DNA from: an uncultured Thermoplasmata archaeon | Lineage (GTDB): Archaea > Thermoplasmatota > Thermoplasmata > Halarchaeoplasmatales > Halarchaeoplasmataceae | Reading direction: 5' to 3' | Length of the DNA: 64,000 nt | NCBI GenBank assembly: GCA_964462425.1 | Contig: CAYWYD010000004.1 | Span: 12,173 to 76,172, forward strand | Part shown: positions 1 to 64,000 of the stretch, piece by piece | How the letters are laid out: the number at the start of each line of letters is the position of its first letter | Position numbering within the stretch: the stretch's first letter is position 1 | Translations under genes and position numbers: made by a program | Notes under the pieces: model-generated | Databases searched by the model: none | Told to the model about the DNA's origin: nothing | What the model saw: only the letters and a program-made list of their open reading frames with translations

Positions 1-434
1 CGTCTTTTACCTTCCACCGAAACGATCAATACATCGTCTTTCACGTTCAGATCGATATCTTCCTTTTCAACGCCGGGGATATCCACGGTGACCTTTATCG
101 TCTCTCCGGTATCCTGGACATCTGTAAGAGGAGTCCATTCCGATTTCTCCACGTCTTCTTCCTCGCGGTGGAAATAGTCCTTAGCGTTGCCGAACTCGTC
201 TATCTTCGGTTTGCCGTCGGGGCCCTGTCTTATGGAGAAGCCGTAAACGAAGGGATCTTTCCCGGTCCTTTTTCTATTCCGATCGAGCATCTCTTCCGCT
301 AGTTTCTGCATTCTCTCAAATTCCTTATTCATATCGGTGAACTCGAACATATCGGAGAAGATATCACCGAATGGGTCTCTCCTTCTGCGTCTATCGTCCT
401 CATCTTCTTCATCCTCATCTTTTCCATAATTCAT
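1..434 (-). CDS. small heat-shock protein, Hsp20/alpha-crystallin family (C-terminal end runs off window start)
   Basis: Absent from the ORF track because there is no stop inside the window. Reverse-strand translation from the ATG at 432-434 gives MNYGKDEDEEDEDDRRRR...DYFHREEEDVEKSEWTPLTDVQDTGETIKVTVDIPGVEKEDIDLNVKDDVLIVSVEGKR, a typical alpha-crystallin domain core. It is paralogous to ORF 1141..1698. Confidence 0.7.
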   Translation of the reverse strand, partial: MNYGKDEDEEDEDDRRRRRDPFGDIFSDMFEFTDMNKEFERMQKLAEEMLDRNRKRTGKDPFVYGFSIRQGPDGKPKIDEFGNAKDYFHREEEDVEKSEWTPLTDVQDTGETIKVTVDIPGVEKEDIDLNVKDDVLIVSVEGKR

Positions 435-438
435 ATTA

Positions 439-1089
439 TCACCATATCTTGGTTTTCCTTTTCAGATCTAGTATTATTTTTTCGATCTCATCTTCTCGAA
501 CGTTGAAATATTCAGCTATCTTTTTAGGATCGGTCTCGCCTGAATCGAGAACATAGTAAAGGACCTCTCTTTTGCGGTAATTGTCGATATTGTCGTGTAT
601 ATAGCGATATGCTTCTGAAAGAGCCTTTTCCTTCAGTTTGAGCAGATATTTTCTCTTCTTCTCCAGCCGCTCGATCTCTTTTTCTATATTCTCGATTATC
701 TTCCTGTGTCCTTCGAGGAAACTTCCTTCGATAATCCCTTCGCCTATCTTTTCCTCGATCTCCTCGAAGTTCTCTATGTCCTCGTCCTCGAGATTTTCGA
801 CTTCAGTGCTGAACAATTGTGGCCCGATATCGATCCTGATTGAGAACTCCCTATTCAACGTGTAAGTCTTCGTCGGCGGTCCGCCCTTCTCGCTCTTGCA
901 TTCTTCCGACACCACCAACCCTTCGTCTTCCAGTTTTTCGAGATGTTTAGACACCGCCTGTTGACTCGTGTCTAGATTCCTCGAAAGGGCTAAAGGATAA
1001 TTTTCCTCTCTGCTCAAGAGGTGGAGTATCCTCCTTCTCGTCCTGTTCTGAAGGAGTTGTATCATTTCTTCGAACTCATCTTTATCCAT
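439..1089 (-). CDS. winged-helix (ArsR/Phr-like) transcriptional regulator with C-terminal charged coiled-coil
   Basis: N-terminal RRRILHLLSREENYPLALSRNLDTSQQAVSKHLEKLEDEGLV reads as an HTH/wing motif. The rest is a KE-rich helical region. It sits 4 bp upstream of one Hsp20 gene and 51 bp downstream of another on the same strand. Confidence 0.7.
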   Translation of the reverse strand: MDKDEFEEMIQLLQNRTRRRILHLLSREENYPLALSRNLDTSQQAVSKHLEKLEDEGLVVSEECKSEKGGPPTKTYTLNREFSIRIDIGPQLFSTEVENLEDEDIENFEEIEEKIGEGIIEGSFLEGHRKIIENIEKEIERLEKKRKYLLKLKEKALSEAYRYIHDNIDNYRKREVLYYVLDSGETDPKKIAEYFNVREDEIEKIILDLKRKTKIW

Positions 1090-1140
1090 TCAAACCACTT
1101 TTTATCCGCTGTAAATATGAAGGAAAGGGTTTTTGGGAGT

Positions 1141-1698
1141 CTATTCGATCTCGATCTTCTTTCCTTTCTTCTCCTCGGTCTCTTTTTTGGGCAGGTCTAT
1201 CGTCAGGATGCCGTTTTCCAGAGAAGCGCCGATCTCTTCCGGCTTCACTTCGTCCGGCAGCGGTAACTGTCTGTGGAAGGACGTGTATCCTCTCTCTTTT
1301 TTCAGATAATCTTCGCCTTCTTCTTCTCTTTCCTCCGTCTTTTCACCGTCTATCACTATATTATCGTCTCTAAGTTCTATCTCTATGTCGTCCTTGTCGA
1401 GACCGGGCATCTCGGCTTCGACTTGATACTTGTTCCCAAGATCTCTCAAGTCGGTCACCGGAGCTCTTCCAGAGGGCATTATACCGCTTCTTCTGGATCG
1501 TGATCTCCGTGGCCTGCCGAAGAATCTATCTAGAGTCCTATCCAGATCTTCGAAGACACTGTCGATCTCCCTGAAAGGACTGAAGAACCAATCGTCCGGA
1601 CTTTCCGCTAGTTCTCTATCGCGTCTTTTCGACCGTCTAGCTAGCCCTTCTTCCTCTTCTTCATCTTCTTTTTTTTCTTCTTCAGCCATTTTGATCAC
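1141..1698 (-). CDS. small heat-shock protein, Hsp20/alpha-crystallin family
   Basis: Contains ...YQVEAEMPGLDKDDIEIELRDDNIVIDGEK...SFHRQLPLPDEV...ASLENGILTIDLPKKE, the conserved Hsp20 core and GILTI motif. The N-terminal region is charged and low-complexity. Confidence 0.85.
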   Translation of the reverse strand: MIKMAEEEKKEDEEEEEGLARRSKRRDRELAESPDDWFFSPFREIDSVFEDLDRTLDRFFGRPRRSRSRRSGIMPSGRAPVTDLRDLGNKYQVEAEMPGLDKDDIEIELRDDNIVIDGEKTEEREEEGEDYLKKERGYTSFHRQLPLPDEVKPEEIGASLENGILTIDLPKKETEEKKGKKIEIE

Positions 1699-1734
1699 CT
1701 CGTCTTAACAACCTTAAGTTGTAATATCTTCATT

Positions 1735-1746
1735 TACTAATTAGTA
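1735..1746. promoter_or_regulatory. perfect 12-bp palindrome TACTAATTAGTA in the divergent promoter region upstream of the Hsp20 gene; candidate operator
   Basis: Read directly from the sequence. It lies about 37-48 bp upstream of the Hsp20 start at 1698/1689 and is adjacent to an ATATATAAAG TATA-like element at 1754-1763. Confidence 0.3.
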
Positions 1747-1842
1747 TGAAACTAATATATAAAGTTTTTCCATGATCTCCCAAAGTGTAGAAAGAAATGA
1801 GAGTAACAACGCTTTTATATCTACCAATATACTCAAAAGGCG

Positions 1843-2229
1843 ATGGATCTGAAAGATCTCGATTTCAAGGTGAAGATAAAGACCCCAAAGTTTCCCACGG
1901 AAGACAAGGAAAGAGTTGTTTCCTGTCTCTCGAATATATTTCCTAAAACCCAGTGGACTCTAGGCGAGGAAAAAATCGAAGGTGAATCCAATTATCTCAC
2001 TCGATTCAAGATGATACTGGAGGATATGCAGATAAGGGACACCGCTCGAGATCATATGAAAAGCAGGGTCACTGGAGACCGATGTTCATTCCTACTTTCT
2101 AAACAGGCCGCCTGCAGCGAAAAGATAAATTTTTCACAGGAGGAACAACCTTTAGGGGAAATAGAGGTAGATATAGTCTGCGACGAGATGATGAAACTTA
2201 TAGATATTCTCACAGAGGTAGAGGAGTGA
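1843..2229 (+). CDS. hypothetical protein (128 aa)
   Basis: Clean ORF in an AT-rich intergenic context, 1 bp upstream of the next plus-strand gene. I do not recognise a domain. Confidence 0.55.
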   Translation: MDLKDLDFKVKIKTPKFPTEDKERVVSCLSNIFPKTQWTLGEEKIEGESNYLTRFKMILEDMQIRDTARDHMKSRVTGDRCSFLLSKQAACSEKINFSQEEQPLGEIEVDIVCDEMMKLIDILTEVEE

Positions 2230-2230
2230 T

Positions 2231-2998
2231 ATGAACGGAATATTCGTTTCCAATCCAAAGTTCTCATTACGCCCCTTCGAAGAGGTGCTTGAAGATGTCG
2301 AGAAAGAATTTGAAGGGTGGGAGATCATCGCGGAAGAGTATCACGGATGGAAATGTAAAGAGGAGATAAAGGACGCTCTTTCGACTTCAGACCTTGAAGT
2401 TCAGATCCACTCTCCATTGAACGATATAAATATAGCCAGTATAAATCCCCGGATAAGAGAAGTCAGCGTTGAAGAAGTTAAACGATCGATAGAGATGGCT
2501 TCGATGATCGATGCTGAGGTCGTCACCGTCCATCCCGGGGTGTATTCTCCTTTGAGCCAGTATTTGGATTCCGTGCTCGAGATCTCTAAAGGATCTTTGA
2601 TAGAGTTGAAAAAAGCCGCTGAAGAGTTCTCCGTCACTCTGGCAGTGGAGAATCTTCCGGAGATGTGGATAACTTTCTGCAGTGAACCGGAGGAGATAGA
2701 AAAACTGGTTAGAGAGGTCGGTTCGGCTTTTTGTCTAGATATAGGCCACGCCTACATAGCGGATCGCTTGGATGATTTTCTTGAGCTCGATCTTCCTTTA
2801 GCGAATCTTCATCTTCACGACAATCACGGGGAAGAAGATGTCCACCTTCCTCTTGGCCAGGGTGATATAGAACTTGAGAAGGTTCTATCTTCTTTAAAAG
2901 ATTATAAAGGAGGTCTTGTTATAGAAGGTAGAGACTTGGAAGGACTGATCGAGAGCAGGGATCGTTTGAACGAGATTTTAGGTCGCAATACGGCATAA
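2231..2998 (+). CDS. sugar phosphate isomerase/epimerase (xylose-isomerase-like TIM barrel, AP endonuclease family 2 fold)
   Basis: Motifs VVTVHPG, LAVENLPE, LDIGHAYIA and LHLHDN.G are typical metal-binding strands of this family. Confidence 0.75.
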   Translation: MNGIFVSNPKFSLRPFEEVLEDVEKEFEGWEIIAEEYHGWKCKEEIKDALSTSDLEVQIHSPLNDINIASINPRIREVSVEEVKRSIEMASMIDAEVVTVHPGVYSPLSQYLDSVLEISKGSLIELKKAAEEFSVTLAVENLPEMWITFCSEPEEIEKLVREVGSAFCLDIGHAYIADRLDDFLELDLPLANLHLHDNHGEEDVHLPLGQGDIELEKVLSSLKDYKGGLVIEGRDLEGLIESRDRLNEILGRNTA

Positions 2999-3039
2999 AA
3001 AATAAATCATGAAGGGTATAATGGGAACGTGACAGAGAA

Positions 3040-4023
3040 ATGGATTGGTCAATCATATTGTATCTCGCAGCGGTGATTTTCTGTCTCTATATGAGCGGCC
3101 GCTTCTCAGGTAGTGAAACCGCATTGACCGCATTGAACAGGATAGAGATAAACAAGATGAAAGACAAGAACGAAAAGCATGCCGAAAAGATCGAATACCT
3201 CAAGCGAAACATGGATCAGACCATCACTACAATCTTGATAGGTAATAATGTCGTCAACGTTGCCGCACCCACCCTTGTCACTTTTATGGTCAAAGAAGCG
3301 ATCGGCAATTGGGCGATCTCGATAGCTAGCGGTATCCTGACATTGGTCCTGCTGATATTCGGTGAGATAACTCCTAAAGGTTTTTCTCTGAAAAATAAAG
3401 AGCGGTTCAGTAAAAACAACGCCGCATTGATCTACTACATGTCCATAATCCTAAAACCTCTCATCATAGCATTGAACAACATCTCGGACTACCTGATCAC
3501 GAAACTCGGAGGAGAGACCGAATCCGACGAGATGGAAGTTAGAGAAACTGACGTCATGCATCTGGCTACGATGCTTGAAGAGGAGGGTGAAATCAAAAAG
3601 ATAGAGAAAGAAATACTTCAAAGAGTGTTCTGGTTCGGAGATCAAAAGGTCAAAAACGTGAAGGTGCCTAAAGAAGAGACCTACGCCCTGGATTCCGATC
3701 TTTCTATCGAGGAGGTAGCGCAGTTCATCCAGCAGCACGGCTTTACTAGGCTACCCGTGACCAAACACGATTCGGACGACGTGATAGGCATCCTCTACAG
3801 CAAAGAAATACTTGGAAAAAAAGAGGGTAAAGTCAAGGATCACGTAAGAGAGCCTCACTTCGTGAGGAACCAAGATGATATCACGAAGGTCTTTCAGAGG
3901 ATGAGAAAGTACAGGATACATCAGGCAGTCGTCAGGGACGAGGATGGAAACTTCGACGGGATAATAACATTGGAAGATGTTTTGGAGGAGCTAGTGGGAG
4001 AGATATATGATGAATTTGATTGA
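3040..4023 (+). CDS. CNNM/DUF21 transmembrane domain + tandem CBS domain protein (CorC/HlyC-type putative Mg2+/Co2+ efflux)
   Basis: The N-terminus has about 4 TM helices with the DUF21 signature (SGSETALTALNRIE...). It is followed by a CBS pair (...VKVPKEETYALD...GFTRLPV...QAVVRDEDGNFDGIITLEDVLEELVGEI). Confidence 0.8.
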   Translation: MDWSIILYLAAVIFCLYMSGRFSGSETALTALNRIEINKMKDKNEKHAEKIEYLKRNMDQTITTILIGNNVVNVAAPTLVTFMVKEAIGNWAISIASGILTLVLLIFGEITPKGFSLKNKERFSKNNAALIYYMSIILKPLIIALNNISDYLITKLGGETESDEMEVRETDVMHLATMLEEEGEIKKIEKEILQRVFWFGDQKVKNVKVPKEETYALDSDLSIEEVAQFIQQHGFTRLPVTKHDSDDVIGILYSKEILGKKEGKVKDHVREPHFVRNQDDITKVFQRMRKYRIHQAVVRDEDGNFDGIITLEDVLEELVGEIYDEFD

Positions 4024-4082
4024 CTAAGCTGTGCGGGGCAAGATTAAATAAACTCCCGTACTATATTGATTTTGGAGAGTTT

Positions 4083-5423
4083 ATGAGTATGACTCATGAT
4101 GTGATCATAGTGGGGGCGGGTCCCGCTGGTCTTTTCGCCAGTTACGAACTGAGTGAAAAAGATCTAGATGTGTTAGTTGTAGATAAAGGGAAGGATATCC
4201 ATAAAAGGACAGAAGACAATATAATGTCTGGAGTAGGCGGAGCGGGCACTTATTCCGACGGTACGGTCAATCTTAGACCCGACATAGGTGGAAATTTACG
4301 GGATTACACGAAGAACGATAGTGAAGCATGGGAATTGATAGAATACATAGAAGATATCCTTTCGTCCCATGGCATGCCAGAGCCCAGGGAAGAAAATAGT
4401 GAGCAGGAGGAAAAACTGAGGAGAAGAGCTGCATCTTTAGGAGCTCGGTTTTACCCGATCAGGCAAGCCCACATCGGCTCGGATAAAGCTCCCGCGGTCA
4501 TCAGTTCTTTCAAGGAGGAATTGGAAGACCGGGGAGTTTCTTTCCAGACTGAGACCGAAGTAGAAGATATACTAATCGAGGACAGAAAATGCAAAGGTGT
4601 GATAACTGTCGAGGGCGAAGAGATACGTGCAGATAACACTGTTCTCGCACCAGGAAGAGTGGGGATAGAGTGGGTGCAGGACTTGACCGACCGATTACCG
4701 CTGAAGGCTGATTTTGCCCCTATAGACATAGGCGTTAGAGTGGAAGTGCCGAGTATAATCATGGATCCCGTGATAGAGGTTAATAGAGATCCAAAATTTC
4801 ATCTTTACACGAAGAGTTACGACGACTTCGTTAGGACTTTCTGTACCAACCACAGGGGTTTCGTTGTGGAGGAGAATTACGACGGTTTCATCGGAGTCAA
4901 CGGTCATTCTCTGAAGGATAAGGAATCGGATAAGACCAACTTCGCCTTTTTGGTGCGGACTCATCTTACAGAGCCGCTGGAAGATACGACCAAATATGGA
5001 AGGGCGATAGCCCAGTTAGCTACCACGATCGGCGGAGGAAAACCTATAGTTCAGAGGTTAGGGGATCTGAGAGACGGGCGAAGATCGACCCAGTCAAGGA
5101 TCGACAGGAATCCGGTACAACCAACCCTGAAAGATTACACCCCCGGAGATATCTCCATGGCATTACCGGAACGGGCGGTGATCGATATAAAAGAGGGATT
5201 AGGAATGCTGAACAAGATAATACCCGGAGTGGATTCTGGCGCGACGCTGCTTTATGCGCCGGAGATCAAATTCTACGCGAACCACCTTAGAGTGGATGAT
5301 GGTCTGCAGACTTCCATACCTGACCTTTACGCGGCAGGAGACGGTGCCGGCCTTTCTCACGATATAGTTAACGCGGCAGCGACCGGAATATTGGTTGGAA
5401 GAAGTATTCGCGATGAGTTCTGA
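4083..5423 (+). CDS. FAD-dependent dehydrogenase (COG2509-like NAD(FAD)-utilising dehydrogenase)
   Basis: Rossmann motif VIIVGAGPAGLFASYEL immediately follows the internal Met (MSMTHD). The ORF track offers an earlier start at 4020, which I consider less likely. C-terminal AAGDGAGLSHDIVNAAATG matches the FAD-binding end. Confidence 0.75.
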   Translation: MSMTHDVIIVGAGPAGLFASYELSEKDLDVLVVDKGKDIHKRTEDNIMSGVGGAGTYSDGTVNLRPDIGGNLRDYTKNDSEAWELIEYIEDILSSHGMPEPREENSEQEEKLRRRAASLGARFYPIRQAHIGSDKAPAVISSFKEELEDRGVSFQTETEVEDILIEDRKCKGVITVEGEEIRADNTVLAPGRVGIEWVQDLTDRLPLKADFAPIDIGVRVEVPSIIMDPVIEVNRDPKFHLYTKSYDDFVRTFCTNHRGFVVEENYDGFIGVNGHSLKDKESDKTNFAFLVRTHLTEPLEDTTKYGRAIAQLATTIGGGKPIVQRLGDLRDGRRSTQSRIDRNPVQPTLKDYTPGDISMALPERAVIDIKEGLGMLNKIIPGVDSGATLLYAPEIKFYANHLRVDDGLQTSIPDLYAAGDGAGLSHDIVNAAATGILVGRSIRDEF

Positions 5424-5524
5424 TTTTTGAGTTGATTAGAAACGTCCGAGTACCCGTACATGTTATTTTTAAGCTTTCTATCCCGGGAGAATCTATTTAA
5501 CTTTCTTTCGATTTTTCAAACAAG

Positions 5525-6808
5525 ATGACCTACAAGACTATCCAAGATACGATCCACGGAAGCGTGAAGTTCAGCGGTCCATTTTTGGACCTGATTGACT
5601 GCCCCGAAGTGCAGAGGTTGAGAGGGATAAAACAGCTAGGCCTTACCCATCTAGTGTTCCCCGGAGCGAACCACACTAGGTTGGAACATTCCATAGGCGC
5701 ATATCACGTGGCGGACAAGATGGCCCAACAGCTCGAGCTCTCTCAAGAGGAAAAGAAAACGGTCAAAGCCGCGGCGCTTCTTCACGACGTGGGCCACGCG
5801 CCTTTCAGTCATACTCTCGAATTCCTCCTCGAAGAGAAAGACGGGAAGGATCACATGGATATCACCCAGGAATTGATCAGAGGATCTAGAAAGATCGAAG
5901 ATAGAGAACACCCTAGCATACCGAAGATATTGGAAAACCACGGGATCGATCCTGAAGAAGTGGCGGAGCTGATAAAAGAGGAACCTGAAAGGATGAAGAT
6001 AACTGACCTCAACGTTCACGAAGGTCAGAAATACTTCGGAGAGGAAAAATATCTTTATCAGATGATACACAGCTCTCTAGACGTCGATCAGCTCGATTAT
6101 CTCCTGCGGGATTCCCACTACACCGGCGCTGCCCATGGGATCATCGATCTGGAGAGGCTTATCCAGACCGTCGAGATCCACAACGGCAATCTGGTGGTCT
6201 CGAAGGGAGGCGTTCCAGCGGTGGAGGGGATGCTGGTCGCTAGAGGATTGATGTACTCCTCCGTTTATTTTCACAAAACGGCTCGGATCGCCGAATTGAT
6301 GCTGACCAAGGCGGTCGACGAGTTGAAGCACCTACCGGAGAATATTTACGAGATGTCTGACAGGGAATTCTTGAATTTTTTAGAAAGTCGAGGAAAGTTT
6401 CAAGAGGAGATCGTCCAGCGGATCAAATACAGGCGTCTTTACAAGAAATGCATGACGTTGGACCAGGAACAATTGAAAAAAGCGGAAGGTCTGGATATGG
6501 AACGCCTCGATGATCTGGAGCGAATAAGAGAACTGGAAAAACGGATCGCTAGGCGGGAAAATACAGATGAGAACAAGATCCTGGTCGATGTACCTCACGA
6601 GGAGATAAAATTATCAGAACCCAGGTTATCCAAAACCGGTATTAAAATACTCGATGACGGCGATCTTGCCGAGCTTTCAAGTTACAGTCCTTTGGCTAGA
6701 GCTCTACAGAGGCGGCCAACTCAACCCTGGGCTCTGATGGTATCTTGTCCCTCCGAGATCAGGGAAAAGATTGGAGAAAAAGCGAGAAGGGAAATAATGG
6801 GTGATTGA
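5525..6808 (+). CDS. HD-domain phosphohydrolase (dNTP triphosphohydrolase-like, COG1078)
   Basis: HTRLEHSIGAYHVA...LLHDVGHAPFSH supplies the H..HD metal-binding motifs. The tail region also contains DQLDYLLRDSHYTG. Confidence 0.85.
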   Translation: MTYKTIQDTIHGSVKFSGPFLDLIDCPEVQRLRGIKQLGLTHLVFPGANHTRLEHSIGAYHVADKMAQQLELSQEEKKTVKAAALLHDVGHAPFSHTLEFLLEEKDGKDHMDITQELIRGSRKIEDREHPSIPKILENHGIDPEEVAELIKEEPERMKITDLNVHEGQKYFGEEKYLYQMIHSSLDVDQLDYLLRDSHYTGAAHGIIDLERLIQTVEIHNGNLVVSKGGVPAVEGMLVARGLMYSSVYFHKTARIAELMLTKAVDELKHLPENIYEMSDREFLNFLESRGKFQEEIVQRIKYRRLYKKCMTLDQEQLKKAEGLDMERLDDLERIRELEKRIARRENTDENKILVDVPHEEIKLSEPRLSKTGIKILDDGDLAELSSYSPLARALQRRPTQPWALMVSCPSEIREKIGEKARREIMGD

Positions 6809-6829
6809 TCGTCATCTCCAAATTGGAAG

Positions 6830-8377
6830 GTGAAGCAAAACCTTTTAAATGTGAGCTCTAATCTTCTTATAGATGGGATGAGTCTGACGGAGGACGAGCT
6901 CGAGGAAGAAAACGAAATCCTCACGGAGGATACGCAGGAATACGGTCGGGTCGGGGTGACTTTTGGTAACGTCGGCACGACTTCTATGAAGTTCAATGTC
7001 TCTTCTTCCGTGAACAAGGGCGAATACGTACAGATCGCTCATCCCAACGTCGGGTGGGTTCTCGGACAGATAGAGAGTGTAGAACGGCAGAGCGACCTCT
7101 CCGTGGATAAGGCTGAAGAGTTGAACGACGGCAAAGAAGTGGATATTGACGAAACAGTTGTCGCCAAAGTGAATATAATAGGCTACAGGGACGAAAAGAA
7201 TCTTTTGAGGGTCCCCGGCAACCCTTTCAGAGCCGGTGAACCAGTTTATTTGGCAGAGGAAGATCTGATAAGAGAAGTCTTAGGATTAAAAGAAAGCAGA
7301 GAGGGGGCATATATAGGAAAGCTGCGTGGGCACGACATCAAGGTGAACATGAACATCAACACCATCGCCCAGAAACATCTTTCCGTGCTTGCTAAGACAG
7401 GCAGCGGGAAGAGTTACACCGCCGGCGTCCTGATAGAGGAGATGCTTAAAAACGACGTCACTATGGTGATATTAGATCCCCACGGCGAATACCGTTCCAT
7501 AGCAAAGGCGGGCAATCCGAAAAGTTCTGAAGTTTTCGAGATAGAACCGAGAGGTTACGGGGATAAATTGACCGAATTTTCACCGAACCCCGAGATAAAT
7601 ACAGGGTCGCAGCCTTTGAGATTCACTTTTAAAAATATGGAGACCAAAGAGATCTTAAATATGTGTGACCTCAACAAGAGGAAGACCTATATCAACAGCC
7701 TAGAAAATGCTAAGTCAAAGTTGGCTCATTCAAAGGGAAGCTTCGGGGTGGGGGACGTGATAAACCTTCTAAAAAGTAACGAAGAGGATGTTTCGACCAC
7801 TTTGATAAAGGGGCTCGAGGAACTTCGGAATAAAAATATCTTCGCGGCTAAAGGCACGAGGATGGACGAGTTGGTCAACGAGGGAAGAGCTTCCATCGTA
7901 AATCTGAAAGGCACCCCTCCGGATATGCAGGGTTTCATCGTCGATAAGATAGCCAACTCGATATTTGAATTAAGAAAGAGGGATAAAATTCCCCCGCTGA
8001 TAATGTTCGCCGAAGAAGCCCATAACTTCTGTCCACAGAGAGGAAAAGTGAGATGTTCCGATACGTTTAGAACCCTAGCTTCAGAAGGTAGAAAATTCGG
8101 TCTAGGTCTAGGTATAATCACTCAAAGGCCCGCGAAAGTCGACAAAAACGTGCTCAGCCAGTGCAACACTCAGATAATATTGAAAGTCACCAATCCCAAC
8201 GATCTGAAAGCGATAGAAAAGTCCGTTGAGGGCATGACTAAGGGGATGAAAGATGAGATAAGTCGTCTTCCGGTGGGAGAAGCCATTTTGTCCGGAGCTG
8301 GTCTTTCCGAACCTCTCCTGGTTCAGGTTAGACCTCGCGAATCCAAAGATGGCGGAGAATCTATAGAGGTTATATGA
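6830..8377 (+). CDS. herA: HerA-family hexameric DNA helicase/translocase ATPase (HAS-barrel + RecA-like)
   Basis: Walker A AKTGSGKSYTAGVLIEEM; Walker B/DE motif PPLIMFAEEAHNFCP; the N-terminus has HAS-barrel-like beta strands. The start may instead be at the internal Met at 6878. Confidence 0.8.
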   Translation: MKQNLLNVSSNLLIDGMSLTEDELEEENEILTEDTQEYGRVGVTFGNVGTTSMKFNVSSSVNKGEYVQIAHPNVGWVLGQIESVERQSDLSVDKAEELNDGKEVDIDETVVAKVNIIGYRDEKNLLRVPGNPFRAGEPVYLAEEDLIREVLGLKESREGAYIGKLRGHDIKVNMNINTIAQKHLSVLAKTGSGKSYTAGVLIEEMLKNDVTMVILDPHGEYRSIAKAGNPKSSEVFEIEPRGYGDKLTEFSPNPEINTGSQPLRFTFKNMETKEILNMCDLNKRKTYINSLENAKSKLAHSKGSFGVGDVINLLKSNEEDVSTTLIKGLEELRNKNIFAAKGTRMDELVNEGRASIVNLKGTPPDMQGFIVDKIANSIFELRKRDKIPPLIMFAEEAHNFCPQRGKVRCSDTFRTLASEGRKFGLGLGIITQRPAKVDKNVLSQCNTQIILKVTNPNDLKAIEKSVEGMTKGMKDEISRLPVGEAILSGAGLSEPLLVQVRPRESKDGGESIEVI

Positions 8378-8390
8378 GGGGGTTATAACA

Positions 8391-8678
8391 GTGGTCTCTG
8401 AAGAAAGAGTGGAGGAATACATATCTAAAACCGAGGAAGCTTTGGATAAGATCGAGATGGTCCAGCCCGATCGATCACACTTCAAAGGATTGGCGGAAGA
8501 TTTTCTCGAGATGGTGGAAGCTTATCAGGAAGATGCGAAGCATTTTTACGAAGAAGGCGATCTGGTGAACGCCTTCGCCTGTATCAATTATGCGCACGGT
8601 TGGTTAGACGCTGGGGCCAGATTGGGACTCTTCGATACCGGGGGAGACGATCAACTTTTTACACTGGCGGAAGGATGA
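8391..8678 (+). CDS. small conserved archaeal protein (DUF357-like, approx. 95 aa)
   Basis: Acidic helical protein with a conserved-looking YAHGWLDAGARLG motif. The family assignment is from memory and uncertain. Confidence 0.5.
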   Translation: MVSEERVEEYISKTEEALDKIEMVQPDRSHFKGLAEDFLEMVEAYQEDAKHFYEEGDLVNAFACINYAHGWLDAGARLGLFDTGGDDQLFTLAEG

Positions 8679-8712
8679 GTAAATATGAATATAATTACAT
8701 CTTAGACGACTA

Positions 8713-9573
8713 TCAAACTACTCTCGCACCCTCGTTATCGATCTTCGTCACATAGACGTTCTCTTCTCCGACTTTCTCCTCTAACAAGTCCTTCAACTCC
8801 TCCGTATCTCCAAAAAAGAAGACCGAGTTGCCTATCATGGCCATGCTTCCCTTTCCGGCTTTCTTACCGGCTTCTAAAGCCGGCTTTATACTGTCCTTGA
8901 TGAATTCCGTTTCCTCGGCAAACCTCAACGAAAGATCCAAGAAATGTTCGAAATCGTAATCCGGTTCGAATTCTTCCATCAGCTCTTCTCCGACTGAATT
9001 TATCCATCCGACCATGAACGGATCGTTGAGAATATCGGGAGTCACCAACGGACTTCCGGCTACCGCTAGAACCACGTCTTTCTCTATCTTTTCGACTTTT
9101 ATCTCGCCGGAAGGCGGTAAACCCTTTTTGATCCTTACCTCGAAACCTCCATTGGTTTGTGCAAGAACGTCCCCCATCCCGGTCCTGCAGAACATCTCGG
9201 CCTTGTGAGCCGCCGAAAGGCCCGCATCAGGACTCTTTCCGACTTCCTTCAGCACGGCTAGAGCAGCCGAAAGTGCGCAGGCACCGCTCATACCGAAACC
9301 TTGACTGAAAGGTAGATCCGTTTCGATCTCGACGGTCCCTCCTTTTGCGAAGTTGTAAACGGTCTTTTCCACCACCAAAAAAGAACTCTGTTCACCGTTC
9401 ACTATGATATCCCAACCTTTTCCATCCACTTCTGCTTCCGCGTGAGCACCGAGCTCGACCGAAAAACCGGCACCTTTAGAACCCATCCTGGTATCGTTTT
9501 CGTAATTCTTACCCTCGAAAGGAAGGGTGAAAAAACCCGTTATGTGTGCTGGACAGAACGCTTCACTGCTCAT
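8713..9573 (-). CDS. GHMP-family kinase, probable archaeal pantoate kinase
   Basis: GHMP motifs ...MGSKGAGFSVELGAHAE... and GFGMSGACALSAALAV (ATP-binding loop). I place the start at internal MSSEAFCPAHITGFF (9573), which gives the classic 4-bp overlap with the CoaBC gene upstream. Pantoate kinase is the archaeal-specific CoA pathway enzyme. Confidence 0.65.
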   Translation of the reverse strand: MSSEAFCPAHITGFFTLPFEGKNYENDTRMGSKGAGFSVELGAHAEAEVDGKGWDIIVNGEQSSFLVVEKTVYNFAKGGTVEIETDLPFSQGFGMSGACALSAALAVLKEVGKSPDAGLSAAHKAEMFCRTGMGDVLAQTNGGFEVRIKKGLPPSGEIKVEKIEKDVVLAVAGSPLVTPDILNDPFMVGWINSVGEELMEEFEPDYDFEHFLDLSLRFAEETEFIKDSIKPALEAGKKAGKGSMAMIGNSVFFFGDTEELKDLLEEKVGEENVYVTKIDNEGARVV

Positions 9574-10751
9574 ACTATCTTCCTTTTCACTGCATCCAAT
9601 ATCTTTTCGGCTATTTCCCTTTTGGTACCTTCCACCCACTCGTTTCTGCTCGAGATATAGACGCTGTTCCAATCCGATCTTACGTCTTTCAAAGAATTAC
9701 CCATGACTATATCGGCTCTTCCTTCTTCCACCATCTTATCCGCTTTTTCTTTTGCTCTTTCTCTAGTGTCTTCTGCCTTGTAAGCGACCAGAAGATTTAC
9801 ATCATCTCGGATCTCGTCTATGAATTTGGGGGTGGGTTCCAACTCTAAAGATAAAGGTTCAGAAGACGATATCTTTTTCTCTCTTACCTCTTCGACGGAG
9901 AAGTCGGATAGTGCCGCAGGAACGATAACGGTCCCTTCTAGATCATCTGACATCTCGATCAGATCTTCGATGGTCTCGAAACTCCGATCGGGTATCCAAT
10001 GAGGAATTTCATAGTCAACGCTCCCGTACCACAACCTGACATCCGCTCCTCTCCTGTAAGCTCTCTTGGCGAGTTCTATCCCGCTTTTTCCCGAGGCTCT
10101 ATTCGTGATCACCCGCATGCTGTCGATAGGTTCTACTGATGAGCCGGTAACGACGGTGATTTTTTCCCCCTCGAGATCATTTTTCAATCCCCTTATGACT
10201 TCGTCCATGATCTGGTCCTTCTCGGCTACTTTCGCAGCCCCTTCTTCAATTCTAGGGCCTACGACGGTCACGTTCAACTTCCTTTTGATGTATTCGAGGT
10301 TATCCATGACGATAGGATGATCGTACATGGTCTGGTGCATCGCCGGAACCACCATTATAGGGATGTTGGATCCGACGCATGTCGTCGCGAAAGTAGTAAC
10401 TGGAGTATCGTCTATTCCTTTAGCTATCTTTGATATGGTGTTAGCGGTAGCTGGAGCTATAAGGAAAAGGTCGGCTTTATCCGGCACGTTTCCGCAGTGA
10501 CTGACGTGCTCCACCTGACCGGTAAGTTCCGTTATGACCTCGTTACCGGAAGCAAACTCTAACGAGTTGGGATGAACTATCTTTTCGCCCCATTCCGACA
10601 TGACGCAGTGGACTTCGGCGCCTTCACGCACGAGTTCTCTCACCAACTTCACACATTCTACGGCGGCGATGCTGCCGGTCACCCCGAGAATTATCTTCTT
10701 GCCAGAAAGATCAGTGCCTTTCGAACCTTTCAACTCTTCTGAAGGATGCAT
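9570..10751 (-). CDS. coaBC: bifunctional phosphopantothenoylcysteine decarboxylase / phosphopantothenoylcysteine synthetase
   Basis: N-terminal flavoprotein half KKIILGVTGSIAAVECVKLVRELVREGAEVHCVMSE. C-terminal CoaB half VTGSSVEPIDSMRVITNRASGKSG...LVAYKAE. Confidence 0.85.
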   Translation of the reverse strand: MHPSEELKGSKGTDLSGKKIILGVTGSIAAVECVKLVRELVREGAEVHCVMSEWGEKIVHPNSLEFASGNEVITELTGQVEHVSHCGNVPDKADLFLIAPATANTISKIAKGIDDTPVTTFATTCVGSNIPIMVVPAMHQTMYDHPIVMDNLEYIKRKLNVTVVGPRIEEGAAKVAEKDQIMDEVIRGLKNDLEGEKITVVTGSSVEPIDSMRVITNRASGKSGIELAKRAYRRGADVRLWYGSVDYEIPHWIPDRSFETIEDLIEMSDDLEGTVIVPAALSDFSVEEVREKKISSSEPLSLELEPTPKFIDEIRDDVNLLVAYKAEDTRERAKEKADKMVEEGRADIVMGNSLKDVRSDWNSVYISSRNEWVEGTKREIAEKILDAVKRKIV

Positions 10752-10837
10752 ATTGCTATAATAATCAAGCTAGTTATTATATTCTTTTCCCATCTATCCC
10801 TTCGACGATATCAAAATAGACGAAAAAAGAGCTGCAT

Positions 10838-11032
10838 CTATTCGAGCTTTTTGACGCTCGTAGCTCTAGGACCTCTATCGCTCTGTTCAGTATCGAACTC
10901 TACCACGTCCCCTTCGTTCAGGTAGTTGCCTTCGATCTCGCTTCTATGAACGAACAGGTCTTCATCACCCTCTTCAGGCTTGATGAATCCAAAGTTTTTC
11001 ATGGTATTGTAAAACTTAACTTCTCCTTTCAT
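10838..11032 (-). CDS. cold-shock domain protein (CspA family)
   Basis: GEVKFYNTMKNFGFIKPEEG.EDLFVH.SEI...GD.VEFD matches the RNP1/RNP2 motifs of CSD proteins. A GGAGGTGA Shine-Dalgarno sits 7 nt upstream of the ATG. Confidence 0.85.
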   Translation of the reverse strand: MKGEVKFYNTMKNFGFIKPEEGDEDLFVHRSEIEGNYLNEGDVVEFDTEQSDRGPRATSVKKLE

Positions 11033-11165
11033 ATCTAGTTCACCTCCTTCTTTTTCCTCTAGACTCCTCTAGCATATATACTTATGGGCGTTCTTTTGAA
11101 TGATCGTATAGGAGGATCACATAAGTCTTCAGAACTCTGTAACCCGATACGGGAAATACTGAAAA

Positions 11166-11176
11166 ATATTATATAC
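11166..11176 (+). promoter_or_regulatory. TATA-box-like element (ATATTATATAC) about 28 bp upstream of the ABC ATPase start codon; candidate archaeal promoter for a leaderless transcript
   Basis: AT-rich hexamer run at the canonical archaeal distance from the ATG at 11199. Confidence 0.35.
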
Positions 11177-11198
11177 TCATTTTCACTTAAAAAACCGC

Positions 11199-12116
11199 AT
11201 GACTTCGGTCATAAGCATCAAAGGCCTCATCAAAAGGTACGGTGAGCTGAAAGCCGTAGATTCACTCGATCTAGATATCGAAAAAGGTGAGATCTTCGGT
11301 TTTCTCGGGCCGAACGGCGCGGGTAAGACCACCACTATAAAGGCGATCATGGGTCTGTTGAGCCCCTCTGAAGGCTCGATAAGGGTGATGGGAAAGGATT
11401 TGAAGAAGGAGAAGAGAGTCGCAACTTCACGTGTAGGTTATCTCCCTGAGAATATAGACCTCTACGATAACCTGACCGGAAGAGAAACTCTAGAGTTCTT
11501 CGCGGATCTGAGAGACGTGAACACAAAGGAGGTTCAAGAGCTTCTAGAAAAACTTAACCTCACCCATGCGGCGGATAGAAAAGTCGGTGGCTACTCGAAG
11601 GGCATGGTTCAGAGACTAGCCTTCGGCCAAGCCCTATTAGGAAGACCTCCGCTTCTCATACTGGACGAACCCGCTTCGGGTCTAGACCCGGAAGGCACGG
11701 CCCAGATAAAAAAGATGGTCAAAGATTACGCCGATGATAACAAAACCGTATTCTTTTCCTCACATATACTGCCGAACGTTCAAGAAGTCGCGGATAGAGT
11801 CGGAATAATTGTAGGCGGAAGATTGAGAGCTTTGGATTCAGTCGACGAGTTGCGAAAAGAATTGGAGATGCCGGCAAGATTGAATGTCACCATTTCTCAG
11901 AACATAGAGAACGTGGGAAACGTACTAGAAAAGAGCAGCGCCGTACAAAAATTCCAAGGGAAGGGAAACAGGGTCACCGTGGTCTGTGATAACGAAGATA
12001 AAAAGAAAGTGTTAGATATCATAGAGGACAGCGGCGTTGACATCCTAGATTTCTCCACCGAAGAAAGTGATTTAGAGGAAATATTCATGAGATACATGGG
12101 AGGTGGGAGGGGGTAA
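11199..12116 (+). CDS. ABC transporter ATP-binding protein
   Basis: Walker A GPNGAGKTTT, signature-like YSKGMVQRLAFGQAL, Walker B LLILDEPASGLD, H-loop SSHIL. Confidence 0.9.
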   Translation: MTSVISIKGLIKRYGELKAVDSLDLDIEKGEIFGFLGPNGAGKTTTIKAIMGLLSPSEGSIRVMGKDLKKEKRVATSRVGYLPENIDLYDNLTGRETLEFFADLRDVNTKEVQELLEKLNLTHAADRKVGGYSKGMVQRLAFGQALLGRPPLLILDEPASGLDPEGTAQIKKMVKDYADDNKTVFFSSHILPNVQEVADRVGIIVGGRLRALDSVDELRKELEMPARLNVTISQNIENVGNVLEKSSAVQKFQGKGNRVTVVCDNEDKKKVLDIIEDSGVDILDFSTEESDLEEIFMRYMGGGRG

Positions 12117-12118
12117 CC

Positions 12119-12946
12119 ATGTCGGCTAGCAGGATAGATTCTATTGTAACCCTCGCCAAGAAGGAATTCATGGATAACATCAGAAACAAGTGGATCATCA
12201 TAGTCACCGGTCTTTTCATCGCATTGATCGTGATGATCTCGGTATATCAGGGGCATATTCAAGATAATGCCGGTTTTGAAGAGATCATATCCTATTCCAA
12301 CGAGCTGGTCGTCCTTTTCATCTCTATTGTAGCTATAATGCTGGGTTACAAAGCGATAACTAAAGAGGTCGAATCGAAATCTATCGGTTTGCTACTCACC
12401 TCGGAGTTAGATAGAAAGGACGTGATCATAGGTAAATTCACCGGTCTCGGCTCGGTACTCGCTTTCTCCATCATCGTGGGTCTAGGTATCGGTGGAGTGA
12501 TAATCGGTCTGACCTCAGGTTTCGAAGGAGGTCTAGATTACGTTTCTTTCGTCATCTTTTCTTTCCTTTTCAGCCTAGCCTTCCTCAGCATATCTTTTCT
12601 GATGTCCAGCTTCGTGACGAAGACCACTAGAGCGCTAGCCGGCGGTATTTTTATATGGATATTTTTCAACGTGATCTGGGATCTAGTCCTTTTCGTTTCA
12701 GCGATCGCGACTGGAACTGAACTTCCGACTCAAGGCGCGGTTCAACTGGAATTTCCCGACTGGTACTATATGGCTGGCGTTGGCAACCCCATAGATGTAC
12801 TTACATACGCAACGAACCGTGTCCTTGGAGGAGCATCTCATCTACCCGAAGTGTTGAGCATAGAATTGTTGACTATCGTTTTTCTACTTTGGATTGTGGT
12901 CCCGTTGAGTCTCGCGATGCTGTTCTTCGATAGTAACGATATCTAG
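12119..12946 (+). CDS. ABC-2 type transporter permease
   Basis: Six predicted TM helices. It starts 3 bp after the ATPase gene. Confidence 0.75.
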   Translation: MSASRIDSIVTLAKKEFMDNIRNKWIIIVTGLFIALIVMISVYQGHIQDNAGFEEIISYSNELVVLFISIVAIMLGYKAITKEVESKSIGLLLTSELDRKDVIIGKFTGLGSVLAFSIIVGLGIGGVIIGLTSGFEGGLDYVSFVIFSFLFSLAFLSISFLMSSFVTKTTRALAGGIFIWIFFNVIWDLVLFVSAIATGTELPTQGAVQLEFPDWYYMAGVGNPIDVLTYATNRVLGGASHLPEVLSIELLTIVFLLWIVVPLSLAMLFFDSNDI

Positions 12947-13049
12947 AGTTGAAGTAGATCAGCCTTCGATTATAACTTCACCATCATCGGATAATCTCAC
13001 ACCAATATTCTTATAAACAACATGAAATATCTGAGAGTAACCTATATTA

Positions 13050-14576
13050 TTGAAGAGGTACCGGATCATGACTATCCAGGCTGTCGCTCCAAAGACTGGA
13101 GAAGTAGTAAAGGAATATCGTGAAGCTACTGGAGAGGAGATAAAAAAAGCATATGAGAGTGCAAAAGAAGCATATCCTCGCTGGGCTAGAAGCTCTTTTC
13201 AAGAACGCACCGATAAACTCCAAAGCCTGAGGAAGGTCATCTTAGAGGATCGAGGGAGGATCGTAGATGTGTTGACTAAAGATACGGGAAAAGTAGATAT
13301 GGAGGCGCTGATGACCGATGTCCTCGCCACCTTAGAATTCACCAAGCACTACGAAACTAATACTGAAAAAGTATTGTCCAAAGAGAAGAGGAAAACTCCT
13401 TCCTTTATGAGGAAGAATGAATCCTATGTTGAGTATGAACCTATGGGTGTGGTCTCGATAATATCGCCCTGGAATTTTCCCCTTCAACTTTCCATGGTAC
13501 CTGCGGTAACCGCCTTAATGGCGGGCAACGCGGTCTTGCTAAAACCTTCAGAAGTAACCCCAATGGTGGGCGAGTTGATAAAAAAAATCTTTGATAGATC
13601 AGATATCGATTCAGACCTTATCCATGTTTTTCAGGGTGGAGAAAAGGTAGGGAAAAAATTGGTGAATATCGGACCGGATAAGATTTTTTTCACGGGAAGT
13701 ATACCCGTGGGCAAGAAGATCATGAAAAACGGAGCTGAGCATCTGACTCATGTCAGTCTAGAACTCGGTGGAAAGGATCCCATGATCGTCCTCGACGATG
13801 CGAACCTAGAGAGGGCCGTGAAAGGCGCGGTATTCGGAAGCTTTTCGAATGTAGGCCAGGCCTGCATGTCGATCGAGAGAGTTTATGTCCAGGAAAATAT
13901 CTACGATGAATTTATAGAAGATGCGGTCGAAGGGACTAAGAAACTAGAAGTCGGCCCCAGTAGCGATGCCGATATCGGACCGATGACAAAGGCCGAACAA
14001 GTAGATATCGTTGAAGAGCAGGTCGAAGATGCGAGAGAGAAGGGCGCGAAGGTCTTAGTTGGTGGGAAAAGAGATGGATTTTACTACTATCCCACCGTTC
14101 TCACCGATGTGGATCACGACATGAAGATTATGAAGGAGGAAACCTTCGGCCCCGTAATGCCCGTGATGCCCTTTAAAGATATGGAAGAAGCGATCGATCT
14201 TGCTAATGACACAAAATATGGGCTTAACTCTAGCGTTTGGTCGGACAATGTGAAAAAAGCCCAGCAGGTAGTGAGCAGACTCGATACCGGGAACGCATAC
14301 ATAAACGGCACTTTGAAAAATATCGGAAATCCGTATCTTCCATTCGGAGGTGTCAAAAAGAGTGGGATGGGAAGGTATCACGGACCTGAAGGATTGAAAA
14401 CTTTCTCACAGACGAAATCGGTCATGATCAACAAGAACAAAAAAGATGAATTCAACTGGTTTCCATACAGCAGAGATCTTAACCAAACAGTCGAGAAGGT
14501 TATCGATACATTCTACGGCGATATAGGTTTTTTCAAAAAGGTCAAGAATATGATCTCTATAATGAGAGATATGTAA
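13050..14576 (+). CDS. NAD(P)+-dependent aldehyde dehydrogenase
   Basis: ALDH glutamate motif LELGGKDP and catalytic Cys region [19 protein letters not shown]. The cofactor-binding region is FTGS.PVGKKIM. Confidence 0.9.
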
Positions 14577-14695
14577 CAAGCGCTGTGAAGTTTGAAGTAG
14601 AGATCAACTCTTTAGCGAATTTGGGATACCTTACAACCTTGAACTCTTCATTTCCTTGATTATAAATATTAGGTTTTTCATACCTTAGGAGTACG

Positions 14696-15955
14696 ATGGG
14701 GGCAAAACTACCTGACCAGAACCGGTCACTGTTCATAGTCGTATTCTCCTTTGGGTTGATAGGGCTTTTTCTATCAGTTGTTAGGTTGGACTTGCTTTGG
14801 TCCTTAATAAGTTCAAGCTATACAGGTCTTATCTACGGGATCTCAAGGATCAAACAAGAAGACCGTATACAGAGAGACATCTTCAAATGGACCCCTATCC
14901 CCTTATTTTTCGGCGTGACCGGTTTATCACCCTTTTTTGGTAGGATCTGGATTTTCGGAGACTTAGCTTTTGCAGCCATGGCTCCGATCCTCGGATTCAT
15001 GATCATATTGAATCTCACCTATCACACCGATTTCGAAACAAATCTATATTTCTCAGTTTCATTCATATTTCTATTCACCTTAGCGGCAGGGGCTATTCTA
15101 GTGACAGGTCAGTTTACCAGTGACCGATTCTTAAATACTGATATACTGGTCAGAAACGATCAGTTGATGATAGAATTACTAGTCATCACGATCTCCGGGA
15201 TCATAGGCGCCTACGCGTTCCGTTGGTATAGGAAAATTTACTATCTGAAGTGGGAAAGTTTCAGTATCCTGAACAGGATAAGGACTAGATTCGAGAATCG
15301 ATCAGAAAATCCACGAAGAGACCTAGTGAAGACTATTTATGCAATATTTGGTAAAAGAGATGATGATTTTCTTCTATTGACGTCGAAGATTTTACAGATC
15401 GGTATTATAGGACTCGTTGTCTCTAGTGCTTTTCTTCTGAATAAGTGGGCATTTACGGTCGGTATACTTTCTTTTGCTCTATCTATGATCCCCTACATAT
15501 TCTCTACAAAATTGAAGCGAAAGATTCCCGTGTCCTTTCAATTTTGGATTTCTTCTTCTTTATTCTTCTATCTAGCTGGTGAAACAGTTCGTTTCCAGAT
15601 CAAATTTAGGTGGTGGAACAATATCACCCATTTTTTGGCCGGCATAGTAGTCGGATTACTGATACTGATCTATCTGATATATATTGATCATATATCCCAG
15701 ACCCTTCATATCCCGCCATGGATGATCTTATTTTTGGTGATAACGTTCATCTTATCTGTAAGTGTGTTGTGGGAATTGTTCGAATTTTCTATCGATGTTT
15801 TGATCGGCATCGGGCTTCAAGGTGATTTTAAGGATACGATACTGGATATGATATTCAACACCATAGGTACTTTCTTCGCACTTCTACTCACCACGTTATT
15901 CACTTCTTACAGGGTTTTCAAACCCCTCGCTCGAAAGATCGATAGAGTCCTTTAG
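14696..15955 (+). CDS. polytopic integral membrane protein, unknown function
   Basis: 419 aa with at least 10 hydrophobic helices. I do not recognise a motif. Confidence 0.6.
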   Translation: MGAKLPDQNRSLFIVVFSFGLIGLFLSVVRLDLLWSLISSSYTGLIYGISRIKQEDRIQRDIFKWTPIPLFFGVTGLSPFFGRIWIFGDLAFAAMAPILGFMIILNLTYHTDFETNLYFSVSFIFLFTLAAGAILVTGQFTSDRFLNTDILVRNDQLMIELLVITISGIIGAYAFRWYRKIYYLKWESFSILNRIRTRFENRSENPRRDLVKTIYAIFGKRDDDFLLLTSKILQIGIIGLVVSSAFLLNKWAFTVGILSFALSMIPYIFSTKLKRKIPVSFQFWISSSLFFYLAGETVRFQIKFRWWNNITHFLAGIVVGLLILIYLIYIDHISQTLHIPPWMILFLVITFILSVSVLWELFEFSIDVLIGIGLQGDFKDTILDMIFNTIGTFFALLLTTLFTSYRVFKPLARKIDRVL

Positions 15956-15967
15956 AAGCAAGTTGAC

Positions 15968-17062
15968 CTATCCAATTTGATCGTTTATACTTTGAACCAC
16001 TTTCGAGAGCTGCTGAAAACCCTCTACAATCGAGGTAAAATCTTTACCGAATGTCAATCGGATGTGTGAATCGAACTCGCTGCCTTGAGAAAAGTAGCTT
16101 CCGGGTGCTACGAGGACACCCGCCTTTTTAGCTCTTTTTGCGAACTCTTCACCATCGATCTCCATCTTCAATCTGGGGAATGAAATTATACCGGAAGAAG
16201 GTTCTACCCATTCTATGGAAGAATTTCCGCTCACCCAGCCCCGGGCTAGGGACCTGCCTTTTTCAGCTGTTTCTCTTGCCCGCTCCAAAAGGCGACCCCT
16301 TTCTTCAAAGGCCATCAAACCTATCTCTAATGTAGGCGTGGGACCTTTTGGAGAGAGGTACGATTTAACGCTTTTTAGCTTCTCGATCAGTTCTTCATCC
16401 TTCGAAACCGCCCAGCCGAGCCTCAAACCACCGAGCCCGTAGATCTTAGATAGACTCGAAGTCACTATGACATTGTCCGAGATGGAAACACCACTTGAAC
16501 CATTCTCTACAAAATCCCTGTATATCTCATCAATCACAAGGTAGATGTCATTTTCTTCGATGAATTCGCTGAATTCTCTCAGATCCTTTGGATGCTGAAA
16601 AACCCCGCTGGGATTGTGTGGATTCGTCAAGACGATCATCTTCGTATCGCTGGAACATCTTTCCTTGATCCCATCTAGATCTATCTTAAAATCGTCTTTA
16701 TAGCTCCGTTTGAACGTTTTAACATCTACCCCTTTCAACTCCGGACCGATCTGAAGAGGAGTGTAACTAGGATCCTCGACCAGGACTTCATCTTCACTGT
16801 CAAGGAGCGCATCGACGATCAGTGAATTAGCGGCCTGGGCCCCCGCTGTAATAACCGTGCCGACATCCTCCTCATAGGTGTTCGCGATCTTGTCCTCCAA
16901 TCGCTCTTCGAGTTCATCTTCGGGATATCCTAAAGCCAAATGTTCTTCGAGGGCCCCCAACTCAGAAAGAGTGATCGCCTCCACACTGCTGGAAGCGAGG
17001 TTGTACTTCACGCCCTCGACGTCACTTAACCATTCTACAAGTGGAAACGAAAGGTCATCCAT
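15968..17062 (-). CDS. PLP-dependent aminotransferase, class I/II (HisC/CobD-like)
   Basis: PLP-lysine region VIVTSSLSKIYGLGGLRLGWAV. The fold-type I N-terminus contains LVLTNPHNPSG. Confidence 0.8.
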   Translation of the reverse strand: MDDLSFPLVEWLSDVEGVKYNLASSSVEAITLSELGALEEHLALGYPEDELEERLEDKIANTYEEDVGTVITAGAQAANSLIVDALLDSEDEVLVEDPSYTPLQIGPELKGVDVKTFKRSYKDDFKIDLDGIKERCSSDTKMIVLTNPHNPSGVFQHPKDLREFSEFIEENDIYLVIDEIYRDFVENGSSGVSISDNVIVTSSLSKIYGLGGLRLGWAVSKDEELIEKLKSVKSYLSPKGPTPTLEIGLMAFEERGRLLERARETAEKGRSLARGWVSGNSSIEWVEPSSGIISFPRLKMEIDGEEFAKRAKKAGVLVAPGSYFSQGSEFDSHIRLTFGKDFTSIVEGFQQLSKVVQSINDQIG

Positions 17063-17140
17063 CTGAAACTCCTCACTACCTTATACACTCTCTATATAAT
17101 ATTCTTTTTCTCTACTTCGCAAAAAAACGGTAGATCGATC

Positions 17141-17608
17141 CTAATCATCATCCAATTCTCGAGTCATCACCTTTTTTTTCTCGTGGAACTCCTGCTTCTC
17201 GTAGAATTCCAAAGCTCTTTCATTTTCGGACAGCGTTTCCAATTTCATTATGTCTACACCGTCCTCCTTCGCATCCAATCTTTCCTTCTCCATGAGTTCT
17301 TCGCCGATCCCCTGTCCAAAGTGATCTGGGTGTATAACTACAGTAAGGATCTCCCTGACTTTATCGGAACTCACCACATCTTGGAATGTGGTGGAGTGCA
17401 AAAATCCGAGGATTCTCTCCTCTCCTTCCTCTTCATCGAAAGCACCTATCATCCTATCGTTCACGATCCGGTGCTGTAGGAATTTTTTTAGAGATCTTTC
17501 ATCATAAGAGATGCCGGCATCGTCCCATACGGGTCCCATAGATGTTTTTTTGAGTTCGACTATCTTCGGGATGTCCTCTCCCTTGATCCTGCGAAGATTC
17601 AGCTGCAC
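17141..17608 (-). CDS. GNAT family N-acetyltransferase
   Basis: Acetyl-CoA binding motif VVIHPDHFGQGIGEELM (Q/RxxGxG/A). Confidence 0.75.
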   Translation of the reverse strand: MQLNLRRIKGEDIPKIVELKKTSMGPVWDDAGISYDERSLKKFLQHRIVNDRMIGAFDEEEGEERILGFLHSTTFQDVVSSDKVREILTVVIHPDHFGQGIGEELMEKERLDAKEDGVDIMKLETLSENERALEFYEKQEFHEKKKVMTRELDDD

Positions 17609-17675
17609 AATTCTATTTAGACGGCAAGAAGTATTAGATTTTAACGGTTGAAATCAATCCATTTATTAAACCCCT

Positions 17676-18347
17676 TTGATATCACCATCTATGGAAATGG
17701 ATGTGATCCCATCTCTTTCAATGATGGAGTCCAAACCCGTGATCGTGAAAGATGGAGAGTACCAGCCATACCTAAAAAAGGGGTATAAGCTCGGTCTTCA
17801 AGAAATTTTGAACGAACTAGAAGAATATAATAGACTTTATTTGTTAGACCTCGACGGTATAGAATTTAACAGGCCACAGACCGAAGCTCTCCGTAAGATG
17901 AGTACAAGGAAGAAGATTTGGGCCGATGTCGGCGCGAGGGATTCAGCCGGGATAACGGACGCTTTCATCGCTGGAGCGGATAGAGCAGTCCTCTCTACCA
18001 AAACGATCTCTTCCAAAAAGGCTATATTGAACTCGATAGAATTGAGTGATAAACTAATCCTTTCTATAGATTATAAGGGTAAGATCATTTCTCCCTCAGA
18101 AGAGATAAGGAAAATGGGTGTCAAAGAGATAAGTCAATTCTGCCTGGACGAAGGTATCGATACCATAGTTCTCACGGACCTCTCCGACGATAAGTTCGAG
18201 AGACAATATCTCCAACTCTTACCTACTGGAGATTACGACCTTTTCGTCGGCGGGATCTCTCGTAAAAGACTCGATGATATCAGCCATCCTAATCTGAAAG
18301 GTTTGATCCTTGACCTACAGGAGGCGATAAGATACAAGACGAGTTGA
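17676..18347 (+). CDS. HisA/HisF-family (beta/alpha)8-barrel protein
   Basis: LYLLDLDGIEFNRPQ resembles the HisA LHLVDLDGA strand. ADVGARDSAGITDAFIAGADRAVLSTKTI resembles the GGGIRS...GADRV region. The match is divergent. Confidence 0.5.
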   Translation: MISPSMEMDVIPSLSMMESKPVIVKDGEYQPYLKKGYKLGLQEILNELEEYNRLYLLDLDGIEFNRPQTEALRKMSTRKKIWADVGARDSAGITDAFIAGADRAVLSTKTISSKKAILNSIELSDKLILSIDYKGKIISPSEEIRKMGVKEISQFCLDEGIDTIVLTDLSDDKFERQYLQLLPTGDYDLFVGGISRKRLDDISHPNLKGLILDLQEAIRYKTS

Positions 18348-18805
18348 AGACAGCGCTGGCTGTTCTCTTCCAACAAGGCGGTAAAGAGATCGATAAAGAG
18401 GATTTCATCTATATCCAATCCGCCGACCTAGACTGGTACTCTTCCGATGAGGCAAGGAAGTTACTAGATAAAGCTGTAGCCTCGGGTTTGGTGACTATCG
18501 AATCTGATTCCGTGAAAGCTGAGTTCGATTTCGGGGATATAGATATACCTATCGGTTTCGAGCCTACTAAAGATATTTTGAAGGAAAAGGGAGAGATCGA
18601 TCTTTTTCCCCAGATTCTAAATGAAGTGGTCGATCACAGTGGGTTCTCTAGGCAGGAGATCATGTCACTAGTCAATAAAAAACAGGACGAACTCGACCTT
18701 GAGATCAAAACGGCATTACTGCTGGTAGCTCATGAGAAGGATATAGATATCTCGGATAGAGATGACTACATAGAAAAGGTCGCCGAGAATATAAAGGGTT
18801 CCTGA
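18344..18805 (+). CDS. hypothetical acidic protein (153 aa), conserved-archaeal-looking
   Basis: ORF overlaps the upstream gene by 4 bp, which suggests co-transcription. No motif recognised. Confidence 0.55.
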   Translation: MKTALAVLFQQGGKEIDKEDFIYIQSADLDWYSSDEARKLLDKAVASGLVTIESDSVKAEFDFGDIDIPIGFEPTKDILKEKGEIDLFPQILNEVVDHSGFSRQEIMSLVNKKQDELDLEIKTALLLVAHEKDIDISDRDDYIEKVAENIKGS

Positions 18806-18850
18806 GTGAGTTCACTTCGTTCTCGAGAGGTCCTGTAGTCCGTTTTTAGC

Positions 18851-20692
18851 TCATTCGATAAATCTCATCCTGAGCCTGTACTCGTTGTATTGCCGTTTCT
18901 TTTCTATATCGTATCCCATCTTTTCGAAAACACCCAGCATCTTTTTATTGTCGGCTAGCACTTCAGCAGTGAATCCGTACAGACCCTGACCCTTCGCTAT
19001 AACAGTAAGGTGTTCGAGAAGTGCAGTGCCTATACCCCGCCCCTGATATTCATCCCTCACCATCACCGAGACCTCCGCTACGTTCTGGCCTTCTTTGATC
19101 CTGTAATCCGCCTCAGCTACCATCCTGTCCGGACCTTCGATCTCAGGATCTATCACGACGATAGCCATCTCTTTATTATAATTTATCTGCACGAACTCTT
19201 GTCTTCTTTCATGCGGCATGTCTTTACGGGTGCTCATGAACCGCTTGTACCTGCTCTCGTCCGAGAGCGAGTAAAAGAGATCTTTCAATAATTCATCGTC
19301 CGTGGGCTTCATCGGTCTGAAAAGATATTCTTTACCCTCTATCTCTTTATAGTCCTCGTATTCATCGGGATACCTTCCTCCTTCTCCAGCAACCAACATC
19401 TGGTCTTCATAGACGAGATCGTGTTCTTTAGCTTCTTTCAGCAGCTTCTCCCTGAATTTCGGGTGGGCTATATTGATAAGCTCCATAGCGCGCTGCCTAA
19501 TGTTCTTTCCCTTGAGATAAGCCAAACCGTATTCCGTGACGATATACTCGACGTCTCCCCTAGTGGTCACCACACCGGCTCCTTCATCCAAGGAGGGTAC
19601 TATCCTAGAGACCTCGCCGTCCTGAGCCGTGGAAGACAATGCGATTATCGATTTCCCGTCTTCGGCGTAACCTGCGCCCCGCATGAAATCCGCGTGACCA
19701 CCGATCCCGCTGTAGAAACTGTAGCCGAGAGAATCTGCGCAGACCTGTCCAGTGAGATCTACCTGTAAAGCCGTGTTTATAGCGGTCATCTTGTAGTTCT
19801 TAGCGATAGTGAACGGATCATTCGTATAATCAGTAGGGTGAAGTTCGATCTCGGGGTTATCATCTACGAACTCATAAAGATCTTTGGTTCCCATCAAGAA
19901 AGATGCGATGTTCTTACCGGGGTTGATGCTCTTCTGTTTGTTCGTTATAGTCCCGTTCTGGATCAATTCCGCGAGATCCTCGGAAAGCATCTCCGTATGT
20001 ATGCCCAGATTTTCCTTTTCATCGAGATGAGATAGTAAAGCGTTGGGGATCTCCCCATAACCCACCTGAAGGGTGGCCCCGTCTTCTATCAAGGGACTAA
20101 CGTTTTCGGCTATCTTTTTTGCCTTCTCCGTAGGGACTATCGGATCGAATTCCAAAAGTTCCTCCTCGTGATGAACGATGTGATCCACATCGTCCACGTG
20201 GATAAAGGCGTCTCCGTGCACTCTCGGCATATTCGGGTTGACCTGAGCGATGACCATCTTAGAGTTCTGTACCGCAGCACGTATTATATCGACCGCGATC
20301 CCGAAACTCATCCACCCGTGTTTGTCCGGCGGCGAGACCTGTACAAGTGAGGCGTCGAGAGGTATCCTACCATTTTTGAAAAGTTTTGGAATATCTCTCA
20401 TAAATATAGGGGTGTAATCGGCCCTTCCTTTAGCGACCGCATCCCTGGTATTGTCGTCTACGAAAAAAGCGTTATGTCTGAAACGATCTTTGAATTTATC
20501 TTCCGTATAAGGCGCAACACCTAAAGTCTGGATGTGAAAAATCTCAGTATCATAAAATTGATCGGCAAGGCCCATAAGTTCTTTCACGAGATACTGGGGT
20601 TCGGACGCACCCGAACCTACAAAGATCCTATCTCCTCTCCCTATATTCTTCAATGCCTTTTCGGCCTCTACATAATCAACGTCATATGGCAT
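18851..20692 (-). CDS. acetyl-CoA hydrolase/transferase family protein fused to a C-terminal GNAT acetyltransferase domain
   Basis: The first roughly 430 aa match the Ach1/CoA-transferase family (GSGASEPQ..., ...SGIGGHADFMRGA..., EYIVTEYG). The C-terminal roughly 170 aa form a GNAT domain (VMVRDEYQGRGIGTALLEHL). Confidence 0.8.
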   Translation of the reverse strand: MPYDVDYVEAEKALKNIGRGDRIFVGSGASEPQYLVKELMGLADQFYDTEIFHIQTLGVAPYTEDKFKDRFRHNAFFVDDNTRDAVAKGRADYTPIFMRDIPKLFKNGRIPLDASLVQVSPPDKHGWMSFGIAVDIIRAAVQNSKMVIAQVNPNMPRVHGDAFIHVDDVDHIVHHEEELLEFDPIVPTEKAKKIAENVSPLIEDGATLQVGYGEIPNALLSHLDEKENLGIHTEMLSEDLAELIQNGTITNKQKSINPGKNIASFLMGTKDLYEFVDDNPEIELHPTDYTNDPFTIAKNYKMTAINTALQVDLTGQVCADSLGYSFYSGIGGHADFMRGAGYAEDGKSIIALSSTAQDGEVSRIVPSLDEGAGVVTTRGDVEYIVTEYGLAYLKGKNIRQRAMELINIAHPKFREKLLKEAKEHDLVYEDQMLVAGEGGRYPDEYEDYKEIEGKEYLFRPMKPTDDELLKDLFYSLSDESRYKRFMSTRKDMPHERRQEFVQINYNKEMAIVVIDPEIEGPDRMVAEADYRIKEGQNVAEVSVMVRDEYQGRGIGTALLEHLTVIAKGQGLYGFTAEVLADNKKMLGVFEKMGYDIEKKRQYNEYRLRMRFIE

Positions 20693-20744
20693 GATGATCC
20701 TCCCCGTAAATTCTATCGGATACCTTTAAAGGTTCCGTTGTATC

Positions 20745-21773
20745 TCATATCTCGATATCTAACCTAGGAGCTACCTCGTCTTTAATATTTTTGATCTTGA
20801 AGTCGTCTTCGATGGTGGTGATGGTCTCCATCTCTTCTATCCTTCTAGCGGCTTCGTAAGTATCCAAGGGTACCGATATCAAAGGTATATTTGCTCTATC
20901 GGCTCTCGATATTATATTGCTCGGCGGGATGATATCGTTTGTCAAAACTAGACCGGAGGTACCTTCATCCAGTGCAGCAAGGATTATATCGGTTCTGTCT
21001 CCACCGGTGACGATCAACTTTCGACTCTCCTGAAATGCTGGACTCCTCACCATCTCATCGGCGCTCATAGCCCCTACATAAATATTTTCGACTATATTAT
21101 CCAAACCGTCCTGTCCAGCCACGACTTTTCCGAAGAGCATGTCGCTTATAAAGCTCATCCTGGTGAGATCGAGGCTAGATATCTCCGGGATTATGCCGAG
21201 CACTTCTAGACCTAGGTCATCTATATCTTCGACGATGAAATCTTTCGCCTCTTCTACAGAATCGACGCGGTTCAAAACCACTCCCCGCAGGTCCGCCCCC
21301 ATCTTTTCGAAGTACTGTGTCGCGGTGGTCAGTTTGTCCAAGACCTCGGTATCGCTGTCCGAGGAGACGAGTATCACTTCAGAACCCGTCATCTTCGAAA
21401 GAGAGACGGGGTCGAGATTTATCGAAGAGCCGAATCCCCAGTGCTTCCCTGTTTCTATTATGAGACCTTCCTTCTCCTCGGATAGCTCTTCTATCCTCTC
21501 CTGGAGCTTTTTCTCTATGGTGTCTTTCTGGTAAGCGTATTTTATCTTAGAATGGTCGAACCCGATACAGAACTTTTCGTAATCTGTTTCCAGTGAAAGT
21601 ACCTTCTTGAACAATTTAGCGTCATAGTCAATGAGTCTCTTTTTCTTGTATATCGGCCTGTCACCGAAGGGTTTGAAATAACTTAGAGGGCTGTCTTCTC
21701 CAAGAGCTAATCCCAAACCGATAGTAGTTTTTCCCGCATCTTTTTCCGTCGAAGATATAATGAGATTTTTCAT
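20745..21773 (-). CDS. PtaN-like protein: CobQ/BioD-type P-loop domain + DRTGG domain (homologue of the phosphotransacetylase N-terminal regulatory region)
   Basis: P-loop SSTEKDAGKTTIGLGL. DRTGG signature LIVTGGDRTDIILAAL. Confidence 0.7.
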   Translation of the reverse strand: MKNLIISSTEKDAGKTTIGLGLALGEDSPLSYFKPFGDRPIYKKKRLIDYDAKLFKKVLSLETDYEKFCIGFDHSKIKYAYQKDTIEKKLQERIEELSEEKEGLIIETGKHWGFGSSINLDPVSLSKMTGSEVILVSSDSDTEVLDKLTTATQYFEKMGADLRGVVLNRVDSVEEAKDFIVEDIDDLGLEVLGIIPEISSLDLTRMSFISDMLFGKVVAGQDGLDNIVENIYVGAMSADEMVRSPAFQESRKLIVTGGDRTDIILAALDEGTSGLVLTNDIIPPSNIISRADRANIPLISVPLDTYEAARRIEEMETITTIEDDFKIKNIKDEVAPRLDIEI

Positions 21774-23956
21774 TTCATATCACCACTTTTAAGATTAATC
21801 GCAACGTCTACAGACTTACATCCCTTACCTTGATTTAGGGCTTTTATAGGATTTAAATCTATCTCGGAGATAGCATCTACTTGGTCCATCAGTAGAGAGG
21901 TTCTATGTACGGTTTCCGCTAGAGCGTCGAGATCCTTTCTTTTTTGGCCTCTAGCCCCGACCAAGACAGGGAAGGCGTTTATCTCTCCTATCATCCTCTT
22001 AGCTTCTCTACCAGTTATAGGCGCGACCCTGAATTCGACATCTTCCAATATCTCCACGTAAACTCCTCCCAGCCCGAACATCACAACCGGTCCAAATGAC
22101 CCGTCGGTGGTTCCTCCAATTATGACTTCCTCTCCCTCCTCGACCATCTCCGCCACCGAGATGCCTTTGATATGTGCGTTGGGATATTTGTTCCTGCAGT
22201 TCGAATATATCGCCTGATACGCGTCGATAACTTCCTCTTTATTTTGAAGATCAAGTGCGAGCCCTCCAGCATCGCTCTTGTGTACTATGTCTTCGGAAAC
22301 CACCTTTAAAACAACTGGATAGCCGATCTCTTCCGCGGTCTCGACACACTCCTCTAGACTGTGGACGACCTTTCCGTCAGCCATGGGGATACCCGCTAGG
22401 TCCAATATGCGCCTCGCTTCATCTTCCAAGAGAGTAGTTCTTCCTTCATCGATAATCGGTTCCAGTATATCCTTTATCCCCTCGAAGTCCATATCGTCGG
22501 GTATTTCGAGAGGCGGCATCTTTTCTCTTCTTTCTATAAATCTTTTTTTCCGGAAGAGAGCACCCATCGAACTTAGGGCGTCTTCAGTTTCGACAAAGGC
22601 GGGAACCTCGTTTTTGTGCAGGTACTCCACGCACTCGTCGACGAACTCACCGCCGCTGAAGGTGAAAACCATCGGTTTCTCTTCTTTATATTCCTGATGA
22701 AGTTCTTCCATGACCCGGGCGGTCTCCATGGGATCGGTTGTGCCAGTCTCGCAGTACAGCCCGATGACCGCGCCGACCTCGTCGCTCTCTAAAGCGGCTC
22801 TCATCGCCCTTTCGTACTCCTCTCTCCCCGCTTGTCCTGTAATATCTATCGGATTCTTTGTGGAGCCGAAAGGAGGTATACTGTCTTCAAAGGTCTCTTT
22901 CAAGAATGTTTGATCGTCTAAGAGTTTAACCCCATAGTCCTCAGCCGCGTCGGTGGCTAAAACACCTATGCCCCCGCCGTTAGTTATTATGACTGTTTTC
23001 TCATTCTGTGGAAGTGGTGTGCTGCTTAAAGTTCTAGACCAAGAGAAAGCTTCACGAAGATCGTTTGCTCGAAGAACACCTCCCTGTTTGAAGGCCGAGG
23101 AAAAGATTTTATCGCTGCCGGCTAAAGAACCGGTATGAGAAGCTACGGCGGTCGCCCCTTTCTCCGACCTTCCGGCTTTAAGAGCGACAACAGCCTTCTC
23201 TTTAGATATCTCTTTAACGGTCTCAAGGAACTCTCTGCCGTTATCCAAACCCTCCATATATATCATTATGACGTCGGTCAACGAGTCGTGGGCGAAGTAT
23301 TCGAGAAGGTCTATATCGTCGATGTCTGATTTGTTTCCAACGCTGACGATAGAAGAAAGTCCGAGATGCTGCTGAGAGGTCATCCCTATCATGGCGATAC
23401 CGAGAGCGCCGCTCTGGGAGATTAATGCTATGTTTCCTTTGCGGACGTCGGTAGGTCCGAAGGTAGCATTAAGCTCGTTACTACCCGAATATACACCGAA
23501 CACGTTGGGTCCAAGCAAGCGTATCCCGTGCTCTTCCGCTACCTCGACGAGTTCACGTTCCATCTTGTCCTCTCCGATCTCGGAAAAACCGGATGAAATT
23601 ATGATCGCATGCTCGATATCCTTCTCTCCGCATTTCTCCAAAACACCTTTAACGGCCTTAGCAGGCACGACGATGATCGCGAGGTCAACACCATCTGGAA
23701 TCTCATCGAGAGAAGTTTTAAACTCCATGCCTAGAGCTTCCCCGCCTTTGAGATTAACGGGATATATATCTCCCTCGTAGTCTGAATTTACTACGTTATG
23801 AAGAAGAGTGTGACCAACTTTTCCTTCTTTAGAAGAGGCACCGATTATAGCTATTGAACTCGGATTAAATAGACCCTCGAGAGGACGTTCTTGGGAAGAC
23901 ATCGAAAAGGATGAAAAAAGAGGTTGGTAATTAATTTTTCGTGAATTCGAACCCAT
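21770..23956 (-). CDS. ADP-forming acetyl-CoA synthetase / NDP-forming acyl-CoA synthetase (fused alpha-beta)
   Basis: CoA-binding domain (SIAIIGASSKEGKVGHTLLHNV), succinyl-CoA-ligase-like domain, and a C-terminal ATP-grasp domain (GYPVVLKVVSEDIVHKSDAGGLALD). The start may be the internal MSSQERPLEG. Confidence 0.85.
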   Translation of the reverse strand: MGSNSRKINYQPLFSSFSMSSQERPLEGLFNPSSIAIIGASSKEGKVGHTLLHNVVNSDYEGDIYPVNLKGGEALGMEFKTSLDEIPDGVDLAIIVVPAKAVKGVLEKCGEKDIEHAIIISSGFSEIGEDKMERELVEVAEEHGIRLLGPNVFGVYSGSNELNATFGPTDVRKGNIALISQSGALGIAMIGMTSQQHLGLSSIVSVGNKSDIDDIDLLEYFAHDSLTDVIMIYMEGLDNGREFLETVKEISKEKAVVALKAGRSEKGATAVASHTGSLAGSDKIFSSAFKQGGVLRANDLREAFSWSRTLSSTPLPQNEKTVIITNGGGIGVLATDAAEDYGVKLLDDQTFLKETFEDSIPPFGSTKNPIDITGQAGREEYERAMRAALESDEVGAVIGLYCETGTTDPMETARVMEELHQEYKEEKPMVFTFSGGEFVDECVEYLHKNEVPAFVETEDALSSMGALFRKKRFIERREKMPPLEIPDDMDFEGIKDILEPIIDEGRTTLLEDEARRILDLAGIPMADGKVVHSLEECVETAEEIGYPVVLKVVSEDIVHKSDAGGLALDLQNKEEVIDAYQAIYSNCRNKYPNAHIKGISVAEMVEEGEEVIIGGTTDGSFGPVVMFGLGGVYVEILEDVEFRVAPITGREAKRMIGEINAFPVLVGARGQKRKDLDALAETVHRTSLLMDQVDAISEIDLNPIKALNQGKGCKSVDVAINLKSGDMK

Positions 23957-23960
23957 CGGC

Positions 23961-25124
23961 TTATTCTTCTTCCAGTTTCTCCTCTAGTTCCTCTATCCTC
24001 TCTTTCAGTTCCTCTATCTCTTCTTCTTTTTCTTTTCTGGTCGGAGCCAACATGTCTTGGTAGCCTTCTTTGACGGAATCCAGCGCCTTCTCGATCATGC
24101 CCGTATAGTCTTCCTCTATTTTTTCCCTAAGTTCCTCGAACTTTTTCAACATCTCGGGTTTCTCTTTACCCATCTCTTTCCAGAAAGCCTCGTAAAGATG
24201 ATCGTGCTCTTCGAATCCTTTTGCCAATCGCTCTTCGATTTCCTCCGATATGGAGGACCACATCTCTTCCATACCTTCCATCTCTCCGGCGTGTTCGACC
24301 GCCATCGCCGTCAGTTCTTCGGTGAACTCCTCTTTGAACTCGTCCCATGTCTCGTAGACCATCTCTTCCCTGTCCTCCATGAAGGTCCTAGCATCTTCCA
24401 GTTCTTCCCTGATCTCTTCGACCATGTCGAACCAAAGAGGATATAGGTCCTTGAGGTCTTCGTTGGGATTCGCTATCATCCGACGACTTTTCTTCGAATG
24501 ATCCTTGATGATATCCAAGATATTGTCTTTCTTCAACTTCAGTTCTATCGGGATCTCGGAAAGGTGCAGGTTCATCTCTTTCATGAAGCCTTTCCACAGC
24601 TCATTCAACTTTTCAACTTCTTCCCGTGGTATGTTAGTGTCTTCCAACGCATCTATATTCTTTTGGAATTTTCTCGTCCTCTCTTTCCACATCTCCTCTA
24701 CGTCCTCCCAGTATTTTTGAGGAGATATCCTGAAATCCTTGAATCCTTTTTCTACTTCTTCCTGGAGATCTTCCCAGAATTCTTCCATGTCGGCCGTATC
24801 TCCCGAGGTGAAGGTCATCAGTAATTTCGAAGGAGAGAAAAGGTCTTCCATGGAACCTTTCTCTTCACCACTCTCTACCTCGCTCTTCTCTTCTTCATCG
24901 GCTTCTATCTCTTCCTGGATATCCTCCGAGATTATCTTCTCGGCCAGCTCATTTTTTGTCCACGTTGATTTTGCCTCGACACCGGCATCTTTTAAGAGTG
25001 CCAGCATCTCGTCTTTTAAAAATTCATCATCTAACGCTTCTTTAAGCCCATCTTCTTCTTTTTCCTCGTCATACGTGCTTATGAATCTCTTTCTCAATTT
25101 ATCTATATCTGTCATCAATACCAC
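23961..25124 (-). CDS. hypothetical highly acidic coiled-coil protein (387 aa)
   Basis: E/K/D-rich heptad-like sequence throughout (EEIEELKERIEELEEKLEEE at the C-terminus). No domain recognised. Only 4 bp upstream of the ACD gene. Confidence 0.55.
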   Translation of the reverse strand: MVLMTDIDKLRKRFISTYDEEKEEDGLKEALDDEFLKDEMLALLKDAGVEAKSTWTKNELAEKIISEDIQEEIEADEEEKSEVESGEEKGSMEDLFSPSKLLMTFTSGDTADMEEFWEDLQEEVEKGFKDFRISPQKYWEDVEEMWKERTRKFQKNIDALEDTNIPREEVEKLNELWKGFMKEMNLHLSEIPIELKLKKDNILDIIKDHSKKSRRMIANPNEDLKDLYPLWFDMVEEIREELEDARTFMEDREEMVYETWDEFKEEFTEELTAMAVEHAGEMEGMEEMWSSISEEIEERLAKGFEEHDHLYEAFWKEMGKEKPEMLKKFEELREKIEEDYTGMIEKALDSVKEGYQDMLAPTRKEKEEEIEELKERIEELEEKLEEE

Positions 25125-25182
25125 TCCTCTATCTGCTACATATGATGTAAAAGATGTTTAAATACTTTTTCAATAAGAAATC

Positions 25183-25620
25183 TTATTCCTCTTCGACAGG
25201 ACATTCCTCGTAGCTGCAGGAAGGGATCTCGTTTCCGTGTGGACAGGTAGGAGGTGCTCCCAACCTATCACATATCTCGTCCACCATCCCCGTGTCGAAG
25301 ATGTGTTCCAATTCACATGCTTTCTCGTGGATTTCTTCCTTCGGGATGGTAAAGAACTCGTCCAAAAATACTTCGAGGACTCTATGTGTCCTGACTATCC
25401 TTTTACCACCTTTCCTACCTTTCTCGGTCAGTTCCACGCCGTAATAGGGACGGTATTCTATGAGATCTTCTTCATCCAATTTTTGAAGTACTTCGGTGAC
25501 GGAAGGAGACGAGATGCCGAGATGTTCGGCTATCTGACCGGTCTTTATCTTGTCCTCTTCTCTATTTGAAGAGAGCTTGTAAAGGGTCTCTAGGTACTCC
25601 TCTTTGGTTTCTTTGTTCAT
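25183..25620 (-). CDS. DtxR/MntR-family metal-dependent transcriptional repressor
   Basis: N-terminal HTH (EEYLETLYKLS...IKTGQIAEHLGISSPSVTEVLQKLDEEDLIEY) plus metal-binding/dimerisation domain (LTEKG...RTHRVLEVFL). The start is set at internal MNKETKEE so the gene does not overlap the tRNA. Confidence 0.8.
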   Translation of the reverse strand: MNKETKEEYLETLYKLSSNREEDKIKTGQIAEHLGISSPSVTEVLQKLDEEDLIEYRPYYGVELTEKGRKGGKRIVRTHRVLEVFLDEFFTIPKEEIHEKACELEHIFDTGMVDEICDRLGAPPTCPHGNEIPSCSYEECPVEEE

Positions 25621-25680
25621 CGCGGCAGTAAAGAGGAAAGACGGGTTATTAATCGTTTTCCTTTCTGACAAAACAGAAGA

Positions 25681-25755
25681 TAGCGGGGAGTGGATTTGAA
25701 CCACTGATCTCCGGGTTATGAGCCCGACGGAATCTCCTGGCTATCCTACCCCGCT
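25681..25755 (-). tRNA. tRNA-Met (anticodon CAU), initiator-like
   Basis: Reverse complement AGCGGGGTAGGATAGCCAGGAGATTCCGTCGGGCTCATAACCCGGAGATCAGTGGTTCAAATCCACTCCCCGCTA folds as a cloverleaf. It has a 7-bp acceptor stem with an A1:U72 pair, a GGG:CCC anticodon stem with a CTCATAA loop, a TTCAAAT T-loop and discriminator A. No CCA is encoded. Confidence 0.8.
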
Positions 25756-25919
25756 GTCAAGAAACCACAACTTCTTTCTGGAATTCCCATACAATCATGT
25801 ATTTTATAAATCTTTCCTTTGGATTTAAGAGATGTTTCTGCGAAAGAAAGCACGGTTCCTCTCGCATCACAGTTATTCTCACGACCCAAAGCATATTTAG
25901 AAAAATACCATATTCTAAG

Positions 25920-26537
25920 ATGATGAAATTCGAATTAGACGATAGGTCTATCCTGCTCTCCTTCATCGCAGCTTTTATCTCTCTTACTATCTTAGTGATT
26001 TCAAGTTATGTAGCTGGAGTTGATCAACATATCCTTTCAGTGATATTCGAATCTTCCCAGGGGAGTCTTTTCGAGGTCATGAGATATGTTACATACCTGG
26101 GGGACGTACTTGTGGTATTACCCGGGGCGGGGATCGTAATGTATTACTTCTACCGATCAGAAGAGAGGTCACTTTCTATTTATTATGGAAGTATGGTAGT
26201 ATCTTCGCTGATCTTGTCTTGGGTGATAAAATATTTGGTCCGAAGATCTCGACCCGAGATGGGCCTGTCTCCTCCTACCATAGTTTACAGTTACCCGAGC
26301 GGGCATACTATAGGAGCTTTCATGTTGTTCGTAGGATTCTACGTCTTTTACTCGATGATATACAGGGGGAAGCATCGCTGGGATCTACTCTCAGTTTGTG
26401 TAGTGATCCCAATGGTTATCGGCCTTTCAAGGATGATACTGGGCCTTCATTACCTGACAGATATCCTCGGAAGTATCCTTCTTGGCGGAGCGATGGTGAC
26501 TTTGTTCAAGATCTTGGTAGAGCGCGAGCGGAAATGA
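25920..26537 (+). CDS. PAP2-superfamily membrane phosphatase
   Basis: PAP2 motifs KYLVRRSRP, SYPSGHT and SRMILGLHYLTD, with multiple TM helices. The start is set at internal MMKFELDD. Confidence 0.8.
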   Translation: MMKFELDDRSILLSFIAAFISLTILVISSYVAGVDQHILSVIFESSQGSLFEVMRYVTYLGDVLVVLPGAGIVMYYFYRSEERSLSIYYGSMVVSSLILSWVIKYLVRRSRPEMGLSPPTIVYSYPSGHTIGAFMLFVGFYVFYSMIYRGKHRWDLLSVCVVIPMVIGLSRMILGLHYLTDILGSILLGGAMVTLFKILVERERK

Positions 26538-26584
26538 GAATCATGGATAGGATATCCTCTTGATTTCTACAAAAAAGTCCAACT

Positions 26585-28288
26585 TTAGTCCCGCTTGAAC
26601 CATTTCTCCATATCTCTTTCCGTAAAACTGACGATGGTCGGTCTTCCATGAGGGCATGTGAAGGGATTCTCCGTTTTTCCCAGGTCCTCTAGAAGCTCTT
26701 TAGCCTTTGTTATCGAGAGTTGATCGCCCGCCGTAACCGACGAATGACAGGCCATGTACTTGATCATCTCCTCTCTCCTCTCGTCCAGGCTGTTCTCTTT
26801 CTGCTCTATAAGTTCGTCTAATATCGAATGCAGCACCTCTTTTTCCTGCACCTCTCCGAAAAGGACCGGGATACCTCTGATCCTGAAAGTCGTCTTACCG
26901 AAATGATCTAGGTCGAATCCCAGTTTCTCCAGCAGTTCCTCGTTCGCCCGCAGTACCGCGGCCTCCTTCGGCTGAAGTTCTACCGTCCGGGGAGAAACGA
27001 GCCGTTGACTGTCCACCTCGTCTTTCATTTTGCTTTTCAAGTCTTCATAATTTATCCTCTCGTGGGCCGCATGCTGATCGACGACCGCCATGCCCGTTGG
27101 AGTCTCTGCTATGATGTAAGTGTCCTTCAAGGTCCCGACCACCCTCATATGTGAGAGCTTGGATTCTTCCACTTCGCTCTCCTCGTCCATCTCCAACCTG
27201 GACTGGGTGGTCATGTCTTCTTTTTTCTCCTCTTTCTCTTCCTCGGCACTAGATACCGTTTCTTTCTTTTTCCCTTCTGCATTCCCGGAAGGTACGAGAT
27301 CTTCTTCGAGAAGAGCGGAATTGACAGCTTCAGAGATCTTTTCCCTCACATTCTCCTTTTCGAATAACCTGATCTTGATCTTTGTCGGGTGAACGTTGAC
27401 GTCTATCTTTTTTTGATCTATCTCGAGGTCGAGAAAAGCTAGCGGGTATCTCCCCTTCTTCAGCAGAGTATCGTATCCGTCGACGATGCCGTCTTTCAAA
27501 GCCTTATTCCTCACGTACCTCGAGTTGACGTAAGTGAATATATGCTTTCGATTCGACCGAGTGATCTCCGGTTTACTGACATAACCTTTGAGCTTGAAAC
27601 CTTCCTCTTCCTTCTCCACTTCCACCATCTTTTTGGCTATCTCTTTCCCGTAGATCGATTTTATATTCTCGAGCATAGAACCCGACTTGGGAACAAAAGT
27701 GAGTTCGTTCCCGTTATGCTCTAACGAAAATTGAACATCGGGATTCGCTATAGCATATCGAGTCACGACCTCGCTGATGTGGGCCAGTTCCGTATTAGTT
27801 TTCTTCAGATATTTTTTTCTAGCAGGTGTATTGTAAAAGAGGTCTTCGACTTTGATCGTAGTACCTACCGCGCAGCCGGTCTCTTCGACTTCCTGGGTGT
27901 CGCCTCCGTGAATAACAAACTGAGTTCCCTCCAGCTGATCCTCGGTTCTAGTCACCGTCATGACTTTTGAGACTGCGGCGATACTGGGAAGCGCTTCCCC
28001 TCTGAAACCCAGGCTCGAGAGATCGTCTAGATCTTCGATCTCGTCTATCTTGCTGGTCGCGTGTTTCTTAAAGGCAAGTTTTACTTCCTCTCTCTCCATC
28101 CCTCTCCCGTTATCGCTGACCTTTATCTTTTTCTTGCCCCCTTCTTCCACTTCGACTTTGATCTCGTCGGCCCCGGCATCTAGAGAATTTTCTATCAGCT
28201 CTTTGACCACTGAAGCCGGCCTCTCGATGACTTCGCCGGCAGCTATCTGGTTCACGGTATTTTCCGATAAGATCTTGATCCTGCTCAT
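26585..28288 (-). CDS. mutL: DNA mismatch repair protein MutL
   Basis: GHKL ATPase N-terminus MSRIKILSENTVNQIAAGEVIERPASVVKELIENSLDAGA. The C-terminal dimerisation domain carries endonuclease-like motifs. It starts 2 bp after the MutS stop codon. Confidence 0.9.
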   Translation of the reverse strand: MSRIKILSENTVNQIAAGEVIERPASVVKELIENSLDAGADEIKVEVEEGGKKKIKVSDNGRGMEREEVKLAFKKHATSKIDEIEDLDDLSSLGFRGEALPSIAAVSKVMTVTRTEDQLEGTQFVIHGGDTQEVEETGCAVGTTIKVEDLFYNTPARKKYLKKTNTELAHISEVVTRYAIANPDVQFSLEHNGNELTFVPKSGSMLENIKSIYGKEIAKKMVEVEKEEEGFKLKGYVSKPEITRSNRKHIFTYVNSRYVRNKALKDGIVDGYDTLLKKGRYPLAFLDLEIDQKKIDVNVHPTKIKIRLFEKENVREKISEAVNSALLEEDLVPSGNAEGKKKETVSSAEEEKEEKKEDMTTQSRLEMDEESEVEESKLSHMRVVGTLKDTYIIAETPTGMAVVDQHAAHERINYEDLKSKMKDEVDSQRLVSPRTVELQPKEAAVLRANEELLEKLGFDLDHFGKTTFRIRGIPVLFGEVQEKEVLHSILDELIEQKENSLDERREEMIKYMACHSSVTAGDQLSITKAKELLEDLGKTENPFTCPHGRPTIVSFTERDMEKWFKRD

Positions 28289-28290
28289 CT

Positions 28291-30915
28291 TCAATCCTCC
28301 AGTTCCTTTTTCAACTTCCAAAGCTCGTTCATCGCATCCATAGGCGTCATATTCTCCACGTCGGTCTTCTTCAACCTCTCTATCACGGGATGTGAATCCG
28401 TGCTCGTTTCCGTTTCTTTCTCTTCCTCAACGTCGAAGACCATCTGTTTTAGCTGGGGACCTCCCCGCTCTTTCATCTCTATCGTGTGGTCCTCTTCGAT
28501 CTGTTTCAAAACTTCGCCGGACCTTTCCACCACGGGCTCGGGCAGACCGGCGAGAGAAGCGACGTGGACACCATAACTTTCGTCGGTACTCCCATCTCTG
28601 ACCTTTCGCAGAAAAGTGATGCCGTCTCCCGTGTCTTTGGCAGCGACATGCAAATTTTTTACGCTGTCCAGCGATCTTTCCAGCTCCGTTATCTCGTGAT
28701 AGTGTGTGGCGAACAGCGTTTTAGCTTTGATCTCCGTGCTTATGTATTCAGTTACGGCCCACGCTATACTGAGGCCATCGAAGGTACTCGTGCCGCTCCC
28801 GATCTCATCCAGCAGTATAAGGCTGTTCTTAGATGCGTTGTGTAAAATATTTGCGAGTTCGACCATCTCCACCATGAAAGTGGAACGACCCTTGGTCAGA
28901 TCGTCTAAGGCTCCCACCCTGGTAAATATCCTATCCACCACTCCTATAGTAGCTTCCTCCGCTGGAACGAAGCAGCCGACCTGGGCCATGAGAGTTATAA
29001 GGGCAACCTGTCTCATATACGTTGATTTGCCGGACATGTTAGGGCCGGTTATGATAAGAAAGCGGTTATTGACATCGTCGAGATACGCGTTGTTGGGAAC
29101 AAAATTTTCCTGGATAGTGTTCTCGACGACAGGATGTCGTCCCTCTTTTATGTCTATCTTTCCGCCGGGGAAGACCTCCGGTCTGTTGTAATTATATCTG
29201 ATCGCCATATGAGCGAATGTCGCCAGGACATCCAATTCGGCGATAGCTTCCGAAGTCTGTTGGAACCTGTCTGCCTCCTCGCCGACCTTTCCCCTCACCT
29301 TTTTGAAAAGTTCGTATTCATAGGCCTCCATCTTCTCTTCCGAGCTTATTATCTCTTCTTCCTTCTCCTTCAATTCTTCTGTATAATACCTCTCGGCGTT
29401 CTTCAAGGTCTGCTTTCTAGAGTAGTTCTCCGGCACATTGTCCGTCTTGCTTTTCGGCACTTCTAGATAATAACCGTGTACCTTGTTGTATCCCACTTTC
29501 AGTTTATCTATGCCGGTCCTTTCTCTCTCCCTCTCTTCCAGTGAATTTATCCATTCCTTCCCCTCCTTCGCCTTTCTTTTCAGCTCGTCTAGTTCTTCAT
29601 CGAATCCATCCTTTATTATCCCGCCCTCTTTGATCGTAGCGGGTGGATCCTCCACTATAGCGGAGTCGATCTTCTCTCTTATGTCTGTAAGGGAATCTAT
29701 CCTTTCCTCCACCTCTCCAAGTTTGCTTTTTTCCTCTTCATTCTCTTCTTCCGATATATTCTCTTTCAGCATCTCCTTCACGGGCTTTATCTTCGAGAGA
29801 GCGTCTTCTATCGCCAGGAGATCTCTCGCGTCGGCGTTGCCGTAGACCACTCTACTGATCAATCTTTCCAGGTCGTAAAGGCCGTCGAGTTCGTCTCTAA
29901 GATCGTCACGAAGGAAAATGCTTTCATTCAACACCTCTACAGCATCAAGCCTTCTCTCTATCCGGTCGACGTCGAGCAGAGGCTGCTGAAGCCAATTTCT
30001 CATCTTCCTGGAACCCATCGCCGTAACGGTATCATCGAGTATATTCAGCAAAGTGCCTTCCTTGCTCCTGTCTCTTAAGCTTCTGAATATCTCGAGGTTT
30101 TTCAAGGTGGTGGCGTCGAGCGTCATGTACCGGTCGGGAGAGTAGAAACGTAAACGTCTGATGTTGTCCATAGCTCTTTTCTGAGTCTCTTTGAGATAGT
30201 CGAGAGCCGCGCCAGCGGCCTTCACCGCGTCGTCCTTACCTTCCAATCCAAGTGGAGACAAAGAATCGGTGCCAAAGTGATCTAGAAGATTATCTTTAGC
30301 GGTGTAAAACGCTTCACTTTTATGGGTGTGGATCATCATCTCGTGTTCTTGTTCAAGTTCAGATAGGAAATCCTCGTCTTCGTACTTTGACTTCGGTAGT
30401 ATACACTCGGTCGGCTCGTACCTTAGAAGTTCAGATAACATATCACTCTTATCTTCAACTTCGGTCACGAAAAAGTCACCGGTAGAAACGTCTACGGCCG
30501 CTATTCCGTACTTTTCTTCACCGTGGATACACATCAAAAAGTTGTTTCTAGCCCCTTCTATCATCCCCTCGTCTATCACGGTCCCCGGAGTGACCACTCT
30601 CATCACCTCTCTATCCACTATCCCGGTCGTTTCACTTGGATCTTGAGTCTGCTCGGCTATCGCCACGGTATAACCATTGTTGATCAACCGCTGTAGGTAG
30701 CTCTCTACGGAATGATAGGGGACTCCCGCCATAGGTATCGGATCGTCTTCATCCTTATCTCTCGTGGTCAAAGTTATATCTAATTCATCGGAAGCCGTTT
30801 CTGCATCCTCCTCGAACATCTCGTAGAAGTCGCCCATCCTGAAGAATACGATGGAATCGGGATAGTTGTCTTTTATCTCATAATACTGCTTCATCATCGG
30901 CGTGGGGTCGCTCAA
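28291..30915 (-). CDS. mutS: DNA mismatch repair protein MutS (bacterial MutS1 type)
   Basis: N-terminal mismatch-binding TPMMKQYYEIK..GDFYEMF, Walker A ITGPNMSGKSTYMRQV, and ...LLDEIGSGTSTFDG... . Confidence 0.9.
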   Translation of the reverse strand: MSDPTPMMKQYYEIKDNYPDSIVFFRMGDFYEMFEEDAETASDELDITLTTRDKDEDDPIPMAGVPYHSVESYLQRLINNGYTVAIAEQTQDPSETTGIVDREVMRVVTPGTVIDEGMIEGARNNFLMCIHGEEKYGIAAVDVSTGDFFVTEVEDKSDMLSELLRYEPTECILPKSKYEDEDFLSELEQEHEMMIHTHKSEAFYTAKDNLLDHFGTDSLSPLGLEGKDDAVKAAGAALDYLKETQKRAMDNIRRLRFYSPDRYMTLDATTLKNLEIFRSLRDRSKEGTLLNILDDTVTAMGSRKMRNWLQQPLLDVDRIERRLDAVEVLNESIFLRDDLRDELDGLYDLERLISRVVYGNADARDLLAIEDALSKIKPVKEMLKENISEEENEEEKSKLGEVEERIDSLTDIREKIDSAIVEDPPATIKEGGIIKDGFDEELDELKRKAKEGKEWINSLEERERERTGIDKLKVGYNKVHGYYLEVPKSKTDNVPENYSRKQTLKNAERYYTEELKEKEEEIISSEEKMEAYEYELFKKVRGKVGEEADRFQQTSEAIAELDVLATFAHMAIRYNYNRPEVFPGGKIDIKEGRHPVVENTIQENFVPNNAYLDDVNNRFLIITGPNMSGKSTYMRQVALITLMAQVGCFVPAEEATIGVVDRIFTRVGALDDLTKGRSTFMVEMVELANILHNASKNSLILLDEIGSGTSTFDGLSIAWAVTEYISTEIKAKTLFATHYHEITELERSLDSVKNLHVAAKDTGDGITFLRKVRDGSTDESYGVHVASLAGLPEPVVERSGEVLKQIEEDHTIEMKERGGPQLKQMVFDVEEEKETETSTDSHPVIERLKKTDVENMTPMDAMNELWKLKKELED

Positions 30916-30976
30916 GTCTTCTTACCTCCGGGATCTTGAAACTTCTACTATCACTATCGAGCGATTGTAGAGGAAG

Positions 30977-31774
30977 TTATAAACTTTTTTTGAAGTTTCG
31001 ATCTTCTCTCAGTTCATAGATCTTGGTCTTCACGTCCTCTATGACCTGAGAATACGGGACCACTTTCGGTATTAATTTCTCTATGTCTCTCAGATACTCT
31101 TCTTTAGACGGGTACGAATCCCAAGAGAAATCATCCTCAAGGTCATATCCCTCTAAAAGGGTCTCCAATTTCTTCTCGAACAATTCAGGAGAAACTGTTA
31201 TACCACTCGTCAAAAGATACCAAACATCGTACAGGTCTCTACCTTTAGACCTTGTGAACATAGTGAGGATCTTCTCAACGAGGAGCTCATCTTCATCCAT
31301 GACCTGAACTAGAAATTTCTTCCTAGTCTCAGGATATTCAGAATCTATCAATGTCCATCGTGGTTCCCGCAATGTTCCACCTCTTTCTCCCGCATCAAGT
31401 CTGAATTTATTCTGTGTCTGGTTCGTTCCCTCATATAGGGGGCCGTGAAACCATATTTCACTAGTATAAGCTTTTTCAAACAGCTCTTCCTTGATGAAAC
31501 CGTTTTCGATACCGATCTTTTCAAATCCCATGAGGATGTTTTCCACTTCCTCTTTGAACTGCTCAGGAGCTATTGTCAAATTGAGATCTATATCCTCACT
31601 GAATCGATCTGTTCCGTAGAGATATCTAAGACTGGTTCCTCCTTTGAAAACAGCGCTGTCGTATCTCCTGTAGTAATTGAACAAAAATAACTTTATCAGA
31701 TAATCTTTCTCCTGCTGGTAAAGGTGAAGTGATGTTTTCTTGCTGACATCTTTCAACTTGTCTCGCGATATCAT
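30977..31774 (-). CDS. AbiEii/DUF1814-like nucleotidyltransferase (putative type IV toxin)
   Basis: N-terminal FKGGTSLRYLYGTDRFSEDIDLNL matches the GS and DxD motifs of the AbiEii Pol-beta-like nucleotidyltransferase. 4-bp overlap with the upstream gene. Confidence 0.65.
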   Translation of the reverse strand: MISRDKLKDVSKKTSLHLYQQEKDYLIKLFLFNYYRRYDSAVFKGGTSLRYLYGTDRFSEDIDLNLTIAPEQFKEEVENILMGFEKIGIENGFIKEELFEKAYTSEIWFHGPLYEGTNQTQNKFRLDAGERGGTLREPRWTLIDSEYPETRKKFLVQVMDEDELLVEKILTMFTRSKGRDLYDVWYLLTSGITVSPELFEKKLETLLEGYDLEDDFSWDSYPSKEEYLRDIEKLIPKVVPYSQVIEDVKTKIYELREDRNFKKSL

Positions 31775-32556
31775 AAAAAGTCCTCAATATCTCTATTTAT
31801 CTTTATCTTCCAATCGCTGTTATGAGCTTCTACAGGGCCTCCATTAGGATCCAACAGGATAAAGCTCTTTGATCTATTTTCCTTCAGCTTGTTGATCAGT
31901 TCCTCATCAACTAAACCGAGCCTCTCTAAAAGAAAACCCATCCGAGAGACCAACGATTTATTACCAAATCTGATTATATATTCCCCAAATGTATCTATAT
32001 CCAGCCCATCATATCCGTTTTTCAAGCATTTTATATATTCTTCCAGACCTCCACATCTGTCCGGAATGAACAAGGAATCCACCAAAGCCTTTTCTTCATC
32101 GGCTATTATCACACCATCCCGATCATCATATCCAAAAAATCTTTCTGGCTTAAAGGTCGATATCTCCACCTTTTTCTCTCTTACTTTCATATCATGGAAC
32201 TGCTTAGTCGAGACTAACTGTATAAGATTGACCTGCTGTTCAGTAAACCCGTGATATGATAGTGCGTTCCAAAAACTGATGTAAGATGGCTTCACAGCGT
32301 CAGTCATAACCTCGAATATCCTATCGAAGAGATTTTCCTCGAGTGTATAGGTGTCCTTTTTTATCCTGACGATATGTCCTTTTTTATTCAGAGTCGAAAG
32401 CGTATTGTGGATACGAGTTGTTTTCCAACCGGACAAGGCCTTTATTTCTTCTACACCGAAGATGAGAAGATCCTCGGACCTTATAGATTCTACCACATAT
32501 GCTTCGTTCTCGGATAAGGAGCTATAATTTATACCCGGATTTTGTTGTTTATCCAT
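31771..32556 (-). CDS. AbiEi-like putative antitoxin / wHTH transcriptional regulator
   Basis: N-terminal winged-helix-like region (...EEIKALSGWKTTRIHNTLSTLNKKGHIVRIKKDTYTL) and its position immediately upstream of the AbiEii-like gene. Confidence 0.5.
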   Translation of the reverse strand: MDKQQNPGINYSSLSENEAYVVESIRSEDLLIFGVEEIKALSGWKTTRIHNTLSTLNKKGHIVRIKKDTYTLEENLFDRIFEVMTDAVKPSYISFWNALSYHGFTEQQVNLIQLVSTKQFHDMKVREKKVEISTFKPERFFGYDDRDGVIIADEEKALVDSLFIPDRCGGLEEYIKCLKNGYDGLDIDTFGEYIIRFGNKSLVSRMGFLLERLGLVDEELINKLKENRSKSFILLDPNGGPVEAHNSDWKIKINRDIEDFL

Positions 32557-32635
32557 TATTTGAGCATATGCTTTATAGTAAATATCATTTTTGGTTGGAT
32601 GTTTTTAAAATATCCAATATTTCCTCCTTCCCGTG

Positions 32636-34237
32636 TCAAGTGAACTTTTCCAATGAACTCTGTTCTCTAACTTCCTGGTCCATCAGTTCATCCAAAACCT
32701 TTTCCGGATCCTCGCTACTCTCCAATTTTTCTTTCAACCTGTAGACGTGGTCGAACATCTTCATCTCAGCATCTTTACTTTTCCAGTAAAAAGCCTCGTC
32801 CTTGGTATCTTGAGTTATCAGGATGTAGACTTCGCCAGGCCTGTTATCTCTCCCGGTCCTTCCTTTCCTCTGTATCGAACGGATCGCCGAGGGAACGGGC
32901 TCATAAAAGATGACGAGTTCCGTCGCCGGTATATCGAGACCCTCTTCGCCTATTCTCGTACAGATAAGAACGTTGTACTCGCCCTCTTTATACTTTTCAA
33001 GCGTCTCTTTCTGCTCGGCCTGGCTCATCCCCTCGTCATGTTTCTTGTCCGCCTGCCCCACCAGAGACGTTGGTCTTATACCTTCTAGATGATCCAACTC
33101 TTCCAATAGGTGATCGACGGTGTCACGATACTGAGCGAACACCATGGCTCTTCCGTCACCCACTTCGTCTCTCAATATCCTCTTGACCTCGGTCAACTTT
33201 GGATTCACTTCCACGGGCATGGCTTTCAGGTCCAGCAATTCTTCACTCAAACGATCGAATTCTTTTTTCTTTTTCACATACTTGGAAGAGCGATCATCGT
33301 CCTCTTTCAGTTGAAGTAGATATCTATAGGCGGCGTCTATCCCCTGGGTCATAAGTAACTCTTTCAGATGTGTCACTTTGATAGATGCGGAAGTGAGTGA
33401 GAGAGCGTGAAAGAGATATCCTTTGTTCCCTTTTCCGCTTTTGACACGTTTTTGGAGGTCCTCTTGTACCTCTATCAAGGCGGTTTTCCCCACGTTTTCA
33501 GCGTTCATATTCCTCGCACGCTGTGAATAATCGCTTAGATCGTTAAGGAACTCTTCAAGCATGGAGTTCAACCACTCCTCCATCTTCGCTATCTCGTCGG
33601 GCTTCTCTATCTCGATCCACTCGAAGTATTTATCGGAAACATAGGGCTTTACGTCCTCATCGTCTTCCGTCCTCACTTCTATAGATTCAATTCCAAGGTT
33701 GTAACAGACCTCGATCAGTTTTTCGTAGGAGCCGCCTGGGGAGGCGGTAAGCCCCAGGTACTGCATCTCGTTTTTACAGGCCTTAGCTATCTCCGCATAA
33801 GCGTAATCTCCCACCGCTCTGTGTACCTCGTCGAAGACGATCAGCCCGAACTTCGACCGCGGTATCAGATGAAGATCGTTGTTGACGGTCTGAGGGGTAG
33901 CGATAAAGACTTGATGATCTTTTTCCCACAGTTCCTCCCTATCCTTTCGATCGTAGAGTTCTCCGGTTATCAAGATGAAATCCTCGTCCTCGAGTAAAGT
34001 GTTCTCAGCAAGAAAGTCGAGATGCTGCTGGCACAATGGCTTCGTAGGAGCCATCATCAGGACATTTTCATCCCTCTCTACGAAATCACAGATGAGATAG
34101 AGAGCTATAGCTGTTTTTCCAAGACCAGTAGGCAGCACTACCAAAGAATCTTCATCATAGATCTCGCTGAAGATGTTGAGCTGGTATTCTCTCTCTTCGA
34201 TCAGATCTTCATCGATCGGAGAAGGTATCTCGACCAT
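32636..34237 (-). CDS. hef: Hef/FANCM-type SF2 DEAH-box helicase (no ERCC4 nuclease domain evident)
   Basis: Motif I LPTGLGKTAIAL, Ia MMAPTKPLCQQH, II DEVHRAV, VI QRKGRTGR. The start is taken at the internal MVEIPSP; the ORF track extends to 34303. Confidence 0.75.
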   Translation of the reverse strand: MVEIPSPIDEDLIEEREYQLNIFSEIYDEDSLVVLPTGLGKTAIALYLICDFVERDENVLMMAPTKPLCQQHLDFLAENTLLEDEDFILITGELYDRKDREELWEKDHQVFIATPQTVNNDLHLIPRSKFGLIVFDEVHRAVGDYAYAEIAKACKNEMQYLGLTASPGGSYEKLIEVCYNLGIESIEVRTEDDEDVKPYVSDKYFEWIEIEKPDEIAKMEEWLNSMLEEFLNDLSDYSQRARNMNAENVGKTALIEVQEDLQKRVKSGKGNKGYLFHALSLTSASIKVTHLKELLMTQGIDAAYRYLLQLKEDDDRSSKYVKKKKEFDRLSEELLDLKAMPVEVNPKLTEVKRILRDEVGDGRAMVFAQYRDTVDHLLEELDHLEGIRPTSLVGQADKKHDEGMSQAEQKETLEKYKEGEYNVLICTRIGEEGLDIPATELVIFYEPVPSAIRSIQRKGRTGRDNRPGEVYILITQDTKDEAFYWKSKDAEMKMFDHVYRLKEKLESSEDPEKVLDELMDQEVREQSSLEKFT

Positions 34238-34381
34238 CGCTGTTTGAATAACTTTAGAACGGTATAAATCTTTACCCGAGTGCAACAAAAGTGATAGATT
34301 CAATCCGTTTTGATAGAATTAGTGATAGAATTGTACTTCACCCTTATATATCCCGAAGAAGGATGAATTAAACGTGATAAT

Positions 34382-35950
34382 ATGAAAGCAAAAATGAAGA
34401 AAGCTATGTCTATGTTGATAGCGAGCGTCTTGATCCTATCGTTTGTTACAGTGGTAACCGGGACGACTAGTGCTATCGGGGAGAAAGGCTGGAGTATAAC
34501 TATCGATCACGATGAGCCTACAGATATGTTCGAAGGTGGAAATCATACCGATTTCGTCTTTGAGAACGAAGACGGAAGAGAAGATGCCCGTTTTGGAGTT
34601 ATATGGGGAACTGAAGAAAACCCGAATTCGATCATAATGACCACCAACCAGAAGAGATACCTGGGCAGAGTCTCAGTAGAAGGCGAGGCTAAACAAGGGT
34701 CTGATTCCGAGGAAATAGACGAAGAACGCTTCATCAAGATCGGTTCTATGTTCGGTGTAAAGATAGGCAATATCTACGAATACGAAACACTAGAAAACGA
34801 GAGCGTCGCGCCTTTCACGGTTGATCAAAGCGGTGAAGTCGATTCTAGTCTTGGCGCCTTCAAATATGTGAATCTCAGAGAAGCTACCTGGGAACCTAGT
34901 GAGGTCGAGGAGATAGATGGAGACGGATCCACTACAAACTGGAAGATGAGTCTGACCGCCGAGGATTTACCCTATGAACCTATAGCAAGCGAAGAACTCG
35001 ATCCGGAGTTCGAAGATGAAAAGTTAGATCAGATCAAATTCACCTTCCATCTAAGCGCGACGATAGAAGAACGAGAGGATGTCGAGATCCCCCAGTTTTC
35101 GGCCGAAGTAGAAAGTCAATGGTCTCGTGGCGATCATAATTCTGATAATAAATACGGCGGCCATAGACTGCAGCACATGGAAAGAAAGGGAACACAGAAC
35201 GGAACTGCTCTCGTAGGTAGTTACGACATAAAATGGGACAAGGAGATAAAAGGCTGGGACTTCGACCCTGAAAATGAGAATCCCTCTTTGCTCCTAGGAT
35301 TCCAAAATTTCTTTGGAAACCGTATAAAGGACATGGAACAGTGGCACAAGGAGTTCATGCACCAGAGCGGTGAAAATGTACGGATGGAAACTAGAGATAG
35401 CCAGGAGGGTGAATTCAGAGCCGAATTTGCCGTAGAGCAGAAGTTCCAAGAGCGAAAACTAATCCGGAACCGGATCGAATACGGTGGAGATTGGTCTCGG
35501 GCCGGTATGTTCAGCTGGGTCTCGAATGTAACGGTCGATGGAGAACAAAAAGAGGCGACGGCTCAGTTATTCGGTGGCGCTCCTTGGATGTATCCGTTCG
35601 GCGTACGAATGAACGAGTCGGGACTGCCCGACTTCGAGATGCCGGAATACATGGGCTTCATGAGCTGGGGCGGTCTGAATTATCCCGGTGGAGAAGAGAT
35701 TTTCCACGACCCCGCATTATCTGGCGAGGCATATCTAGACATGAGTGTCGAAGAGGAACCGGACAGCCTGTTCGGAAGATTGAAAGGGAATCTCACTACG
35801 GTGCTCTCATTCATCCTGGTAGGGGCAGCGATAGTGATAGTCATAGGAGCGGCCCTTTACAGGAGAAAGGATAAAGGATCAGCAAGAAAAGAGAGAAACG
35901 ATAGGGAGAACGAAGAAGACTGGTCGGAATACTATGACAGGAACCGGTAA
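34382..35950 (+). CDS. secreted, C-terminally membrane-anchored protein of unknown function
   Basis: N-terminal signal peptide MKAKMKKAMSMLIASVLILSFVTVVTGTTSA. C-terminal TM LTTVLSFILVGAAIVIVIGAALY followed by a charged tail. Confidence 0.65.
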   Translation: MKAKMKKAMSMLIASVLILSFVTVVTGTTSAIGEKGWSITIDHDEPTDMFEGGNHTDFVFENEDGREDARFGVIWGTEENPNSIIMTTNQKRYLGRVSVEGEAKQGSDSEEIDEERFIKIGSMFGVKIGNIYEYETLENESVAPFTVDQSGEVDSSLGAFKYVNLREATWEPSEVEEIDGDGSTTNWKMSLTAEDLPYEPIASEELDPEFEDEKLDQIKFTFHLSATIEEREDVEIPQFSAEVESQWSRGDHNSDNKYGGHRLQHMERKGTQNGTALVGSYDIKWDKEIKGWDFDPENENPSLLLGFQNFFGNRIKDMEQWHKEFMHQSGENVRMETRDSQEGEFRAEFAVEQKFQERKLIRNRIEYGGDWSRAGMFSWVSNVTVDGEQKEATAQLFGGAPWMYPFGVRMNESGLPDFEMPEYMGFMSWGGLNYPGGEEIFHDPALSGEAYLDMSVEEEPDSLFGRLKGNLTTVLSFILVGAAIVIVIGAALYRRKDKGSARKERNDRENEEDWSEYYDRNR

Positions 35951-36028
35951 AAGTTGATATCTAAAACCCCTTTCCCTTTTTATATATATATCACAACTAG
36001 TTATCTGAGAAGATTGCTTACCATCATT

Positions 36029-36556
36029 TCACACTGAAAAGTCTTCCCAAGCATCGACGAAATTTTCCACTACATCTTCAGGGGGACTATATTCTAAAAG
36101 TAAGTGCGATATATGTTGTTTATCCACGACCTCATATGAACGTCCATCCTTCTTTAATACATCTTTTTTTTCGAGTTTTTTAAGATGATAAGAAAGAGTC
36201 GAAGCGGGTAGGTCCAACTCATCACTTATCTCCTTATGTCTTGCTTCTCCTCCGTTATTTAACAGGTATAGTACTATACCTAAAGGTTTCTCCTTCCTTA
36301 ACAAGCCTAACAGCCTCTTCTCCCTAGGGTTCAGTCGCTCACCTCTAGGATATTCATTCGGGTAATATCTCTTATAGCCTTCTTCCTCGAGCTTATTTAC
36401 AGCTTTCATCTCCTCGAGCTTTTGAAGATGATATTTGACTAGATTTAGATCCCTCTCCGTTTTTCTTCCTATCGCTTTCATGTTGAGGCCGGGATATTTT
36501 TTGATGACCTTAAAAATCTCTTTTCTAGTCTCCAGCTCCAGCTCAGGTTCTCCCAT
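36029..36556 (-). CDS. transcriptional regulator with two tandem winged-helix HTH domains
   Basis: Two repeats of an HTH pattern (IFKVIKKYPGLNMKAIGRKTERDLNLVKYHLQKLEE...; LGIVLYLLNNGGEARHKEISDELDLPASTLSYHLKKLEKKDVL). Last gene of the minus-strand surface-protein array. Confidence 0.65.
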   Translation of the reverse strand: MGEPELELETRKEIFKVIKKYPGLNMKAIGRKTERDLNLVKYHLQKLEEMKAVNKLEEEGYKRYYPNEYPRGERLNPREKRLLGLLRKEKPLGIVLYLLNNGGEARHKEISDELDLPASTLSYHLKKLEKKDVLKKDGRSYEVVDKQHISHLLLEYSPPEDVVENFVDAWEDFSV

Positions 36557-36560
36557 GTAT

Positions 36561-36839
36561 CTACCTCTTGAGAGAAGTCAGATAGAACAGGCTAAGGATT
36601 ATATTATCGAGCACCAATACGGGAAGCCAGAAGGAAAAATCTACCTCGATGGGATTTATATAGGAATTATAGGAAAGCCAAACACCCTTGATGAAGAATG
36701 ATAAAAAAGCAAACATTATGAAAAGAAATTTACTGTTTCTGGTTCTCCTGTATCCGATGATGGCTATGATCGTTAAAGCTAATGAAAGAACAGTCATTAT
36801 CCCTAAAACCGCATTGTAAGCTATTTCGACATTTGTCAT
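36561..36839 (-). CDS. small membrane protein (92 aa, 3 TM)
   Basis: Hydrophobic helices. Start codon 4 bp after the stop of... correction: its stop is 4 bp upstream of the regulator start codon, on the same strand. Confidence 0.45.
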   Translation of the reverse strand: MTNVEIAYNAVLGIMTVLSLALTIIAIIGYRRTRNSKFLFIMFAFLSFFIKGVWLSYNSYINPIEVDFSFWLPVLVLDNIILSLFYLTSLKR

Positions 36840-36878
36840 TTTGATTCACCGATAAATAAGAAAAGAAAAGGGGTTTTA

Positions 36879-38810
36879 TTATTTTCCTTTCTTGGTGATC
36901 CAAACGGTAGCTAGTACAACCAGCGCCACTATGAAGACCACCGGTAGATAGTACTGAGGCTTTACCAGCGATCCTATCCCCGTCTCAGCCCTAGAGACCT
37001 CTATGCTGTGTGTCGAAAAGTGTGGGACCATCACTAAGACCTCTATTTTCTCCGAACCGATGCTTACCAGGTACTCCGCGTCGTCGGATGAATCTGTAAG
37101 ATCTTTATAATCATCGGCCATGTCGATCTCTTCTTCATCAAATGTCACTTCTATTTCTTCAGCCTTTTCAGCGTCTAGCGCGTCTTTGTAGATCCTTAGA
37201 GCTACGACCTTTCCTTCTTCTCCAAGCGTGTCAGATGATACTGTCACTCGTACTCTTTCGTTTTGCTGGGCCTGTGTCATGATCTGCATGTCGGCATAGC
37301 TCACCGATGTCTCTGAGATTCTATCTCCGTCTCTGTCCACTATGACTTCTCCTCCTACTTTACCTTGAGAGATGCCATCTGAGATGTTCTTGTCCATCTC
37401 CCGTTCCCTTTCGCGCTCTCTTTCACGTTCTCTTTCTTCTCCTTCAAACCCTGTCATCCTGAACACTAGGAAGAGGTCATCTTCGAAGGTGTAGTTGACA
37501 ACCCCATCACCAATATCGATATCTAAAGATTTGTTCCATGGCTCCTCTCCTTCGGAGACCGAAAGTAGCTTAGCTGTGCGATTGCCATGAGACAAGATCA
37601 AATTAGGCCCTTCTTGTTCAACCACCTCTAGATCACCTAGGTCGAAGCTCACTTTACGGGGAGTATCTTTTCTGTTCTCTGTTTCTATGTCGAGGAGTTC
37701 ACCGGTATAGCCATCGATCTTCAACCCGTATATCTTTTCGTCTCCTACGATCTCTATTTCATAAGAGGGATAAGCTTCATCGCCTTCTACTTCGAGTTCT
37801 AGACTCTCAAGAGTACCGTTAGCTATCCCATATGCGACCTCGAGTGCCTCCTCATGACCTATCAATTGATCCCATTCTGGCGTCACGTCCTCATCCTCAT
37901 CGTAATCATTCATTTCGGATCCAAGGACCTCACCAGTATACGCATCGACTGCTATTTGATGTACCTTTTCATCTTCTACGATCTCCATATGGTAGAGGTA
38001 TCTATCTTCGTCTTCTTCAAGCTCGAAATCGGTCAAGGTTCCATTGACATTTTCAAACGCGATATCCAGCGCTTCTTCTCTGCCTATCAGTTGATCCCAT
38101 TCCGGCGTTAAATCGCTCTCGTAGTCTGATCTAGCATCGATCTTCATCAGGGCGGGCGCCACGTCATATATCTTGATCCCTGTATCCTCGCCCTCGATCT
38201 CATAGATAGCTCCGTCGGTTTCGTTCTCCTCGATGACCATATCTGGAATTATCACATTCTCGAAAAGGAAGAACTCGGTATTATTCATCTGCAGCGTGTA
38301 ATTGGCTATCCCGTTTTCTAGCAATTCAAAGGAAGTAAAAGTGCCTTCGGTTCTATTCCAGGAACCAACGCCTCCTTCGTCATCATCCTCATCGTCGTCC
38401 TCTTCACCTTCTTCACCTTCCTCACCTTCTTCATCGCCGTCTTCGTCGTCCTCTTCGCCTTCATCGTCGTCTTCCTCATCCTCATCATCGCCGTCGTTCT
38501 CTCCATCGTCTTCCTCGCCTTCGCTATCATCTTCATCACTTTCACTGTCATTACCTTCATCGGTTTCTTCACTTTCGCTGTCTTCCCCTTCCTCTTCATC
38601 GCCATCGTCGGTTTCATTGTCATCGTGTTCTCCTTCTTCATCCTCGCCGGCACTGTCGTCACCACTATCATCACTTTCGTCGGCATCATCCCTGGCCATT
38701 GAAGGTCCTAGTTGACTATCTCCTCTAAAAGCTATACTCAATCCCGATGTCACCAGGAAAATCGCCATTAACCCTACTAACGCTATCGTTACCAATCTTT
38801 TCGTTCTCAT
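36879..38810 (-). CDS. secreted membrane-anchored protein with two PepSY-like repeats, a poly-D/E tract of about 125 aa and an (ER)n repeat
   Basis: Signal anchor MRTKRLVTIALVGLMAIFLV. Acidic tract DDADESDDSGDD...EDDDEDDDEGG. Two repeats TPEWDQLIG.EEAL..A..........L...ELE.E.....Y..EI.......H.I..D.YTGE.L, which match the PepSY pattern. EREREREREREREM. C-terminal TM YYLPVVFIVALVVLATVWITKKGK. Confidence 0.7.
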   Translation of the reverse strand: MRTKRLVTIALVGLMAIFLVTSGLSIAFRGDSQLGPSMARDDADESDDSGDDSAGEDEEGEHDDNETDDGDEEEGEDSESEETDEGNDSESDEDDSEGEEDDGENDGDDEDEEDDDEGEEDDEDGDEEGEEGEEGEEDDDEDDDEGGVGSWNRTEGTFTSFELLENGIANYTLQMNNTEFFLFENVIIPDMVIEENETDGAIYEIEGEDTGIKIYDVAPALMKIDARSDYESDLTPEWDQLIGREEALDIAFENVNGTLTDFELEEDEDRYLYHMEIVEDEKVHQIAVDAYTGEVLGSEMNDYDEDEDVTPEWDQLIGHEEALEVAYGIANGTLESLELEVEGDEAYPSYEIEIVGDEKIYGLKIDGYTGELLDIETENRKDTPRKVSFDLGDLEVVEQEGPNLILSHGNRTAKLLSVSEGEEPWNKSLDIDIGDGVVNYTFEDDLFLVFRMTGFEGEEREREREREREREMDKNISDGISQGKVGGEVIVDRDGDRISETSVSYADMQIMTQAQQNERVRVTVSSDTLGEEGKVVALRIYKDALDAEKAEEIEVTFDEEEIDMADDYKDLTDSSDDAEYLVSIGSEKIEVLVMVPHFSTHSIEVSRAETGIGSLVKPQYYLPVVFIVALVVLATVWITKKGK

Positions 38811-38968
38811 CTTATCACATATGAAAAAGGGTTATTCCTTATTTATAAGGGTTATTTCACCATTTTCGAACAAACATAAATCTAGACTCCGATTGACGAT
38901 CTTTTAAGGAGAACCTCGATCCTGAATTACTTGACTTGGTAAACGACACTCCTCCATTTCATCATATT

Positions 38969-39319
38969 TCAGATATTCATATCGAAGCCTTTAGGATAAA
39001 AGATCGAGAGTACGAACAGCGCCACTAAACCTAAACCTCCAGCCCAGCTCAGCAGTAACACAACCGAAGGAAAGGTGACGATCGTGAAAACCATGTAAAG
39101 AAGGTATATTATCAGCAGTATCGTACCCACTGTTAGGAAAAGGTAGGCGGACTCTTTTTTACCAGTGTCCCAGTCCGAAACGCCGGAGGGATATCTCAAG
39201 CCTATATATCCAAGGAGGACAAAGGTCAATATGAACAAAGACCAGAAGGGATTCGTACCTAGTGAGAGTAGAACGATGAATACGATGACCGATAAAAAGA
39301 TCAGCACGCGATCTCTCAT
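38969..39319 (-). CDS. small polytopic membrane protein (116 aa, 4 TM)
   Basis: Hydrophobic helices throughout. Its start codon directly abuts the stop of the AAA gene upstream. Confidence 0.5.
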   Translation of the reverse strand: MRDRVLIFLSVIVFIVLLSLGTNPFWSLFILTFVLLGYIGLRYPSGVSDWDTGKKESAYLFLTVGTILLIIYLLYMVFTIVTFPSVVLLLSWAGGLGLVALFVLSIFYPKGFDMNI

Positions 39320-42300
39320 CTATTTACTCTCCTCCTTGGACTCCTCAAAACTCTCCACCGACTCCAACATATCTTCGGAGAGCGAAGGCGAAGTCTCCTC
39401 TATGACTTCTTCCAACATCTCCTGACTTATCTTGGCTTTCTTCTTTTTGGATTTACTTACGGCCTTGATCTTCGCTTCTTCAACGCAGCTCTTGATATCA
39501 CTGGACGTGAAACCTTCGGTCATCTCCGCAAGTTTTCCATAGTCCAAATCAGCTTCCGTTGGCACGGTATCGAGTTCGTTGATGAACAGCTCGCTCCTTC
39601 TTTCAAAGTCCGGCGGCGGGACGTGGATCGTCTTTTCGAATCTTCCTCTCTGGAAGAGTGCATCCTTGATCTTGTCAGGGTAGTGACTGGTCGCTATCAA
39701 ACCTATGTCCTCTTCCTCTTCTAGATCGTCAATCAAGTTGAGTAGAGCGGCTAGAGCCTTCGGAGCCGACATCCCTGAGATCTCTACACCGGCTATTTTC
39801 TCTAGTTCAGTTATCACTATGACTGAAGGTGCGATATCTCTCATATCCTTGAACAGTTTTTTTATCGTCCCTCTACCTTCCTCGGACACACCCTCTTTGA
39901 ACTCTCTCCCAGAGATCACTCTCATCGATATTCCTACTTTGTTGCCCGACGCTTTTATCAAGCTCAGTTTTTGACATCCTCTAGGACCATAGAGCAGCAG
40001 ATTTTTCGTCCCCGAGATGTCGAATTCTTCGATCAATTTGGACTCCGTCAGCGGTAAGAGGAATTCGTCTTTGATCGCACGCTTCGCCTCAGATAAATCC
40101 GGGATCTGGTCCAAAGTGACTCCTCGTTCCATCTCAGGTCTCTTGACCTCGTGCATCTTTCTCTCGTACTTGGACCTGACCTTCTGGTACTCCTCTCTCA
40201 TTGAAGGCGTGATGCTTGGACTCATCTGTTTCAGAACTTCGTTTATATCGTCTTCAGTGATGTGCTCGACTCCTCCACTGTCTAGAGATTTTCTCATGGC
40301 GAAGGTCGCGCTCTCCTTTGCCAGGTTGGCCAGATCCGCTCCAGAGAACCCTTCAGTCTTACGGGCCACCTTATCGAAGTCAACACTAGATGAGATCGGT
40401 TTATCCCTGAGATGTATGTTCAAGATCTCTTTTCTCTCCTCTTTATCCGGAGGTGGCACGTAGATTATCTTATCGAACCTTCCCGGCCTTAACAGCGCGG
40501 GATCGACCATATCCGGCTTGTTGGTGGATCCGACCATGATGATACCTTCGGCTCTATCCATCCCGTCTAATTCCGATAAAAGTAAGGAGAGAAGCCTCGG
40601 CGTGACGTCGTCCGCTGAATACATATCTCTTTTCTTCGCTATCGCGTCTATCTCGTCGAAGAATATGATACACGGCTTCCTTTCTCGGGCCGCTTTGAAC
40701 AGCTTCATCATGCTTTCCTCGCTCTCTCCGTACCACCGGGACATCACGTCGCCGCACTTCACGTTGATCATCTCGACATCTAGTTCAGTAGCTAAAGCTT
40801 TCATCAATAGAGTTTTACCACATCCGGGAGGTCCATAGAGAAGGACGCCTTTAGACGTCTCTACACCGAATTTTTCTGATATCTCCGGCCGCAATAGTGG
40901 CATTAATATACTTTCTTTAACATCCTGTTTCACGTCCTCTAATCCTCCAACACTCTCGAAGGGCGTTTCACCTAAATCTACCATCTCAGCTACCCGAGTA
41001 CCTACGTCGGAAACGCCTAACTGTCCTCTATAGTACTCTTTGAAAAGGCTCTTGGTCATGTGGCCTAATCCCTGGCTCAGATAAGCTAATGCGATGCCAC
41101 CTGCTAGGAACCCGGCGGCGAGTCCTATATCAAGACCGCTTATCCCGGATAAATAATCGAAGTAGATCAATCCTATAAGCGGAGAAGCCCCAAGGAGGAG
41201 AGAACTACTGACAGCGATCTTCCAATTTTTCTTCGAAGGATACTTCAACCATTCACTTATCTTATCATATTTCGGTCCTTTGGTCTCAACCATCCTCGAT
41301 ATCAGATAAAGTGCGATACACCACAGCAGTATCTGGAAGAACGGAAGTATCGAAGCTCCGAAATTGTTGGATAAAACCGTTTCGATTATACCCGCGTTAG
41401 CTCCGCTTATGCTGCCGAGCGCACTCCCTAGCGAACTAGGTCGGAAAGATGAAACGATAGGTTTATCGAACCGCATAAAAGCGCTCTCGTGAGGGTACGA
41501 AGTGACGAGTCCGATGAGCTCAAGATTGCCGCTCGACGAAGTCATCACCAAAAATGTTCCCGCTACCGCCGTCGAGATGATAGCTAGGAAAGAACTGAAC
41601 AGTATGACCGACATCACCGGAACCAGGAAAACCGCTCCGAATCTCGCCAAAAACAAGATAGAGAATACGAGAAATCCGAACCTCCAGTCAAAGAAGGAAG
41701 CCAGTAAAATAAGGAGAGAAAATACCAAAAAGACTAGACCAAATTCCGGTGATTGATACGCCGCAGCGCCTGTAACGAGAAGGCTGAGTATCAGAAGGGC
41801 GTTGAAGGGGAACTTGTAAGCGATAGCGCCGATCACTACGGATAGGACCAATATCATCCACCATGGGTAGAAGGGTGCAAAAATCAACCCCACCAAAGAA
41901 AGGAGGAAAAAGCCCGCAGGTACCAAGAATTCAGGTTCCCGGGTCTCTTCCATGATCTTATCCCAGAGATCGTCCATCATCGGATAAGAACTGCCTCTAT
42001 CTCTTCCTTCTCCCTCTTTAAGATCCACTCTTTTTGCCTGCTTCTTCTTGTAAACCCATCCTAGACAAAGGATCGGAACGATTATAGCAGCTACAAGGCC
42101 GCCCAGTACGGGAATCTGTGGAAATGAGATCATCCCGTGTTTCAAGGTCTCTTCGGGTTCCATATCGAACTGGAATATCCCTTCATCTTCGGTTTCCTCT
42201 CCGGTCAATTGTATGTTTCTCGAACTAGTTTCTCCTTCGTACTCCACGATTACCAGATAGTTCCCGGCGGAGAGCGGTTCATCGACGGTGACCTGCCCTT

Positions 42301-43225
42301 CTTCCGTAGTACCTTCAAACAAAACCTCCCCATCACTGGTTTCAACACGGACCACTGCACCGTCTATGTATCTGTCGTTCAGATCGTCATAAGCAACTAT
42401 AACGGGTTGGATAAGCTGTTCTCCAGCCTGGACCGTGTATGTTTCGTTTTCGGACGTGATAGCGTTATCATAGATATCATATGCTTCAACATAAAAAGTC
42501 ACAGTGGTGTTCTCGGGATAGGCGGGGATAGTAGCTACCCATTCCCCGTTATCTTCTTCGAACACTTCTGTAGCGTCCTGAGGTTCGCGCTCGGGCTGAT
42601 CGATCGTAGCCCAAATCCGAGCTGAATCTATCTCGACTTCCTGTTCCTCAGCCTCCTGTGTCTTGACGAGAGTTATATTAACCTGCTGGTCCGAGGTCGG
42701 GTTCATGGGCTCATAACTGAAATCTAGATTGTCTTCGAATTGATCCGAGATCCAGGCGCCTTTTTCGCTGACCGTGTAAGTAAAATTCTCTGAACGATAC
42801 CAGTCTATCTCATCCAAAGTCGCGTTGACCCAGAACCTGACTTCCGTGTTAGGCGTATGATATTCCGGCTCGATAACAGCGTTCATTAAAGTTCCATTTT
42901 CCCCTGCTTCCATAAGGTACCCACCGATTTCGGAGAAATTCTCTTCTCCTTCCTCTCTATACTGAAACCTGAGGTGGGCTTGCGAGATATTTTCATCCTC
43001 TATGCTTTCCACGGTAACCTCGACACCGTGATCTGGGTCCGGTTGTTGGGGCGTATACTCTAGTTCGAATAGATCATCGAATTCCTGCTCTTGATAATTC
43101 AGTCCTGGGTCATCTCCTTCTACGAATCCCAGTAAAGCTCCTGAAAAGACTCCAAGCAGGAGCAAACCGACCAACAAACATACGACCAATTTATTTCCAT
43201 CTAATTCTATATCCATATATATCAA
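39320..43225 (-). CDS. large polytopic membrane protein with extracytoplasmic N-terminal domain and C-terminal CDC48-like double AAA+ ATPase (active D1, degenerate D2)
   Basis: Signal anchor (LVVCLLVGLLLLGVFSGALLGFV). Acidic N-terminal ectodomain of about 330 aa with a prealbumin-like beta region. About 8 TM helices between aa 360 and 720. D1 has Walker A LLYGPPGCGKTLL, Walker B CIIFFDEIDAI, and SRH GSTNKPDMVDPALLRPGRFD. D2 reads LLLYGPRGCQKLSL (Lys followed by Leu rather than Ser/Thr) with GRFEKTIHVPPP. Confidence 0.8.
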   Translation of the reverse strand: MIYMDIELDGNKLVVCLLVGLLLLGVFSGALLGFVEGDDPGLNYQEQEFDDLFELEYTPQQPDPDHGVEVTVESIEDENISQAHLRFQYREEGEENFSEIGGYLMEAGENGTLMNAVIEPEYHTPNTEVRFWVNATLDEIDWYRSENFTYTVSEKGAWISDQFEDNLDFSYEPMNPTSDQQVNITLVKTQEAEEQEVEIDSARIWATIDQPEREPQDATEVFEEDNGEWVATIPAYPENTTVTFYVEAYDIYDNAITSENETYTVQAGEQLIQPVIVAYDDLNDRYIDGAVVRVETSDGEVLFEGTTEEGQVTVDEPLSAGNYLVIVEYEGETSSRNIQLTGEETEDEGIFQFDMEPEETLKHGMISFPQIPVLGGLVAAIIVPILCLGWVYKKKQAKRVDLKEGEGRDRGSSYPMMDDLWDKIMEETREPEFLVPAGFFLLSLVGLIFAPFYPWWMILVLSVVIGAIAYKFPFNALLILSLLVTGAAAYQSPEFGLVFLVFSLLILLASFFDWRFGFLVFSILFLARFGAVFLVPVMSVILFSSFLAIISTAVAGTFLVMTSSSGNLELIGLVTSYPHESAFMRFDKPIVSSFRPSSLGSALGSISGANAGIIETVLSNNFGASILPFFQILLWCIALYLISRMVETKGPKYDKISEWLKYPSKKNWKIAVSSSLLLGASPLIGLIYFDYLSGISGLDIGLAAGFLAGGIALAYLSQGLGHMTKSLFKEYYRGQLGVSDVGTRVAEMVDLGETPFESVGGLEDVKQDVKESILMPLLRPEISEKFGVETSKGVLLYGPPGCGKTLLMKALATELDVEMINVKCGDVMSRWYGESEESMMKLFKAARERKPCIIFFDEIDAIAKKRDMYSADDVTPRLLSLLLSELDGMDRAEGIIMVGSTNKPDMVDPALLRPGRFDKIIYVPPPDKEERKEILNIHLRDKPISSSVDFDKVARKTEGFSGADLANLAKESATFAMRKSLDSGGVEHITEDDINEVLKQMSPSITPSMREEYQKVRSKYERKMHEVKRPEMERGVTLDQIPDLSEAKRAIKDEFLLPLTESKLIEEFDISGTKNLLLYGPRGCQKLSLIKASGNKVGISMRVISGREFKEGVSEEGRGTIKKLFKDMRDIAPSVIVITELEKIAGVEISGMSAPKALAALLNLIDDLEEEEDIGLIATSHYPDKIKDALFQRGRFEKTIHVPPPDFERRSELFINELDTVPTEADLDYGKLAEMTEGFTSSDIKSCVEEAKIKAVSKSKKKKAKISQEMLEEVIEETSPSLSEDMLESVESFEESKEESK

Positions 43226-44625
43226 CTCTCGTTCAAGGTGTAACCTAAACTACTCTCTTCTTTCTTCTCATCATCTTCTTTAGATTTCTTTCCGGCTCTC
43301 ATGCCTACTCCTTCTTTTTCTTCCACACTGACTTGGTCTTTTAAAGCTTCACCCAATCCAAGACCCACGAAAGGAGCGAAAATGGCCTGATAACCCGCGG
43401 TTTGAGCCACTGGCTGTAAAGACGCCTGCGGTAGCACTGAGGCCGTACCTACAGGGGGTGAAGGCATGGGAAAGATCTCGGGTGGCGGAGGGGGTGGTGC
43501 CGCCGCCGGTGGTGGAGGCGGAGGGGGTGGTGGAGCCGTTGTTTGTATAATCCCGTATATCGAGTGATCCGGGAGCGGGGTAAAATTGTTCTGTCCGTCC
43601 CAAGGCCTGACGTAATACAGGCCGGCCTGCTCGGTGAAGACGGAGTGGTGACCCCTTTTAGTAGTGCTGATATTGAAACTCACTTCCCAACTATCGCCCA
43701 ATCTCATGGTATCGTTAAGATCCCATTCCACCACTGTTTTAGCATCCGTAGATATATTATCAGGGGTTTTAGAAAAGTAAGAAGTATTCAACTGGATATG
43801 GTCTTTGAATTCAGTTCTGACCTCTATATTTTCTCCGGTCAGGTCGGTATAAAATTGATCTGAAATGTTCAGGTACGTATCTACCAATTGATCCGGGTCT
43901 TCGACATAATGATATTCCCCTCCAGTTTTACTAGCCATCCAATTGAGGAGATCGTCGTTCACATCATCTCCCATCCCTATGGTGAACATGGTGACGTTAT
44001 TATCAATGACGCGGTTCATGGTTTCTCGGGTCACGTTATAAGTTGGATTCCCATCCGAGAGGAATATCTCCAATTGCTGTTTCTCTGGATCACCGTATTC
44101 TATCAACTCGTCGGTAGCTTTATCGATGGATTCTTCATAATTTGTCCGACCGCCAGGTTCCTGCCCCATCTCGAGACTTTCTTTCACGCTTTCATAATCT
44201 TGAGATAGAGGATGCTCTAAGGTGGCGTTCGTCGCTAACTTTATCACGCCGGCTCTATCCGGTGGTACCATGTTTTCAACGTAGGCTTGAGTGGCTTCTA
44301 TCCTCTCATGATTGGGATCCCAGATGGCGGATCTCTGCGAAAAATCAACTACCAGCATTGTATCCTGTGGATCAAACTTCAGAGCTTTCTGACCTGTGGC
44401 CTTGAAGCTGAGATTAATCTGAACTTCATCCGGCTCTTCGTTCTCCTGAAGAGGCCATACTCTATCGCTGCTTCCCTCGACCGTTATATCGAAATATGGA
44501 TTAGGATCGTAGGAGTCTTCAAAAGACTTCTCAGCCTGAACATTCGCCGAGTTAAGCAGACAAACGGCTAAGAAGATGACCGAAATCCAGAGGGTGACTT
44601 TATTTCTCCTAAACATCGAGTGCAT
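43222..44625 (-). CDS. secreted von Willebrand factor A (vWA) domain protein with polyproline linker
   Basis: Signal peptide VTLWISVIFLAVCLLNSANVQA. vWA-like motifs LVVDFSQRS, GGRTN, FLSDGNPT and MFTIGMGDDVNDDLLNWMASKTGGEYHYV. PPPPPPPPPAAAPPPPPP tract. Overlaps the downstream AAA gene by 4 bp. Confidence 0.75.
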   Translation of the reverse strand: MHSMFRRNKVTLWISVIFLAVCLLNSANVQAEKSFEDSYDPNPYFDITVEGSSDRVWPLQENEEPDEVQINLSFKATGQKALKFDPQDTMLVVDFSQRSAIWDPNHERIEATQAYVENMVPPDRAGVIKLATNATLEHPLSQDYESVKESLEMGQEPGGRTNYEESIDKATDELIEYGDPEKQQLEIFLSDGNPTYNVTRETMNRVIDNNVTMFTIGMGDDVNDDLLNWMASKTGGEYHYVEDPDQLVDTYLNISDQFYTDLTGENIEVRTEFKDHIQLNTSYFSKTPDNISTDAKTVVEWDLNDTMRLGDSWEVSFNISTTKRGHHSVFTEQAGLYYVRPWDGQNNFTPLPDHSIYGIIQTTAPPPPPPPPPAAAPPPPPPEIFPMPSPPVGTASVLPQASLQPVAQTAGYQAIFAPFVGLGLGEALKDQVSVEEKEGVGMRAGKKSKEDDEKKEESSLGYTLNES

Positions 44626-44631
44626 TGCACC

Positions 44632-47600
44632 TCATTCCTTGTCAGAAGGTAAATCCGCTTCCATCACGGAATCCATCAAACCCTTTTCTTCCCCTCCATC
44701 CCCTCCTTTTCCACCTTTCTCTGATTTCAAGGATAAGCCCATCTCCTTCAATTTTTCTTCTAGATGTTCAGCTCTTTTCTCCCCGATTCCTTTTATATTC
44801 TTCAACTCGTCCTTCGTCTTATTGGTGAGTTCCTCCACCGAGGTTATCTCTTGATTCTTCAATCTAGCTTCGACTCTGCCGTTCAAATTCAGCACTTCTA
44901 TCGAATGCCCTTGATCTTCTTTTTCCTCCACTGTTTCCTGTTTTCCTGTTTCCTTTTCCACTTGCTCTTCTTGCTTTTCTTTCTCTTTTCTTTTGGTTTT
45001 TTTCATAGGCCTAGCTTTCTTTTTCTTGACCTTTCTTTCACTCGGGGAGGCCCCACGGCTTTCTCCTTTCTCTTCTTCTTTTGAGCTGAGGGGAGAGGAT
45101 ATCCAACCGGATTCTTTTTCTTCTTCTTCCTCTTTTTCTCCTTCTTCTCCCTCCTTTTCCTCTCTTTTTATCCTCTCTCGAACTTCGTTTCTTCCGAGAT
45201 AAAGGATGAAAACGATCAGTATCAATATCAGGAGGAAACTTATCCCCGGTATATTGTTCTGGAATATTCCCCAATAGTCTGGAGGATTGTCCACTTCAAC
45301 GGTACCCGAATACTGATTGACGTTTCCCGCGCTGTCTTCGATCCTGATTACATAGGTATGTTCTCCGTCATCTTCCTCGGCAGCTTCCCACTGGTACATG
45401 TATGTATTATTTTTGACCAGCATCATGTCTTGCCATCCTCTCCCGTCTATGTTGATCTGTACATTTTCAACACCGGCTAAACTGGACACGTTCAACGAGA
45501 AAGTAGTAGAGCCCTGCACGCTGGTCTCGTTCAAGATGTTCTCTACAGGGCCGGTCATCTCTATCATCGGTCCTGCGTTATCCACGGTTATCTCAAATTG
45601 GCTGCCCCTTTCGTGCCCTGCGACGTCTACAACAGTTACATTCACGTCGAAGACTCCTCTACCATCTTCACCAGTAAGTTTGGTAGATTGTAAAAGATAA
45701 CTGTACTTGTTTTCTTCGGCAGTCTTTTCCATCGGGAACGGCCCGATATTTCCTTCGAACTCAATCATCACTTCCTGTACTTCGGAATCGACGAAGACTT
45801 TGATCTCGTGCTCTCCACTGATCACCTCTTCCCTTCTTGGGCTATGGAGTCGTATGGTAGGAGCTACATTATCCACTATAACTGTCACTTTTCTCGTCGT
45901 GATGTGTCCGGCTTCGTCGGTTGCTCTTACCGTTATGGTGTGTTCTCCATCGCTCAACCTTGTAGTGTTGAGTTCCTCAGAAATAGGTACAAATCCCGTA
46001 TCATCCACTGAGTACATGACACCCTTCATGAATTCATCCTCGGAAGTGACGTTGAGTTCCACCGTATCCCTGATGTACTCGCCATTTCTAGGAGAGTTGA
46101 TATCCAGCTCTGGTGCGTTGTTGTCAACGTGGAAACTTATAGTGTTAGTTCTGTGCATATTCCCTATAGGGTCTGTGGCAGTAGCATTAAATGTGTAAGT
46201 TCCGTCTGCGAGGTTCCTCGTATCTATCTCGTAAACATAATATCCGCTCTCTCTATCGAAGGAGAGTTCAAGAGTCTCATTGAATAGATGAGCTTCTACA
46301 CTCTCCACTTCTACTTCGTGTCTTGCGTTCACTCTAAATTGGAACCAGTCCTCCACGAATTGTTCCTCTATAGGACTGACTATAGAGGCCTCAGGTTCAG
46401 TATTGATAACCGTCACTCTTATCGTTCGCACTACGCTGTTGCCGGCTTGGTCCGTTGCCATGATATCTAAACTGTGCTCACCGTCGGAATAACCCGTGGT
46501 ATTCCATGGGACGATGATCGGGGTCCATCCTCCGTCGTCCACGCTGTAATAAGCCGGTCCCGGGAAAGCATCTTCAACTTCGGCATCTACTTCGACCTGA
46601 CCGGAAACGTATTCCCCGTGCCTCGGAGAATTTATAGTGAGCGAAGGATCGTGATTGACGACTCGGAACTCTATGGTCTCAGTGATATTCATCTTTCCCG
46701 ATAGATCGGTAGCGGATGCGGTCACGTTCCAATAACCGTCTTCCTGTTCCAGCGTCGTATCGAGTGTAGCTTCATGATATCCCGTACTGGGGTTGTAAGT
46801 CGCTTCTATCGTCCAATTCCCCGTATGGGGTTCGTCACTTACCAGAGCATAGATGTCGAGCACAACTGTCTCTATCCCGACCTTGTCGGCGGCACGTATT
46901 TGGAAAGTCAGATCTCCTTCGATGAATTGATCGGAAACCGGGTTCAATATCTCTACTTTGGGCTCGTGGTTATCGACGGTGACCTCGATCTCGTTTAGAG
47001 TCACATGCCCCACGTCGTCTCTAGCCCTTATCGCGATCGTGTGTTCGCCGTCCACTATCGTCGTGGTGTCCCACTCTGCTATCCACCCTCTCCCTAATTC
47101 GTATATGTTCAGCTCTTCCTCACTTAATTCTATACGGTATTCTCTCTTCCCATCTTCGGAAACAAACCATTTCCCGTCCTCCTCAGAAAGATTCGCATCC
47201 TCTTCAACCTCGTAACCTTTGTCTTCGAAGGCTTGCCGTAATGTCTCATTTATAACTCCTTCTTCCAAGCACTCCTCATATTCTGTTCTATTCAGGCTGA
47301 ACGAATACTCGTCTCTTTCTCTTTCCATCGAACTCCAAGTTCGCTCGTTTATCCTATACTCCACTTCGGGTATGAAGGGGTCGTCATCTATTTCGGCCGT
47401 GATATTCACCGTTCCTGAGACAAAGTCACCCTGTAAAGGTTCAAGATATTCGACCTCTGGAGGACTGTTGTCGATGAAGAAGTCTACCTCCCCAAGATCC
47501 GTCCGGAAACCAGCTTTGTCTATCACGGTAGCGTTAAATCGAGCTTCCCCATCAGTATATCGGAAGGTAGCGACCTCGAACATGTAAGAACCGGTAGTTA

Positions 47601-50600
47601 CGTCATAATACATCTCCTGCGTCTCCAATTCATCGATATCGGAGGCGTTTTCTCCTTCAACCTCTAAGAAGTTGATCATCACTCTTTCAACACCGACTTC
47701 ATCATCCGCATTGATTTGGAATCTAATCCTTTCATCGACGAAATCGCTTTCGGAAGGTGTTACGATCTCTCCCTCCGGTCCGGTGTTATCAAAGATCACT
47801 TCTACCGATTGCCTAGTTCTCAGACCACCACGGTCGATAGCTTCGAACTGGATTGTGTGTGCTCCGTCAGTGAAATTTGAGGTCTCTATTATAGACGTCC
47901 ATTCCTCATTCCCTTCCTCGTCCATAGCATGCCATCCACTATCGCCCACTCTGTATCTCACGCCAGAGAGGAATTTATCTTCAGCCCGAACTCTCACCTC
48001 GTCTTTTCCGGTCATAATCTTTCCCGCTTCAGGTCCTACTATAGAAAGTGTAGGTTCTTCGTTGTTGACATGGAAATTTATCGGATCTAATTCAATTTCC
48101 CATCCGGCATTATCCTTGATGGTAGCTGAAATGTTGTAAGTACCATCCTCTATAGTGGTGGTTACCAAGACAAGCTCGTACATCCCCGTTCCAGAATTAT
48201 ATTCAGCCGTATAGGTCTGATTGAACACATCAACCTTCACCTGGTCTATACCGTTTTCATCCTCTGCGGAGATCTGGAATATGAAACTACCACTTACGTA
48301 CTCTCCTCCAAAGGGCGAAGCTATCGAGCCGCCCGGTTTTTCATTATCAACGATTATATCGATAGAGTCCATCGTCTGGTGGCCTATCTCATCCACAGAG
48401 CGAACCTCGATCCGGTGGTGTCCTTCACTGAATTTGGTAGTGTTCCAATAGGCGGTTGAATAGTTCTCTTCTATATCCATCTCGTTCCAGCTACCCCCGT
48501 CTATCCTATAGTGGGAGTTCTTCAAAAATTTATCATGAGTGGTAGCGTTTATTTCTATTTCACGGTCGATATAATCACCCTGGTTGGGAGCTACGATATC
48601 TACCGCTGGATTCGTATTATCAACAGAGAAGTTGACCGCGTCTACCACCGTTTCCTTCCCGGAATCATCTTTTACCGTAGCTTCGATAGCGTGATCTCCA
48701 TCTTCCACAGTGGTGGTTATGATACTCTTTTCATAAAAGCCAGTACCTTGATTAAATCCTGCGGTATAATTCTCTCCGAAAACATTTATGCTTACAACAT
48801 CCACACCGTTCTCGTCATTAGCAGAGACCTGGAATGTATATGTACCCTGGATGTCTGCATCGGGATTGGGTGATATTATGGATGCGGTTGGATTTTCATT
48901 ATCCACGATCACGTTAATATTCTGCATGGTGCTCTTACCCGAGTCGTCCATAGCTCTCACGTGAATCTGGTGTTCTCCCTCGCTGTAATCGCTGGTATTC
49001 CATTCGTAGGTCCATAAATTGTTTGATTCTTCCATCGCCTCCCAGGTACCTTCATCTATCCGTGCTTCGGCGGAATCGAGATACATGTCAGTGATATTCG
49101 TCTCGACAGATACATTCCCGGAGACATACGAATTGGGAGTCGGATTCACAATAGATACTGCCGGTGCACTATTGTCCACGCTGAAGGTTACATCACTTGT
49201 GGTATATGTCCATCCCACTTCATCTTCTATAGTAGCGTTTACAGTATACTCTCCGTCGTCTATCGAATTGGTGTCGATGCTGTACTCATAATAACCTGTT
49301 CCTTCGTTGTAAGTCGCGGGATAGATCCCACTAAAGACTTTTATCTCGACACTTTTTACCCCCACCTCATCGCTCGCTGTTATACGGAACGTGTACTCTC
49401 CGCTGATGAACTCTCCATTTAGAGGTTCGACTACAGTTCCTGTCGGGGCGGTGTTGTCGACCTTTACATCTCTACTGACTTCAGTTTCATGTCCGACCTC
49501 GTCTACCGCCCTAAATGTCAAAGTGTGGGGTCCGTCGGGGACCGCGGTCGTGTCCCAGTCGGCTGTATAGTTGTCTAACGTTGTATTTTCTTCCATGGTC
49601 TCCCAAGCACCGTCATCAACTCTATATTCGACAGTTTCGAGGAAGTCGCTCTCTACTTCCGCCTTCAAGGTATGTGTATTTTGGAGTATCTGGCCCGCCT
49701 GTGGAGAATGGATGGTCATGGAGGGAGGTGCATTAGCAACTTGGAAATCGACAGACTGATTCTGGCTGCTGTGCCCAACTCTATCCCATCCCTGCATATG
49801 GGCCGTATAATTCCCGTCGGAGACAGTAGAGGTTCTAAACGTCCTTTCATAATATCCGGTTACTTCGTTAAATACCATCGATGTAGTCGATCCAAATACG
49901 GTTATATTCACTCTATCCATTTTGACGGTATCCTCCGCAAGAGCCTGGAATTTATACTGACCCTGGATCGTTTCTCCATTAACTGGTGAAACGATATCCA
50001 AACTGGGAGGATTATTATCTACGTAAACCGTAGTCGAAGACTGTCCAGACAGCCCGGCTTTATCGGTAGCCTCGATAGTAATATCATGTAATCCGTCGCT
50101 TACAGAGGTAGTATCCCATTGAGCGAGCCAGGATATTGAATTCCCCCCCTCATTATCGATGATCATAGGCTGCCAAGCCTGCTCATCTATTCTGTACTGA
50201 ACGTCGCTAATCTTCTCACTAGTATTGACCCTGATTTCGATCGCGTCATTCACATACTCGTGATCTGATGGAGAAAGTATCGTAGGGTTTGGAGGTGTGT
50301 TTTTAGTCTCAAAGGTCACTGGTTTAGAAGTGTAGCGAGCTCCATCCGTACCCACTACTGTAGCTTTGACCGTAGAGATACCATCAGGATATCCAGTGGT
50401 GTCTACATCTCTTTCCCACAATCCGGATGTAGTAGAATAAGCTCCAGATAAAGTACCGAGTGTTGATAGGTTCCCCCCGAAAGTAAACCTTACTTCATCG
50501 ATAGTTCCCCCATCATATGAAGCATCGGCTTGGAAAGTATATTGGCCCGAGATTAGTTCATCCTCTATAGGAGAGTACATCCCCGCGTTTAAACCCGTGG

Positions 50601-52152
50601 TGACTTCAAGTTCTACCGTAGTGTTATGCGTCTTTCCACCCCCTTCACCTTTGACGATCAACTCGTAGGTATCCGGTTGTAGGTCCGTAGAGGGATGAAC
50701 ATTCAAGGATGTTTCATTCGGATATGGGGAATTGAGAGTCGATGTTCCGAAATCCCAGGTCAGTTCACCGTTGGGTGAAGGAGAGACGCTATCTACCGAA
50801 AGATCGACTGGATCGTTGAAATTGTTTATCGCGCTCACATTCATCTCGTAACTGAAATCGGTTCCTACGCCCACTTTTTGATAGTCCGGTCTCCCGTCGA
50901 TATAGAAATTTTCTTGATCCTCGATGATCAGATCGACTTCCGAGGAATGATTCGATCCAGAATCTGCTGTGCTGTTAGCCCAAATCCTTAACGGATATTC
51001 TCCTGGGCTGGCATTGGTTGCTTCGATGAAAACTTTAGTTTCGTTGACAGTGTTTCCATCAGGATGTACCTTATTTTCGTCCAGATAGGCATTGACACCG
51101 GTCGGTGCCCCTCCCAACCATTGAAGATCTAGATCTATCGGATTAACCGCACCTTCGGCAGTAATCTCGACATCATATTCCGTATTTATCTCGGGACTTA
51201 TCAGACGAGTTTTAGGAGAAGCACTTATCCCGTGATCTCCTGAGAGAAGGATATCATATTCCTGGTGGTCAGGATTGTCTCTGTTGTGGTTCAAAACCAC
51301 GATCCCATACCACCCAGTTTGTTCTGGGGTGAAGTTGACTATCTCCTCTTCTACTCCATTCACCTCATCAACCACACCGCTAGCTAATGATTCCTGAGGG
51401 ATGGCGGAATGATTTCGGACTATATGGTAGCTCAAATGGTTATCTTCTGTAGCTTCTGTAGTGGGCAGACTTAGATCATATGTGCCTTCTTTGTATAAAA
51501 ATGAAGAGTAAACATTCAGAAGTGGAGGATGACCATCAGTATTATCTATTGATCCAAAGAAATTTCCATCCTTGGTACCATCATCCCTCTCACCGGCGAT
51601 CAACGCGCTAGTTCTCGTTTCTCCGATCTGTAGAGGCCCGGGAGAATCTGGGTTATCATCATACAGCTCCCCGGAATGCGAATCCGATTCGATCGCGTAA
51701 TTCATATGGTCATCTCCACTATAATTCTCTCCCTCAAATGGTAAAATTCTTGAAAAATAGGCCGTTTCAGATTCGGGATCGGGTTGTCTCACCACAACCG
51801 TATCCATTTTCCCCAAGCCTCTATAAGAGGAAACGACTTCTCTATCAAAATCATAATCTTCATACAGTTCAAGATCAAAATCGCCGGTTACATCCGTACT
51901 ATCTTCTGGCAATAGAGCAATTCCTGTATAATGCCCATTAGCATAGATCTTATCCCTGTTTGGAACCATTTCTTCACTGGGATCAAAAAAACCTCCCGAT
52001 GGCACTTGGATATATTGATTATCCGGTTCGTGGTTATTCAGCGTATAGGATTTCCCTCCAGTAAGAGCACTCGCTAGAGGAGTCAGGAGCATAATATTGA
52101 CTACAAGCAGGCCTACTATAACCAAAACAGCTATCCGCCTCGATGCTTTCAT
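44632..52152 (-). CDS. giant (about 2506 aa) type-I membrane surface protein built from roughly 18-20 tandem Ig-like repeats of about 100 aa, with cytoplasmic tail containing a helix-hairpin-helix motif
   Basis: Signal peptide MKASRRIAVLVIVGLLVVNIMLLTPLASA. The ORF track extends to a GTG at 52164; the ATG at 52150-52152 is preferred. Two alternating repeat types (VDN..P...I.SP..G..I.G.Y.F...A.D..GV..V...VFG..Y.A.YN.GTGYYE... and V.VDN..P...I..P......V.G.V.V...I.D..L....YR.D.G.W..M...........W.T.....G.H......A.D..G). TM ISFLLILILIVFILYLG. K/E-rich tail with LTNKTKDELKNIKGIGEKRAEHL. Confidence 0.8.
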   Translation of the reverse strand: MKASRRIAVLVIVGLLVVNIMLLTPLASALTGGKSYTLNNHEPDNQYIQVPSGGFFDPSEEMVPNRDKIYANGHYTGIALLPEDSTDVTGDFDLELYEDYDFDREVVSSYRGLGKMDTVVVRQPDPESETAYFSRILPFEGENYSGDDHMNYAIESDSHSGELYDDNPDSPGPLQIGETRTSALIAGERDDGTKDGNFFGSIDNTDGHPPLLNVYSSFLYKEGTYDLSLPTTEATEDNHLSYHIVRNHSAIPQESLASGVVDEVNGVEEEIVNFTPEQTGWYGIVVLNHNRDNPDHQEYDILLSGDHGISASPKTRLISPEINTEYDVEITAEGAVNPIDLDLQWLGGAPTGVNAYLDENKVHPDGNTVNETKVFIEATNASPGEYPLRIWANSTADSGSNHSSEVDLIIEDQENFYIDGRPDYQKVGVGTDFSYEMNVSAINNFNDPVDLSVDSVSPSPNGELTWDFGTSTLNSPYPNETSLNVHPSTDLQPDTYELIVKGEGGGKTHNTTVELEVTTGLNAGMYSPIEDELISGQYTFQADASYDGGTIDEVRFTFGGNLSTLGTLSGAYSTTSGLWERDVDTTGYPDGISTVKATVVGTDGARYTSKPVTFETKNTPPNPTILSPSDHEYVNDAIEIRVNTSEKISDVQYRIDEQAWQPMIIDNEGGNSISWLAQWDTTSVSDGLHDITIEATDKAGLSGQSSTTVYVDNNPPSLDIVSPVNGETIQGQYKFQALAEDTVKMDRVNITVFGSTTSMVFNEVTGYYERTFRTSTVSDGNYTAHMQGWDRVGHSSQNQSVDFQVANAPPSMTIHSPQAGQILQNTHTLKAEVESDFLETVEYRVDDGAWETMEENTTLDNYTADWDTTAVPDGPHTLTFRAVDEVGHETEVSRDVKVDNTAPTGTVVEPLNGEFISGEYTFRITASDEVGVKSVEIKVFSGIYPATYNEGTGYYEYSIDTNSIDDGEYTVNATIEDEVGWTYTTSDVTFSVDNSAPAVSIVNPTPNSYVSGNVSVETNITDMYLDSAEARIDEGTWEAMEESNNLWTYEWNTSDYSEGEHQIHVRAMDDSGKSTMQNINVIVDNENPTASIISPNPDADIQGTYTFQVSANDENGVDVVSINVFGENYTAGFNQGTGFYEKSIITTTVEDGDHAIEATVKDDSGKETVVDAVNFSVDNTNPAVDIVAPNQGDYIDREIEINATTHDKFLKNSHYRIDGGSWNEMDIEENYSTAYWNTTKFSEGHHRIEVRSVDEIGHQTMDSIDIIVDNEKPGGSIASPFGGEYVSGSFIFQISAEDENGIDQVKVDVFNQTYTAEYNSGTGMYELVLVTTTIEDGTYNISATIKDNAGWEIELDPINFHVNNEEPTLSIVGPEAGKIMTGKDEVRVRAEDKFLSGVRYRVGDSGWHAMDEEGNEEWTSIIETSNFTDGAHTIQFEAIDRGGLRTRQSVEVIFDNTGPEGEIVTPSESDFVDERIRFQINADDEVGVERVMINFLEVEGENASDIDELETQEMYYDVTTGSYMFEVATFRYTDGEARFNATVIDKAGFRTDLGEVDFFIDNSPPEVEYLEPLQGDFVSGTVNITAEIDDDPFIPEVEYRINERTWSSMERERDEYSFSLNRTEYEECLEEGVINETLRQAFEDKGYEVEEDANLSEEDGKWFVSEDGKREYRIELSEEELNIYELGRGWIAEWDTTTIVDGEHTIAIRARDDVGHVTLNEIEVTVDNHEPKVEILNPVSDQFIEGDLTFQIRAADKVGIETVVLDIYALVSDEPHTGNWTIEATYNPSTGYHEATLDTTLEQEDGYWNVTASATDLSGKMNITETIEFRVVNHDPSLTINSPRHGEYVSGQVEVDAEVEDAFPGPAYYSVDDGGWTPIIVPWNTTGYSDGEHSLDIMATDQAGNSVVRTIRVTVINTEPEASIVSPIEEQFVEDWFQFRVNARHEVEVESVEAHLFNETLELSFDRESGYYVYEIDTRNLADGTYTFNATATDPIGNMHRTNTISFHVDNNAPELDINSPRNGEYIRDTVELNVTSEDEFMKGVMYSVDDTGFVPISEELNTTRLSDGEHTITVRATDEAGHITTRKVTVIVDNVAPTIRLHSPRREEVISGEHEIKVFVDSEVQEVMIEFEGNIGPFPMEKTAEENKYSYLLQSTKLTGEDGRGVFDVNVTVVDVAGHERGSQFEITVDNAGPMIEMTGPVENILNETSVQGSTTFSLNVSSLAGVENVQINIDGRGWQDMMLVKNNTYMYQWEAAEEDDGEHTYVIRIEDSAGNVNQYSGTVEVDNPPDYWGIFQNNIPGISFLLILILIVFILYLGRNEVRERIKREEKEGEEGEKEEEEEKESGWISSPLSSKEEEKGESRGASPSERKVKKKKARPMKKTKRKEKEKQEEQVEKETGKQETVEEKEDQGHSIEVLNLNGRVEARLKNQEITSVEELTNKTKDELKNIKGIGEKRAEHLEEKLKEMGLSLKSEKGGKGGDGGEEKGLMDSVMEADLPSDKE

Positions 52153-52358
52153 AAAAAACACCACATTAATTCACTACAATATTCCCATGATTTAAGTTTT
52201 TCTTTAACAATTTTCGAATGTTGTATTCCGGAAAAATTTCGTTAAGTTGTTCGGAAAATACACATATCTCCGAATAAACAGTAGAACTCCTCGATATATT
52301 TGAGGAAAATAATCTGAGAAAAAATAATAAAAAAAAGAAAAGGATTTTTGACCTGTTT

Positions 52359-55300
52359 TTACTCCTCCTCACCGAATCTTTCTTTAAATTCCTCATCGAG
52401 TTCTTCATCAAGTACTTCCTGGTCAACGGGTTCTTCCTCTTCAACAAATTGCTCTTCGTACGGTTTCTCTTCTGGTCCTACTTCCCCGTAATCCTCGGAA
52501 TAATCTTCGGTAGGTTCTTCAGTAAATTCTTCTTCCTGAGGTCCCTGGTCAAAGGTTTGTTCTCCTTCATCAGATGGTGGAGGAGGTTCCTCGTACAATC
52601 CCTCCATCTGCTCGTCCGCCGGTCCTTCATCCTTTTCCCTGCGGAGTAAAACCAATACCAGCACGATTATGGCCGCTATGATGAGGATGAGTATCAACCA
52701 CCAATAACCACATAAAACAGACATCACACCGCCAGCTCCATCGTCATCAGCTAGAGTAGTAACTTGTACCGCGTCACTTTGATCGTCGTCGCTCGCGACC
52801 TCAAGTTCGTATTCACCTTCTGCCTGAGGTTCCCATGTGAATTTGTCTTGCTTTTCTTCTCCAGGCCCAAGAGTAAGGGCTACAGAGTCTACCGAGACAC
52901 CGTCCACATAGAAAACTATCTGTTGAGTATCTTCAACACCACCTGTATTCGTGACTTTGTATTCTAAACTGACTTCTTCGCCTTTTTTAACTTCGTCTTC
53001 GTAGTTGGTGATCTCGACCGAGAAGTATGCTGAGGCCGGTTCCTCTTCGAAGTGAGCCGTTACCTCCTTGTCACTATCCAGAGTTATAGTTATCTCCGGA
53101 TCTTCCTCTCCATCTTCGGGATAATCGCCTACCCAGTGACTGAACTGCCAATCAAGGTCGGGTACAGCTTCGATAGTGACTTCTTCTCCCATAGGATGGG
53201 TATATGTGTCAGGTGTAGGATCTGTACTTCCACCTTCTTCCGCGTTTATAACCAGTTCATATTCCGTTCCAACTTCTTCGAATTCTGCCGTGATAGTGTA
53301 GTTACCTTCCATCGTTATCGTTGTTTCGTTAGCTCCCGTATCATCGATGTTTTCAACGTCACCTATCCATTCGCTGAATTCATAACCTTCATCAGCTAAC
53401 GCCTCTAAATCCACGACTTCGCTTGAATTGTATTCGAAAGTCCTTTCTCCTGGCACCACCACTTCTCCGCCCTCTGCCGAGTTTATGGTGAGTTCGTATT
53501 TTACAACGGAACTTTCTTCCCCGAAATGAGCCGTTACGTTCTTATCGCTGTTCATCGTTACAGCTATCTCGTTTTCCGTTCCTTCGTAATCCCCGGTCCA
53601 CTCGACGAAGTACCAACCTTCACCCGCCATTGCCGTGATATTCACTTCTTCGCCTTCTTGGTAGTTGTGCATACCCTCGGAGGGTTCTGTGGTGCCTTCT
53701 CCTTCGATGTTGATAGTTAGAGTGTACTCTTCAGGCTGTTCAGATTCTACCGTCAGAGTTGCTTCATCGGTGAAATCTTCTCCTTCATAAGTGTATGTTC
53801 CAGTTACCGTCCACTCGCCGACATTTTCAGAGGTGTATACATTATCGTTCCAGCTACCACCTGCCCCAGACTCTATAGACCACACCGTATCCCCAGTAAT
53901 CTCGTACTCGCTATTCTCCACATCGTAGGCAGTGGCAGTATATTCCTGTGAAGACCCGGCAGTCAGGTTAGATTCTTGCGGAGAAATTTCGATATGATCG
54001 ATATCGGCAGCTTCAACGGTCAATAACGCCTCATCAGTTAAGGTGGTACCGTTAGATGTGTAAGTTCCGTTCACGGTCCAATTACCCTCGTTCTCAGATG
54101 TGTAGGTATTCTCATTCCAGCTACCACCTGCCCCAGCCTCTATAGACCAATCGACTTCTCCGGTAACTTCAAAATCGTTATTATATGTATCATATGCTGT
54201 AGCTGTGTAGCTGATACTGTTGCCCGGGAGTATAGATACTTCATTTGGTTCTATCTCTATACTCTCAGCCTCCGAAGGTTCTACTATCACTGTAGTCGGG
54301 TCGGAAGTGAGTCCTTCATAAGTCGCTGTTACCTCGTAATCCCCGACCGTTCCTCGAGAGAAAACACCGGCCGTAGCGTTCTCCCAATCGAACGCAGCAA
54401 CATCGTCTGTTATCAATTCATCATCTTGATCATAAGCTTCTGCATTGAACTGTAATTCTTTTCCCGCTTCTATCGTCTGATCGGTATCCGGATAAATCAA
54501 AACCTCGGCTACATTAGTGGTATCGAAATCGGCAGTTATGGAATACTCACCTTCGATCCTTATAGTGGTTTGATTAGCTGTAGTATCGTCTATTGTTTCA
54601 TTGTCTCCTGTCCACTCGACGAAGTAGTAGTCTTGAGCGGCTACAGCTTCAAGATCAACTATCTCCCCTGAGTTGTACTCGAACGTGTCTTCCCCGGGCT
54701 CGCTCACGGAACCACCATCTGTCGAGGATACGGTTAGATTGTAAGTAGTTATCTCGAACCCCGCAGTGATTGAATAATTATCTAGCATCTCTATATCCGT
54801 CTGATTCGACTCAGTACTTCCAATCGTTCCGGTATCTCCCGTCCACTCGACGAAATGGTAATCCGGATCTGCTACCGCCTCGAGATTCACTATCTCTCCG
54901 TCTTGGTAACCGAAGGTCCCTTCTCCCGGTACCGCAACGTTACCTCCTCCCGTCGAATCAATCGTCAAAGTGTAATCAGTCTCCGCGAACTCGGCTGTTA
55001 TGGAATAGTTATCCTGCATCTCTATACTCGTTTGATTTGATTCCTTATCGACTATAGTTCCGGTATCTCCCGTCCAATTGACGAAGTGATAGCCATCGTC
55101 CGGGATCGCCTCTAGATCCACGACTTCACCCGGAATGTAAGAAAAGGTCCCTTCTCCCGGTACCGCAACGTTACCTCCTCCCGTCGAATCAATCGTCAAA
55201 GTGTAAGAGATCACGGTCACCGTGGTGATCGGAGAGGTCATGCCGTCATATGTTGCTGTCACGTTGTAGTCTCCAGCAGTGGTCTCGTAGAAGACCCCCT

Positions 55301-58300
55301 GCGTCGCATTCTCCCATCCAAAATCATCAACATTGTCCGTTATCAAATTGCCGTACGTATCCTTGGCCTCTGCATCAAACAACAGTTCTTCTCCAGCGTA
55401 CACTACCTGATCCGCTTCCGGATAGATCGAGACGGTATCTACTGCTCCTGGCTCTACCGTTAATGAGGCGTTATCGGTAAAGATCACTCCGGTTGCATTT
55501 TCGTATTCACCCGTGATATTCCACTCGCCCGCCTCTTCGACCGTTGTTACGTTATCAGTCCAAGATGAACGATCTGTAGGCTCAACATTATCAGACCAAG
55601 TCGTCCCGCCAGTAACGTCGAACCCATTGTCCCATTTGTCATATGCTGTAGCGGTGTATCCCTGAGTCGCTCCAGCTGTGATCGACGCTGTCTGCGGGGA
55701 TACCTCTATATCTTCCGCATCTGCCGGCTCCACTGTAACAGTAACAACACTTGAGGTCACGCCTTGATAGGTCGCGGTCACGTCATAATCGCCCGCTACG
55801 GTTTCGTAGAAAACTCCGATATCGGCGTTCTGCCAGTTGAAATCTTCTGGATTATCGGTGATCAAATTACCGCTTCCATCATAAGCCTCAGCATCGAACT
55901 CTAATTCCTTTCCAGCCTCTATTAATTGGTCAGTATCAGGATAGATCAGTACATTAGACACGTCGGTAGTACCAAAATTGGCCATTATCGAATAATTGTC
56001 ATTCATCGTTATCGTAGTTTGATTAGACGTTGTATCTCCTATAGTATTATTGTCGCCTGTCCATTCAACGAAATAATAACCTTCGTCGGGTCTCGCTTCG
56101 AGATCTACAACCTGACCAGCACCGTACTCAAAAGTGTCCTCTCCAGGAGTCGTCACATTACCTCCAACGGTCGAATCTATCGTCAATGTGTAATTGATAT
56201 CGGTGAATTCAGCCGTTATCGAATAATTGTCATTCATCGTTATCGTGGTCTGATTAGACGTGGTATCTCCTATCGTATTATTGTCGCCCGTCCATTCAAC
56301 GAAATAATAACCTTCGTCAGGTCTCGCTTCGAGATCTACAACCTTACCAGAAGTGTACTCGAACGTGTCCTCTCCAGGGGTCGACACACTACCTCCGGCG
56401 GTCGAATTTACCGTGAGATTATAAGTTTCTTGAACAGTTTCCCCAGTCACTTCGATATCAATATGATCAGCAGATTCGGTACCCCAATTGCCTGCAGAAT
56501 CCTGACCTCTAACCCAGTACCGGTAAGTTCCTCCAGTTGCCCAGTGATCCGGGACTGTTAAACTTTCAGCTTCTGCTATTTCGGTTGAACTGCTGCCGGA
56601 TATCGTCATGCCTGAAGCTTGGGACCAATCTATAGTGCTAGGGTCAGTGACGGTGGTATCCGTTTCGACATACTCCGCCGTCTGTATCCCGCTCCGACCG
56701 GTCATAGTATCATCAATACTAGCGGTCAGATTGAAATTATTGTCAGTCGACATATTCACGGGATTCGGATTTGAGGACACATGAGAGGTATCAGGTCCTT
56801 GAGTGTCGGGTTCCGATTTCCAGTCGGAATGTAGAATAGACAAAAAGACTTCGTGGTCTACATCACGTGTGGTTCCTTGAGATGAATGATAAGCCACATA
56901 GGCATAACTTGTACCATCTATCGTCTGGGAAGCCATATTCGGATTCAATTTCCTGTAATTATCGCGAGTCACATAATCGACCGTTACGCTACTATATTTA
57001 TCATTACTCCTTGCGACATTTATGTTAGGAACATCGAATGGAGTATCGGTCTCTAGATAAGAAGTCCATATCCAGCCGTCATTTCCAGCCGTTTTTCCTA
57101 AAATGTCAGCTCCGCTCATGTCTTCCTGTGAGACAGCCTTTCCCGCTACATTATCATATGATGTAAAATCGCTCTCTGCTGGGGGATTCGTTGAAGAGTA
57201 ATCCCCTGTAACATAAGAGGTAGTCAGATCATTGAAATCACCTGCGTTATCGTAAATGCAGCTCATATATACTTCGTTCGTCCCACTGTTGTTATAGTGA
57301 GCTGCCATCGGGAACTGGTGATTGTCGACAGGATCACCGGTAAGATCTCCGGCCACTTTCACTTCACTACTCCACCCGTCGTTGTCCTGTAACATCGTCA
57401 CGACCATCCTTTGATTTCCACTGCTATCTCTATAATAGAAGAAATGCCAATTTACGTCGTTCTGGTCCGTAACGCCGTTAGGGAAGAAATAAAAGTAACC
57501 GCTACTTCCATCAGCTCCCGGAACATCATTAGCACTATTCCAGGTCTCTCCTCCATCACTAGAGGTGACATATGCGATTCCAATATTGCTGGCTTTTCCA
57601 CTCGAATCCATATCAAGGTGTTCAAAAACATATGTCAGTTCTCCATCAGCGGTACCATCGTCTCTGAACAGCATGTATGAACCCCTCTTCATGTTGACGG
57701 TATCGGTCCCATAATTGTTATCTATCTGGACTGGTCCGTTCCACGTATCGTAGGCTCCGGTATCCGCCCATGCGGCTTTGGCTTCGTACTCGTCTCCGCC
57801 GCTTCCGGGTGTCTGCCCGTTCCAGTAGACAACCACTCGATCCTGATAAGTTCCCGAATCGATGTGCTGTAATTGCACGTAATTCGGATCGACCGTTGGA
57901 TTGGTAGACATCGGATTGAATGGGCCTTGCCATTGTATGGGTTCGCCATTTGTATCCAGCTCTGAATATTTCACCCTGACCTGTTTACCGTCTGGTGTGA
58001 CCATCTGATATGCGGCGAATATCCAGTTCGTTCCCCCTGAATCAGCAAATGTGATTATCTCAGGGAACATCTCATCCGCATCTGATTCCGCGAGCTTCTT
58101 CCTCTCGGGCAGCGGTTCAGTCAATATCTGGATGGTCATCTGTATGGTGTCAGAAGCGGATGGACTCGAAGGATCATCCTGAGAAACTGCGGTTATCTCG
58201 AATTCGATGACCTGTTCAGCCAATCCTGTGTTGGCCGTGATCATAACGTCTGTATTGGCTTTCTCAGTGCTTTCCAGTGAAAAACTTGATTGTGGACTAT

Positions 58301-60797
58301 ATGAAACAGTTAAGTCAGCTGGAGAAGAGTCACTTACTTCTATGGTATCCGGATTAGTACCCCAGTTGGTAATTTCCACCGGAAGATGTGTAGTTCCTCC
58401 CGAGGCAAGGCTTTGGGTAGTTGGATAATCCGTAGTAAGATCGACATTATAATCGTCCTGCGGGCCAAAATCCGCAGAGGTTACTAAAGCAAAATCTGCA
58501 TTAGAAGGAATACTATCAGCTTGAACCGTGAGTGTCCATGTGCCTGGTTCAGGATCCTTAATTTCTATCCTTTGCACCGTATTGACCGTGTCTATCGTCG
58601 AACTTCCCGGGGTAGTCCAACCGTTTTGATCATAGTTATCCACTCCTGAATAGTAAGTATTTCCATTCGGTGACTCAGCGTACATGTGAAGTTGCCTGTT
58701 CATCTCCATACCGGAGCTGTCCAACCAGTTGAGCGTAGCCTTGAAGGGCTCGTCGTTAGATGCGATCTCGAGGTTCATCCCTCCATCTGCTGCTGCATCC
58801 CAAGTACCAGTCTGATCAAAAGTCCCTTCAGCGAACTGATTGCTTCTCGGGGCTGATGGGAATAAGGATTTCCTCAGATTGGGCCGGCCCCAACCCTGAG
58901 CGTACCCAGGATACTCATAGAGATCTGGGTCCATCCTCTCGGCACCATTTATCATCGTAGCTTTTACTAAAGGATTAGTCGGATTTTGAATGCCATGCAT
59001 CTCTTTATAATACTCCCGGATCAAAACAGCCATCCCCGCTGCATGGGGTCCTGCCATCGAGGTGCCCTGCATGTACTGATAATCTGGGATCCCATCTGAC
59101 CCTTCTCCCGGTATAGACGTATCATACTCATCTACTTCCGTGATATAAGAGCTCTGATTCTGACCGTCATTGGCTTCATGTTCTCCTCTAGCTAGTGCGG
59201 AAATCATCGCGGTGCCTGTAGTCACCACATCTGGTTTTATCCTGCCATTAGAAAAACTAGGTCCACCTCTACTGCTGAAATCAGCAACATAATCAGGATT
59301 ATCGGCATTGTGATACTCGCCAGGTCTATAATTCTGACTCGCACCTACAGCTATAGTGTTCTTCGCCATCGGCCTGGGCGTCATAGTATGTTCATCGGGT
59401 CCCTCGTTTCCGGCGGAGAACATGATTATATTCTCAGGAGCGCCATTCATAGCACTGCTAGAATAGGGATCCATCCTATCATCTACATCTATCGAATTCG
59501 AGTCATAATCCGCTGGATTTTGCGCTCCCCAACTGTTCTGGAAGACTCTAGCACCGTCGGATTCCTGTCCGTCCCAGTATCCATGACTGGTGGATAACCC
59601 TCCAAAAGAACTAGTACATCCATCGAGAGAGAATTCCACCTCGGGAGCGACACCTGCGGCTTCCCCGTGATGCCATTCCCTAGTTGATGGGTCTAAGCCC
59701 ATATGATTTTTCCAGTTATACTCGTTACCTCCCACAATACCAGCGACATGGGTCCCATGAGCAACACCTGAGTTTTGTCCATCTGGATCTGAAGAACCAG
59801 TCTGGTCCGTGTATCTTATCACCCTATCTCCACCGGAACCTTTAAAGAAATCTGGATTTCCATCGTCTCCATTATAAATCTCACCTTCATCGAAGCCCGT
59901 ATCCTGGATACCGACCACCTCGCCTTCACCAGTCAATTCAACGGGGAGTCCGCTCCAGGAAGGGTACCACCCAGATTGGATCTCATGGATTTCATTAGCT
60001 GCGTTATCCTTGGTTTCGGGATAGCTGTACGGATCTATCCTTCTTACCTCTTCTAATCCAGCTATATCCGGGATCCGTAAAGGATCAACATTCACAATAG
60101 GACCTGTCGAAGTCTCTCTTTCGATGTCTATTCCCATCTTTTTTAGCTTTTCTCCGATCTCATTATCGGCTTCCTGATCCCATCCAGTAATCTTCACTAA
60201 TTCTTTTTCTTCCTCAGAACCGATCAAATCATCAGAAACTTTGTATCCAGAGTAATATGGACCTACCCATTCAACTATATCTAGCTCTTTAACTTGGGAT
60301 TTTGTCTCTTGATCCATACGCACTAACAGAGCATAATTAGCCACCTCTCGTTCTACCGAAGCACCGGTCTCGCTTATCTGTTCTTTCCACTCCATAGATT
60401 TGGCGGGCCCTACAAACTGTACAATATATGCTCCAGTTTTTTCGCTGTATTCCGCTGGTAAATCCGGAGTTCCTTCTCTCCTGTCAAAGGACTCTCTTAT
60501 CGTATCTAAATATATATCGTATCTAGAATCATCAATCCCCTCGCGGTCAGAAATTCTTTTTATATCCTCAGCTCGCCTTTCGGGGACCTCTACGAGATAT
60601 CTCCCATTCTCATAGTCCACTAAGATTTCCGTGTTTTCCTTTATATATTCCACATTTTGTTCATTTCCGACTTCAACAAGTACCTTTGTTTTTTCTCTTT
60701 CATCAATTCCCATCGCAGTAACCGTCAATGTCGAGAAAACCAGTATGGCAACCGCAAATATTGAGACAATAATCTTTCCTTTTAGAATTTCCATCAT
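52359..60797 (-). CDS. giant (2812 aa) membrane-anchored subtilisin-like serine protease (peptidase S8) with InlB-B-repeat-like, Big2-like and CARDB-like domains
   Basis: Signal peptide MMEILKGKIIVSIFAVAILVFSTLTVTAMG. Catalytic triad motifs VVGIQDTGFDEG, HGTHVAGIVGG and GTSMAGPHAAGMAVL. At least 12 repeats of Y.LT..S..GG.V..PGE.TF.Y..G..VDLEA.PD.GY.FVEWTGD. Big2-like VTVEP...I.ISP....L.AG.SQ.YTA.AYD. CARDB-like YKVTNTGGVEDTQQIVFYVDGV. TM WWLILILIIAAIIVLVLVLL. Acidic tail. A GGAGGA Shine-Dalgarno sits 8 nt upstream of the ATG. Confidence 0.85.
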   Translation of the reverse strand: MMEILKGKIIVSIFAVAILVFSTLTVTAMGIDEREKTKVLVEVGNEQNVEYIKENTEILVDYENGRYLVEVPERRAEDIKRISDREGIDDSRYDIYLDTIRESFDRREGTPDLPAEYSEKTGAYIVQFVGPAKSMEWKEQISETGASVEREVANYALLVRMDQETKSQVKELDIVEWVGPYYSGYKVSDDLIGSEEEKELVKITGWDQEADNEIGEKLKKMGIDIERETSTGPIVNVDPLRIPDIAGLEEVRRIDPYSYPETKDNAANEIHEIQSGWYPSWSGLPVELTGEGEVVGIQDTGFDEGEIYNGDDGNPDFFKGSGGDRVIRYTDQTGSSDPDGQNSGVAHGTHVAGIVGGNEYNWKNHMGLDPSTREWHHGEAAGVAPEVEFSLDGCTSSFGGLSTSHGYWDGQESDGARVFQNSWGAQNPADYDSNSIDVDDRMDPYSSSAMNGAPENIIMFSAGNEGPDEHTMTPRPMAKNTIAVGASQNYRPGEYHNADNPDYVADFSSRGGPSFSNGRIKPDVVTTGTAMISALARGEHEANDGQNQSSYITEVDEYDTSIPGEGSDGIPDYQYMQGTSMAGPHAAGMAVLIREYYKEMHGIQNPTNPLVKATMINGAERMDPDLYEYPGYAQGWGRPNLRKSLFPSAPRSNQFAEGTFDQTGTWDAAADGGMNLEIASNDEPFKATLNWLDSSGMEMNRQLHMYAESPNGNTYYSGVDNYDQNGWTTPGSSTIDTVNTVQRIEIKDPEPGTWTLTVQADSIPSNADFALVTSADFGPQDDYNVDLTTDYPTTQSLASGGTTHLPVEITNWGTNPDTIEVSDSSPADLTVSYSPQSSFSLESTEKANTDVMITANTGLAEQVIEFEITAVSQDDPSSPSASDTIQMTIQILTEPLPERKKLAESDADEMFPEIITFADSGGTNWIFAAYQMVTPDGKQVRVKYSELDTNGEPIQWQGPFNPMSTNPTVDPNYVQLQHIDSGTYQDRVVVYWNGQTPGSGGDEYEAKAAWADTGAYDTWNGPVQIDNNYGTDTVNMKRGSYMLFRDDGTADGELTYVFEHLDMDSSGKASNIGIAYVTSSDGGETWNSANDVPGADGSSGYFYFFPNGVTDQNDVNWHFFYYRDSSGNQRMVVTMLQDNDGWSSEVKVAGDLTGDPVDNHQFPMAAHYNNSGTNEVYMSCIYDNAGDFNDLTTSYVTGDYSSTNPPAESDFTSYDNVAGKAVSQEDMSGADILGKTAGNDGWIWTSYLETDTPFDVPNINVARSNDKYSSVTVDYVTRDNYRKLNPNMASQTIDGTSYAYVAYHSSQGTTRDVDHEVFLSILHSDWKSEPDTQGPDTSHVSSNPNPVNMSTDNNFNLTASIDDTMTGRSGIQTAEYVETDTTVTDPSTIDWSQASGMTISGSSSTEIAEAESLTVPDHWATGGTYRYWVRGQDSAGNWGTESADHIDIEVTGETVQETYNLTVNSTAGGSVSTPGEDTFEYTSGKVVDLEARPDEGYYFVEWTGDNNTIGDTTSNQTTITMNDNYSITAEFTDINYTLTIDSTVGGNVTTPGEDTFEYGAGQVVDLEARPDEGYYFVEWTGDNNTIGDTTSNQTTITMNDNYSIMANFGTTDVSNVLIYPDTDQLIEAGKELEFDAEAYDGSGNLITDNPEDFNWQNADIGVFYETVAGDYDVTATYQGVTSSVVTVTVEPADAEDIEVSPQTASITAGATQGYTATAYDKWDNGFDVTGGTTWSDNVEPTDRSSWTDNVTTVEEAGEWNITGEYENATGVIFTDNASLTVEPGAVDTVSIYPEADQVVYAGEELLFDAEAKDTYGNLITDNVDDFGWENATQGVFYETTAGDYNVTATYDGMTSPITTVTVISYTLTIDSTGGGNVAVPGEGTFSYIPGEVVDLEAIPDDGYHFVNWTGDTGTIVDKESNQTSIEMQDNYSITAEFAETDYTLTIDSTGGGNVAVPGEGTFGYQDGEIVNLEAVADPDYHFVEWTGDTGTIGSTESNQTDIEMLDNYSITAGFEITTYNLTVSSTDGGSVSEPGEDTFEYNSGEIVDLEAVAAQDYYFVEWTGDNETIDDTTANQTTIRIEGEYSITADFDTTNVAEVLIYPDTDQTIEAGKELQFNAEAYDQDDELITDDVAAFDWENATAGVFSRGTVGDYEVTATYEGLTSDPTTVIVEPSEAESIEIEPNEVSILPGNSISYTATAYDTYNNDFEVTGEVDWSIEAGAGGSWNENTYTSENEGNWTVNGTYTSNGTTLTDEALLTVEAADIDHIEISPQESNLTAGSSQEYTATAYDVENSEYEITGDTVWSIESGAGGSWNDNVYTSENVGEWTVTGTYTYEGEDFTDEATLTVESEQPEEYTLTINIEGEGTTEPSEGMHNYQEGEEVNITAMAGEGWYFVEWTGDYEGTENEIAVTMNSDKNVTAHFGEESSVVKYELTINSAEGGEVVVPGERTFEYNSSEVVDLEALADEGYEFSEWIGDVENIDDTGANETTITMEGNYTITAEFEEVGTEYELVINAEEGGSTDPTPDTYTHPMGEEVTIEAVPDLDWQFSHWVGDYPEDGEEDPEITITLDSDKEVTAHFEEEPASAYFSVEITNYEDEVKKGEEVSLEYKVTNTGGVEDTQQIVFYVDGVSVDSVALTLGPGEEKQDKFTWEPQAEGEYELEVASDDDQSDAVQVTTLADDDGAGGVMSVLCGYWWLILILIIAAIIVLVLVLLRREKDEGPADEQMEGLYEEPPPPSDEGEQTFDQGPQEEEFTEEPTEDYSEDYGEVGPEEKPYEEQFVEEEEPVDQEVLDEELDEEFKERFGEEE
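54200..56440 (-). repeat. intragenic in-frame tandem DNA repeats with 231-bp (77-codon) period, several units >90% identical
   Basis: Example: 55985-56215 vs 56216-56440 (ttatcgaataattgtcattcatcgttatcgt...ccattcaacgaaataataaccttcgtc...). A 66-bp exact copy occurs at 54913 vs 55144 (aaggtcccttctcccggtaccgcaacgttacctcctcccgtcgaatcaatcgtcaaagtgtaa). These encode the InlB-B-like modules. Confidence 0.8.
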
Positions 60798-60813
60798 TTT
60801 TTTGTCCTCCTAA

Positions 60814-63800
60814 TTAAAATAAAGAAAGGGATTTGGTTGTAGCCAAAGTTTTATCTGCCACATTCCTTACTTTTCCAATCTCACTAAGTCCTCCTTCGCC
60901 CTCGGGAATAACACTCTTTTCTGTCACTAGCCCTGTATCGTCTAACTCAGCTGATCGCTTTTTTGCCTGTACTTCTTCTACGATGACAGTCGTCGAAGAA
61001 CTCACGCCATTATAAGTTGCACTAACGGTGTATTCATCGGGTGTGTCGTAGTAGAAAACGCCTCTAGTGGCGTTCTCCCATTCGAACTCTTCCACATTAT
61101 CGGCTATGATATTGCCGAGAGTATCATAGGCTACAGCGGAGAATTCGATCTTCTCGCCGGAAGTTATGGTTTGATCTGCGGAAGGTGTCAGTTCAACTGT
61201 ATCTATAGTAGCGGGGTTGACCGTCAATAAACTCGTATCTGTCATTCCATTGTAATCTCCTGAAACGGTCCAATCACCTGTTATTTCAGAAGTATAGTCA
61301 CTCCCAGTCCAGCTACCTCCTGCTCCGTTTTCTATAGTCCAGGTCGTATCGCCTGTCATGTCTCCGATCTCGTTCTTGTATTTGTCGTAGGCTACTGCAG
61401 TGTAGGTCACGCTGTTCCCAGCCGTTACTGTTTCTTTCTCAGGACTAATCTCTATCCGATTCGCCTCTCCAGGTTCTACGGTTACTCCTGTTGGGGCCGA
61501 GGTAACGCTCTGATAAGTAGCTGTAACTTCGTAATCTCCTGCTTTTCGGCGGTTGAACACACCTCTCGTCGCGCTTTGCCAATTGAAATCGATCCTATCG
61601 TCCGTTATCAAGTTACCTCCTTGGTCGTATGCCGCTGCAGAAAACACTAGGTCGTTCCCAGCTTTTACTGTCTGATCTTGAGAGGGGGTTATTTCAACGT
61701 TGTCCACTTCTATAGTGGCAAACTCTGCAGTTATCGTATAATTTCCCTGCATCGTTATCGTAGTCTGGTTAGCCGTCGTATCATCTATCGTATTATTGTC
61801 GCCCATCCATTCAACGAAATAATAACCTTCTTCGGACCTCGCATCGAGGTCTACCATCTCACCAGAAGTGTACTCAAATGTGGCCTCGCCGGGCGTCGTC
61901 ACGTTACCTCCAGCGGTCGAATCAATAGTGAGTGTATAATTTTGTGTTCCTGACTCCGTAGTGAACGACCATGTAGCTGATGTGGTAGTCAAACTTCCGT
62001 CGTCTGCCACCACGTACCAATCGTAGGTAGTATTTGTAGCTAGTCCCGGCCACGTAACCGATGTAGTACCGTTCGTCACTCCGGTGTTCTGTCCTATCTG
62101 ACTACCATCTGAATCATCGTAGAATGTCACTGTCATGGAGTCACCGTCGGGATCTGAAACATCTACGCTCAGCGTCGGATCAGTGCTTATACCCGTCGCT
62201 CCACCCCCTGGGGATGGATTCGTCGGTTCTGCCGGCGCGGAGTTATTCGATTCACCGGGCTCAGGGACCGCATTGGTATTGCCGTCCTCATTACCTATAT
62301 CATCTTCCGCCCTTACAACGTACCACCATCTAATTCCGTCCGGTTCACCTTTATCTTGATCCCGGTAACTGTTAGTGCCCGCCGAGACACTGGTTAAATA
62401 ATTGCTACTATCCCAGGGTCCTGTTTCACTATCTGACCTATAAATATTATACTGAACTACGTCGTTCTCTCCGGCTCCGTCATCAGGGGATAAAGTCCAA
62501 TTCACTAAGTTGTCTTCCGTTCCATTCACGGCCGTGCCTTCAAGGAAGGCGTTATCCACGTACCAATCATTTAAGTCGTATGCATATCCATCAACCGTGA
62601 AACTAACGTAGAATGTGTCGGAACCCATATCAGTAGTTTCTATAGTGACTTCCTCCGTAGTTGGTCCTAGATTTCCATCGCCTGAAGTGTGGGACCACGA
62701 AGTATCATGCCAATTTGTTCCATCTGAGCTTGTCTGTATCTTTATAGTCACCGTATCCGTAGAACTCCCATAATCGTCATAATAATTGTCCCACTGGAAG
62801 TCAAGAGAATCCATACCGGTTGTATCGACTGGACCCCCATATAACCTCCATGTATCTGTACTATCTACGTAATCGAATCGTGCTTCTGGGGATGTCCCGC
62901 CAGCATTATTTGTACTGGATTGCTGCCACTGGCTTCCAGATTGAGACCAATTGGTTGGTGGGAACCCTCCATCAAAACTCTGATTGAGGAAAACTTGATT
63001 CTGGAGTCCAGACCACTCTACGTTAAGATCCGACGGACTAGCCACGCTACCGTCTACACTTGCAGTATCTGTCTTCGTAGCCGAAGAACCATCACCTATA
63101 TCCGCATCATCATAATAGGCGGTGATCGTATCTCCATCAGAAACCTGAAGGACTCCAGTGCTGTCCGTGGCTGATATATCTATTGAACCCTCGAAGATCC
63201 CATCATCCGTCTCTGTCAAAGTTACAGTTTCTCCTGAAGTTTCTGTATCACTGTCTACATCGATATCGAGACTCCCGCTTCCAGTGAGATCACCATCCTT
63301 GACAGTTAAATTAACATTATCTTCACTACTATAAGTGTCCTTTCCTATAGAAATAGTCCCGTTCGAAGGAGCCCTATTCACTCCGCCGCTTACAGTTAAA
63401 GCGAAGGGCTGAGTACTCTCGGGCACTTGGTGAGCACTCACCGTCAGCTCATAATTACCTTCTTGGATTCCATTTTGATTTGGTAAAAGTAAAATATCTT
63501 CTTCAACGTTCAATCCGTCAAACTCAGCAGTCCTCTGCCCGCTCCACGGATTGTCAGTCGGATTAGGCTCAGAATAACCCGGATTGTTTCCCGTGAACGC
63601 GTTCCCTACATACCTCGTACCATCTGGAGCCTCCAATTCAAGATCAAGATCATTGACTATCGCGGGATCACTCGAATCGGATCCTGAAGAACCCGGATAA
63701 TCGGTCCAGGCTAAAGTCACTTCCAATTCCTGAGTCGGATCATCTACGCCGAACTTCATGCTCCAACTTTCACCGGTATCGAGTTCACGGCTTTCGTTCC

Positions 63801-64000
63801 ATGAATCATAAGCTATCAGGTCTCTCGCATCTCCATCAAAATTTAGAACTCTGTCCAATTTGCTCCTGCCATAGCCTTGATCTCCATTAGGGAACCTATT
63901 ATCGTTATTATAAGCTCCACTCCCGGTTATTTCCACAGCACCATTGATTATTGTTGATCTAACAAGAGCATTACTCGGGTTGAAACCGTCCGCATCGGTC
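60814..64000 (-). CDS. second giant subtilisin-like protease paralogue (C-terminal >1060 aa present; N-terminal catalytic domain continues beyond window end)
   Basis: The frame stays open through 64000 upstream of the GTG annotated as the start in the ORF track (in-frame ...TDADGFNPSNALVRSTIINGAVEITGSG...). The visible N-terminal part GDQGYGRSKLDRVL aligns with the end of the S8 domain in the 2812-aa paralogue (GYAQGWGRPNLRKSL). It has the same InlB-B-like and Big2-like repeats and ends in a hydrophobic stretch. The stop lies 16 bp before the next gene's ATG. Confidence 0.75.
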   Translation of the reverse strand, partial: TDADGFNPSNALVRSTIINGAVEITGSGAYNNDNRFPNGDQGYGRSKLDRVLNFDGDARDLIAYDSWNESRELDTGESWSMKFGVDDPTQELEVTLAWTDYPGSSGSDSSDPAIVNDLDLELEAPDGTRYVGNAFTGNNPGYSEPNPTDNPWSGQRTAEFDGLNVEEDILLLPNQNGIQEGNYELTVSAHQVPESTQPFALTVSGGVNRAPSNGTISIGKDTYSSEDNVNLTVKDGDLTGSGSLDIDVDSDTETSGETVTLTETDDGIFEGSIDISATDSTGVLQVSDGDTITAYYDDADIGDGSSATKTDTASVDGSVASPSDLNVEWSGLQNQVFLNQSFDGGFPPTNWSQSGSQWQQSSTNNAGGTSPEARFDYVDSTDTWRLYGGPVDTTGMDSLDFQWDNYYDDYGSSTDTVTIKIQTSSDGTNWHDTSWSHTSGDGNLGPTTEEVTIETTDMGSDTFYVSFTVDGYAYDLNDWYVDNAFLEGTAVNGTEDNLVNWTLSPDDGAGENDVVQYNIYRSDSETGPWDSSNYLTSVSAGTNSYRDQDKGEPDGIRWWYVVRAEDDIGNEDGNTNAVPEPGESNNSAPAEPTNPSPGGGATGISTDPTLSVDVSDPDGDSMTVTFYDDSDGSQIGQNTGVTNGTTSVTWPGLATNTTYDWYVVADDGSLTTTSATWSFTTESGTQNYTLTIDSTAGGNVTTPGEATFEYTSGEMVDLDARSEEGYYFVEWMGDNNTIDDTTANQTTITMQGNYTITAEFATIEVDNVEITPSQDQTVKAGNDLVFSAAAYDQGGNLITDDRIDFNWQSATRGVFNRRKAGDYEVTATYQSVTSAPTGVTVEPGEANRIEISPEKETVTAGNSVTYTAVAYDKYKNEIGDMTGDTTWTIENGAGGSWTGSDYTSEITGDWTVSGDYNGMTDTSLLTVNPATIDTVELTPSADQTITSGEKIEFSAVAYDTLGNIIADNVEEFEWENATRGVFYYDTPDEYTVSATYNGVSSSTTVIVEEVQAKKRSAELDDTGLVTEKSVIPEGEGGLSEIGKVRNVADKTLATTKSLSLF
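61700..61960 (-). repeat. copy of the same 231-bp repeat module inside the neighbouring protease paralogue (direct orientation, about 5.5 kb from the copies at 56.2-56.4 kb)
   Basis: tccattcaacgaaataataaccttc at 61806 matches 56291. The flanking approx. 200 bp are highly similar. Confidence 0.7.

What the first reader, a model, noticed from the sequence alone, without database searches (positions are those of the whole stretch)
18851..25620. Acetyl-CoA node cluster: ADP-forming acetyl-CoA synthetase, PtaN-like DRTGG protein and an acetyl-CoA hydrolase/transferase-GNAT fusion, downstream of a DtxR regulator
Bacterial protein acetyltransferase Pat is an NDP-forming acyl-CoA-synthetase-like domain fused to GNAT. 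Here a GNAT domain is instead fused to an Ach1/CoA-transferase-family domain. It sits beside a stand-alone ACD and a PtaN-like protein; PtaN is the allosteric N-domain of bacterial phosphotransacetylase. The arrangement suggests acetyl-CoA/acetate sensing linked to protein acetylation, or an unusual acetate-switch variant. An acidic coiled-coil protein and a DtxR-type repressor lie immediately upstream on the same strand.
Basis: partly seen in the sequence, partly recalled or inferred. Interest (0 to 1): 0.6.

Follow-up and report, generated by a model that had tools for sequence, protein, structure and literature searches.

The report
CoA-transferase–GNAT, ACD, PtaN operon
A halophilic archaeon carries a tight three-gene operon (an ATP-forming acyl-CoA synthetase, a phosphotransacetylase-N-domain-like ATP-binding protein, and a CoA-transferase fused to a Pat-type protein acetyltransferase domain) that is conserved in hundreds of uncultured anaerobic archaea and bacteria and that I could not find described, so it probably links acetate/acyl-CoA energy metabolism to protein acetylation in a new way.

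Summary

The fusion is real and both halves look functional. All 81 examined family members are fused. The CoA-transferase glutamate (E234), the GxGGxxDF motif, the GNAT acetyl-CoA loop and the Pat catalytic glutamate (E540) are conserved. The GNAT is specifically Pat-type.

The main new result is a conserved, translationally coupled three-gene operon: CoA-transferase-GNAT, ACD and PtaN-like.
- It occurs in 61 of 74 evaluable genome loci. At least 583 species genomes carry the GNAT tail.
- Starting instead from PtaN-like genes in metagenomes, ACD is adjacent in 72 of 74 loci and the fusion is present in 32 of 35.
- Hosts span many archaeal and bacterial phyla, and all those seen are uncultured.
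- The ACD keeps both catalytic histidines. The PtaN-like protein keeps a BioD-type GKT P-loop that E. coli Pta has lost.
- Where ACD and PtaN are missing, AMP-forming Acs, the classical Pat substrate, is often the neighbour.

The coiled-coil and DtxR genes are not conserved neighbours and probably have their own promoters.

Best reading: a CoA-transferase/ACD cycle that interconverts acyl-CoA and ATP, with built-in Pat-like lysine acylation control and a nucleotide-sensing subunit. This GNAT architecture is not among the five recognised types of bacterial lysine acetyltransferase. The function is inferred, not shown.

The parts
18851..20692 (-). CoA-transferase-GNAT fusion, 613 aa. Residues 1-~430 are a 4-hydroxybutyrate/butyryl-CoA:acetate CoA-transferase-family domain. 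Residues ~441-613 are a Pat-type GNAT cassette starting at the invariant Y441-P442.
   Evidence: Pfam and NCBIfam scans. PDB sequence hits: 9vag, 3eh7 and 3gk7 for the CoA-transferase; 4nxy, 9it0 and 4ava for the GNAT. AF2 model plus Foldseek: 3gk7 (target TM-score 0.85) and 4u5y (0.86). E234, GxGGxxDF, Q/HxxGxG and E540 are conserved.
20745..21773 (-). PtaN-like protein, 342 aa: a BioD-like P-loop domain followed by a DRTGG domain. Its start overlaps the ACD stop by 4 nt.
   Evidence: Pfam AAA_26 + DRTGG. NCBIfam PRK05632 profile positions 2-364. BLASTP to E. coli Pta residues 5-366. AF2 pLDDT 90.3; Foldseek hits BioD 1dts and AF1212 2ioj. GKT and GDR invariant in 50 of 50 sequences.
21770..23956 (-). 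ADP-forming acyl-CoA synthetase (ACD) with fused alpha-beta subunits. 728 aa as an ORF; the likely start is ATG 23902 (710 aa).
   Evidence: Pfam. PDB hits: 8wzu at 508 bits, 4xyl at 428 bits, Pat 9it0 at 277 bits. H274 (SHTGS) and H559 (HKSD) invariant in 53 of 53 sequences. A TATA-like AAAATTAATTA lies about 25 nt upstream of 23902.
20693..20744 (-). Intergenic spacer between PtaN-like and the fusion, with a Shine-Dalgarno-like GGGGAGGA 8 nt before the fusion ATG.
   Evidence: Read directly from the sequence. This fits a polycistronic ACD-PtaN-fusion transcript.
23961..25124 (-). Acidic coiled-coil protein (387 aa), a neighbour that is probably not part of the module.
   Evidence: No Pfam or PDB match. 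Only 12 relatives among 1.84 billion representatives. Absent next to the module in relatives. It has its own TATTTAAA element upstream and a T-tract downstream.
25183..25620 (-). DtxR/MntR-family metalloregulator (145 aa), a neighbour that is probably not part of the module.
   Evidence: Pfam Fe_dep_repress + Fe_dep_repr_C; NCBIfam MntR-like. It is not a conserved neighbour: only 1 of 80 genome loci has a DtxR gene close upstream of the fusion, and 1 of 80 metagenome loci has one just downstream of PtaN-like.
25681..25755 (-). tRNA-Met (CAT) immediately upstream of the DtxR gene.
   Evidence: ARAGORN and Rfam.

Best explanation
The unit is a three-gene operon, ACD - PtaN-like - (CoA-transferase-GNAT), and it forms a self-regulating acyl-CoA/acetate/ATP node.

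1. Shown: the ACD keeps both phosphohistidine residues. Inferred from the family: it therefore catalyses acyl-CoA + ADP + Pi <-> acid + ATP + CoA.
2. Shown: the N-terminal domain of the fusion is an intact AbfT/But-family class I CoA-transferase. Inferred: it exchanges CoA between acetate/acetyl-CoA and another short-chain acid. Together with the ACD this gives a CoA-transferase/synthetase cycle analogous to the SCACT/SCS acetate-forming, ATP-yielding pathway.
3. Shown: the C-terminal cassette is a Pat-type GNAT with its catalytic Glu and acetyl-CoA loop. Inferred: it uses the local acyl-CoA pool to acylate a lysine on a conserved protein partner. The most likely targets are the co-encoded ACD or, where present, AMP-forming Acs. 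This would give feedback control of acyl-CoA synthesis and consumption, as Pat does for Acs.
4. Shown: the PtaN-like protein has a BioD-like fold with an invariant GKT P-loop and a DRTGG domain, and it is translationally coupled to the ACD. Inferred: it is a nucleotide-binding regulatory or scaffold subunit of the ACD, playing the role that the N-domain plays in class II phosphotransacetylase.

The DtxR and coiled-coil genes are lineage-specific neighbours, not parts of the unit.
For: - Domain identities.
- Catalytic motifs are invariant across the family: CoAT E234 in 72/72, ACD H274 and H559 in 53/53, PtaN GKT in 50/50, and the GNAT Q/HxxGxG and E540.
- Operon conservation: 47 canonical loci (fusion-ACD-PtaN), 13 permuted loci (ACD-PtaN-fusion) and 1 split locus among 80 genome loci. 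That is 61 of 74 evaluable.
- Stop/start overlaps of -4, -1 or 0 nt are typical.
- Only these three families are conserved neighbours.
- Reciprocal test starting from PtaN-like genes: ACD adjacent in 72/74 and fusion present in 32/35. The same triad appears in Anaerolineae and Marinimicrobia.
- AMP-forming Acs carrying the PKTRSGKIMRR acetylation motif lies beside the fusion where ACD/PtaN are absent (L058, L080), and lies near the module in five more loci.
- A CBS-CBS-ACT (AcuB-like) gene is a neighbour in 7 loci.
- The GNAT acceptor-side loop DMPHERxQ is invariant across both domains of life yet has low pLDDT. That pattern fits a conserved protein partner.
- The DRTGG half is most similar to A. 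fulgidus AF1212. AF1211 is, from my memory of Musfeldt & Schoenheit 2002, a characterised ACD.
- Precedents: Pat types I and II pair this GNAT with an ACD-like domain (PMC8556138). A CoA-transferase + NDP-forming synthetase pathway that yields ATP is described in bioRxiv 10.1101/2020.04.13.039867.
Against: - There are no biochemical data for any family member. No cultured host was seen among the top hits.
- The acylation target is unknown. No deacetylase is a conserved neighbour.
- Thirteen of 74 evaluable loci carry the fusion without ACD/PtaN nearby, so the fusion can act outside the triad.
- The substrates of the ACD and the CoA-transferase cannot be read from sequence. The best hits of both are 4-hydroxybutyrate enzymes, but both score below the NCBIfam cut-offs.
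- The Acs and AcuB-like associations are minority cases, and some come from a single lineage.
- The inter-domain geometry of the fusion model is only moderately confident (pTM 0.64).
Confidence: 0.55

Rival explanations
1. 'Pat in pieces'. The triad is chiefly a signalling acyltransferase complex rather than a catabolic route. The GNAT docks on the separately encoded ACD as it docks on the ACD-like domain within Pat. The ACD and the CoA-transferase serve mainly as catalytic sensors of acyl-CoA, acid, ADP/ATP and Pi. The complex acylates many cellular proteins.
For: The GNAT cassette begins at the same YP boundary as in Pat and in SlPatA. The canonical gene order places the GNAT directly before the ACD, which matches type II Pat domain order. 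In Syntrophus aciditrophicus all nine ACD genes are weakly expressed (<0.1% of transcripts each, PMC4992975), though I did not show that this organism carries the module. One family member adds a receiver domain (P0088).
Against: The ACD keeps every catalytic residue, unlike Pat's domain (PMC8556138). The PatZ N-domain is no closer to module ACDs (245-288 bits) than to other ACDs (301 bits to 8wzu). A sensor role would not obviously require full catalytic competence of two enzymes.
Confidence: 0.2
2. A dedicated pathway for one particular organic acid, such as 4-hydroxybutyrate, butyrate or another short-chain acid. The ACD would act as an ADP-forming acid-CoA ligase and the CoA-transferase as its partner. 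The GNAT domain would acetylate a small molecule or merely bind acyl-CoA as an allosteric module.
For: The best characterised relatives are ADP-forming 4-hydroxybutyrate-CoA ligase (8wzu; NF045493 at 598 bits) and 4-hydroxybutyrate CoA-transferases (9vag, 3gk7). Aldehyde:ferredoxin oxidoreductase is a neighbour in 6 loci.
Against: Both matches are far below the family cut-offs (598 vs 1300 bits; 290 vs 675 bits). No other pathway enzymes, such as dehydratases or dehydrogenases, are conserved neighbours. The GNAT is specifically Pat-type (64 bits to Pat GNATs vs 34 bits to the next solved GNAT), keeps the catalytic Glu, and sits next to Acs in several loci.
Confidence: 0.17
3. A metal-regulated (DtxR/MntR) operon of five genes, in which the coiled-coil protein and the regulator belong to the same functional unit as the three enzymes.
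For: All five genes are on the same strand with short gaps of 58 nt and 4-58 nt in the window. A DtxR homologue lies upstream of the fusion in L039, just downstream of PtaN-like in L115, and 8 kb away in L082.
Against: Neither gene is found beside the module in L001-L019, where the fusion is 79-93% identical to the window's. The coiled-coil family has only 12 relatives in 1.84 billion representatives. TATA-like elements precede the coiled-coil gene and the ACD separately, and a T-tract follows the coiled-coil gene.
Confidence: 0.03

Closest known systems
Pat/PatZ (type I) and SlPatA (type II) protein lysine acetyltransferases
   Same: The GNAT cassette is homologous from the YP boundary through the catalytic Glu (Pat E809 = E540 here) and the acetyl-CoA loop. 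Among solved structures it is closest to 4nxy/4u5y, 9it0 and 4ava. It is associated with an NDP-forming acyl-CoA synthetase homologue and, in some loci, with AMP-forming Acs.
   Different: The partner domain in the same polypeptide is a catalytically intact CoA-transferase, not an ACD-like domain. The ACD is a separate gene that keeps both catalytic histidines. A PtaN-like gene is obligatorily linked. None of the five KAT types in PMC8556138 has this architecture.
4-hydroxybutyrate CoA-transferase / butyryl-CoA:acetate CoA-transferase family (AbfT, Cat2, But, RipA)
   Same: Residues 3-427 are about 41-44% identical in structural alignment and share the fold, the HTE glutamate and the GxGGxxDF motif.
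   Different: It carries a roughly 175-aa C-terminal Pat-type GNAT. It scores far below the TIGR03948 equivalog cut-off (290 vs 675 bits). The substrate is unknown.
Archaeal ADP-forming acetyl-CoA synthetase (ACD) and ADP-forming 4-hydroxybutyrate-CoA ligase (8wzu)
   Same: Same five-subdomain organisation, fused alpha-beta, and both catalytic histidines.
   Different: It is below the curated cut-offs of every NCBIfam ACD equivalog. It is embedded in an operon with a GNAT-bearing CoA-transferase and a PtaN-like protein.
N-terminal regulatory domain of class II phosphotransacetylase (E. coli/Salmonella Pta); stand-alone homologues DVU3031 and AF1212
   Same: AAA_26 (BioD-like) + DRTGG, colinear with Pta residues 5-366. 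A stand-alone AAA+DRTGG protein next to pta-ack is noted in Desulfovibrio (PMC4481167).
   Different: No PTA_PTB catalytic domain. It keeps the GKT P-loop lysine, which E. coli Pta has replaced (GLTS). Its partner is an ACD rather than Pta.
SCACT/SCS (ASCT/SCS) acetate-forming ATP-yielding cycle; AcsA-AcuA-AcuB-AcuC system of Bacillus
   Same: The pairing of an Ach1-family CoA-transferase with an NDP-forming CoA synthetase matches the SCACT/SCS logic (bioRxiv 10.1101/2020.04.13.039867). A GNAT placed beside its acyl-CoA synthetase, with CBS-ACT neighbours in some loci, recalls acuABC.
   Different: The transferase belongs to the AbfT subfamily and the synthetase is ACD-type, not SCS. The GNAT is Pat-type, not AcuA-type. 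No deacetylase is linked.

Membership tests
Pat-type protein lysine acetyltransferase (types I/II) | GNAT catalytic domain of the Pat subtype, with the acetyl-CoA loop Q/RxxGxG/A and the catalytic Glu | tested here: met
   The best solved relatives are Pat GNATs at 64 bits; the next GNAT scores 34 bits. E540 aligns with Pat E809. QGRGIG is present and conserved.
Pat-type protein lysine acetyltransferase (types I/II) | A catalytically inactive NDP-forming acyl-CoA-synthetase-like domain in the same polypeptide | tested here: not met
   The N-terminal domain is AcetylCoA_hydro/AcetylCoA_hyd_C. The ACD is a separate gene with both histidines intact.
Pat-type protein lysine acetyltransferase (types I/II) | Acetylates the conserved lysine of AMP-forming acyl-CoA synthetases | not testable with these tools
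   Only association is available: Acs carrying PKTRSGKIMRR lies next to the fusion in L058 and L080 and near the module in 5 more loci.
Class I CoA-transferase, AbfT/But (acetyl-CoA hydrolase/transferase) family | Two-domain fold with the catalytic glutamate and the GxGGxxDF oxyanion/CoA motif | tested here: met
   Both Pfam domains are present. E234 is invariant in 72/72 and G-x-G-G-x-x-D-F is conserved. Foldseek target TM-score is 0.85-0.92 to AbfT-type structures. That this Glu is the nucleophile rests on my knowledge of the family.
Class I CoA-transferase, AbfT/But (acetyl-CoA hydrolase/transferase) family | Equivalog-level identity to butyryl-CoA:acetate CoA-transferase (TIGR03948) | tested here: not met
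   290 bits against a cut-off of 675.
ADP-forming acetyl-CoA synthetase (ACD) | CoA-binding, ligase-CoA and ATP-grasp subdomains, with the phosphohistidine in SHTGS and the second His in HKSD | tested here: met
   Pfam. H274 and H559 are invariant in 53/53. 508 bits to 8wzu and 428 bits to 4xyl.
ADP-forming acetyl-CoA synthetase (ACD) | Acetate/acetyl-CoA as the physiological substrate | not testable with these tools
   TIGR02717 scores 523 bits against a cut-off of 567, and NF045493 scores 598 against 1300. No equivalog is reached.
Class II phosphotransacetylase (Pta) | N-terminal BioD-like + DRTGG regulatory region | tested here: met
   AAA_26 + DRTGG. PRK05632 profile positions 2-364. BLASTP to E. 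coli Pta residues 5-366, E 2e-8. Foldseek hits BioD and AF1212.
Class II phosphotransacetylase (Pta) | C-terminal PTA_PTB catalytic domain | tested here: not met
   The protein ends at residue 342 and has no PTA_PTB match.
DtxR/MntR-controlled operon | Regulator conserved next to the regulated genes | tested here: not met
   DtxR lies close to the module in only 2 of 160 scanned loci (L039, L115). The coiled-coil gene is in none.

The most novel reading that the evidence does not exclude
The CoA-transferase-GNAT protein would be the catalytic core of a previously unrecognised sixth class of prokaryotic protein lysine acyltransferase. It would work as a three-protein machine with a still-active ACD and an ATP-binding PtaN-like subunit. 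In that machine acyl-CoA interconversion, substrate-level ATP synthesis and protein acylation would be physically coupled. It could also represent the unfused ancestral state from which Pat's enigmatic ACD-like domain and Pta's N-domain were recruited.
Probability: 0.25. Interest if true: 0.8.

Novelty: new variant of a known kind. Interest (0 to 1): 0.66.

Why it matters
- Pat-type acetyltransferases are the main known enzymatic route of metabolic protein acetylation in bacteria. The role of Pat's dead ACD-like domain, and of the PtaN domain in Pta, is still unclear.
- Here the same GNAT cassette is wired to live versions of those partners: an active ACD and a P-loop-intact PtaN. It is also fused to an active CoA-transferase.
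- The operon is shared by hundreds of uncultured anaerobes, including Thermoplasmatota, Bipolaricaulota, Syntrophales/Desulfobacterota, ANME and Methanoperedens relatives, and Asgard archaea.
- If the module couples ATP-yielding acyl-CoA turnover to protein acylation, it is a widespread and unstudied control point of fermentative and syntrophic energy metabolism.
- It would also give a testable model for how Pat and class II Pta acquired their regulatory domains.

Tried and rejected
1. Frameshift artefact or dead domain. Rejected: the fusion is present in 81 of 81 loci and all catalytic motifs are conserved.
2. DtxR and coiled-coil genes as parts of the unit. Rejected on comparative grounds and on the intergenic signals.
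3. The sigma-70 promoter and terminator scan was uninformative for an archaeon. Matches were at or below shuffle expectation.
4. Test of whether Pat's ACD-like domain is specifically related to module ACDs. PatZ residues 1-700 score 245-288 bits against module ACDs, 301 bits against 8wzu and 212+105 bits against Korarchaeum ACD. There is no special affinity, so the 'Pat descends from this module' idea is neither supported nor excluded.
5. Search for module-specific invariant lysines as candidate acylation sites. The list was obtained but cannot be interpreted without structures or complexes.
6. Literature. Eight full-text searches found no description of a CoA-transferase-GNAT fusion or of an ACD-DRTGG-GNAT operon. 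The library lacks many subscription papers, so absence is not proof.
8. Attempt to find a cultured host using a second fusion query from a Syntrophaceae MAG. All 120 top hits are environmental.
9. Source contig look-up gave only short fragments.

Full report
**1. What is there**

The region holds five consecutive minus-strand genes.

- 25620..25183 encodes a 145-aa DtxR/MntR-type regulator with Fe_dep_repress and Fe_dep_repr_C domains.
  - The mechanical ORF extends to 25704, but that extension overlaps a tRNA-Met(CAT) at 25681..25755.
- 25124..23961 encodes a 387-aa very acidic, helical protein with no Pfam, NCBIfam or PDB match.
- 23956..21770 encodes a fused alpha-beta ADP-forming acyl-CoA synthetase (ACD) with CoA_binding_2, Succ_CoA_lig, Ligase_CoA_2 and ATP-grasp_5 domains.
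- 21773..20745 encodes a 342-aa AAA_26 + DRTGG protein whose start overlaps the ACD stop by 4 nt.
- 20692..18851 encodes a 613-aa protein with AcetylCoA_hydro, AcetylCoA_hyd_C and a C-terminal GNAT.

**2. The organism**

- DUF2240 ('conserved in archaea') lies next door.
- The closest homologues of the fusion (92% identity) and of the DRTGG protein are from MAGs labelled Candidatus Natronoplasma, Saliniplasma or Thermoplasmatota, taken from hypersaline and soda-lake sediments.
- The window therefore comes from a halophilic Thermoplasmatota archaeon. This fits the acidic proteins and the 45% G+C.

**3. The fusion is real and both halves look functional**

- Residues 3-427 align with solved 4-hydroxybutyrate CoA-transferases (9vag, 3eh7, 2oas, 3gk7; E 1e-108 to 1e-126).
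- The AlphaFold model (pLDDT 78.9) superposes on 3gk7, 2oas and 3d3u with target TM-scores of 0.85-0.92.
- Residues ~441-613 are most similar, among all solved GNATs, to Pat-type lysine acetyltransferases:
  - S. lividans PatA GNAT (4nxy/4u5y) at 64 bits;
  - the 886-aa Pat (9it0), residues 710-867, at 64 bits;
  - mycobacterial Pat (4ava, 4orf) at 53 bits;
  - the next best, unrelated GNAT at 34 bits.
- Homology to Pat starts at an invariant Tyr-Pro (Y441-P442 = Pat Y710-P711). It runs through the catalytic glutamate (E540 = Pat E809) and the acetyl-CoA loop (QGRGIG).
- In 72 full-length family members:
  - the CoA-transferase glutamate (E234 in GIHTEM) is invariant;
  - GxGGxxDF is essentially invariant;
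  - the GNAT Q/HxxGxG loop and the G-F-T-A-E-V-L strand are conserved.
- Every one of 81 loci retrieved through the GNAT tail alone has the CoA-transferase domain fused in frame upstream.

**4. The key finding: a conserved three-gene operon**

In the 80 best loci, tblastn with the window's proteins gave the following:

| Arrangement | Loci |
|---|---|
| Canonical: [CoAT-GNAT] -> ACD -> PtaN-like | 47 |
| Circularly permuted: ACD -> PtaN-like -> [CoAT-GNAT] (window and its halophilic clade) | 13 |
| ACD-PtaN about 3 kb downstream | 1 |
| Too short on the relevant side to judge | 6 |
| Fusion without ACD or PtaN nearby | 13 |

That is 61 of 74 evaluable loci.

- Gene junctions are typically -4, -1 or 0 nt, which indicates translational coupling.
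- All-against-all clustering of every ORF in these loci shows that only these three families are conserved neighbours. The same held in a larger set of 163 loci.
- The reciprocal test started from the PtaN-like protein in metagenome contigs.
  - An ACD lay directly upstream in 72 of 74 evaluable loci.
  - The fusion was present in 32 of 35 loci with enough flank.
  - Two further look-ups, in Anaerolineae and Marinimicrobia, gave the same triad.
- Hosts include:
  - archaea: Thermoplasmatota, Theionarchaea, Thermococci, Methanoperedenaceae, ANME-1, Methanocrinis, Promethearchaeota and a Halobacteria MAG;
  - bacteria: Bipolaricaulota, Thermotogae, Syntrophales/Thermodesulfobacteriota, Dehalococcoidales, Anaerolineae, Aerophobetes, Spirochaetota, Marinimicrobia, Actinomycetota and others.
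- No cultured organism appeared among the top hits of two different fusion queries.

**5. The partners are also catalytically intact**

ACD:
- The phosphohistidine (H274 in SHTGSLAG) and the second histidine (H559 in HKSD) are invariant in 53 of 53 sequences.
- It is closer to bona fide enzymes than to Pat's inactive domain: 508 bits to 8wzu (ADP-forming 4-hydroxybutyrate-CoA ligase) and 428 bits to the 4xyl ACD alpha subunit, against 277 bits to 9it0.
- It reaches no NCBIfam equivalog cut-off, so the substrate is open.

PtaN-like protein:
- It models with pLDDT 90.3.
- Its N-half superposes on dethiobiotin synthetase (1dts, target TM-score 0.76) and its C-half on A. fulgidus AF1212, a DRTGG protein (2ioj).
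- It is colinear with E. coli Pta residues 5-366 and with positions 2-364 of the class II Pta profile. It has no PTA_PTB domain.
- The family has an invariant GKT P-loop (50/50) together with invariant K34, D49/D51 and E107. From my knowledge of BioD, these match its ATP/Mg site.
- E. coli Pta reads GTSVGLTS at the P-loop, so it has lost the lysine.
- The stand-alone protein is therefore likely to bind nucleotide, whereas the Pta N-domain is a degenerate relative.
- AF1212's locus-tag neighbour AF1211 is, from my memory of Musfeldt & Schoenheit (2002), a characterised ACD. I could not verify that adjacency here.

**6. Clues to what the GNAT acts on**

  - It has ACAS_N, AMP-binding and AMP-binding_C domains and ends in PKTRSGKIMRR, the motif whose lysine Pat acetylates.
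- Acs-family genes also lie within a few kb of the full module in L035, L044, L051, L135 and L139.
  - That makes 7 of 163 loci, against roughly one expected by chance. That expectation is my own rough estimate.
- A CBS-CBS-ACT protein, the domain composition of Bacillus AcuB, is a neighbour in 7 loci. Four of these share one synteny, AcuB-like - Usp - fusion - ACD - PtaN ... AOR, and probably represent one lineage.
- The most conserved stretch of the GNAT, DMPHER[LR]Q at residues 491-498, lies in the alpha1-alpha2 acceptor-side region.
  - It is invariant from archaea to bacteria but modelled with pLDDT below 50.
  - That pattern is expected for a loop that orders on a conserved protein partner.
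- No deacetylase is a conserved neighbour, and none is in the window.

**7. The flanking genes are not part of the unit**

- Neither the coiled-coil protein nor DtxR is found beside the module in L001-L019, whose fusions are 79-93% identical to the window's.
- DtxR lies close to the module in two distant loci: L039 (upstream of the fusion) and L115 (just downstream of PtaN-like).
- The coiled-coil family has only 12 relatives among 1.84 billion representative proteins.
- In the window:
  - a TATA-like TATTTAAA precedes the coiled-coil gene;
  - a T-rich tract follows the coiled-coil gene;
  - AAAATTAATTA lies about 25 nt upstream of the ACD's second ATG (23902). Homologue alignments typically begin just downstream of that ATG, at about residues 16-29;
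  - GGGGAGGA precedes the fusion ATG.
- This suggests a separate ACD-PtaN-fusion transcript. It is read by eye and is an inference. The sigma-70 scan was uninformative.

**8. How it most likely works**

Shown:
- Three co-inherited, translationally coupled genes.
- Four catalytic or ligand sites under purifying selection.
- A GNAT of the Pat subtype.

Inferred:
- The ACD and the CoA-transferase form a transferase/synthetase cycle.
  - Reaction 1: acyl-CoA + acetate -> acid + acetyl-CoA.
  - Reaction 2: acetyl-CoA + ADP + Pi -> acetate + CoA + ATP.
  - The cycle could also run in reverse for acid activation.
- The logic parallels the succinyl-CoA:acetate CoA-transferase / succinyl-CoA synthetase pathway (bioRxiv 10.1101/2020.04.13.039867).
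- The fused Pat-type GNAT uses the local acyl-CoA pool to acylate a lysine of a conserved partner, either the ACD or Acs. This would close a feedback loop like Pat-Acs.
- The PtaN-like subunit supplies nucleotide-dependent allosteric control or scaffolding of the ACD, as the N-domain does for class II Pta.

I put this at about 0.55. The main rival (0.2) is that the whole triad is primarily a signalling acyltransferase, a 'Pat in pieces'. A dedicated single-acid pathway with a non-KAT GNAT gets about 0.17.

**9. Comparison with what is known**

- The review of bacterial KATs recognises five architectures: ACD-like N-terminal or C-terminal partner; cAMP, ACT or NADP sensor; GNAT alone; and tandem GNAT. 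None has a CoA-transferase domain (PMC8556138).
- Eight full-text searches found no description of this fusion or of the operon.
- Public annotations are generic: 'GNAT family N-acetyltransferase', 'acyl-CoA hydrolase/RimJ...', 'DRTGG domain-containing protein' and 'AAA family ATPase'.
- The protein works like a Pat-type KAT but fails the architectural definition of Pat types I and II.
- It is a member of the AbfT-type CoA-transferase family at fold and motif level, but not of any curated equivalog.
- I classify it as a new variant of a known kind.
- My crude test of the idea that Pat descends from this module gave no special affinity. That reading stays speculative.

**10. Verdict**

- The DtxR and coiled-coil context should be dropped.
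- Function remains inferred.
- Interest 0.66.
  - For: a widespread, unannotated, mechanistically suggestive module at the acetyl-CoA node that makes the roles of Pat's ACD-like domain and of PtaN testable.
  - Against: there are no experimental data and no cultured host.

Noticed in passing
window 21770-23956 versus L001-L019 and L085-L091: The window's ACD is an outlier. It is 65-68% identical to all ACDs of the halophilic clade, although those are 69-91% identical to each other and the window's fusion is 92% identical to L001/L003. Its nearest ACD (73%) is in L090. That suggests a mosaic operon or accelerated evolution.
   Followed up: partly
window 18806-18850; L001 10425-11162, L002 8624-9325 and similar: Most halophilic-clade relatives carry a stand-alone ATP-grasp_5 (ACD-beta-like, ~240 aa) gene just downstream of the fusion. 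Several also carry a divergent ACD-alpha-like gene upstream, which together amount to a second, split ACD flanking the module. The window has only 45 nt at that position and lacks both. L090, whose ACD is the closest to the window's, also lacks the beta-like gene.
   Followed up: partly
L056, L109, L121, L138 (also L099, L043, L080): A CBS-CBS-ACT protein (AcuB-like domain composition) and universal stress proteins lie directly upstream of the module on the same strand. An aldehyde:ferredoxin oxidoreductase lies downstream. Sigma-54/GAF activators and CorA recur near the module in other loci.
   Followed up: partly
P0088: One family member is 783 aa and adds a C-terminal response-regulator receiver domain to the CoA-transferase-GNAT.
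   Followed up: no
window 23961-25124: The acidic coiled-coil protein belongs to a tiny family: 12 relatives among 1.84 billion representatives, 8 of them full-length at 374-408 aa. Its function is unknown. It has weak apolipoprotein-like helical-repeat similarity, below the Pfam cut-off.
   Followed up: partly
window 25681-25755: A tRNA-Met(CAT) on the minus strand overlaps the 5' extension of the mechanical DtxR ORF. A TTTATAAAA TATA-like box lies about 45 nt upstream of the tRNA.
   Followed up: yes
window 17141-17608: A stand-alone 155-aa GNAT lies two genes downstream of the module. It is syntenic in close relatives, together with the DUF2240 and His_biosynth-like genes. It is only 30% identical to the fusion's GNAT over 59 residues, so it is not Pat-type.
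   Followed up: partly
window 8713-10751: CoA-biosynthesis genes lie about 8 kb from the module: CoaBC (Flavoprotein + DFP) and an adjacent GHMP-kinase-like gene that may be the archaeal pantoate kinase.
   Followed up: no
window 26585-32556: Bacterial-type MutL and MutS genes in a Thermoplasmatota genome. They are followed by an AbiEii nucleotidyltransferase toxin gene and an upstream 261-aa ORF with no Pfam match, which may be its antitoxin.
   Followed up: no
window 39320-63936: A run of very large minus-strand genes: a 1301-aa double AAA+ ATPase, a VWA protein, a 2510-aa protein with Big_7/Big_13 Ig repeats and a C-terminal RNA_pol_A_CTD-like match, a 2812-aa S8 subtilase with InlB B-repeats and CARDB, and a 1040-aa InlB-repeat protein.
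   Followed up: no

What the first reader, a model, noticed from the sequence alone, without database searches (positions are those of the whole stretch)
39320..44625. Secreted polyproline-vWA protein translationally coupled to a polytopic membrane protein carrying a CDC48-like double AAA+ cassette
vWA proteins commonly partner with MoxR/AAA+ ATPases. Here the partner is a 1301-aa protein with a signal anchor, an acidic ectodomain of about 330 aa, roughly 8 TM helices and then two AAA modules. D1 is intact (GPPGCGKT, DEID, SRH with arginine fingers). In D2 the Walker A lysine is followed by Leu (GPRGCQKLS). The genes overlap by 4 bp. A membrane-embedded CDC48-type unfoldase with an extracellular domain is FtsH-like in topology but has no protease domain. 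The proteases are instead encoded just upstream as giant secreted subtilases. This suggests ATP-driven extraction or translocation of substrates across the membrane, coupled to extracellular capture by the vWA MIDAS.
Basis: partly seen in the sequence, partly recalled or inferred. Interest (0 to 1): 0.75.

Follow-up and report, generated by a model that had tools for sequence, protein, structure and literature searches.

The report
Membrane-embedded archaeal AAA motor with stalked partner
The window encodes a four-gene cell-surface cassette, conserved in Thermoplasmatota archaea and apparently undescribed, built around a VAT/CDC48-type protein-pulling ATPase fused to a new 9-helix membrane domain and paired one-to-one with a surface protein that sits on a polyproline stalk.

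Summary
Both ORFs are real and tightly coupled.

The 1298/1301-aa protein has a signal anchor, an acidic ectodomain rich in glycosylation sequons, a polytopic membrane domain and two VAT/CDC48-type AAA modules. D1 is fully intact with an aromatic pore loop. D2 is degenerate.

In 54 species-level loci, all Thermoplasmatota, the gene is followed by a ~116-aa membrane protein. It is preceded by exactly one secreted "head" protein carrying a polyproline run, a conserved Gly-rich membrane anchor and a charged tail. The head is vWA in 28 loci and an unknown domain in 18. Window-type loci add an orthologous giant Ig-repeat protein.

The gene immediately upstream is this Ig-repeat protein, not a protease. 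The subtilase beyond it is unique to this window. The ATPase is not MoxR-type.

Best reading: a protease-less motor with FtsH-like topology whose D1 ring pulls on the partner's cytoplasmic tail, remodelling or dislocating a dedicated surface complex. The mechanism is inferred.

New variant of a known kind. Interest 0.7.

The parts
44632..52164 (-). Giant (2510 aa) Ig-repeat surface protein and first gene of the conserved cassette. It has a signal peptide, a ~520-aa head with no Pfam match, Big_7 x10 and Big_13 repeats, a C-terminal TM helix (45193-45243), and a charged cytoplasmic tail with an RpoA-CTD/HhH-like domain (44743-44940).
   Evidence: It ends 6 nt before the vWA start codon. Orthologues matching both the N-terminal head and the C-terminal TM region sit next to the cassette in 22 other loci. 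It has 47 N-X-S/T sequons outside the membrane and 1 in the tail.
43222..44625 (-). Partner 'head-on-a-stalk' protein (464/467 aa). Features in order: signal peptide (44533-44616); vWA domain (about 43879-44361) with MIDAS-like DFSQRS (44329-44346); a beta-rich domain; polyproline stalk (43480-43536); conserved Gly-rich anchor GYQAIFAPFVGLGLGEAL (43342-43395); and a 39-aa charged tail ending LGYTLNES (43225-43341).
   Evidence: Pfam VWA matches at 6.7e-12. The family alignment is A3. The anchor alignment covers 45 distinct partner C-termini, drawn from the 32 vWA-headed and 18 other-headed partner ORFs found in the loci. The anchor HMM hits exactly one gene per locus in 52 loci.
42131..43216 (-). 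N-terminus of the AAA protein: ATG start at 43216, signal anchor TM0 (43121-43189), and the acidic, sequon-rich ectodomain (aa 38-365). The ectodomain consists of two related beta-sandwich units plus a CarboxypepD_reg-like unit.
   Evidence: In type B loci this part, together with TM1, is a separate gene.
40991..42130 (-). Novel polytopic membrane domain (aa 366-745): TM1, a cytoplasmic loop, then the conserved core. Core motifs are PFYPWW (41858-41875), AYQSPEFG (41738-41761) and FDWRFG (41675-41692).
40136..40990 (-). AAA module D1, the motor. Motifs are Walker A GPPGCGKT (40811-40834), pore loop SRWYGESE (40718-40741), Walker B IIFFDEID (40646-40669) and arginine fingers RPGRFD (40472-40489).
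   Evidence: All of these motifs are invariant in every locus that holds the module.
39323..40135 (-). AAA module D2, degenerate. Walker A is GPRGCQKL (39965-39988) and Walker B is VIVITELE (39800-39823). It has no aromatic pore loop, sensor-1 is His, and RGRFE is retained. There is no C-terminal HbYX motif.
   Evidence: Across the family D2 is canonical, degenerate, split off as a separate gene, or absent.
38969..39319 (-). Small (116 aa) membrane protein with about four predicted helices. It starts at the base after the AAA stop codon. The conserved loop motif is YPxGxxDW.
   Evidence: It lies immediately downstream of the AAA gene in essentially every locus that has sequence there.

Best explanation
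**What it is**
The cassette 38969-52164(-) encodes a dedicated cell-envelope complex of Thermoplasmatota. Its core is a membrane-integral, protease-less VAT/CDC48-type AAA+ unfoldase, presumably hexameric.
- The membrane-proximal D1 ring is the motor. It has intact Walker A and B motifs, arginine fingers and a W-Y-G pore loop.
- D1 is joined by a ~25-residue linker to a new 9-helix membrane domain whose fold resembles an ECF S component.
- An Ig-like ectodomain sits on the outside.
- D2 is a dispensable, non-threading ring, and in this window it is catalytically degenerate.

**Partners**
- The core works with a small 4-helix membrane protein.
- It also works with exactly one co-encoded partner: a secreted head (vWA here) on a rigid polyproline stalk. 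The stalk ends in a conserved Gly-rich transmembrane anchor and a charged cytoplasmic tail.

**Inferred mechanism**
- The anchor docks against the membrane domain.
- The tail reaches the D1 pore from the membrane side, as substrates do in FtsH or Msp1.
- ATP hydrolysis in D1 pulls on the tail. The force passes through the anchor and stalk to the extracellular head.
- The head binds, through its MIDAS face, the giant Ig-repeat protein of the same operon or an external ligand.
- The outcome would be retraction, remodelling or dislocation and turnover of this surface assembly.

**Shown versus inferred**
- Shown: domain anatomy, topology, motif status, gene-order conservation, one-to-one partner pairing, and the novelty of the membrane fold.
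- Inferred: the hexamer, the tail-pore engagement, the direction and purpose of pulling, and what the vWA head binds.
For: **Anatomy and topology**
- D1 is closest to VAT D2 at 269 bits.
- The D1 motifs, including the pore loop MS[RK]WYGE, are invariant in all loci.
- D2 never has an aromatic pore loop. It is absent in about 12 loci and split off as a separate gene in 3.
- Topology places the ectodomain, vWA protein and giant protein outside. Their sequon counts are 8/331, 10/331 and 47/2256, against 0/558 in the AAA cassette. K/R-rich loops lie on the AAA side.

**Conserved pairing**
- The polyproline-anchor-tail module is conserved on two unrelated heads.
- It occurs once per locus in 52 loci, always in the gene upstream of the ecto/TM-AAA gene.
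- The small protein is always downstream.
- The giant protein is orthologous in 22 further loci.

**Nature of the membrane domain**
- It has no invariant polar catalytic residues across 38 diverse members. Only Q, PFYP and two W are invariant or nearly so. This argues for a binding or scaffold role rather than an enzyme.

**Precedent (established knowledge)**
- FtsH, Msp1/ATAD1 and the chloroplast Ycf2-FtsHi motor are membrane-anchored classic AAA rings that grip unstructured tails and pull proteins out of or across membranes.
Against: - There is no experimental or structural evidence that the tail enters the pore or that the anchor contacts the membrane domain. No multimer prediction could be run.
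- A dedicated one-to-one 'substrate' is unusual for an unfoldase. The partner may simply be a static subunit.
- Distant relatives of the membrane domain are fused to KaiC/RAD55-like ATPases, coiled-coil-wHTH and an adenylate cyclase. This fits a sensor module as well as a substrate-docking module.
- Stand-alone TM-AAA-AAA genes in Korarchaeota have none of the partners. The ancestral role may therefore be general.
- The apolar core of the anchor is short, at 13-20 residues.
Confidence: 0.45

Rival explanations
1. Sensor-coupled ATPase. The S-component-like membrane domain, with the ectodomain and the vWA head, would be a ligand-binding receptor. Occupancy would gate the cytoplasmic AAA ring, which would then remodel a cytoplasmic target such as the HhH tail of the giant protein or a regulator. 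The system would be a signal transducer rather than a dislocase.
For: - The same membrane domain is fused in other archaea to typical output domains: an adenylate cyclase (P0069), coiled-coil plus wHTH (P0062, P0064, P0065, P0070), and KaiC/RAD55-like ATPases (P0060, P0067).
- The conserved PFYPWW and AYQxPEFG motifs lie at the outer membrane face.
- HTH_HVO_0163-type regulators lie near the cassette here and in L006 and L031.
Against: - The distant fusions match at only E 1e-4 to 1e-11.
- A fully intact threading pore loop in D1 is invariant. That implies polypeptide translocation, not merely switching.
- This model does not explain the strictly conserved anchor-plus-tail of the partner.
Confidence: 0.2
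2. Biogenesis or assembly factor. The AAA would hold, unfold or insert the giant Ig-repeat protein and the stalked partner during export and anchoring. It would act once per molecule, like Bcs1 or a dedicated secretion ATPase, rather than on the mature complex.
For: - The operon order giant-partner-AAA-small is conserved with tight coupling.
- One subclade adds a divergent signal-peptidase-like gene (TIGR02228, E about 1e-3, ESGSM motif).
- Both client candidates are large, secreted, single-pass proteins.
Against: - Both clients have ordinary Sec-type signal peptides and stop-transfer anchors, so no special exporter is needed.
- Type B loci lack the giant protein.
- Classic AAA rings pull towards themselves, which here means into the cytoplasm, not outwards.
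Confidence: 0.15
3. This is an FtsH-in-trans system: the membrane AAA would extract or translocate substrates across the membrane, the vWA MIDAS would capture them outside, and the neighbouring giant subtilases would supply proteolysis. The vWA-AAA pair would be analogous to vWA-MoxR.
For: - Topology is FtsH-like with no protease domain.
- A secreted 2812-aa Peptidase_S8 protein lies two genes upstream.
- The vWA adjacency is conserved.
Against: - An S8 relative of the window's subtilase is found next to none of the other 60 loci.
- The adjacent giant gene is not a protease.
- The ATPase is not MoxR-type.
- In 18 loci the vWA head is replaced by a different domain while the anchor is kept.
- The MIDAS is imperfect in this window.
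- No known classic AAA pushes substrate outward.
Confidence: 0.08
4. General membrane-protein quality-control dislocase. It would be the archaeal stand-in for FtsH or ERAD-type extraction, with the neighbouring surface genes being merely frequent clients or hitch-hikers.
For: - From established knowledge, archaea lack FtsH.
- Stand-alone TM-AAA-AAA genes occur in Korarchaeota, Thermoproteota and Micrarchaeota without partners.
- The motor is VAT/CDC48-like.
Against: - In Thermoplasmatota the partner, ectodomain and small protein are conserved in fixed order across about 50 species.
- There is no HbYX motif for docking to the 20S proteasome.
- The family is present in only a small minority of archaeal genomes: 44 relatives among the 1.84 billion cluster representatives (50% identity) searched.
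Confidence: 0.1

Closest known systems
VAT / CDC48 / p97 (archaeal VCP-like ATPase, e.g. PDB 5vc7, 5g4f)
   Same: - It has two tandem classic-clade AAA modules with AAA_lid_3.
- VAT is the best sequence match in the PDB: window D1 scores 269 bits to VAT D2, and window D2 scores 108 bits.
- The W-Y-G pore loop and arginine fingers resemble those of CDC48 D2.
   Different: - It has no double-psi-barrel N domain. A 745-aa ectodomain plus polytopic membrane domain takes its place.
- NCBIfam CDC48 scores 458 bits, below the 803-bit cut-off.
- The threading ring is the first module, not the second.
- D2 is degenerate, optional, or a separate gene.
- There is no HbYX motif.
FtsH / Yme1 membrane AAA proteases, and the protease-dead chloroplast Ycf2-FtsHi pulling motor
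   Same: - Topology is shared: extracytoplasmic domain, membrane anchor, short linker, then a classic AAA ring facing the membrane.
- The FtsH model matches D1 at 324 bits.
- FtsHi shows that a protease-less version can act as a pure pulling motor.
   Different: - It has no M41 protease domain, not even a dead one.
- It has 10 spanning helices instead of 2.
- It has tandem AAA modules.
- It has dedicated stalked partner subunits.
- It is archaeal.
Msp1/ATAD1 and Bcs1 (single-pass membrane AAA extractase / translocase)
   Same: They are membrane-tethered classic AAA rings without a protease that move proteins out of or across a bilayer by gripping terminal segments.
   Different: - Those proteins have one N-terminal helix and one AAA module.
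- They have no ectodomain, no polytopic domain and no operon-encoded partners.
MBA, the membrane-bound AAA proteins of Sulfolobus (Serek-Heuberger et al. 2009, as cited in PMC3493965)
   Same: It is an archaeal AAA protein class defined by membrane attachment. It is the only named archaeal precedent found in the literature search.
   Different: - It was described as specific to Sulfolobales.
- No MBA-type annotation appears on any member of the present family.
ECF-transporter S components (RibU, FolT, ThiT, BioY, PanT, BtuM, CbiM)
   Different: - Identity is only 8-13%, and Foldseek finds nothing.
- No EcfT or EcfA genes are present.
- The domain has extra helices, a re-entrant hairpin and a 60-residue outer loop.
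- It is covalently fused to an AAA motor.
vWA-MoxR / BatA-BatB type vWA-ATPase pairs
   Same: - A vWA gene is adjacent to and co-oriented with an AAA+ gene.
- The closest solved vWA relatives include BatA/BatB-like proteins: 4rck at 1.4e-23, plus 3ibs and 4jdu.
   Different: - The ATPase is classic AAA (PF00004), not MoxR-type.
- The vWA domain is extracellular on a polyproline stalk.
- The link between the two proteins can only run through the membrane anchor and tail.

Membership tests
CDC48/VAT/p97 family (TIGR01243) | Whole-protein score above the curated family cut-off | tested here: not met
   The score is 457.9 bits against a cut-off of 802.65. The best-matching stretch (residues 748-1022) aligns with CDC48 positions 444-731, the D2 module.
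CDC48/VAT/p97 family (TIGR01243) | N-terminal double-psi barrel / beta-clam substrate-adaptor domain | tested here: not met
   Pfam finds no CDC48_N or CDC48_2 match. Residues 1-745 give only weak CarboxypepD_reg and CE2_N hits.
CDC48/VAT/p97 family (TIGR01243) | Two tandem classic AAA modules, each with a lid | tested here: met
   Pfam finds AAA twice and AAA_lid_3 twice. Both modules match VAT.
CDC48/VAT/p97 family (TIGR01243) | Catalytically competent D2 with an aromatic pore loop, and a C-terminal HbYX motif in archaeal proteasome-docking members | tested here: not met
   D2 reads GPRGCQKL and VIVITELE, with FKEG in place of the pore loop. The C-terminus is ...EESKEESK. No HbYX motif occurs anywhere in the family.
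FtsH (TIGR01241) | M41 zinc-metalloprotease domain (HEXXH) C-terminal to a single AAA module | tested here: not met
   There is no Peptidase_M41 hit. FtsH_fam scores 324 bits against a cut-off of 600 and covers the AAA part only.
FtsH (TIGR01241) | Extracytoplasmic domain, membrane anchor, then a cytoplasmic AAA ring close to the membrane | tested here: met
   Sequon and charge asymmetry, together with the AF2 helix map, place the ectodomain outside and the AAA inside. The linker is about 25 residues.
MoxR-vWA systems | MoxR-clade AAA+ (AAA_3 / AAA_5 type, single module) partnered with a cytoplasm-facing vWA | tested here: not met
   The best Pfam match is PF00004 at 8e-63. AAA_5 scores 25.1 bits, only just above its 22-bit cut-off and on a partial stretch (residues 793-863); AAA_3 is not among the matches listed. 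The vWA protein has a signal peptide and 10 sequons, so it is extracellular.
ECF-transporter S component | Six-helix S-component fold | tested here: inconclusive
ECF-transporter S component | Works with EcfT and EcfA/A' energising module | tested here: not met
   No such genes lie in the cassette or in relatives. Instead the domain is fused to AAA.
MBA (membrane-bound AAA of Sulfolobus) | Sequence relatedness of AAA and membrane parts to Sulfolobus MBA1/2 | not tested
   Only the citation was available.
C-terminal sorting-signal systems (archaeosortase/exosortase/rhombosortase type) | Polytopic processing enzyme with invariant catalytic residues, plus many client proteins per genome carrying the signal | tested here: not met
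   The 38-member alignment of the membrane domain has no invariant Cys, Ser, His, Asp or Glu. The anchor motif occurs once per locus and only once in the 64-kb window. Whole genomes were not searched.

The most novel reading that the evidence does not exclude
The complex would be an ATP-powered transmembrane winch. A cytoplasmic VAT-like ring would reel in the tail of a polyproline-stalked vWA adhesin through a new membrane domain. ATP hydrolysis would thereby become mechanical force or retraction on the outside of a wall-less archaeon. This would be an integrin-like adhesion system with inside-out control, driven by an unfoldase. The same membrane module would serve elsewhere in archaea as a general coupling device to other cytoplasmic engines.
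Probability: 0.15. Interest if true: 0.9.

Novelty: new variant of a known kind. Interest (0 to 1): 0.7.

Why it matters
**Gap in archaeal biology**
- Archaea have no FtsH (established knowledge).
- In the literature searched here, the only named archaeal membrane-attached AAA class was the little-studied Sulfolobus MBA.
- How archaea pull proteins out of, or exert force across, their membranes is largely unknown.

**What this family offers**
- It places a bona fide VAT/CDC48-type threading ring directly under the membrane.
- The ring is attached to a membrane fold with no solved or curated counterpart.
- The likely client or handle is encoded next door in about 50 species.
- This makes the question directly testable by substrate trapping, cryo-EM of a four-protein complex, or heterologous reconstitution.

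**Wider relevance**
- It bears on the evolutionary background of CDC48-driven membrane extraction (ERAD-type) in the archaeal ancestors of eukaryotes.
- It bears on the surface biology of uncultured Thermoplasmatota, which are abundant in sediments and hypersaline systems.
- It defines a new archaeal membrane domain that is also fused to KaiC-like, cyclase and HTH outputs.

Tried and rejected
**Attempts that did not work or were unavailable**
- The first AlphaFold run of the membrane domain used only 15 close homologues. It gave pLDDT 54 and was unusable. It was rescued with a 38-sequence alignment built from the exhaustive profile search.
- Foldseek against PDB gave no match.
- The AFDB libraries were unavailable.
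- The search for related loci with the diverse alignment A5 failed because no stretch was conserved enough. The run with A2 worked.
- A hand-written regular expression for the anchor found nothing. It was replaced by an HMM.

**Hypotheses considered and rejected**
- Membrane domain as an intramembrane enzyme or sortase: rejected because no catalytic residues are invariant.
- Anchor as a general sorting signal: rejected within the sequence available because it occurs once per locus.
- Subtilase partnership: rejected.
- MoxR analogy: rejected.
- Proteasome docking through HbYX: rejected.

**Searches that returned nothing**
- The type B head domain and the giant protein's 520-aa N-terminal head gave no Pfam match, and the type B head gave no NCBIfam or meaningful PDB sequence match, even at E<=10.
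- Five literature searches found no description of this family.

Full report
**1. Observation**

- The ORF listing confirms a 467-aa ORF at 43222-44625(-) and a 1301-aa ORF at 39320-43225(-).
- The reported 4-nt overlap (TTGA) rests on a TTG start. The sequence reads ...GAG AGT TGA TAT AT ATG GAT..., and the database copy of the protein (P0001, 1298 aa) starts at that ATG.
- The real junction is therefore either a 4-nt overlap or a 5-nt spacer.
- Two more genes are equally tightly packed. A 2510-aa ORF ends 6 nt before the vWA ATG. A 116-aa membrane protein starts at the base after the AAA stop codon.
- The rest of the window is ordinary chromosome: MutS, MutL, ADP-forming acetyl-CoA synthetase, aldehyde dehydrogenase. 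GC content is uniform.

**2. The AAA protein**

*Family assignment*
- Pfam finds AAA (8e-63, two stretches) and AAA_lid_3 (two stretches), and nothing N-terminal of residue ~745 except weak CarboxypepD_reg and CE2_N hits.
- NCBIfam ranks CDC48 first at 458 bits, below its 803-bit cut-off. PAN follows at 374 bits and FtsH at 324 bits.
- Against solved structures the best match is Thermoplasma VAT. Window D1 aligns best with VAT D2 (269 bits). Window D2 taken alone also matches VAT D2 (108 bits).

*Motif status*
- D1 has GPPGCGKT, IIFFDEID, the pore loop SRWYGESE, sensor-1 Asn and RPGRFD.
- D2 has GPRGCQKL (Gly to Gln, Thr to Leu), VIVITELE (Asp to Thr), FKEG where the aromatic pore loop should be, and His for sensor-1. 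It keeps RGRFE.
- There is no M41 protease domain and no C-terminal HbYX motif.

**3. Topology**

- Hydropathy gives an N-terminal anchor, a 330-aa ectodomain and a dense hydrophobic region between residues 366 and 717.
- The ectodomain has 83 D/E against 12 K/R and 8 N-X-S/T sequons.
- The vWA protein has 10 sequons and the giant protein's exterior has 47.
- The 558-aa AAA cassette and the membrane domain have none.
- A confident AlphaFold model (see section 5) combined with the K/R-rich loops gives this order:
  - TM0, then the ectodomain, then TM1;
  - a cytoplasmic loop (KKKQAKR...);
  - TM2 to TM5;
  - a re-entrant hairpin bracketed by arginines;
  - TM7;
  - a 60-residue outer loop;
  - TM8;
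  - a K-rich cytoplasmic loop;
  - TM9 and TM10;
  - a ~25-residue linker leading into D1.
- The AAA ring is therefore cytoplasmic and membrane-proximal, as in FtsH.

**4. Relatives and gene neighbourhood**

*Close and distant relatives*
- A word-index search with residues 1-745 found only 17 proteins. Every one that carries a source name is called a Thermoplasmatota archaeon (including 'Candidatus Natronoplasma'), and all share the architecture.
- An exhaustive profile search of 1.84 billion cluster representatives (one per 50%-identity cluster of about 15 billion predicted proteins) with the membrane domain found 44.
- A scan of one genome per GTDB species returned 54 loci, all Thermoplasmatota MAGs.

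*Gene order*
- I built HMMs for each part and searched six-frame ORFs of all loci.
- The 116-aa protein is immediately downstream wherever sequence exists.
- In 28 species-level loci ('type A', the window's type) a vWA protein of this family is immediately upstream, with spacing from -19 to +53 nt.
- In 22 further loci an orthologue of the giant Ig-repeat protein adjoins the cassette, usually just before the vWA gene. It matches in both its 520-aa head and its C-terminal TM region.
- In about 20 loci ('type B') the ectodomain plus TM1 is a separate gene directly upstream of a ~890-aa TM-D1-D2 protein.
- In type B the gene before the ectodomain gene encodes a ~435-aa secreted protein with no Pfam match.

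*The conserved partner module*
- The type B protein and the vWA protein share only their C-termini.
- The shared part is a polyproline run, an anchor of the form [VI]P[AV][EQ]Y[LM][FL]AG[FL]xGLGxx[DE]R, and a charged tail of 20-45 residues.
- An HMM of the anchor hits exactly one gene per locus in 52 loci. It is always the gene upstream of the ectodomain/TM-AAA gene.
- The conserved partner feature is therefore the stalk-anchor-tail, not the vWA head.

*D1 and D2 across the family*
- D1 motifs are invariant in all loci.
- D2 is canonical in type B, degenerate in the window's clade, a separate gene in three loci, and absent in about twelve. It never carries an aromatic pore loop.

*The subtilase*
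- The S8 subtilase at 52359-60797 has no counterpart in any other locus.
- The gene adjacent to the vWA gene is not a protease.

**5. The membrane domain**

- With 15 close sequences AlphaFold failed (pLDDT 54).
- With 38 diverse sequences it gave pLDDT 90.2 and pTM 0.90.
- Foldseek against PDB finds nothing; the best hit has E 0.22 and TM-score 0.2.
- This is a fold resemblance, not proven homology.
- Across the 38 sequences only the Gln of AYQ is invariant. PFYP and two Trp are nearly so. No catalytic-type residue is conserved, which argues against an enzyme.
- Distant members with the same motifs occur in other archaeal phyla:
  - TM plus two canonical AAA modules in Korarchaeota/Thermoproteota and Micrarchaeota;
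  - TM plus a RAD55/KaiC-like ATPase in Nezhaarchaeales;
  - unnamed proteins with TM plus coiled-coil plus wHTH, and TM plus adenylate cyclase.
- The Korarchaeota copy stands alone without partners.

**6. The vWA protein**

- The family alignment keeps the MIDAS Asp, first Ser, Thr and Asp.
- In the window's subclade the second Ser is displaced by one position: DFSQRS instead of DxSxS.
- The closest solved relatives are BatA/BatB-like proteins, a Sulfolobus VWA2 domain, and extracellular matrix or receptor vWA domains (ITIH, collagen VI, anthrax toxin receptor).
- This is consistent with an extracellular ligand-binding head.

**7. Interpretation**

*Shown*
- A conserved four-gene envelope cassette in type A, with a three- to four-gene core in type B.
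- An invariant threading-competent D1 ring under the membrane.
- A novel membrane domain.
- A one-to-one partner whose only universally conserved part is a polyproline stalk, a Gly-rich anchor and a cytoplasmic tail.

*Inferred*
- The anchor packs against the membrane domain or the small protein.
- The tail reaches the D1 pore from the membrane side.
- D1 pulls on the tail, by analogy with FtsH, Msp1 and the protease-dead Ycf2-FtsHi motor.
- The consequence could be force transmission through the rigid stalk to the head, giving retraction or remodelling of the complex with the giant Ig protein. It could equally be dislocation for turnover. I cannot distinguish these two.

*Strongest rival*
- The membrane domain may be a sensor that gates the ATPase. 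This is suggested by its fusions to cyclase, HTH and KaiC-like outputs and by its S-component-like fold.

- The MoxR analogy, the subtilases as the protease arm, and MIDAS capture of exported substrates are not supported.

**8. Novelty**

- No paper in the searchable library describes this family.
- The nearest named concept is the Sulfolobus 'membrane-bound AAA'.
- Source annotations say only 'AAA family ATPase' or 'vWA domain-containing protein'.
- The motor class and the idea of a membrane-anchored AAA are known.
- Three things are new: the polytopic membrane fold, the tandem VAT-like cassette in this setting, and the dedicated stalked partner.
- I file it as a new variant of a known kind, with a minority chance that it represents a new type of transmembrane force-transducing machine.

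Noticed in passing
window 44743-44940 (aa 2409-2474 of the 2510-aa protein at 44632-52164, minus strand): The giant surface protein carries a long charged cytoplasmic tail after its C-terminal TM helix. The tail has an RNA-polymerase-alpha-CTD / helix-hairpin-helix match (Pfam 4e-8, NCBIfam rpoA about 1e-10). A DNA-binding-type module on the inside of a surface protein is unexplained. In L001 a neighbouring 1051-aa protein also has Zn-ribbon + HHH_5 + coiled coil.
   Followed up: partly
window 52359-60797 and 60814-63936 (minus strand): Two more giant secreted proteins lie upstream. One is 2812 aa with Peptidase_S8, eight Flg_new_2 (InlB B-repeat-like) units, CARDB, and a C-terminal TM with an acidic tail. 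The other is at least 1040 aa with Flg_new_2. Neither is conserved next to the cassette elsewhere.
   Followed up: partly
window 36879-38810 (minus strand); antisense 38302-38715: This is a hyper-acidic secreted protein with two PepSY domains, a long D/E low-complexity region, an (ER)6 run and a C-terminal TM anchor. Its acidic stretch creates long Ser-rich phantom ORFs on the opposite strand.
   Followed up: no
window 36029-36556 and 36561-36839 (minus strand); L006 277-1041; L031 6750-7739: An HTH_HVO_0163-type double wHTH regulator (with a DUF7471-like small membrane protein in the window) recurs near the cassette. In L031 it is fused to Ig/CarboxypepD_reg-like domains. It may be a regulator of the cassette.
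   Followed up: no
L036 3595-4599, L051 6423-7544, and orthologues in L037, L043, L046-L049: Type B loci of one subclade, several of them labelled Methanomassiliicoccales, encode a divergent Sec11/archaeal-type signal-peptidase-like membrane protein two genes upstream of the AAA gene. It has an ESGSM motif, TIGR02228 E about 1e-3, and SEC11A E 0.09.
   Followed up: partly
P0072 (1080 aa, unnamed MAG protein from the profile search): This TM + 2xAAA relative has an intein-like insertion of about 190 aa immediately after the D1 pore loop. The insertion ends ...FAHNS.
   Followed up: no
L005 13357-14487, L027 3680-4786, L035 11831-12922; all type B loci: Gene fission and fusion points fall exactly at module borders. 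D2 is a separate, overlapping gene in three loci. The ectodomain plus TM1 is a separate gene in type B, with the break in the cytoplasmic TM1-TM2 loop. This supports the modular and topological model.
   Followed up: yes
L062 5203-7674 (Nezhaarchaeales contig): The distant membrane-domain relative fused to a RAD55/KaiC-like ATPase sits next to a second KaiC-like ATPase gene. It lies a few kb from a CdvA/Vps4 cell-division cluster.
   Followed up: no

What the first reader, a model, noticed from the sequence alone, without database searches (positions are those of the whole stretch)
52359..64000. Tandem paralogous giant S8 proteases sharing near-identical repeat modules
Two adjacent subtilase genes (2812 aa and >1060 aa visible) carry the same InlB-B-like, Big2-like and CARDB-like repeat architecture and end in a TM anchor with an acidic cytoplasmic tail. 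Stretches of more than 200 bp are near-identical within and between the two genes (231-bp period). This is the architecture of surface proteins that diversify by recombination. Subtilases of this size, type-I anchored with cytoplasmic tails, are unusual.
Basis: seen in the sequence. Interest (0 to 1): 0.7.

Follow-up and report, generated by a model that had tools for sequence, protein, structure and literature searches.

The report
Giant membrane-anchored archaeal surface protease pair
Two neighbouring genes of a salt-loving Thermoplasmatota archaeon encode very large cell-surface subtilisin-type proteases that share one block of stalk domains; this is an unusually large and unusually anchored version of a known kind of protein, not a new kind of system.

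Summary
The ORFs are real, on the minus strand. Gene 1 (52359-60797, 2812 aa) has a Sec signal, a ~260-aa pro-region and a KP-43-like S8 domain with an intact triad (D299/H347/S580). Behind these come a beta-barrel C-domain, an Asp-box region, a stalk of 8 InlB-B-like and 6 Ig-like modules, CARDB, one TM helix and a 94-aa tail (~45% Asp+Glu).

Gene 2 (60814->64000) is cut by the window. Only the last ~44 residues of its S8 domain are visible, so its protease head is inferred from a 72%-identical homologue. It has one InlB-B unit, three Ig modules, no CARDB, no TM and no acidic tail.

The heads are only about 26-27% identical, so they are old paralogues. What the genes share is a ~330-aa cassette (55% aa). 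The 231-bp period is real, but "near-identical" is overstated: 90% over 203 bp within gene 1, 82% over 223 bp between genes, longest exact run 63 nt.

Recombination has modest support. Gene 2's InlB-B unit is closer to gene 1's than to the units of its likely counterpart in another MAG, and that counterpart's stalk carries an M14 carboxypeptidase head.

Best reading: a surface-tethered protease on a probably glycosylated stalk, co-transcribed with an unanchored partner. It is a new variant of a known kind, of modest interest.

The parts
52359..60797 (-). Gene 1: complete 2812-aa ORF for a surface-anchored multidomain S8 protease (stop at 52359-52361)
   Evidence: ORF list and translation. AGGAGG lies 8 nt upstream of the ATG, 16 nt after gene 2's stop. 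A T-rich tract follows the stop. The same 2812-aa protein is on record from one 77,411-bp NCBI contig.
60708..60797 (-). Gene 1 signal peptide, aa 1-30 (Sec type, no twin arginine, no lipobox Cys)
   Evidence: Read from the sequence; hydrophobic windows starting at aa 1-14.
59931..60707 (-). Gene 1 pro-region, aa 31-289, conserved in the family (YIVQFxGPxKxEW ... VxWVG); presumed propeptide
   Evidence: Conserved in alignments A1 and A5 and in P0126. No Pfam Inhibitor_I9 hit and no PDB sequence hit.
58887..59930 (-). Gene 1 S8 catalytic domain, aa 290-637. Codons: D299 at 59901-59903, H347 at 59757-59759, oxyanion N464 at 59406-59408, S580 at 59058-59060
   Evidence: Pfam PF00082, E 4.7e-33. 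D299, H347 and N464 are invariant and S580 nearly invariant in A1. Alignment to KP-43 1WMD, E 2.6e-37. Codon positions checked.
58473..58886 (-). Gene 1 beta-barrel C-domain, aa 638-775 (KP-43 C-domain-like)
   Evidence: The phmmer alignment of gene 1 aa 288-766 covers 1WMD residues 19-424 of 434, including the part C-terminal to the catalytic domain.
58158..58457 (-). Gene 1 putative beta-sandwich (Ig-like) domain, aa 781-880
   Evidence: Conserved in P0001-P0004. Only a weak Pfam FixG_C Ig-like hit, E 0.034. The fold assignment is inferred.
56808..58157 (-). Gene 1 family-specific middle region, aa 881-1330, with one conserved Asp-box (SSDGGETW, aa 1079-1086, nt 57540-57563); possibly a sialidase-like beta-propeller
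   Evidence: The Asp-box is conserved in P0002, P0003, L005 and most family members. The family profile A6 hits GH33 sialidases and BNR proteins in the PDB at E 5e-4 to 1e-2. The AlphaFold model failed (pLDDT 38).
56424..56807 (-). Gene 1 second putative Ig-like domain, aa 1331-1458; end of the core shared with other family members
   Evidence: Gene 1 aa 2-1474 align to the 1678-aa ORF of L005 at 35% identity. Many hits match query aa ~470-596 (gene 1 aa ~1329-1455), often in several copies.
53028..56423 (-). Gene 1 stalk array, aa 1459-2590: F1-F2 (55962-56423), 3 Ig-like modules (55206-55961), F3-F5 (54513-55205), 3 Ig-like modules (53727-54512), F6-F8 (53028-53726). F = 77-aa / 231-bp InlB-B-like unit
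   Evidence: Pfam Flg_new_2, 8 stretches. Unit coordinates and identity matrix. TRF and repeat families. Ig fold from AlphaFold and Foldseek. N-x-S/T sequons: 34 observed against 14.3 +/- 3.2 in shuffles.
52782..53021 (-). Gene 1 CARDB domain, aa 2593-2672
   Evidence: Pfam PF07705, E 1.4e-9.
52644..52724 (-). Gene 1 transmembrane helix, aa ~2692-2718, followed by RREKD
   Evidence: Kyte-Doolittle windows up to 3.63; sequence.
52362..52643 (-). Gene 1 presumed cytoplasmic tail, aa 2719-2812; acidic and Pro-rich, probably disordered
   Evidence: 45% D+E over aa 2720-2812. Cytoplasmic orientation is inferred from the positive-inside rule.
60814..64000 (-). Gene 2: C-terminal 1061 aa of a second S8 protease; the N-terminal ~540 aa lie beyond the window (stop at 60814-60816)
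   Evidence: Frame open to the window edge. aa 3-208 are 72% identical to P0126 aa 542-747, whose S8 domain spans aa 289-583. Many S8-annotated Thermoplasmatota relatives.
63385..63999 (-). Gene 2 end of the S8 domain (aa 1-44) plus beta-barrel C-domain (aa 45-205)
   Evidence: 26% identity to gene 1 aa 605-775, E 4e-8; 52-79% identity to P0123, P0124, P0126, P0127, P0128, P0131, P0134 and P0137 over this region.
61939..63384 (-). Gene 2 middle region, aa 206-687; no Pfam family assigned here; unrelated to gene 1's middle region
   Evidence: Together with the cassette it is 57% identical to P0121 / L086 (gene 2 aa 212-1009). No significant Pfam hit. No blastp match to gene 1 outside the cassette and the head.
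60982..61938 (-). Gene 2 shared cassette: one InlB-B-like unit (61708-61938) and three Ig-like modules (60982-61707)
   Evidence: 55% aa identity over 337 aa to gene 1 aa 1525-1860 and 56% over 276 aa to aa 2019-2292. DNA 82% over 223 bp and 72% over 454 bp. Alignment A4.
60817..60981 (-). Gene 2 short C-terminal tail, aa 1007-1061; no TM and not acidic
   Evidence: No hydrophobic window; 18% D+E and 14.5% K+R. P0121, its likely counterpart in another MAG, also ends in a short non-TM tail right after the last Ig module.

Best explanation
The region encodes two co-oriented, probably co-transcribed extracellular subtilases of a salt-in halophilic Thermoplasmatota archaeon. Its relatives carry the names Ca. 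Saliniplasma and Ca. Natronoplasma, genera of the order 'Ca. Halarchaeoplasmatales'.

Gene 1's product is exported by a Sec-type signal. It folds with the help of a ~260-aa N-terminal pro-region that is then presumably removed. It displays a KP-43-type S8 catalytic domain with a beta-barrel C-domain, followed by an Asp-box region that may be a propeller for binding substrates or glycans. This head sits on a ~1130-aa stalk of 8 InlB-B-like and 6 Ig-like modules plus a CARDB domain. The stalk is probably heavily N-glycosylated. A single C-terminal helix holds the protein in the membrane, with a disordered acidic tail in the cytoplasm. The most likely job is to digest environmental protein at the cell surface, so that the peptides stay near the cell's transporters.

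Gene 2 has an anciently diverged S8 head on a different, anchor-less stalk. It shares only one InlB-B + 3 Ig cassette with gene 1.

The stalk modules evolve by duplication, gene conversion and cassette exchange, and catalytic heads are swapped between stalks.

Shown: domain composition, intact triad, topology elements, repeat structure, family relationships. Inferred: autoprocessing, glycosylation, nutritional role, co-transcription.
For: - Domains and triad of gene 1.
- Signal peptide, TM helix and tail composition.
- Operon-like spacing: a 16-nt gap with AGGAGG before gene 1's ATG, and an oligo-T tract only after gene 1.
- Core architecture (aa 2-1474) is conserved at 35% identity in a Methanomassiliicoccales MAG (L005). 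About 25 family representatives reach E<1e-30 among 1.84 billion proteins, mostly 1.4-2.0 kaa. Most complete-looking members end in a different C-terminal domain with a GWNxVGYP motif.
- Gene 2's head is S8 by homology.
- Heads are 26-27% identical. The cassette is 55% identical in protein.
- Ig fold of the cassette modules.
- Recombination signals: a 63-nt exact tract between F3 and F4, and discordant similarity of the InlB-B unit and the Ig block relative to L086.
- Head swapping: gene 2 aa 212-1009 are 57% identical to P0121, the C-terminal 1038 residues of L086:9800-13117. The Peptidase_M14 domain begins in the preceding ORF (L086:8996-9715) and ends at the N-terminus of this ORF, followed by CarboxypepD_reg.
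- Sequons are enriched in the stalk (34 against 14.3 +/- 3.2) and depleted in the head (4 against 14.3 +/- 3.3).
- Acidic proteins throughout: pI about 4.05-4.2 and 17-20% D+E for the three giant proteins. The salt-in lifestyle of the named relatives is described in PMC11332174.
Against: - No expression, activity or localisation data exist.
- Gene 2's catalytic domain lies outside the window.
- The pro-region gives no Inhibitor_I9 or PDB hit.
- The middle region could not be modelled (pLDDT 38). Its link to sialidases rests mainly on one Asp-box blade at E about 5e-4.
- The gene-conversion argument assumes that L086 holds the orthologue of gene 2's stalk, yet L086 has two InlB-B units where gene 2 has one.
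- A nutritional role is only the default reading for extracellular archaeal subtilases.
- All sequence comes from one assembly. The only record of the protein is a single 77-kb contig that carries several identical proteins of this window and is presumably its source, so the repeat count has no independent confirmation.
Confidence: 0.7

Rival explanations
1. The proteins are primarily adhesins or cell-cell contact proteins. The InlB-B and Ig stalk would be the functional part, binding a partner cell, a surface or a polymer. The protease head would serve processing, maturation or attack on a partner envelope, as proposed for the protease-bearing SPEARE proteins of Nanohaloarchaeota (my own recollection of that literature).
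For: In archaea, Flg_new / InlB-B-repeat proteins have been interpreted as adhesin-like proteins (PMC9723798). Foldseek hits for the Ig modules include the adhesins LigA and FdeC and several S-layer proteins. The next gene downstream is a 2510-aa Ig-repeat surface protein. The Asp-box region may bind glycans.
Against: The catalytic triad and oxyanion Asn are strictly conserved across the family. The conserved part of the family is the head and middle region. The stalk occurs only in this member, so it looks like a spacer added later. The window also holds MutS/MutL, ADP-forming acetyl-CoA synthetase and other housekeeping genes, so this is not an obviously reduced symbiont genome.
Confidence: 0.15
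2. One reading: the two genes are recent tandem duplicates of one giant subtilase gene, kept similar by ongoing recombination. The pair would then be a contingency-type, rapidly varying surface locus.
For: The genes are adjacent, on the same strand and in the same broad S8 family with the same type of pro-region. They share a 231-bp-period unit at 80-82% DNA identity. Gene-conversion-like patterns are present.
Against: Heads are only 26-27% identical. The middle regions are unrelated. The shared Ig block is 49-52% identical between the genes but 71% identical between gene 2 and L086, which places the split before that speciation. No exact repeat exceeds 63 nt, a poor substrate for frequent homologous recombination. 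The protein cluster has a single member, so no variants are on record.
Confidence: 0.07
3. The repeat array, and therefore the 2812-aa size, is an assembly artefact in which repeats were duplicated or mis-joined.
For: Repeats with a 231-bp period can mislead short-read assemblers. Other assemblies that carry identical proteins of this window are fragmented into 2-3 kb contigs. There is no independent assembly of this gene.
Against: The units differ by 10-49% in DNA, with no exact repeat longer than 63 nt, so they are resolvable. An 8.4-kb frame stays open through the whole array with orderly module boundaries. Gene 2's cassette order (InlB-B, then 3 Ig modules) recurs at the end of an independent MAG's stalk, which carries two InlB-B units.
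Confidence: 0.04

Closest known systems
KP-43-type high-molecular-mass subtilisins (Bacillus KSM-KP43 protease, PDB 1WMD; SubHal, 5FAX)
   Same: These are the best solved relatives of gene 1's head. Gene 1 aa 288-766 align to 1WMD residues 19-424 of 434 (E 2.6e-37). The match covers the catalytic domain, with the DTG / HGTH / GTSMA motifs in the same places, and the C-terminal beta-barrel domain.
   Different: KP-43 is a ~43-kDa secreted bacterial enzyme. It has no 260-aa three-part pro-region, no Asp-box region, no stalk and no membrane anchor. Gene 1 also has a ~40-residue insertion before the catalytic Ser.
An unnamed Thermoplasmatota S8 family: P0199-P0231, P0001-P0006, L005 ORF 9968-15004, and L004 (P0002 plus downstream ORF fragments)
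   Same: The same signal, pro-region, S8, C-domain, Ig-like domain, Asp-box middle region and second Ig-like domain over ~1470 aa. Identity is 35-54%.
   Different: Members are 1.4-2.0 kaa. Most complete-looking ones end in a C-terminal domain with a GWNxVGYP motif and have no TM. Gene 1 replaces that domain with a 1340-aa extension made of the InlB-B/Ig array, CARDB, TM helix and acidic tail, and it is the longest member.
Halolysins of Halobacteria (SptA, Nep, R4 and others)
   Same: Extracellular S8 proteases of salt-in halophilic archaea, with acidic surfaces and a C-terminal extension (my own knowledge).
   Different: Halolysins are about 500-550 aa, exported by the Tat pathway and released from the cell (my own knowledge). 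Gene 1 has no twin-arginine motif, is five times longer and is membrane-anchored. Halolysins did not appear among the hits that carry names.
Cell-envelope-anchored giant subtilases: lactococcal PrtP and streptococcal C5a peptidase (LPXTG-anchored), Pyrococcus pyrolysin; eukaryotic furin/kexin and site-1 protease (type-I TM with cytoplasmic tail)
   Same: The same design principle: an S8 head with an accessory beta-barrel domain on a long stalk of beta-sandwich domains, tethered at the C-terminus. Furin even has an acidic cluster in its cytoplasmic tail (my own knowledge).
   Different: There is no LPXTG or PGF-CTERM sorting signal here and no PA-domain hit. Neither the S8B P-domain family (PF01483) nor any kexin or furin structure appears in the hit lists for gene 1. 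The stalk modules are InlB-B-like and Big_2-like rather than Fn3 or A/B domains. The resemblance is functional analogy, not family membership.
Flg_new / InlB B-repeat adhesin-like proteins of host-associated Methanomassiliicoccales and Methanimicrococcus
   Same: Archaeal surface proteins built from arrays of the same beta-grasp-like repeat. The paper reads them as acquired, fast-evolving surface modules (PMC9723798).
   Different: Those proteins are described as adhesin-like proteins of gut archaea, with no mention of a protease head. That paper states that such repeats were known in Archaea only from gut lineages. Here they occur in a halophile (PF18998, a divergent form) and are fused to hydrolase heads of the S8 or M14 type.

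Membership tests
Peptidase family S8 (subtilases), subfamily S8A | Subtilase fold detected by the family profile | tested here: met
   Gene 1: PF00082, E 4.7e-33, covering profile positions 1-288 of 288. Gene 2: no hit, because only the last ~44 residues of the domain are inside the window.
Peptidase family S8 (subtilases), subfamily S8A | Catalytic triad in the order Asp-His-Ser with DTG / HGTH / GTSMAxP motifs, plus the oxyanion Asn | tested here: met
   Gene 1: D299 (IQDTG), H347 (AHGTHVAG), N464 (SAGNEG), S580 (GTSMAGP). D299, H347 and N464 are invariant and S580 nearly invariant in A1, and they align to the same motifs in 1WMD.
Peptidase family S8 (subtilases), subfamily S8A | The same triad in gene 2 | not testable with these tools
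   The residues lie beyond position 64000. The contig could not be retrieved. The proxy P0126 (72% identical over the overlap) has D, H and S at the aligned positions.
KP-43-like subtilisins | Catalytic domain directly followed by a ~120-aa beta-barrel C-domain | tested here: met
   A single alignment spans 1WMD residues 19-424 of 434. This is by sequence only; the structure of the head was not modelled.
Subtilases with an Inhibitor_I9-type propeptide | A PF05922-type propeptide N-terminal to the catalytic Asp | tested here: not met
   No I9 hit for gene 1 aa 1-289 at E <= 1, none for the 8 members of A5 (aa 100-289 and their equivalents in 7 relatives) at E <= 1, and no PDB hit with the A5 profile at E <= 10. 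A conserved pro-region exists, but its fold is untested.
Halolysins | Tat (twin-arginine) signal peptide and a ~500-aa secreted enzyme | tested here: not met
   The signal MMEILKGKIIVSIFAVAILVFSTLTVTAMG has no RR motif. The protein is 2812 aa with a TM anchor.
Archaeosortase (PGF-CTERM) or sortase (LPXTG) substrates | A C-terminal tripartite sorting signal: motif, then TM helix, then a short basic end | tested here: not met
   There is no PGF or LPXTG motif before the helix (…DDDGAGGVMSVLCGYWW…), and 94 residues follow it rather than a few basic ones.
InlB B-repeat / Flg_new_2 repeat proteins | Repeated ~70-77-aa units matching PF18998 | tested here: met
   Gene 1 has 8 units (E 5.6e-97) and gene 2 has 1 unit (E 4e-12). 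The AlphaFold model of one unit was poor (pLDDT <50), so the fold itself is not confirmed here.
Bacterial Ig-like group 2 (Big_2) domains | A match to PF02368, or a Big_2-type beta-sandwich fold | tested here: inconclusive
   Pfam Big_2 reaches only E 0.035, with Big_1 and Big_3 at similar sub-threshold levels. The model has pLDDT >90, and Foldseek top hits include LigA Big_2 (8gyr, E 1.7e-10) alongside Big_1-type FdeC and S-layer Ig domains.
GH33 sialidase / BNR-Asp-box beta-propellers (gene 1 middle region) | Several Asp-boxes on a six-bladed propeller; Arg triad and Tyr/Glu nucleophile for catalysis | tested here: inconclusive
   There is one conserved Asp-box. The family profile hits sialidases and BNR proteins at E 5e-4 to 1e-2, only around that blade. 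The model failed. Catalytic residues were not assessable.

The most novel reading that the evidence does not exclude
Halophilic Thermoplasmatota may use a 'plug-and-display' set of stalk cassettes (InlB-B, Ig and further modules) onto which different hydrolase heads are recombined: two distant S8 types and an M14 carboxypeptidase so far. In this reading the anchor-less gene 2 product docks onto the membrane-anchored gene 1 stalk through their homologous cassette. The result would be a two-protease surface assembly, and the acidic cytoplasmic tail might couple it to something inside the cell.
Probability: 0.12. Interest if true: 0.5.

Novelty: new variant of a known kind. Interest (0 to 1): 0.3.

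Why it matters
The order 'Ca. Halarchaeoplasmatales' is known only from metagenome-assembled genomes (PMC11332174). How these salt-in archaea obtain carbon is inferred from gene content alone.

A 2812-aa, Sec-exported, TM-anchored subtilase, with a co-transcribed unanchored partner, points to cell-surface proteolysis as one of their feeding strategies. It also provides an intact, clearly delimited halophilic S8 head (aa 31-780) that could be expressed and tested.

The locus is a clean small example of how archaeal surface proteins are built. A conserved enzymatic core has received a lineage-specific stalk and anchor. A cassette is shared between neighbouring genes, with signs of localised gene conversion. 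In another genome the same stalk carries a different peptidase head.

None of this overturns current understanding. Its value is descriptive and as an annotation correction: gene 2 is not anchored, and the two heads are not recent duplicates.

Tried and rejected
1. Retrieving the source contig to see gene 2's N-terminus. Exact look-ups of gene 1 (two start variants) and gene 3 (two start variants) found nothing in the contig index. Cluster tables nevertheless show gene 1 on a 77,411-bp NCBI contig.
2. A word-indexed homologue search with gene 1's middle region returned nothing. The exhaustive representatives search later found the family.
3. AlphaFold on the middle region with a 5-sequence alignment gave pLDDT 38, too poor for a fold search.
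4. Looking for an I9 propeptide: Pfam at E <= 1 on gene 1 aa 1-289, Pfam on the 8 members of A5, and the A5 profile against the PDB (aa 100-289) all found nothing.
5. Pfam at E <= 10 on gene 2's middle region and on gene 1 aa 1200-1458 gave nothing meaningful.
6. A literature search for the assembly and run accessions found no paper.
7. Gene 3 as a third paralogue: rejected. It shows no blastp similarity to genes 1 or 2 at E <= 1e-3 and has no S8 domain.
8. The antisense ORFs at 53052-53399 and 55926-56561 (+) lie inside the coding repeats and are treated as spurious.

Full report
WHAT IS THERE. Positions 52359-64000 hold two minus-strand ORFs. Gene 1 runs 52359..60797 (2812 aa). Gene 2 runs from 60814 to beyond 64000; 1061 codons are visible and the frame is open to the window edge. 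Sixteen nucleotides separate gene 2's stop from gene 1's ATG, and an AGGAGG lies 8 nt upstream of that ATG. A long T-rich tract appears only after gene 1. Co-transcription is therefore likely, but it is an inference.

Directly downstream on the same strand lies a third giant gene, 44632..52164 (2510 aa). It is not a protease and has no detectable similarity to genes 1 or 2.

ORGANISM. The proteins are strongly acidic: pI about 4.05-4.2 and 17-20% D+E for the three giant proteins. The window also carries archaeal regulators (HVO_0163-type HTH), MutS/MutL and an ADP-forming acetyl-CoA synthetase.

Gene 2's closest relatives are annotated as Thermoplasmata or Thermoplasmatota MAGs, including Ca. 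Saliniplasma and Ca. Natronoplasma. Both genera belong to the MAG-only, salt-in order 'Ca. Halarchaeoplasmatales' (PMC11332174).

Identical proteins from this window occur in a fragmented NCBI MAG (GCA_905333235.1) and in two Logan assemblies. Gene 1's exact protein is on record from a single 77,411-bp NCBI contig that also carries several identical proteins of this window and is presumably its source.

GENE 1 ANATOMY, listed from N- to C-terminus (window coordinates are in the parts list):
- aa 1-30: Sec-type signal with no twin arginine.
- aa 31-289: a pro-region conserved across the family and also in the gene 2-type head. It has no detectable Inhibitor_I9 domain and no PDB sequence relative.
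- aa 290-637: Peptidase_S8, E 4.7e-33. The catalytic residues are D299, H347 and S580, with oxyanion N464, each in the canonical motif.
- aa 638-775: a beta-barrel C-domain. Head and C-domain together align to the KP-43 protease 1WMD, residues 19-424 of 434, at E 2.6e-37.
- aa 781-880: a putative Ig-like domain.
- aa 881-1330: a family-specific region with one conserved Asp-box, SSDGGETW. A 12-sequence family profile hits GH33 sialidases and BNR proteins at E 5e-4 to 1e-2, but only around that blade. The AlphaFold model was unusable at pLDDT 38. A sialidase-like propeller is a lead, not a result.
- aa 1331-1458: a second putative Ig-like domain.
- aa 1459-2590: the stalk, in the order F1-F2, three Ig-like modules, F3-F5, three Ig-like modules, F6-F8. 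Each F is a 77-aa (231-bp) Flg_new_2 / InlB-B-like unit.
- aa 2593-2672: CARDB, E 1.4e-9.
- aa ~2692-2718: a transmembrane helix followed by RREKD.
- aa 2719-2812: a 94-aa tail; aa 2720-2812 are 45% Asp+Glu.

The Ig-like modules fold confidently (pLDDT >90). They resemble LigA Big_2 domains, FdeC and S-layer Ig domains, although Pfam Big_2 reaches only E 0.035.

N-glycosylation sequons are twice as frequent as expected in the stalk (34 against 14.3 +/- 3.2 in shuffles). They are strongly depleted in the head and middle region (4 against 14.3 +/- 3.3). This fits a glycosylated spacer that carries a sequon-poor enzymatic head.

GENE 1 IN ITS FAMILY. An exhaustive search of 1.84 billion representatives with aa 860-1458 found 95 proteins at E <= 1e-3 and 25 at E <= 1e-30. 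The full-length members are 1.4-2.0 kaa and carry the same region at the same position. Those checked have an S8 domain at about aa 290.

Most complete-looking members end in a different C-terminal domain containing a GWNxVGYP motif and have no TM helix. A Methanomassiliicoccales MAG (L005) encodes a 1678-aa member that aligns to gene 1 aa 2-1474 at 35% identity.

Gene 1 is therefore a conserved ~1470-aa core to which this lineage has added 1340 aa of stalk, CARDB, TM and acidic tail. It is the longest member and the only one with an InlB-B array. It is one of only two of the 34 members scanned with a C-terminal TM helix.

GENE 2. Visible aa 3-208 are 72% identical to aa 542-747 of P0126. P0126 is a 1200-aa Thermoplasmata protein that ends about 150 nt before its contig end, and its Pfam S8 domain spans aa 289-583. 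The window therefore shows only the last ~44 residues of gene 2's S8 domain plus its C-domain. About 540 residues, including the triad, lie outside the window (inference).

The rest of gene 2 is a ~480-aa middle region with no Pfam assignment, then one InlB-B unit and three Ig-like modules. It ends in a 55-aa mixed-charge tail with no hydrophobic segment.

The missing anchor is not an artefact. P0121, from another Thermoplasmata MAG, aligns to gene 2 aa 212-1009 at 57% identity and also ends in a short non-TM tail right after the last Ig module.

HOW THE TWO GENES RELATE. The heads are distant. Gene 2 aa 7-205 are 26% identical to gene 1 aa 605-775. Gene 1's first 800 residues are 27% identical to P0126 over 738 aligned positions, although the pro-region, S8 and C-domain follow the same layout. 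The middle regions do not match at all.

The shared part is one cassette of an InlB-B unit plus three Ig modules. It is 55% identical over 337 aa to gene 1's first cassette and 56% over 276 aa to the second.

At the DNA level the best matches are 90% over 203 bp (F1 against F2 within gene 1), 82% over 223 bp and 72% over 454 bp (between the genes). The longest exact repeat is 63 nt. 'Near-identical' is therefore too strong, and the genes are not recent duplicates.

EVIDENCE FOR RECOMBINATION. Three observations bear on this.
1. F3 and F4 share a 63-nt exact 5' tract while the units are only 76% identical overall.
2. Gene 2's Ig block is 71% identical in protein to its L086 counterpart but only 49-52% to gene 1's Ig blocks. 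Its InlB-B unit shows the reverse: 80% DNA and 74% aa identity to gene 1 F1/F2, against 65-68% DNA and 64-68% aa to the L086 units. This discordance is what a ~230-bp gene-conversion event between the neighbouring genes would produce. The caveat is that unit orthology is uncertain, because L086 has two units and gene 2 has one.
3. In L086 the same stalk follows a Peptidase_M14 domain (E 8e-52) and a CarboxypepD_reg domain instead of an S8 head. Heads have therefore been exchanged on a conserved stalk.

MOST LIKELY FUNCTION. Gene 1's product is most likely a type-I membrane-anchored, surface-displayed subtilase. Its head would be held well away from the membrane on a probably glycosylated stalk of 15 modules. 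It would degrade extracellular protein close to the cell. Gene 2's product would be a second, unanchored subtilase made from the same transcript.

The domain content, triad and topology elements are shown. Autoprocessing, glycosylation, orientation and the nutritional role are inferred from what is known of subtilases and of protein-degrading Thermoplasmatota.

The main rival is an adhesin-type role for the stalk, with the protease as an accessory (confidence about 0.15). The recent-duplication reading and the assembly-artefact reading are both unlikely, for the reasons given under the rival explanations.

COMPARISON WITH KNOWN SYSTEMS. By sequence, the head belongs to S8A and is closest to KP-43-type enzymes.
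- It is not a halolysin: there is no Tat signal, and the size and anchoring are different.
- It is not a sortase or archaeosortase substrate.
- It has no demonstrable I9 propeptide.

By design it resembles the cell-envelope proteinases PrtP and ScpA, pyrolysin and the type-I convertases such as furin. This is analogy only, and rests on my own knowledge of those proteins.

InlB-B / Flg_new arrays in Archaea had been described as a feature of gut-associated lineages (PMC9723798). Finding them in a halophile, fused to peptidase heads, is a small extension of that picture.

VERDICT. This is a new variant of a known kind, the giant surface-anchored subtilase, in a poorly known archaeal order. Interest is modest (0.3).

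Noticed in passing
window 39320-52164 (-): Gene 3 (44632-52164, 2510 aa) is a surface protein with 11 Big_7 matches plus Big_13 and OmpL47-type barrel domains and a TM helix (hydrophobic windows starting at aa 2300-2311). Its Lys/Glu-rich cytoplasmic tail ends in a helix-hairpin-helix domain like the RNA polymerase alpha CTD (aa 2409-2474, Pfam E 4e-8; NCBIfam rpoA E 1e-9 to 2e-10). It is followed by a VWA protein (43222-44625, 6 nt between the ORFs) and a 1301-aa double-AAA Cdc48-like ATPase with a ~740-aa N-terminal extension (39320-43225, 4-nt overlap). An HhH domain on the inner end of a giant surface protein, in an apparent operon with VWA and AAA+ genes, is unexplained.
   Followed up: partly
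L086:8996-13117 (+) (Thermoplasmata MAG GCA_046538555.1): The counterpart of gene 2's stalk carries a Peptidase_M14 head that is split by a single in-frame TAG at about L086:9716. This could be a sequencing error, a pseudogene or a recoded codon. The deposited gene call starts downstream of it and misses the peptidase domain.
   Followed up: partly
window 53028-60707 (-): N-x-S/T sequons are unevenly distributed in gene 1. The stalk (aa 1459-2590) has 34, against 14.3 +/- 3.2 expected. The head and middle region (aa 31-1458) have 4, against 14.3 +/- 3.3 expected. Gene 3's ectodomain is also enriched (47 against 24.3 +/- 4.2).
   Followed up: partly
L004:993-8186 (-) and L005:931-8274 (-): In two contigs that carry the closest recovered homologues of gene 1 (one from a Methanomassiliicoccales MAG, one from a JGI metagenome), the homologue lies divergently next to another ~2400-aa protein. 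That protein combines WD40 propellers, a Peptidase_S8 domain and Glucodextran_B domains, and in L004 an AttH-like gene lies between the two (L005's intervening 473-aa ORF was not scanned). Pairs of giant S8 proteins may be a recurring feature of this lineage.
   Followed up: no
P0199-P0231 (relatives; not in the window): Many members of gene 1's family, and most of the complete-looking ones, end in a conserved ~120-aa C-terminal domain with the motif GWNxVGYP ... GYW. No Pfam family was reported for it in the five members scanned (P0199-P0202, P0205). It may be their cell-surface attachment module, which gene 1 has replaced with a TM anchor.
   Followed up: no
window 60708-60797 (-) and 52087-52164 (-): Both giant surface proteins of this presumed salt-in halophile have Sec-type signal peptides with no twin-arginine motif. 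Halobacteria export most secreted proteins through Tat (my own knowledge).
   Followed up: no
window 55926-56561 (+) and 53052-53399 (+): Antisense ORFs of 211 and 115 aa lie wholly inside gene 1's coding repeats. They are most likely spurious.
   Followed up: no
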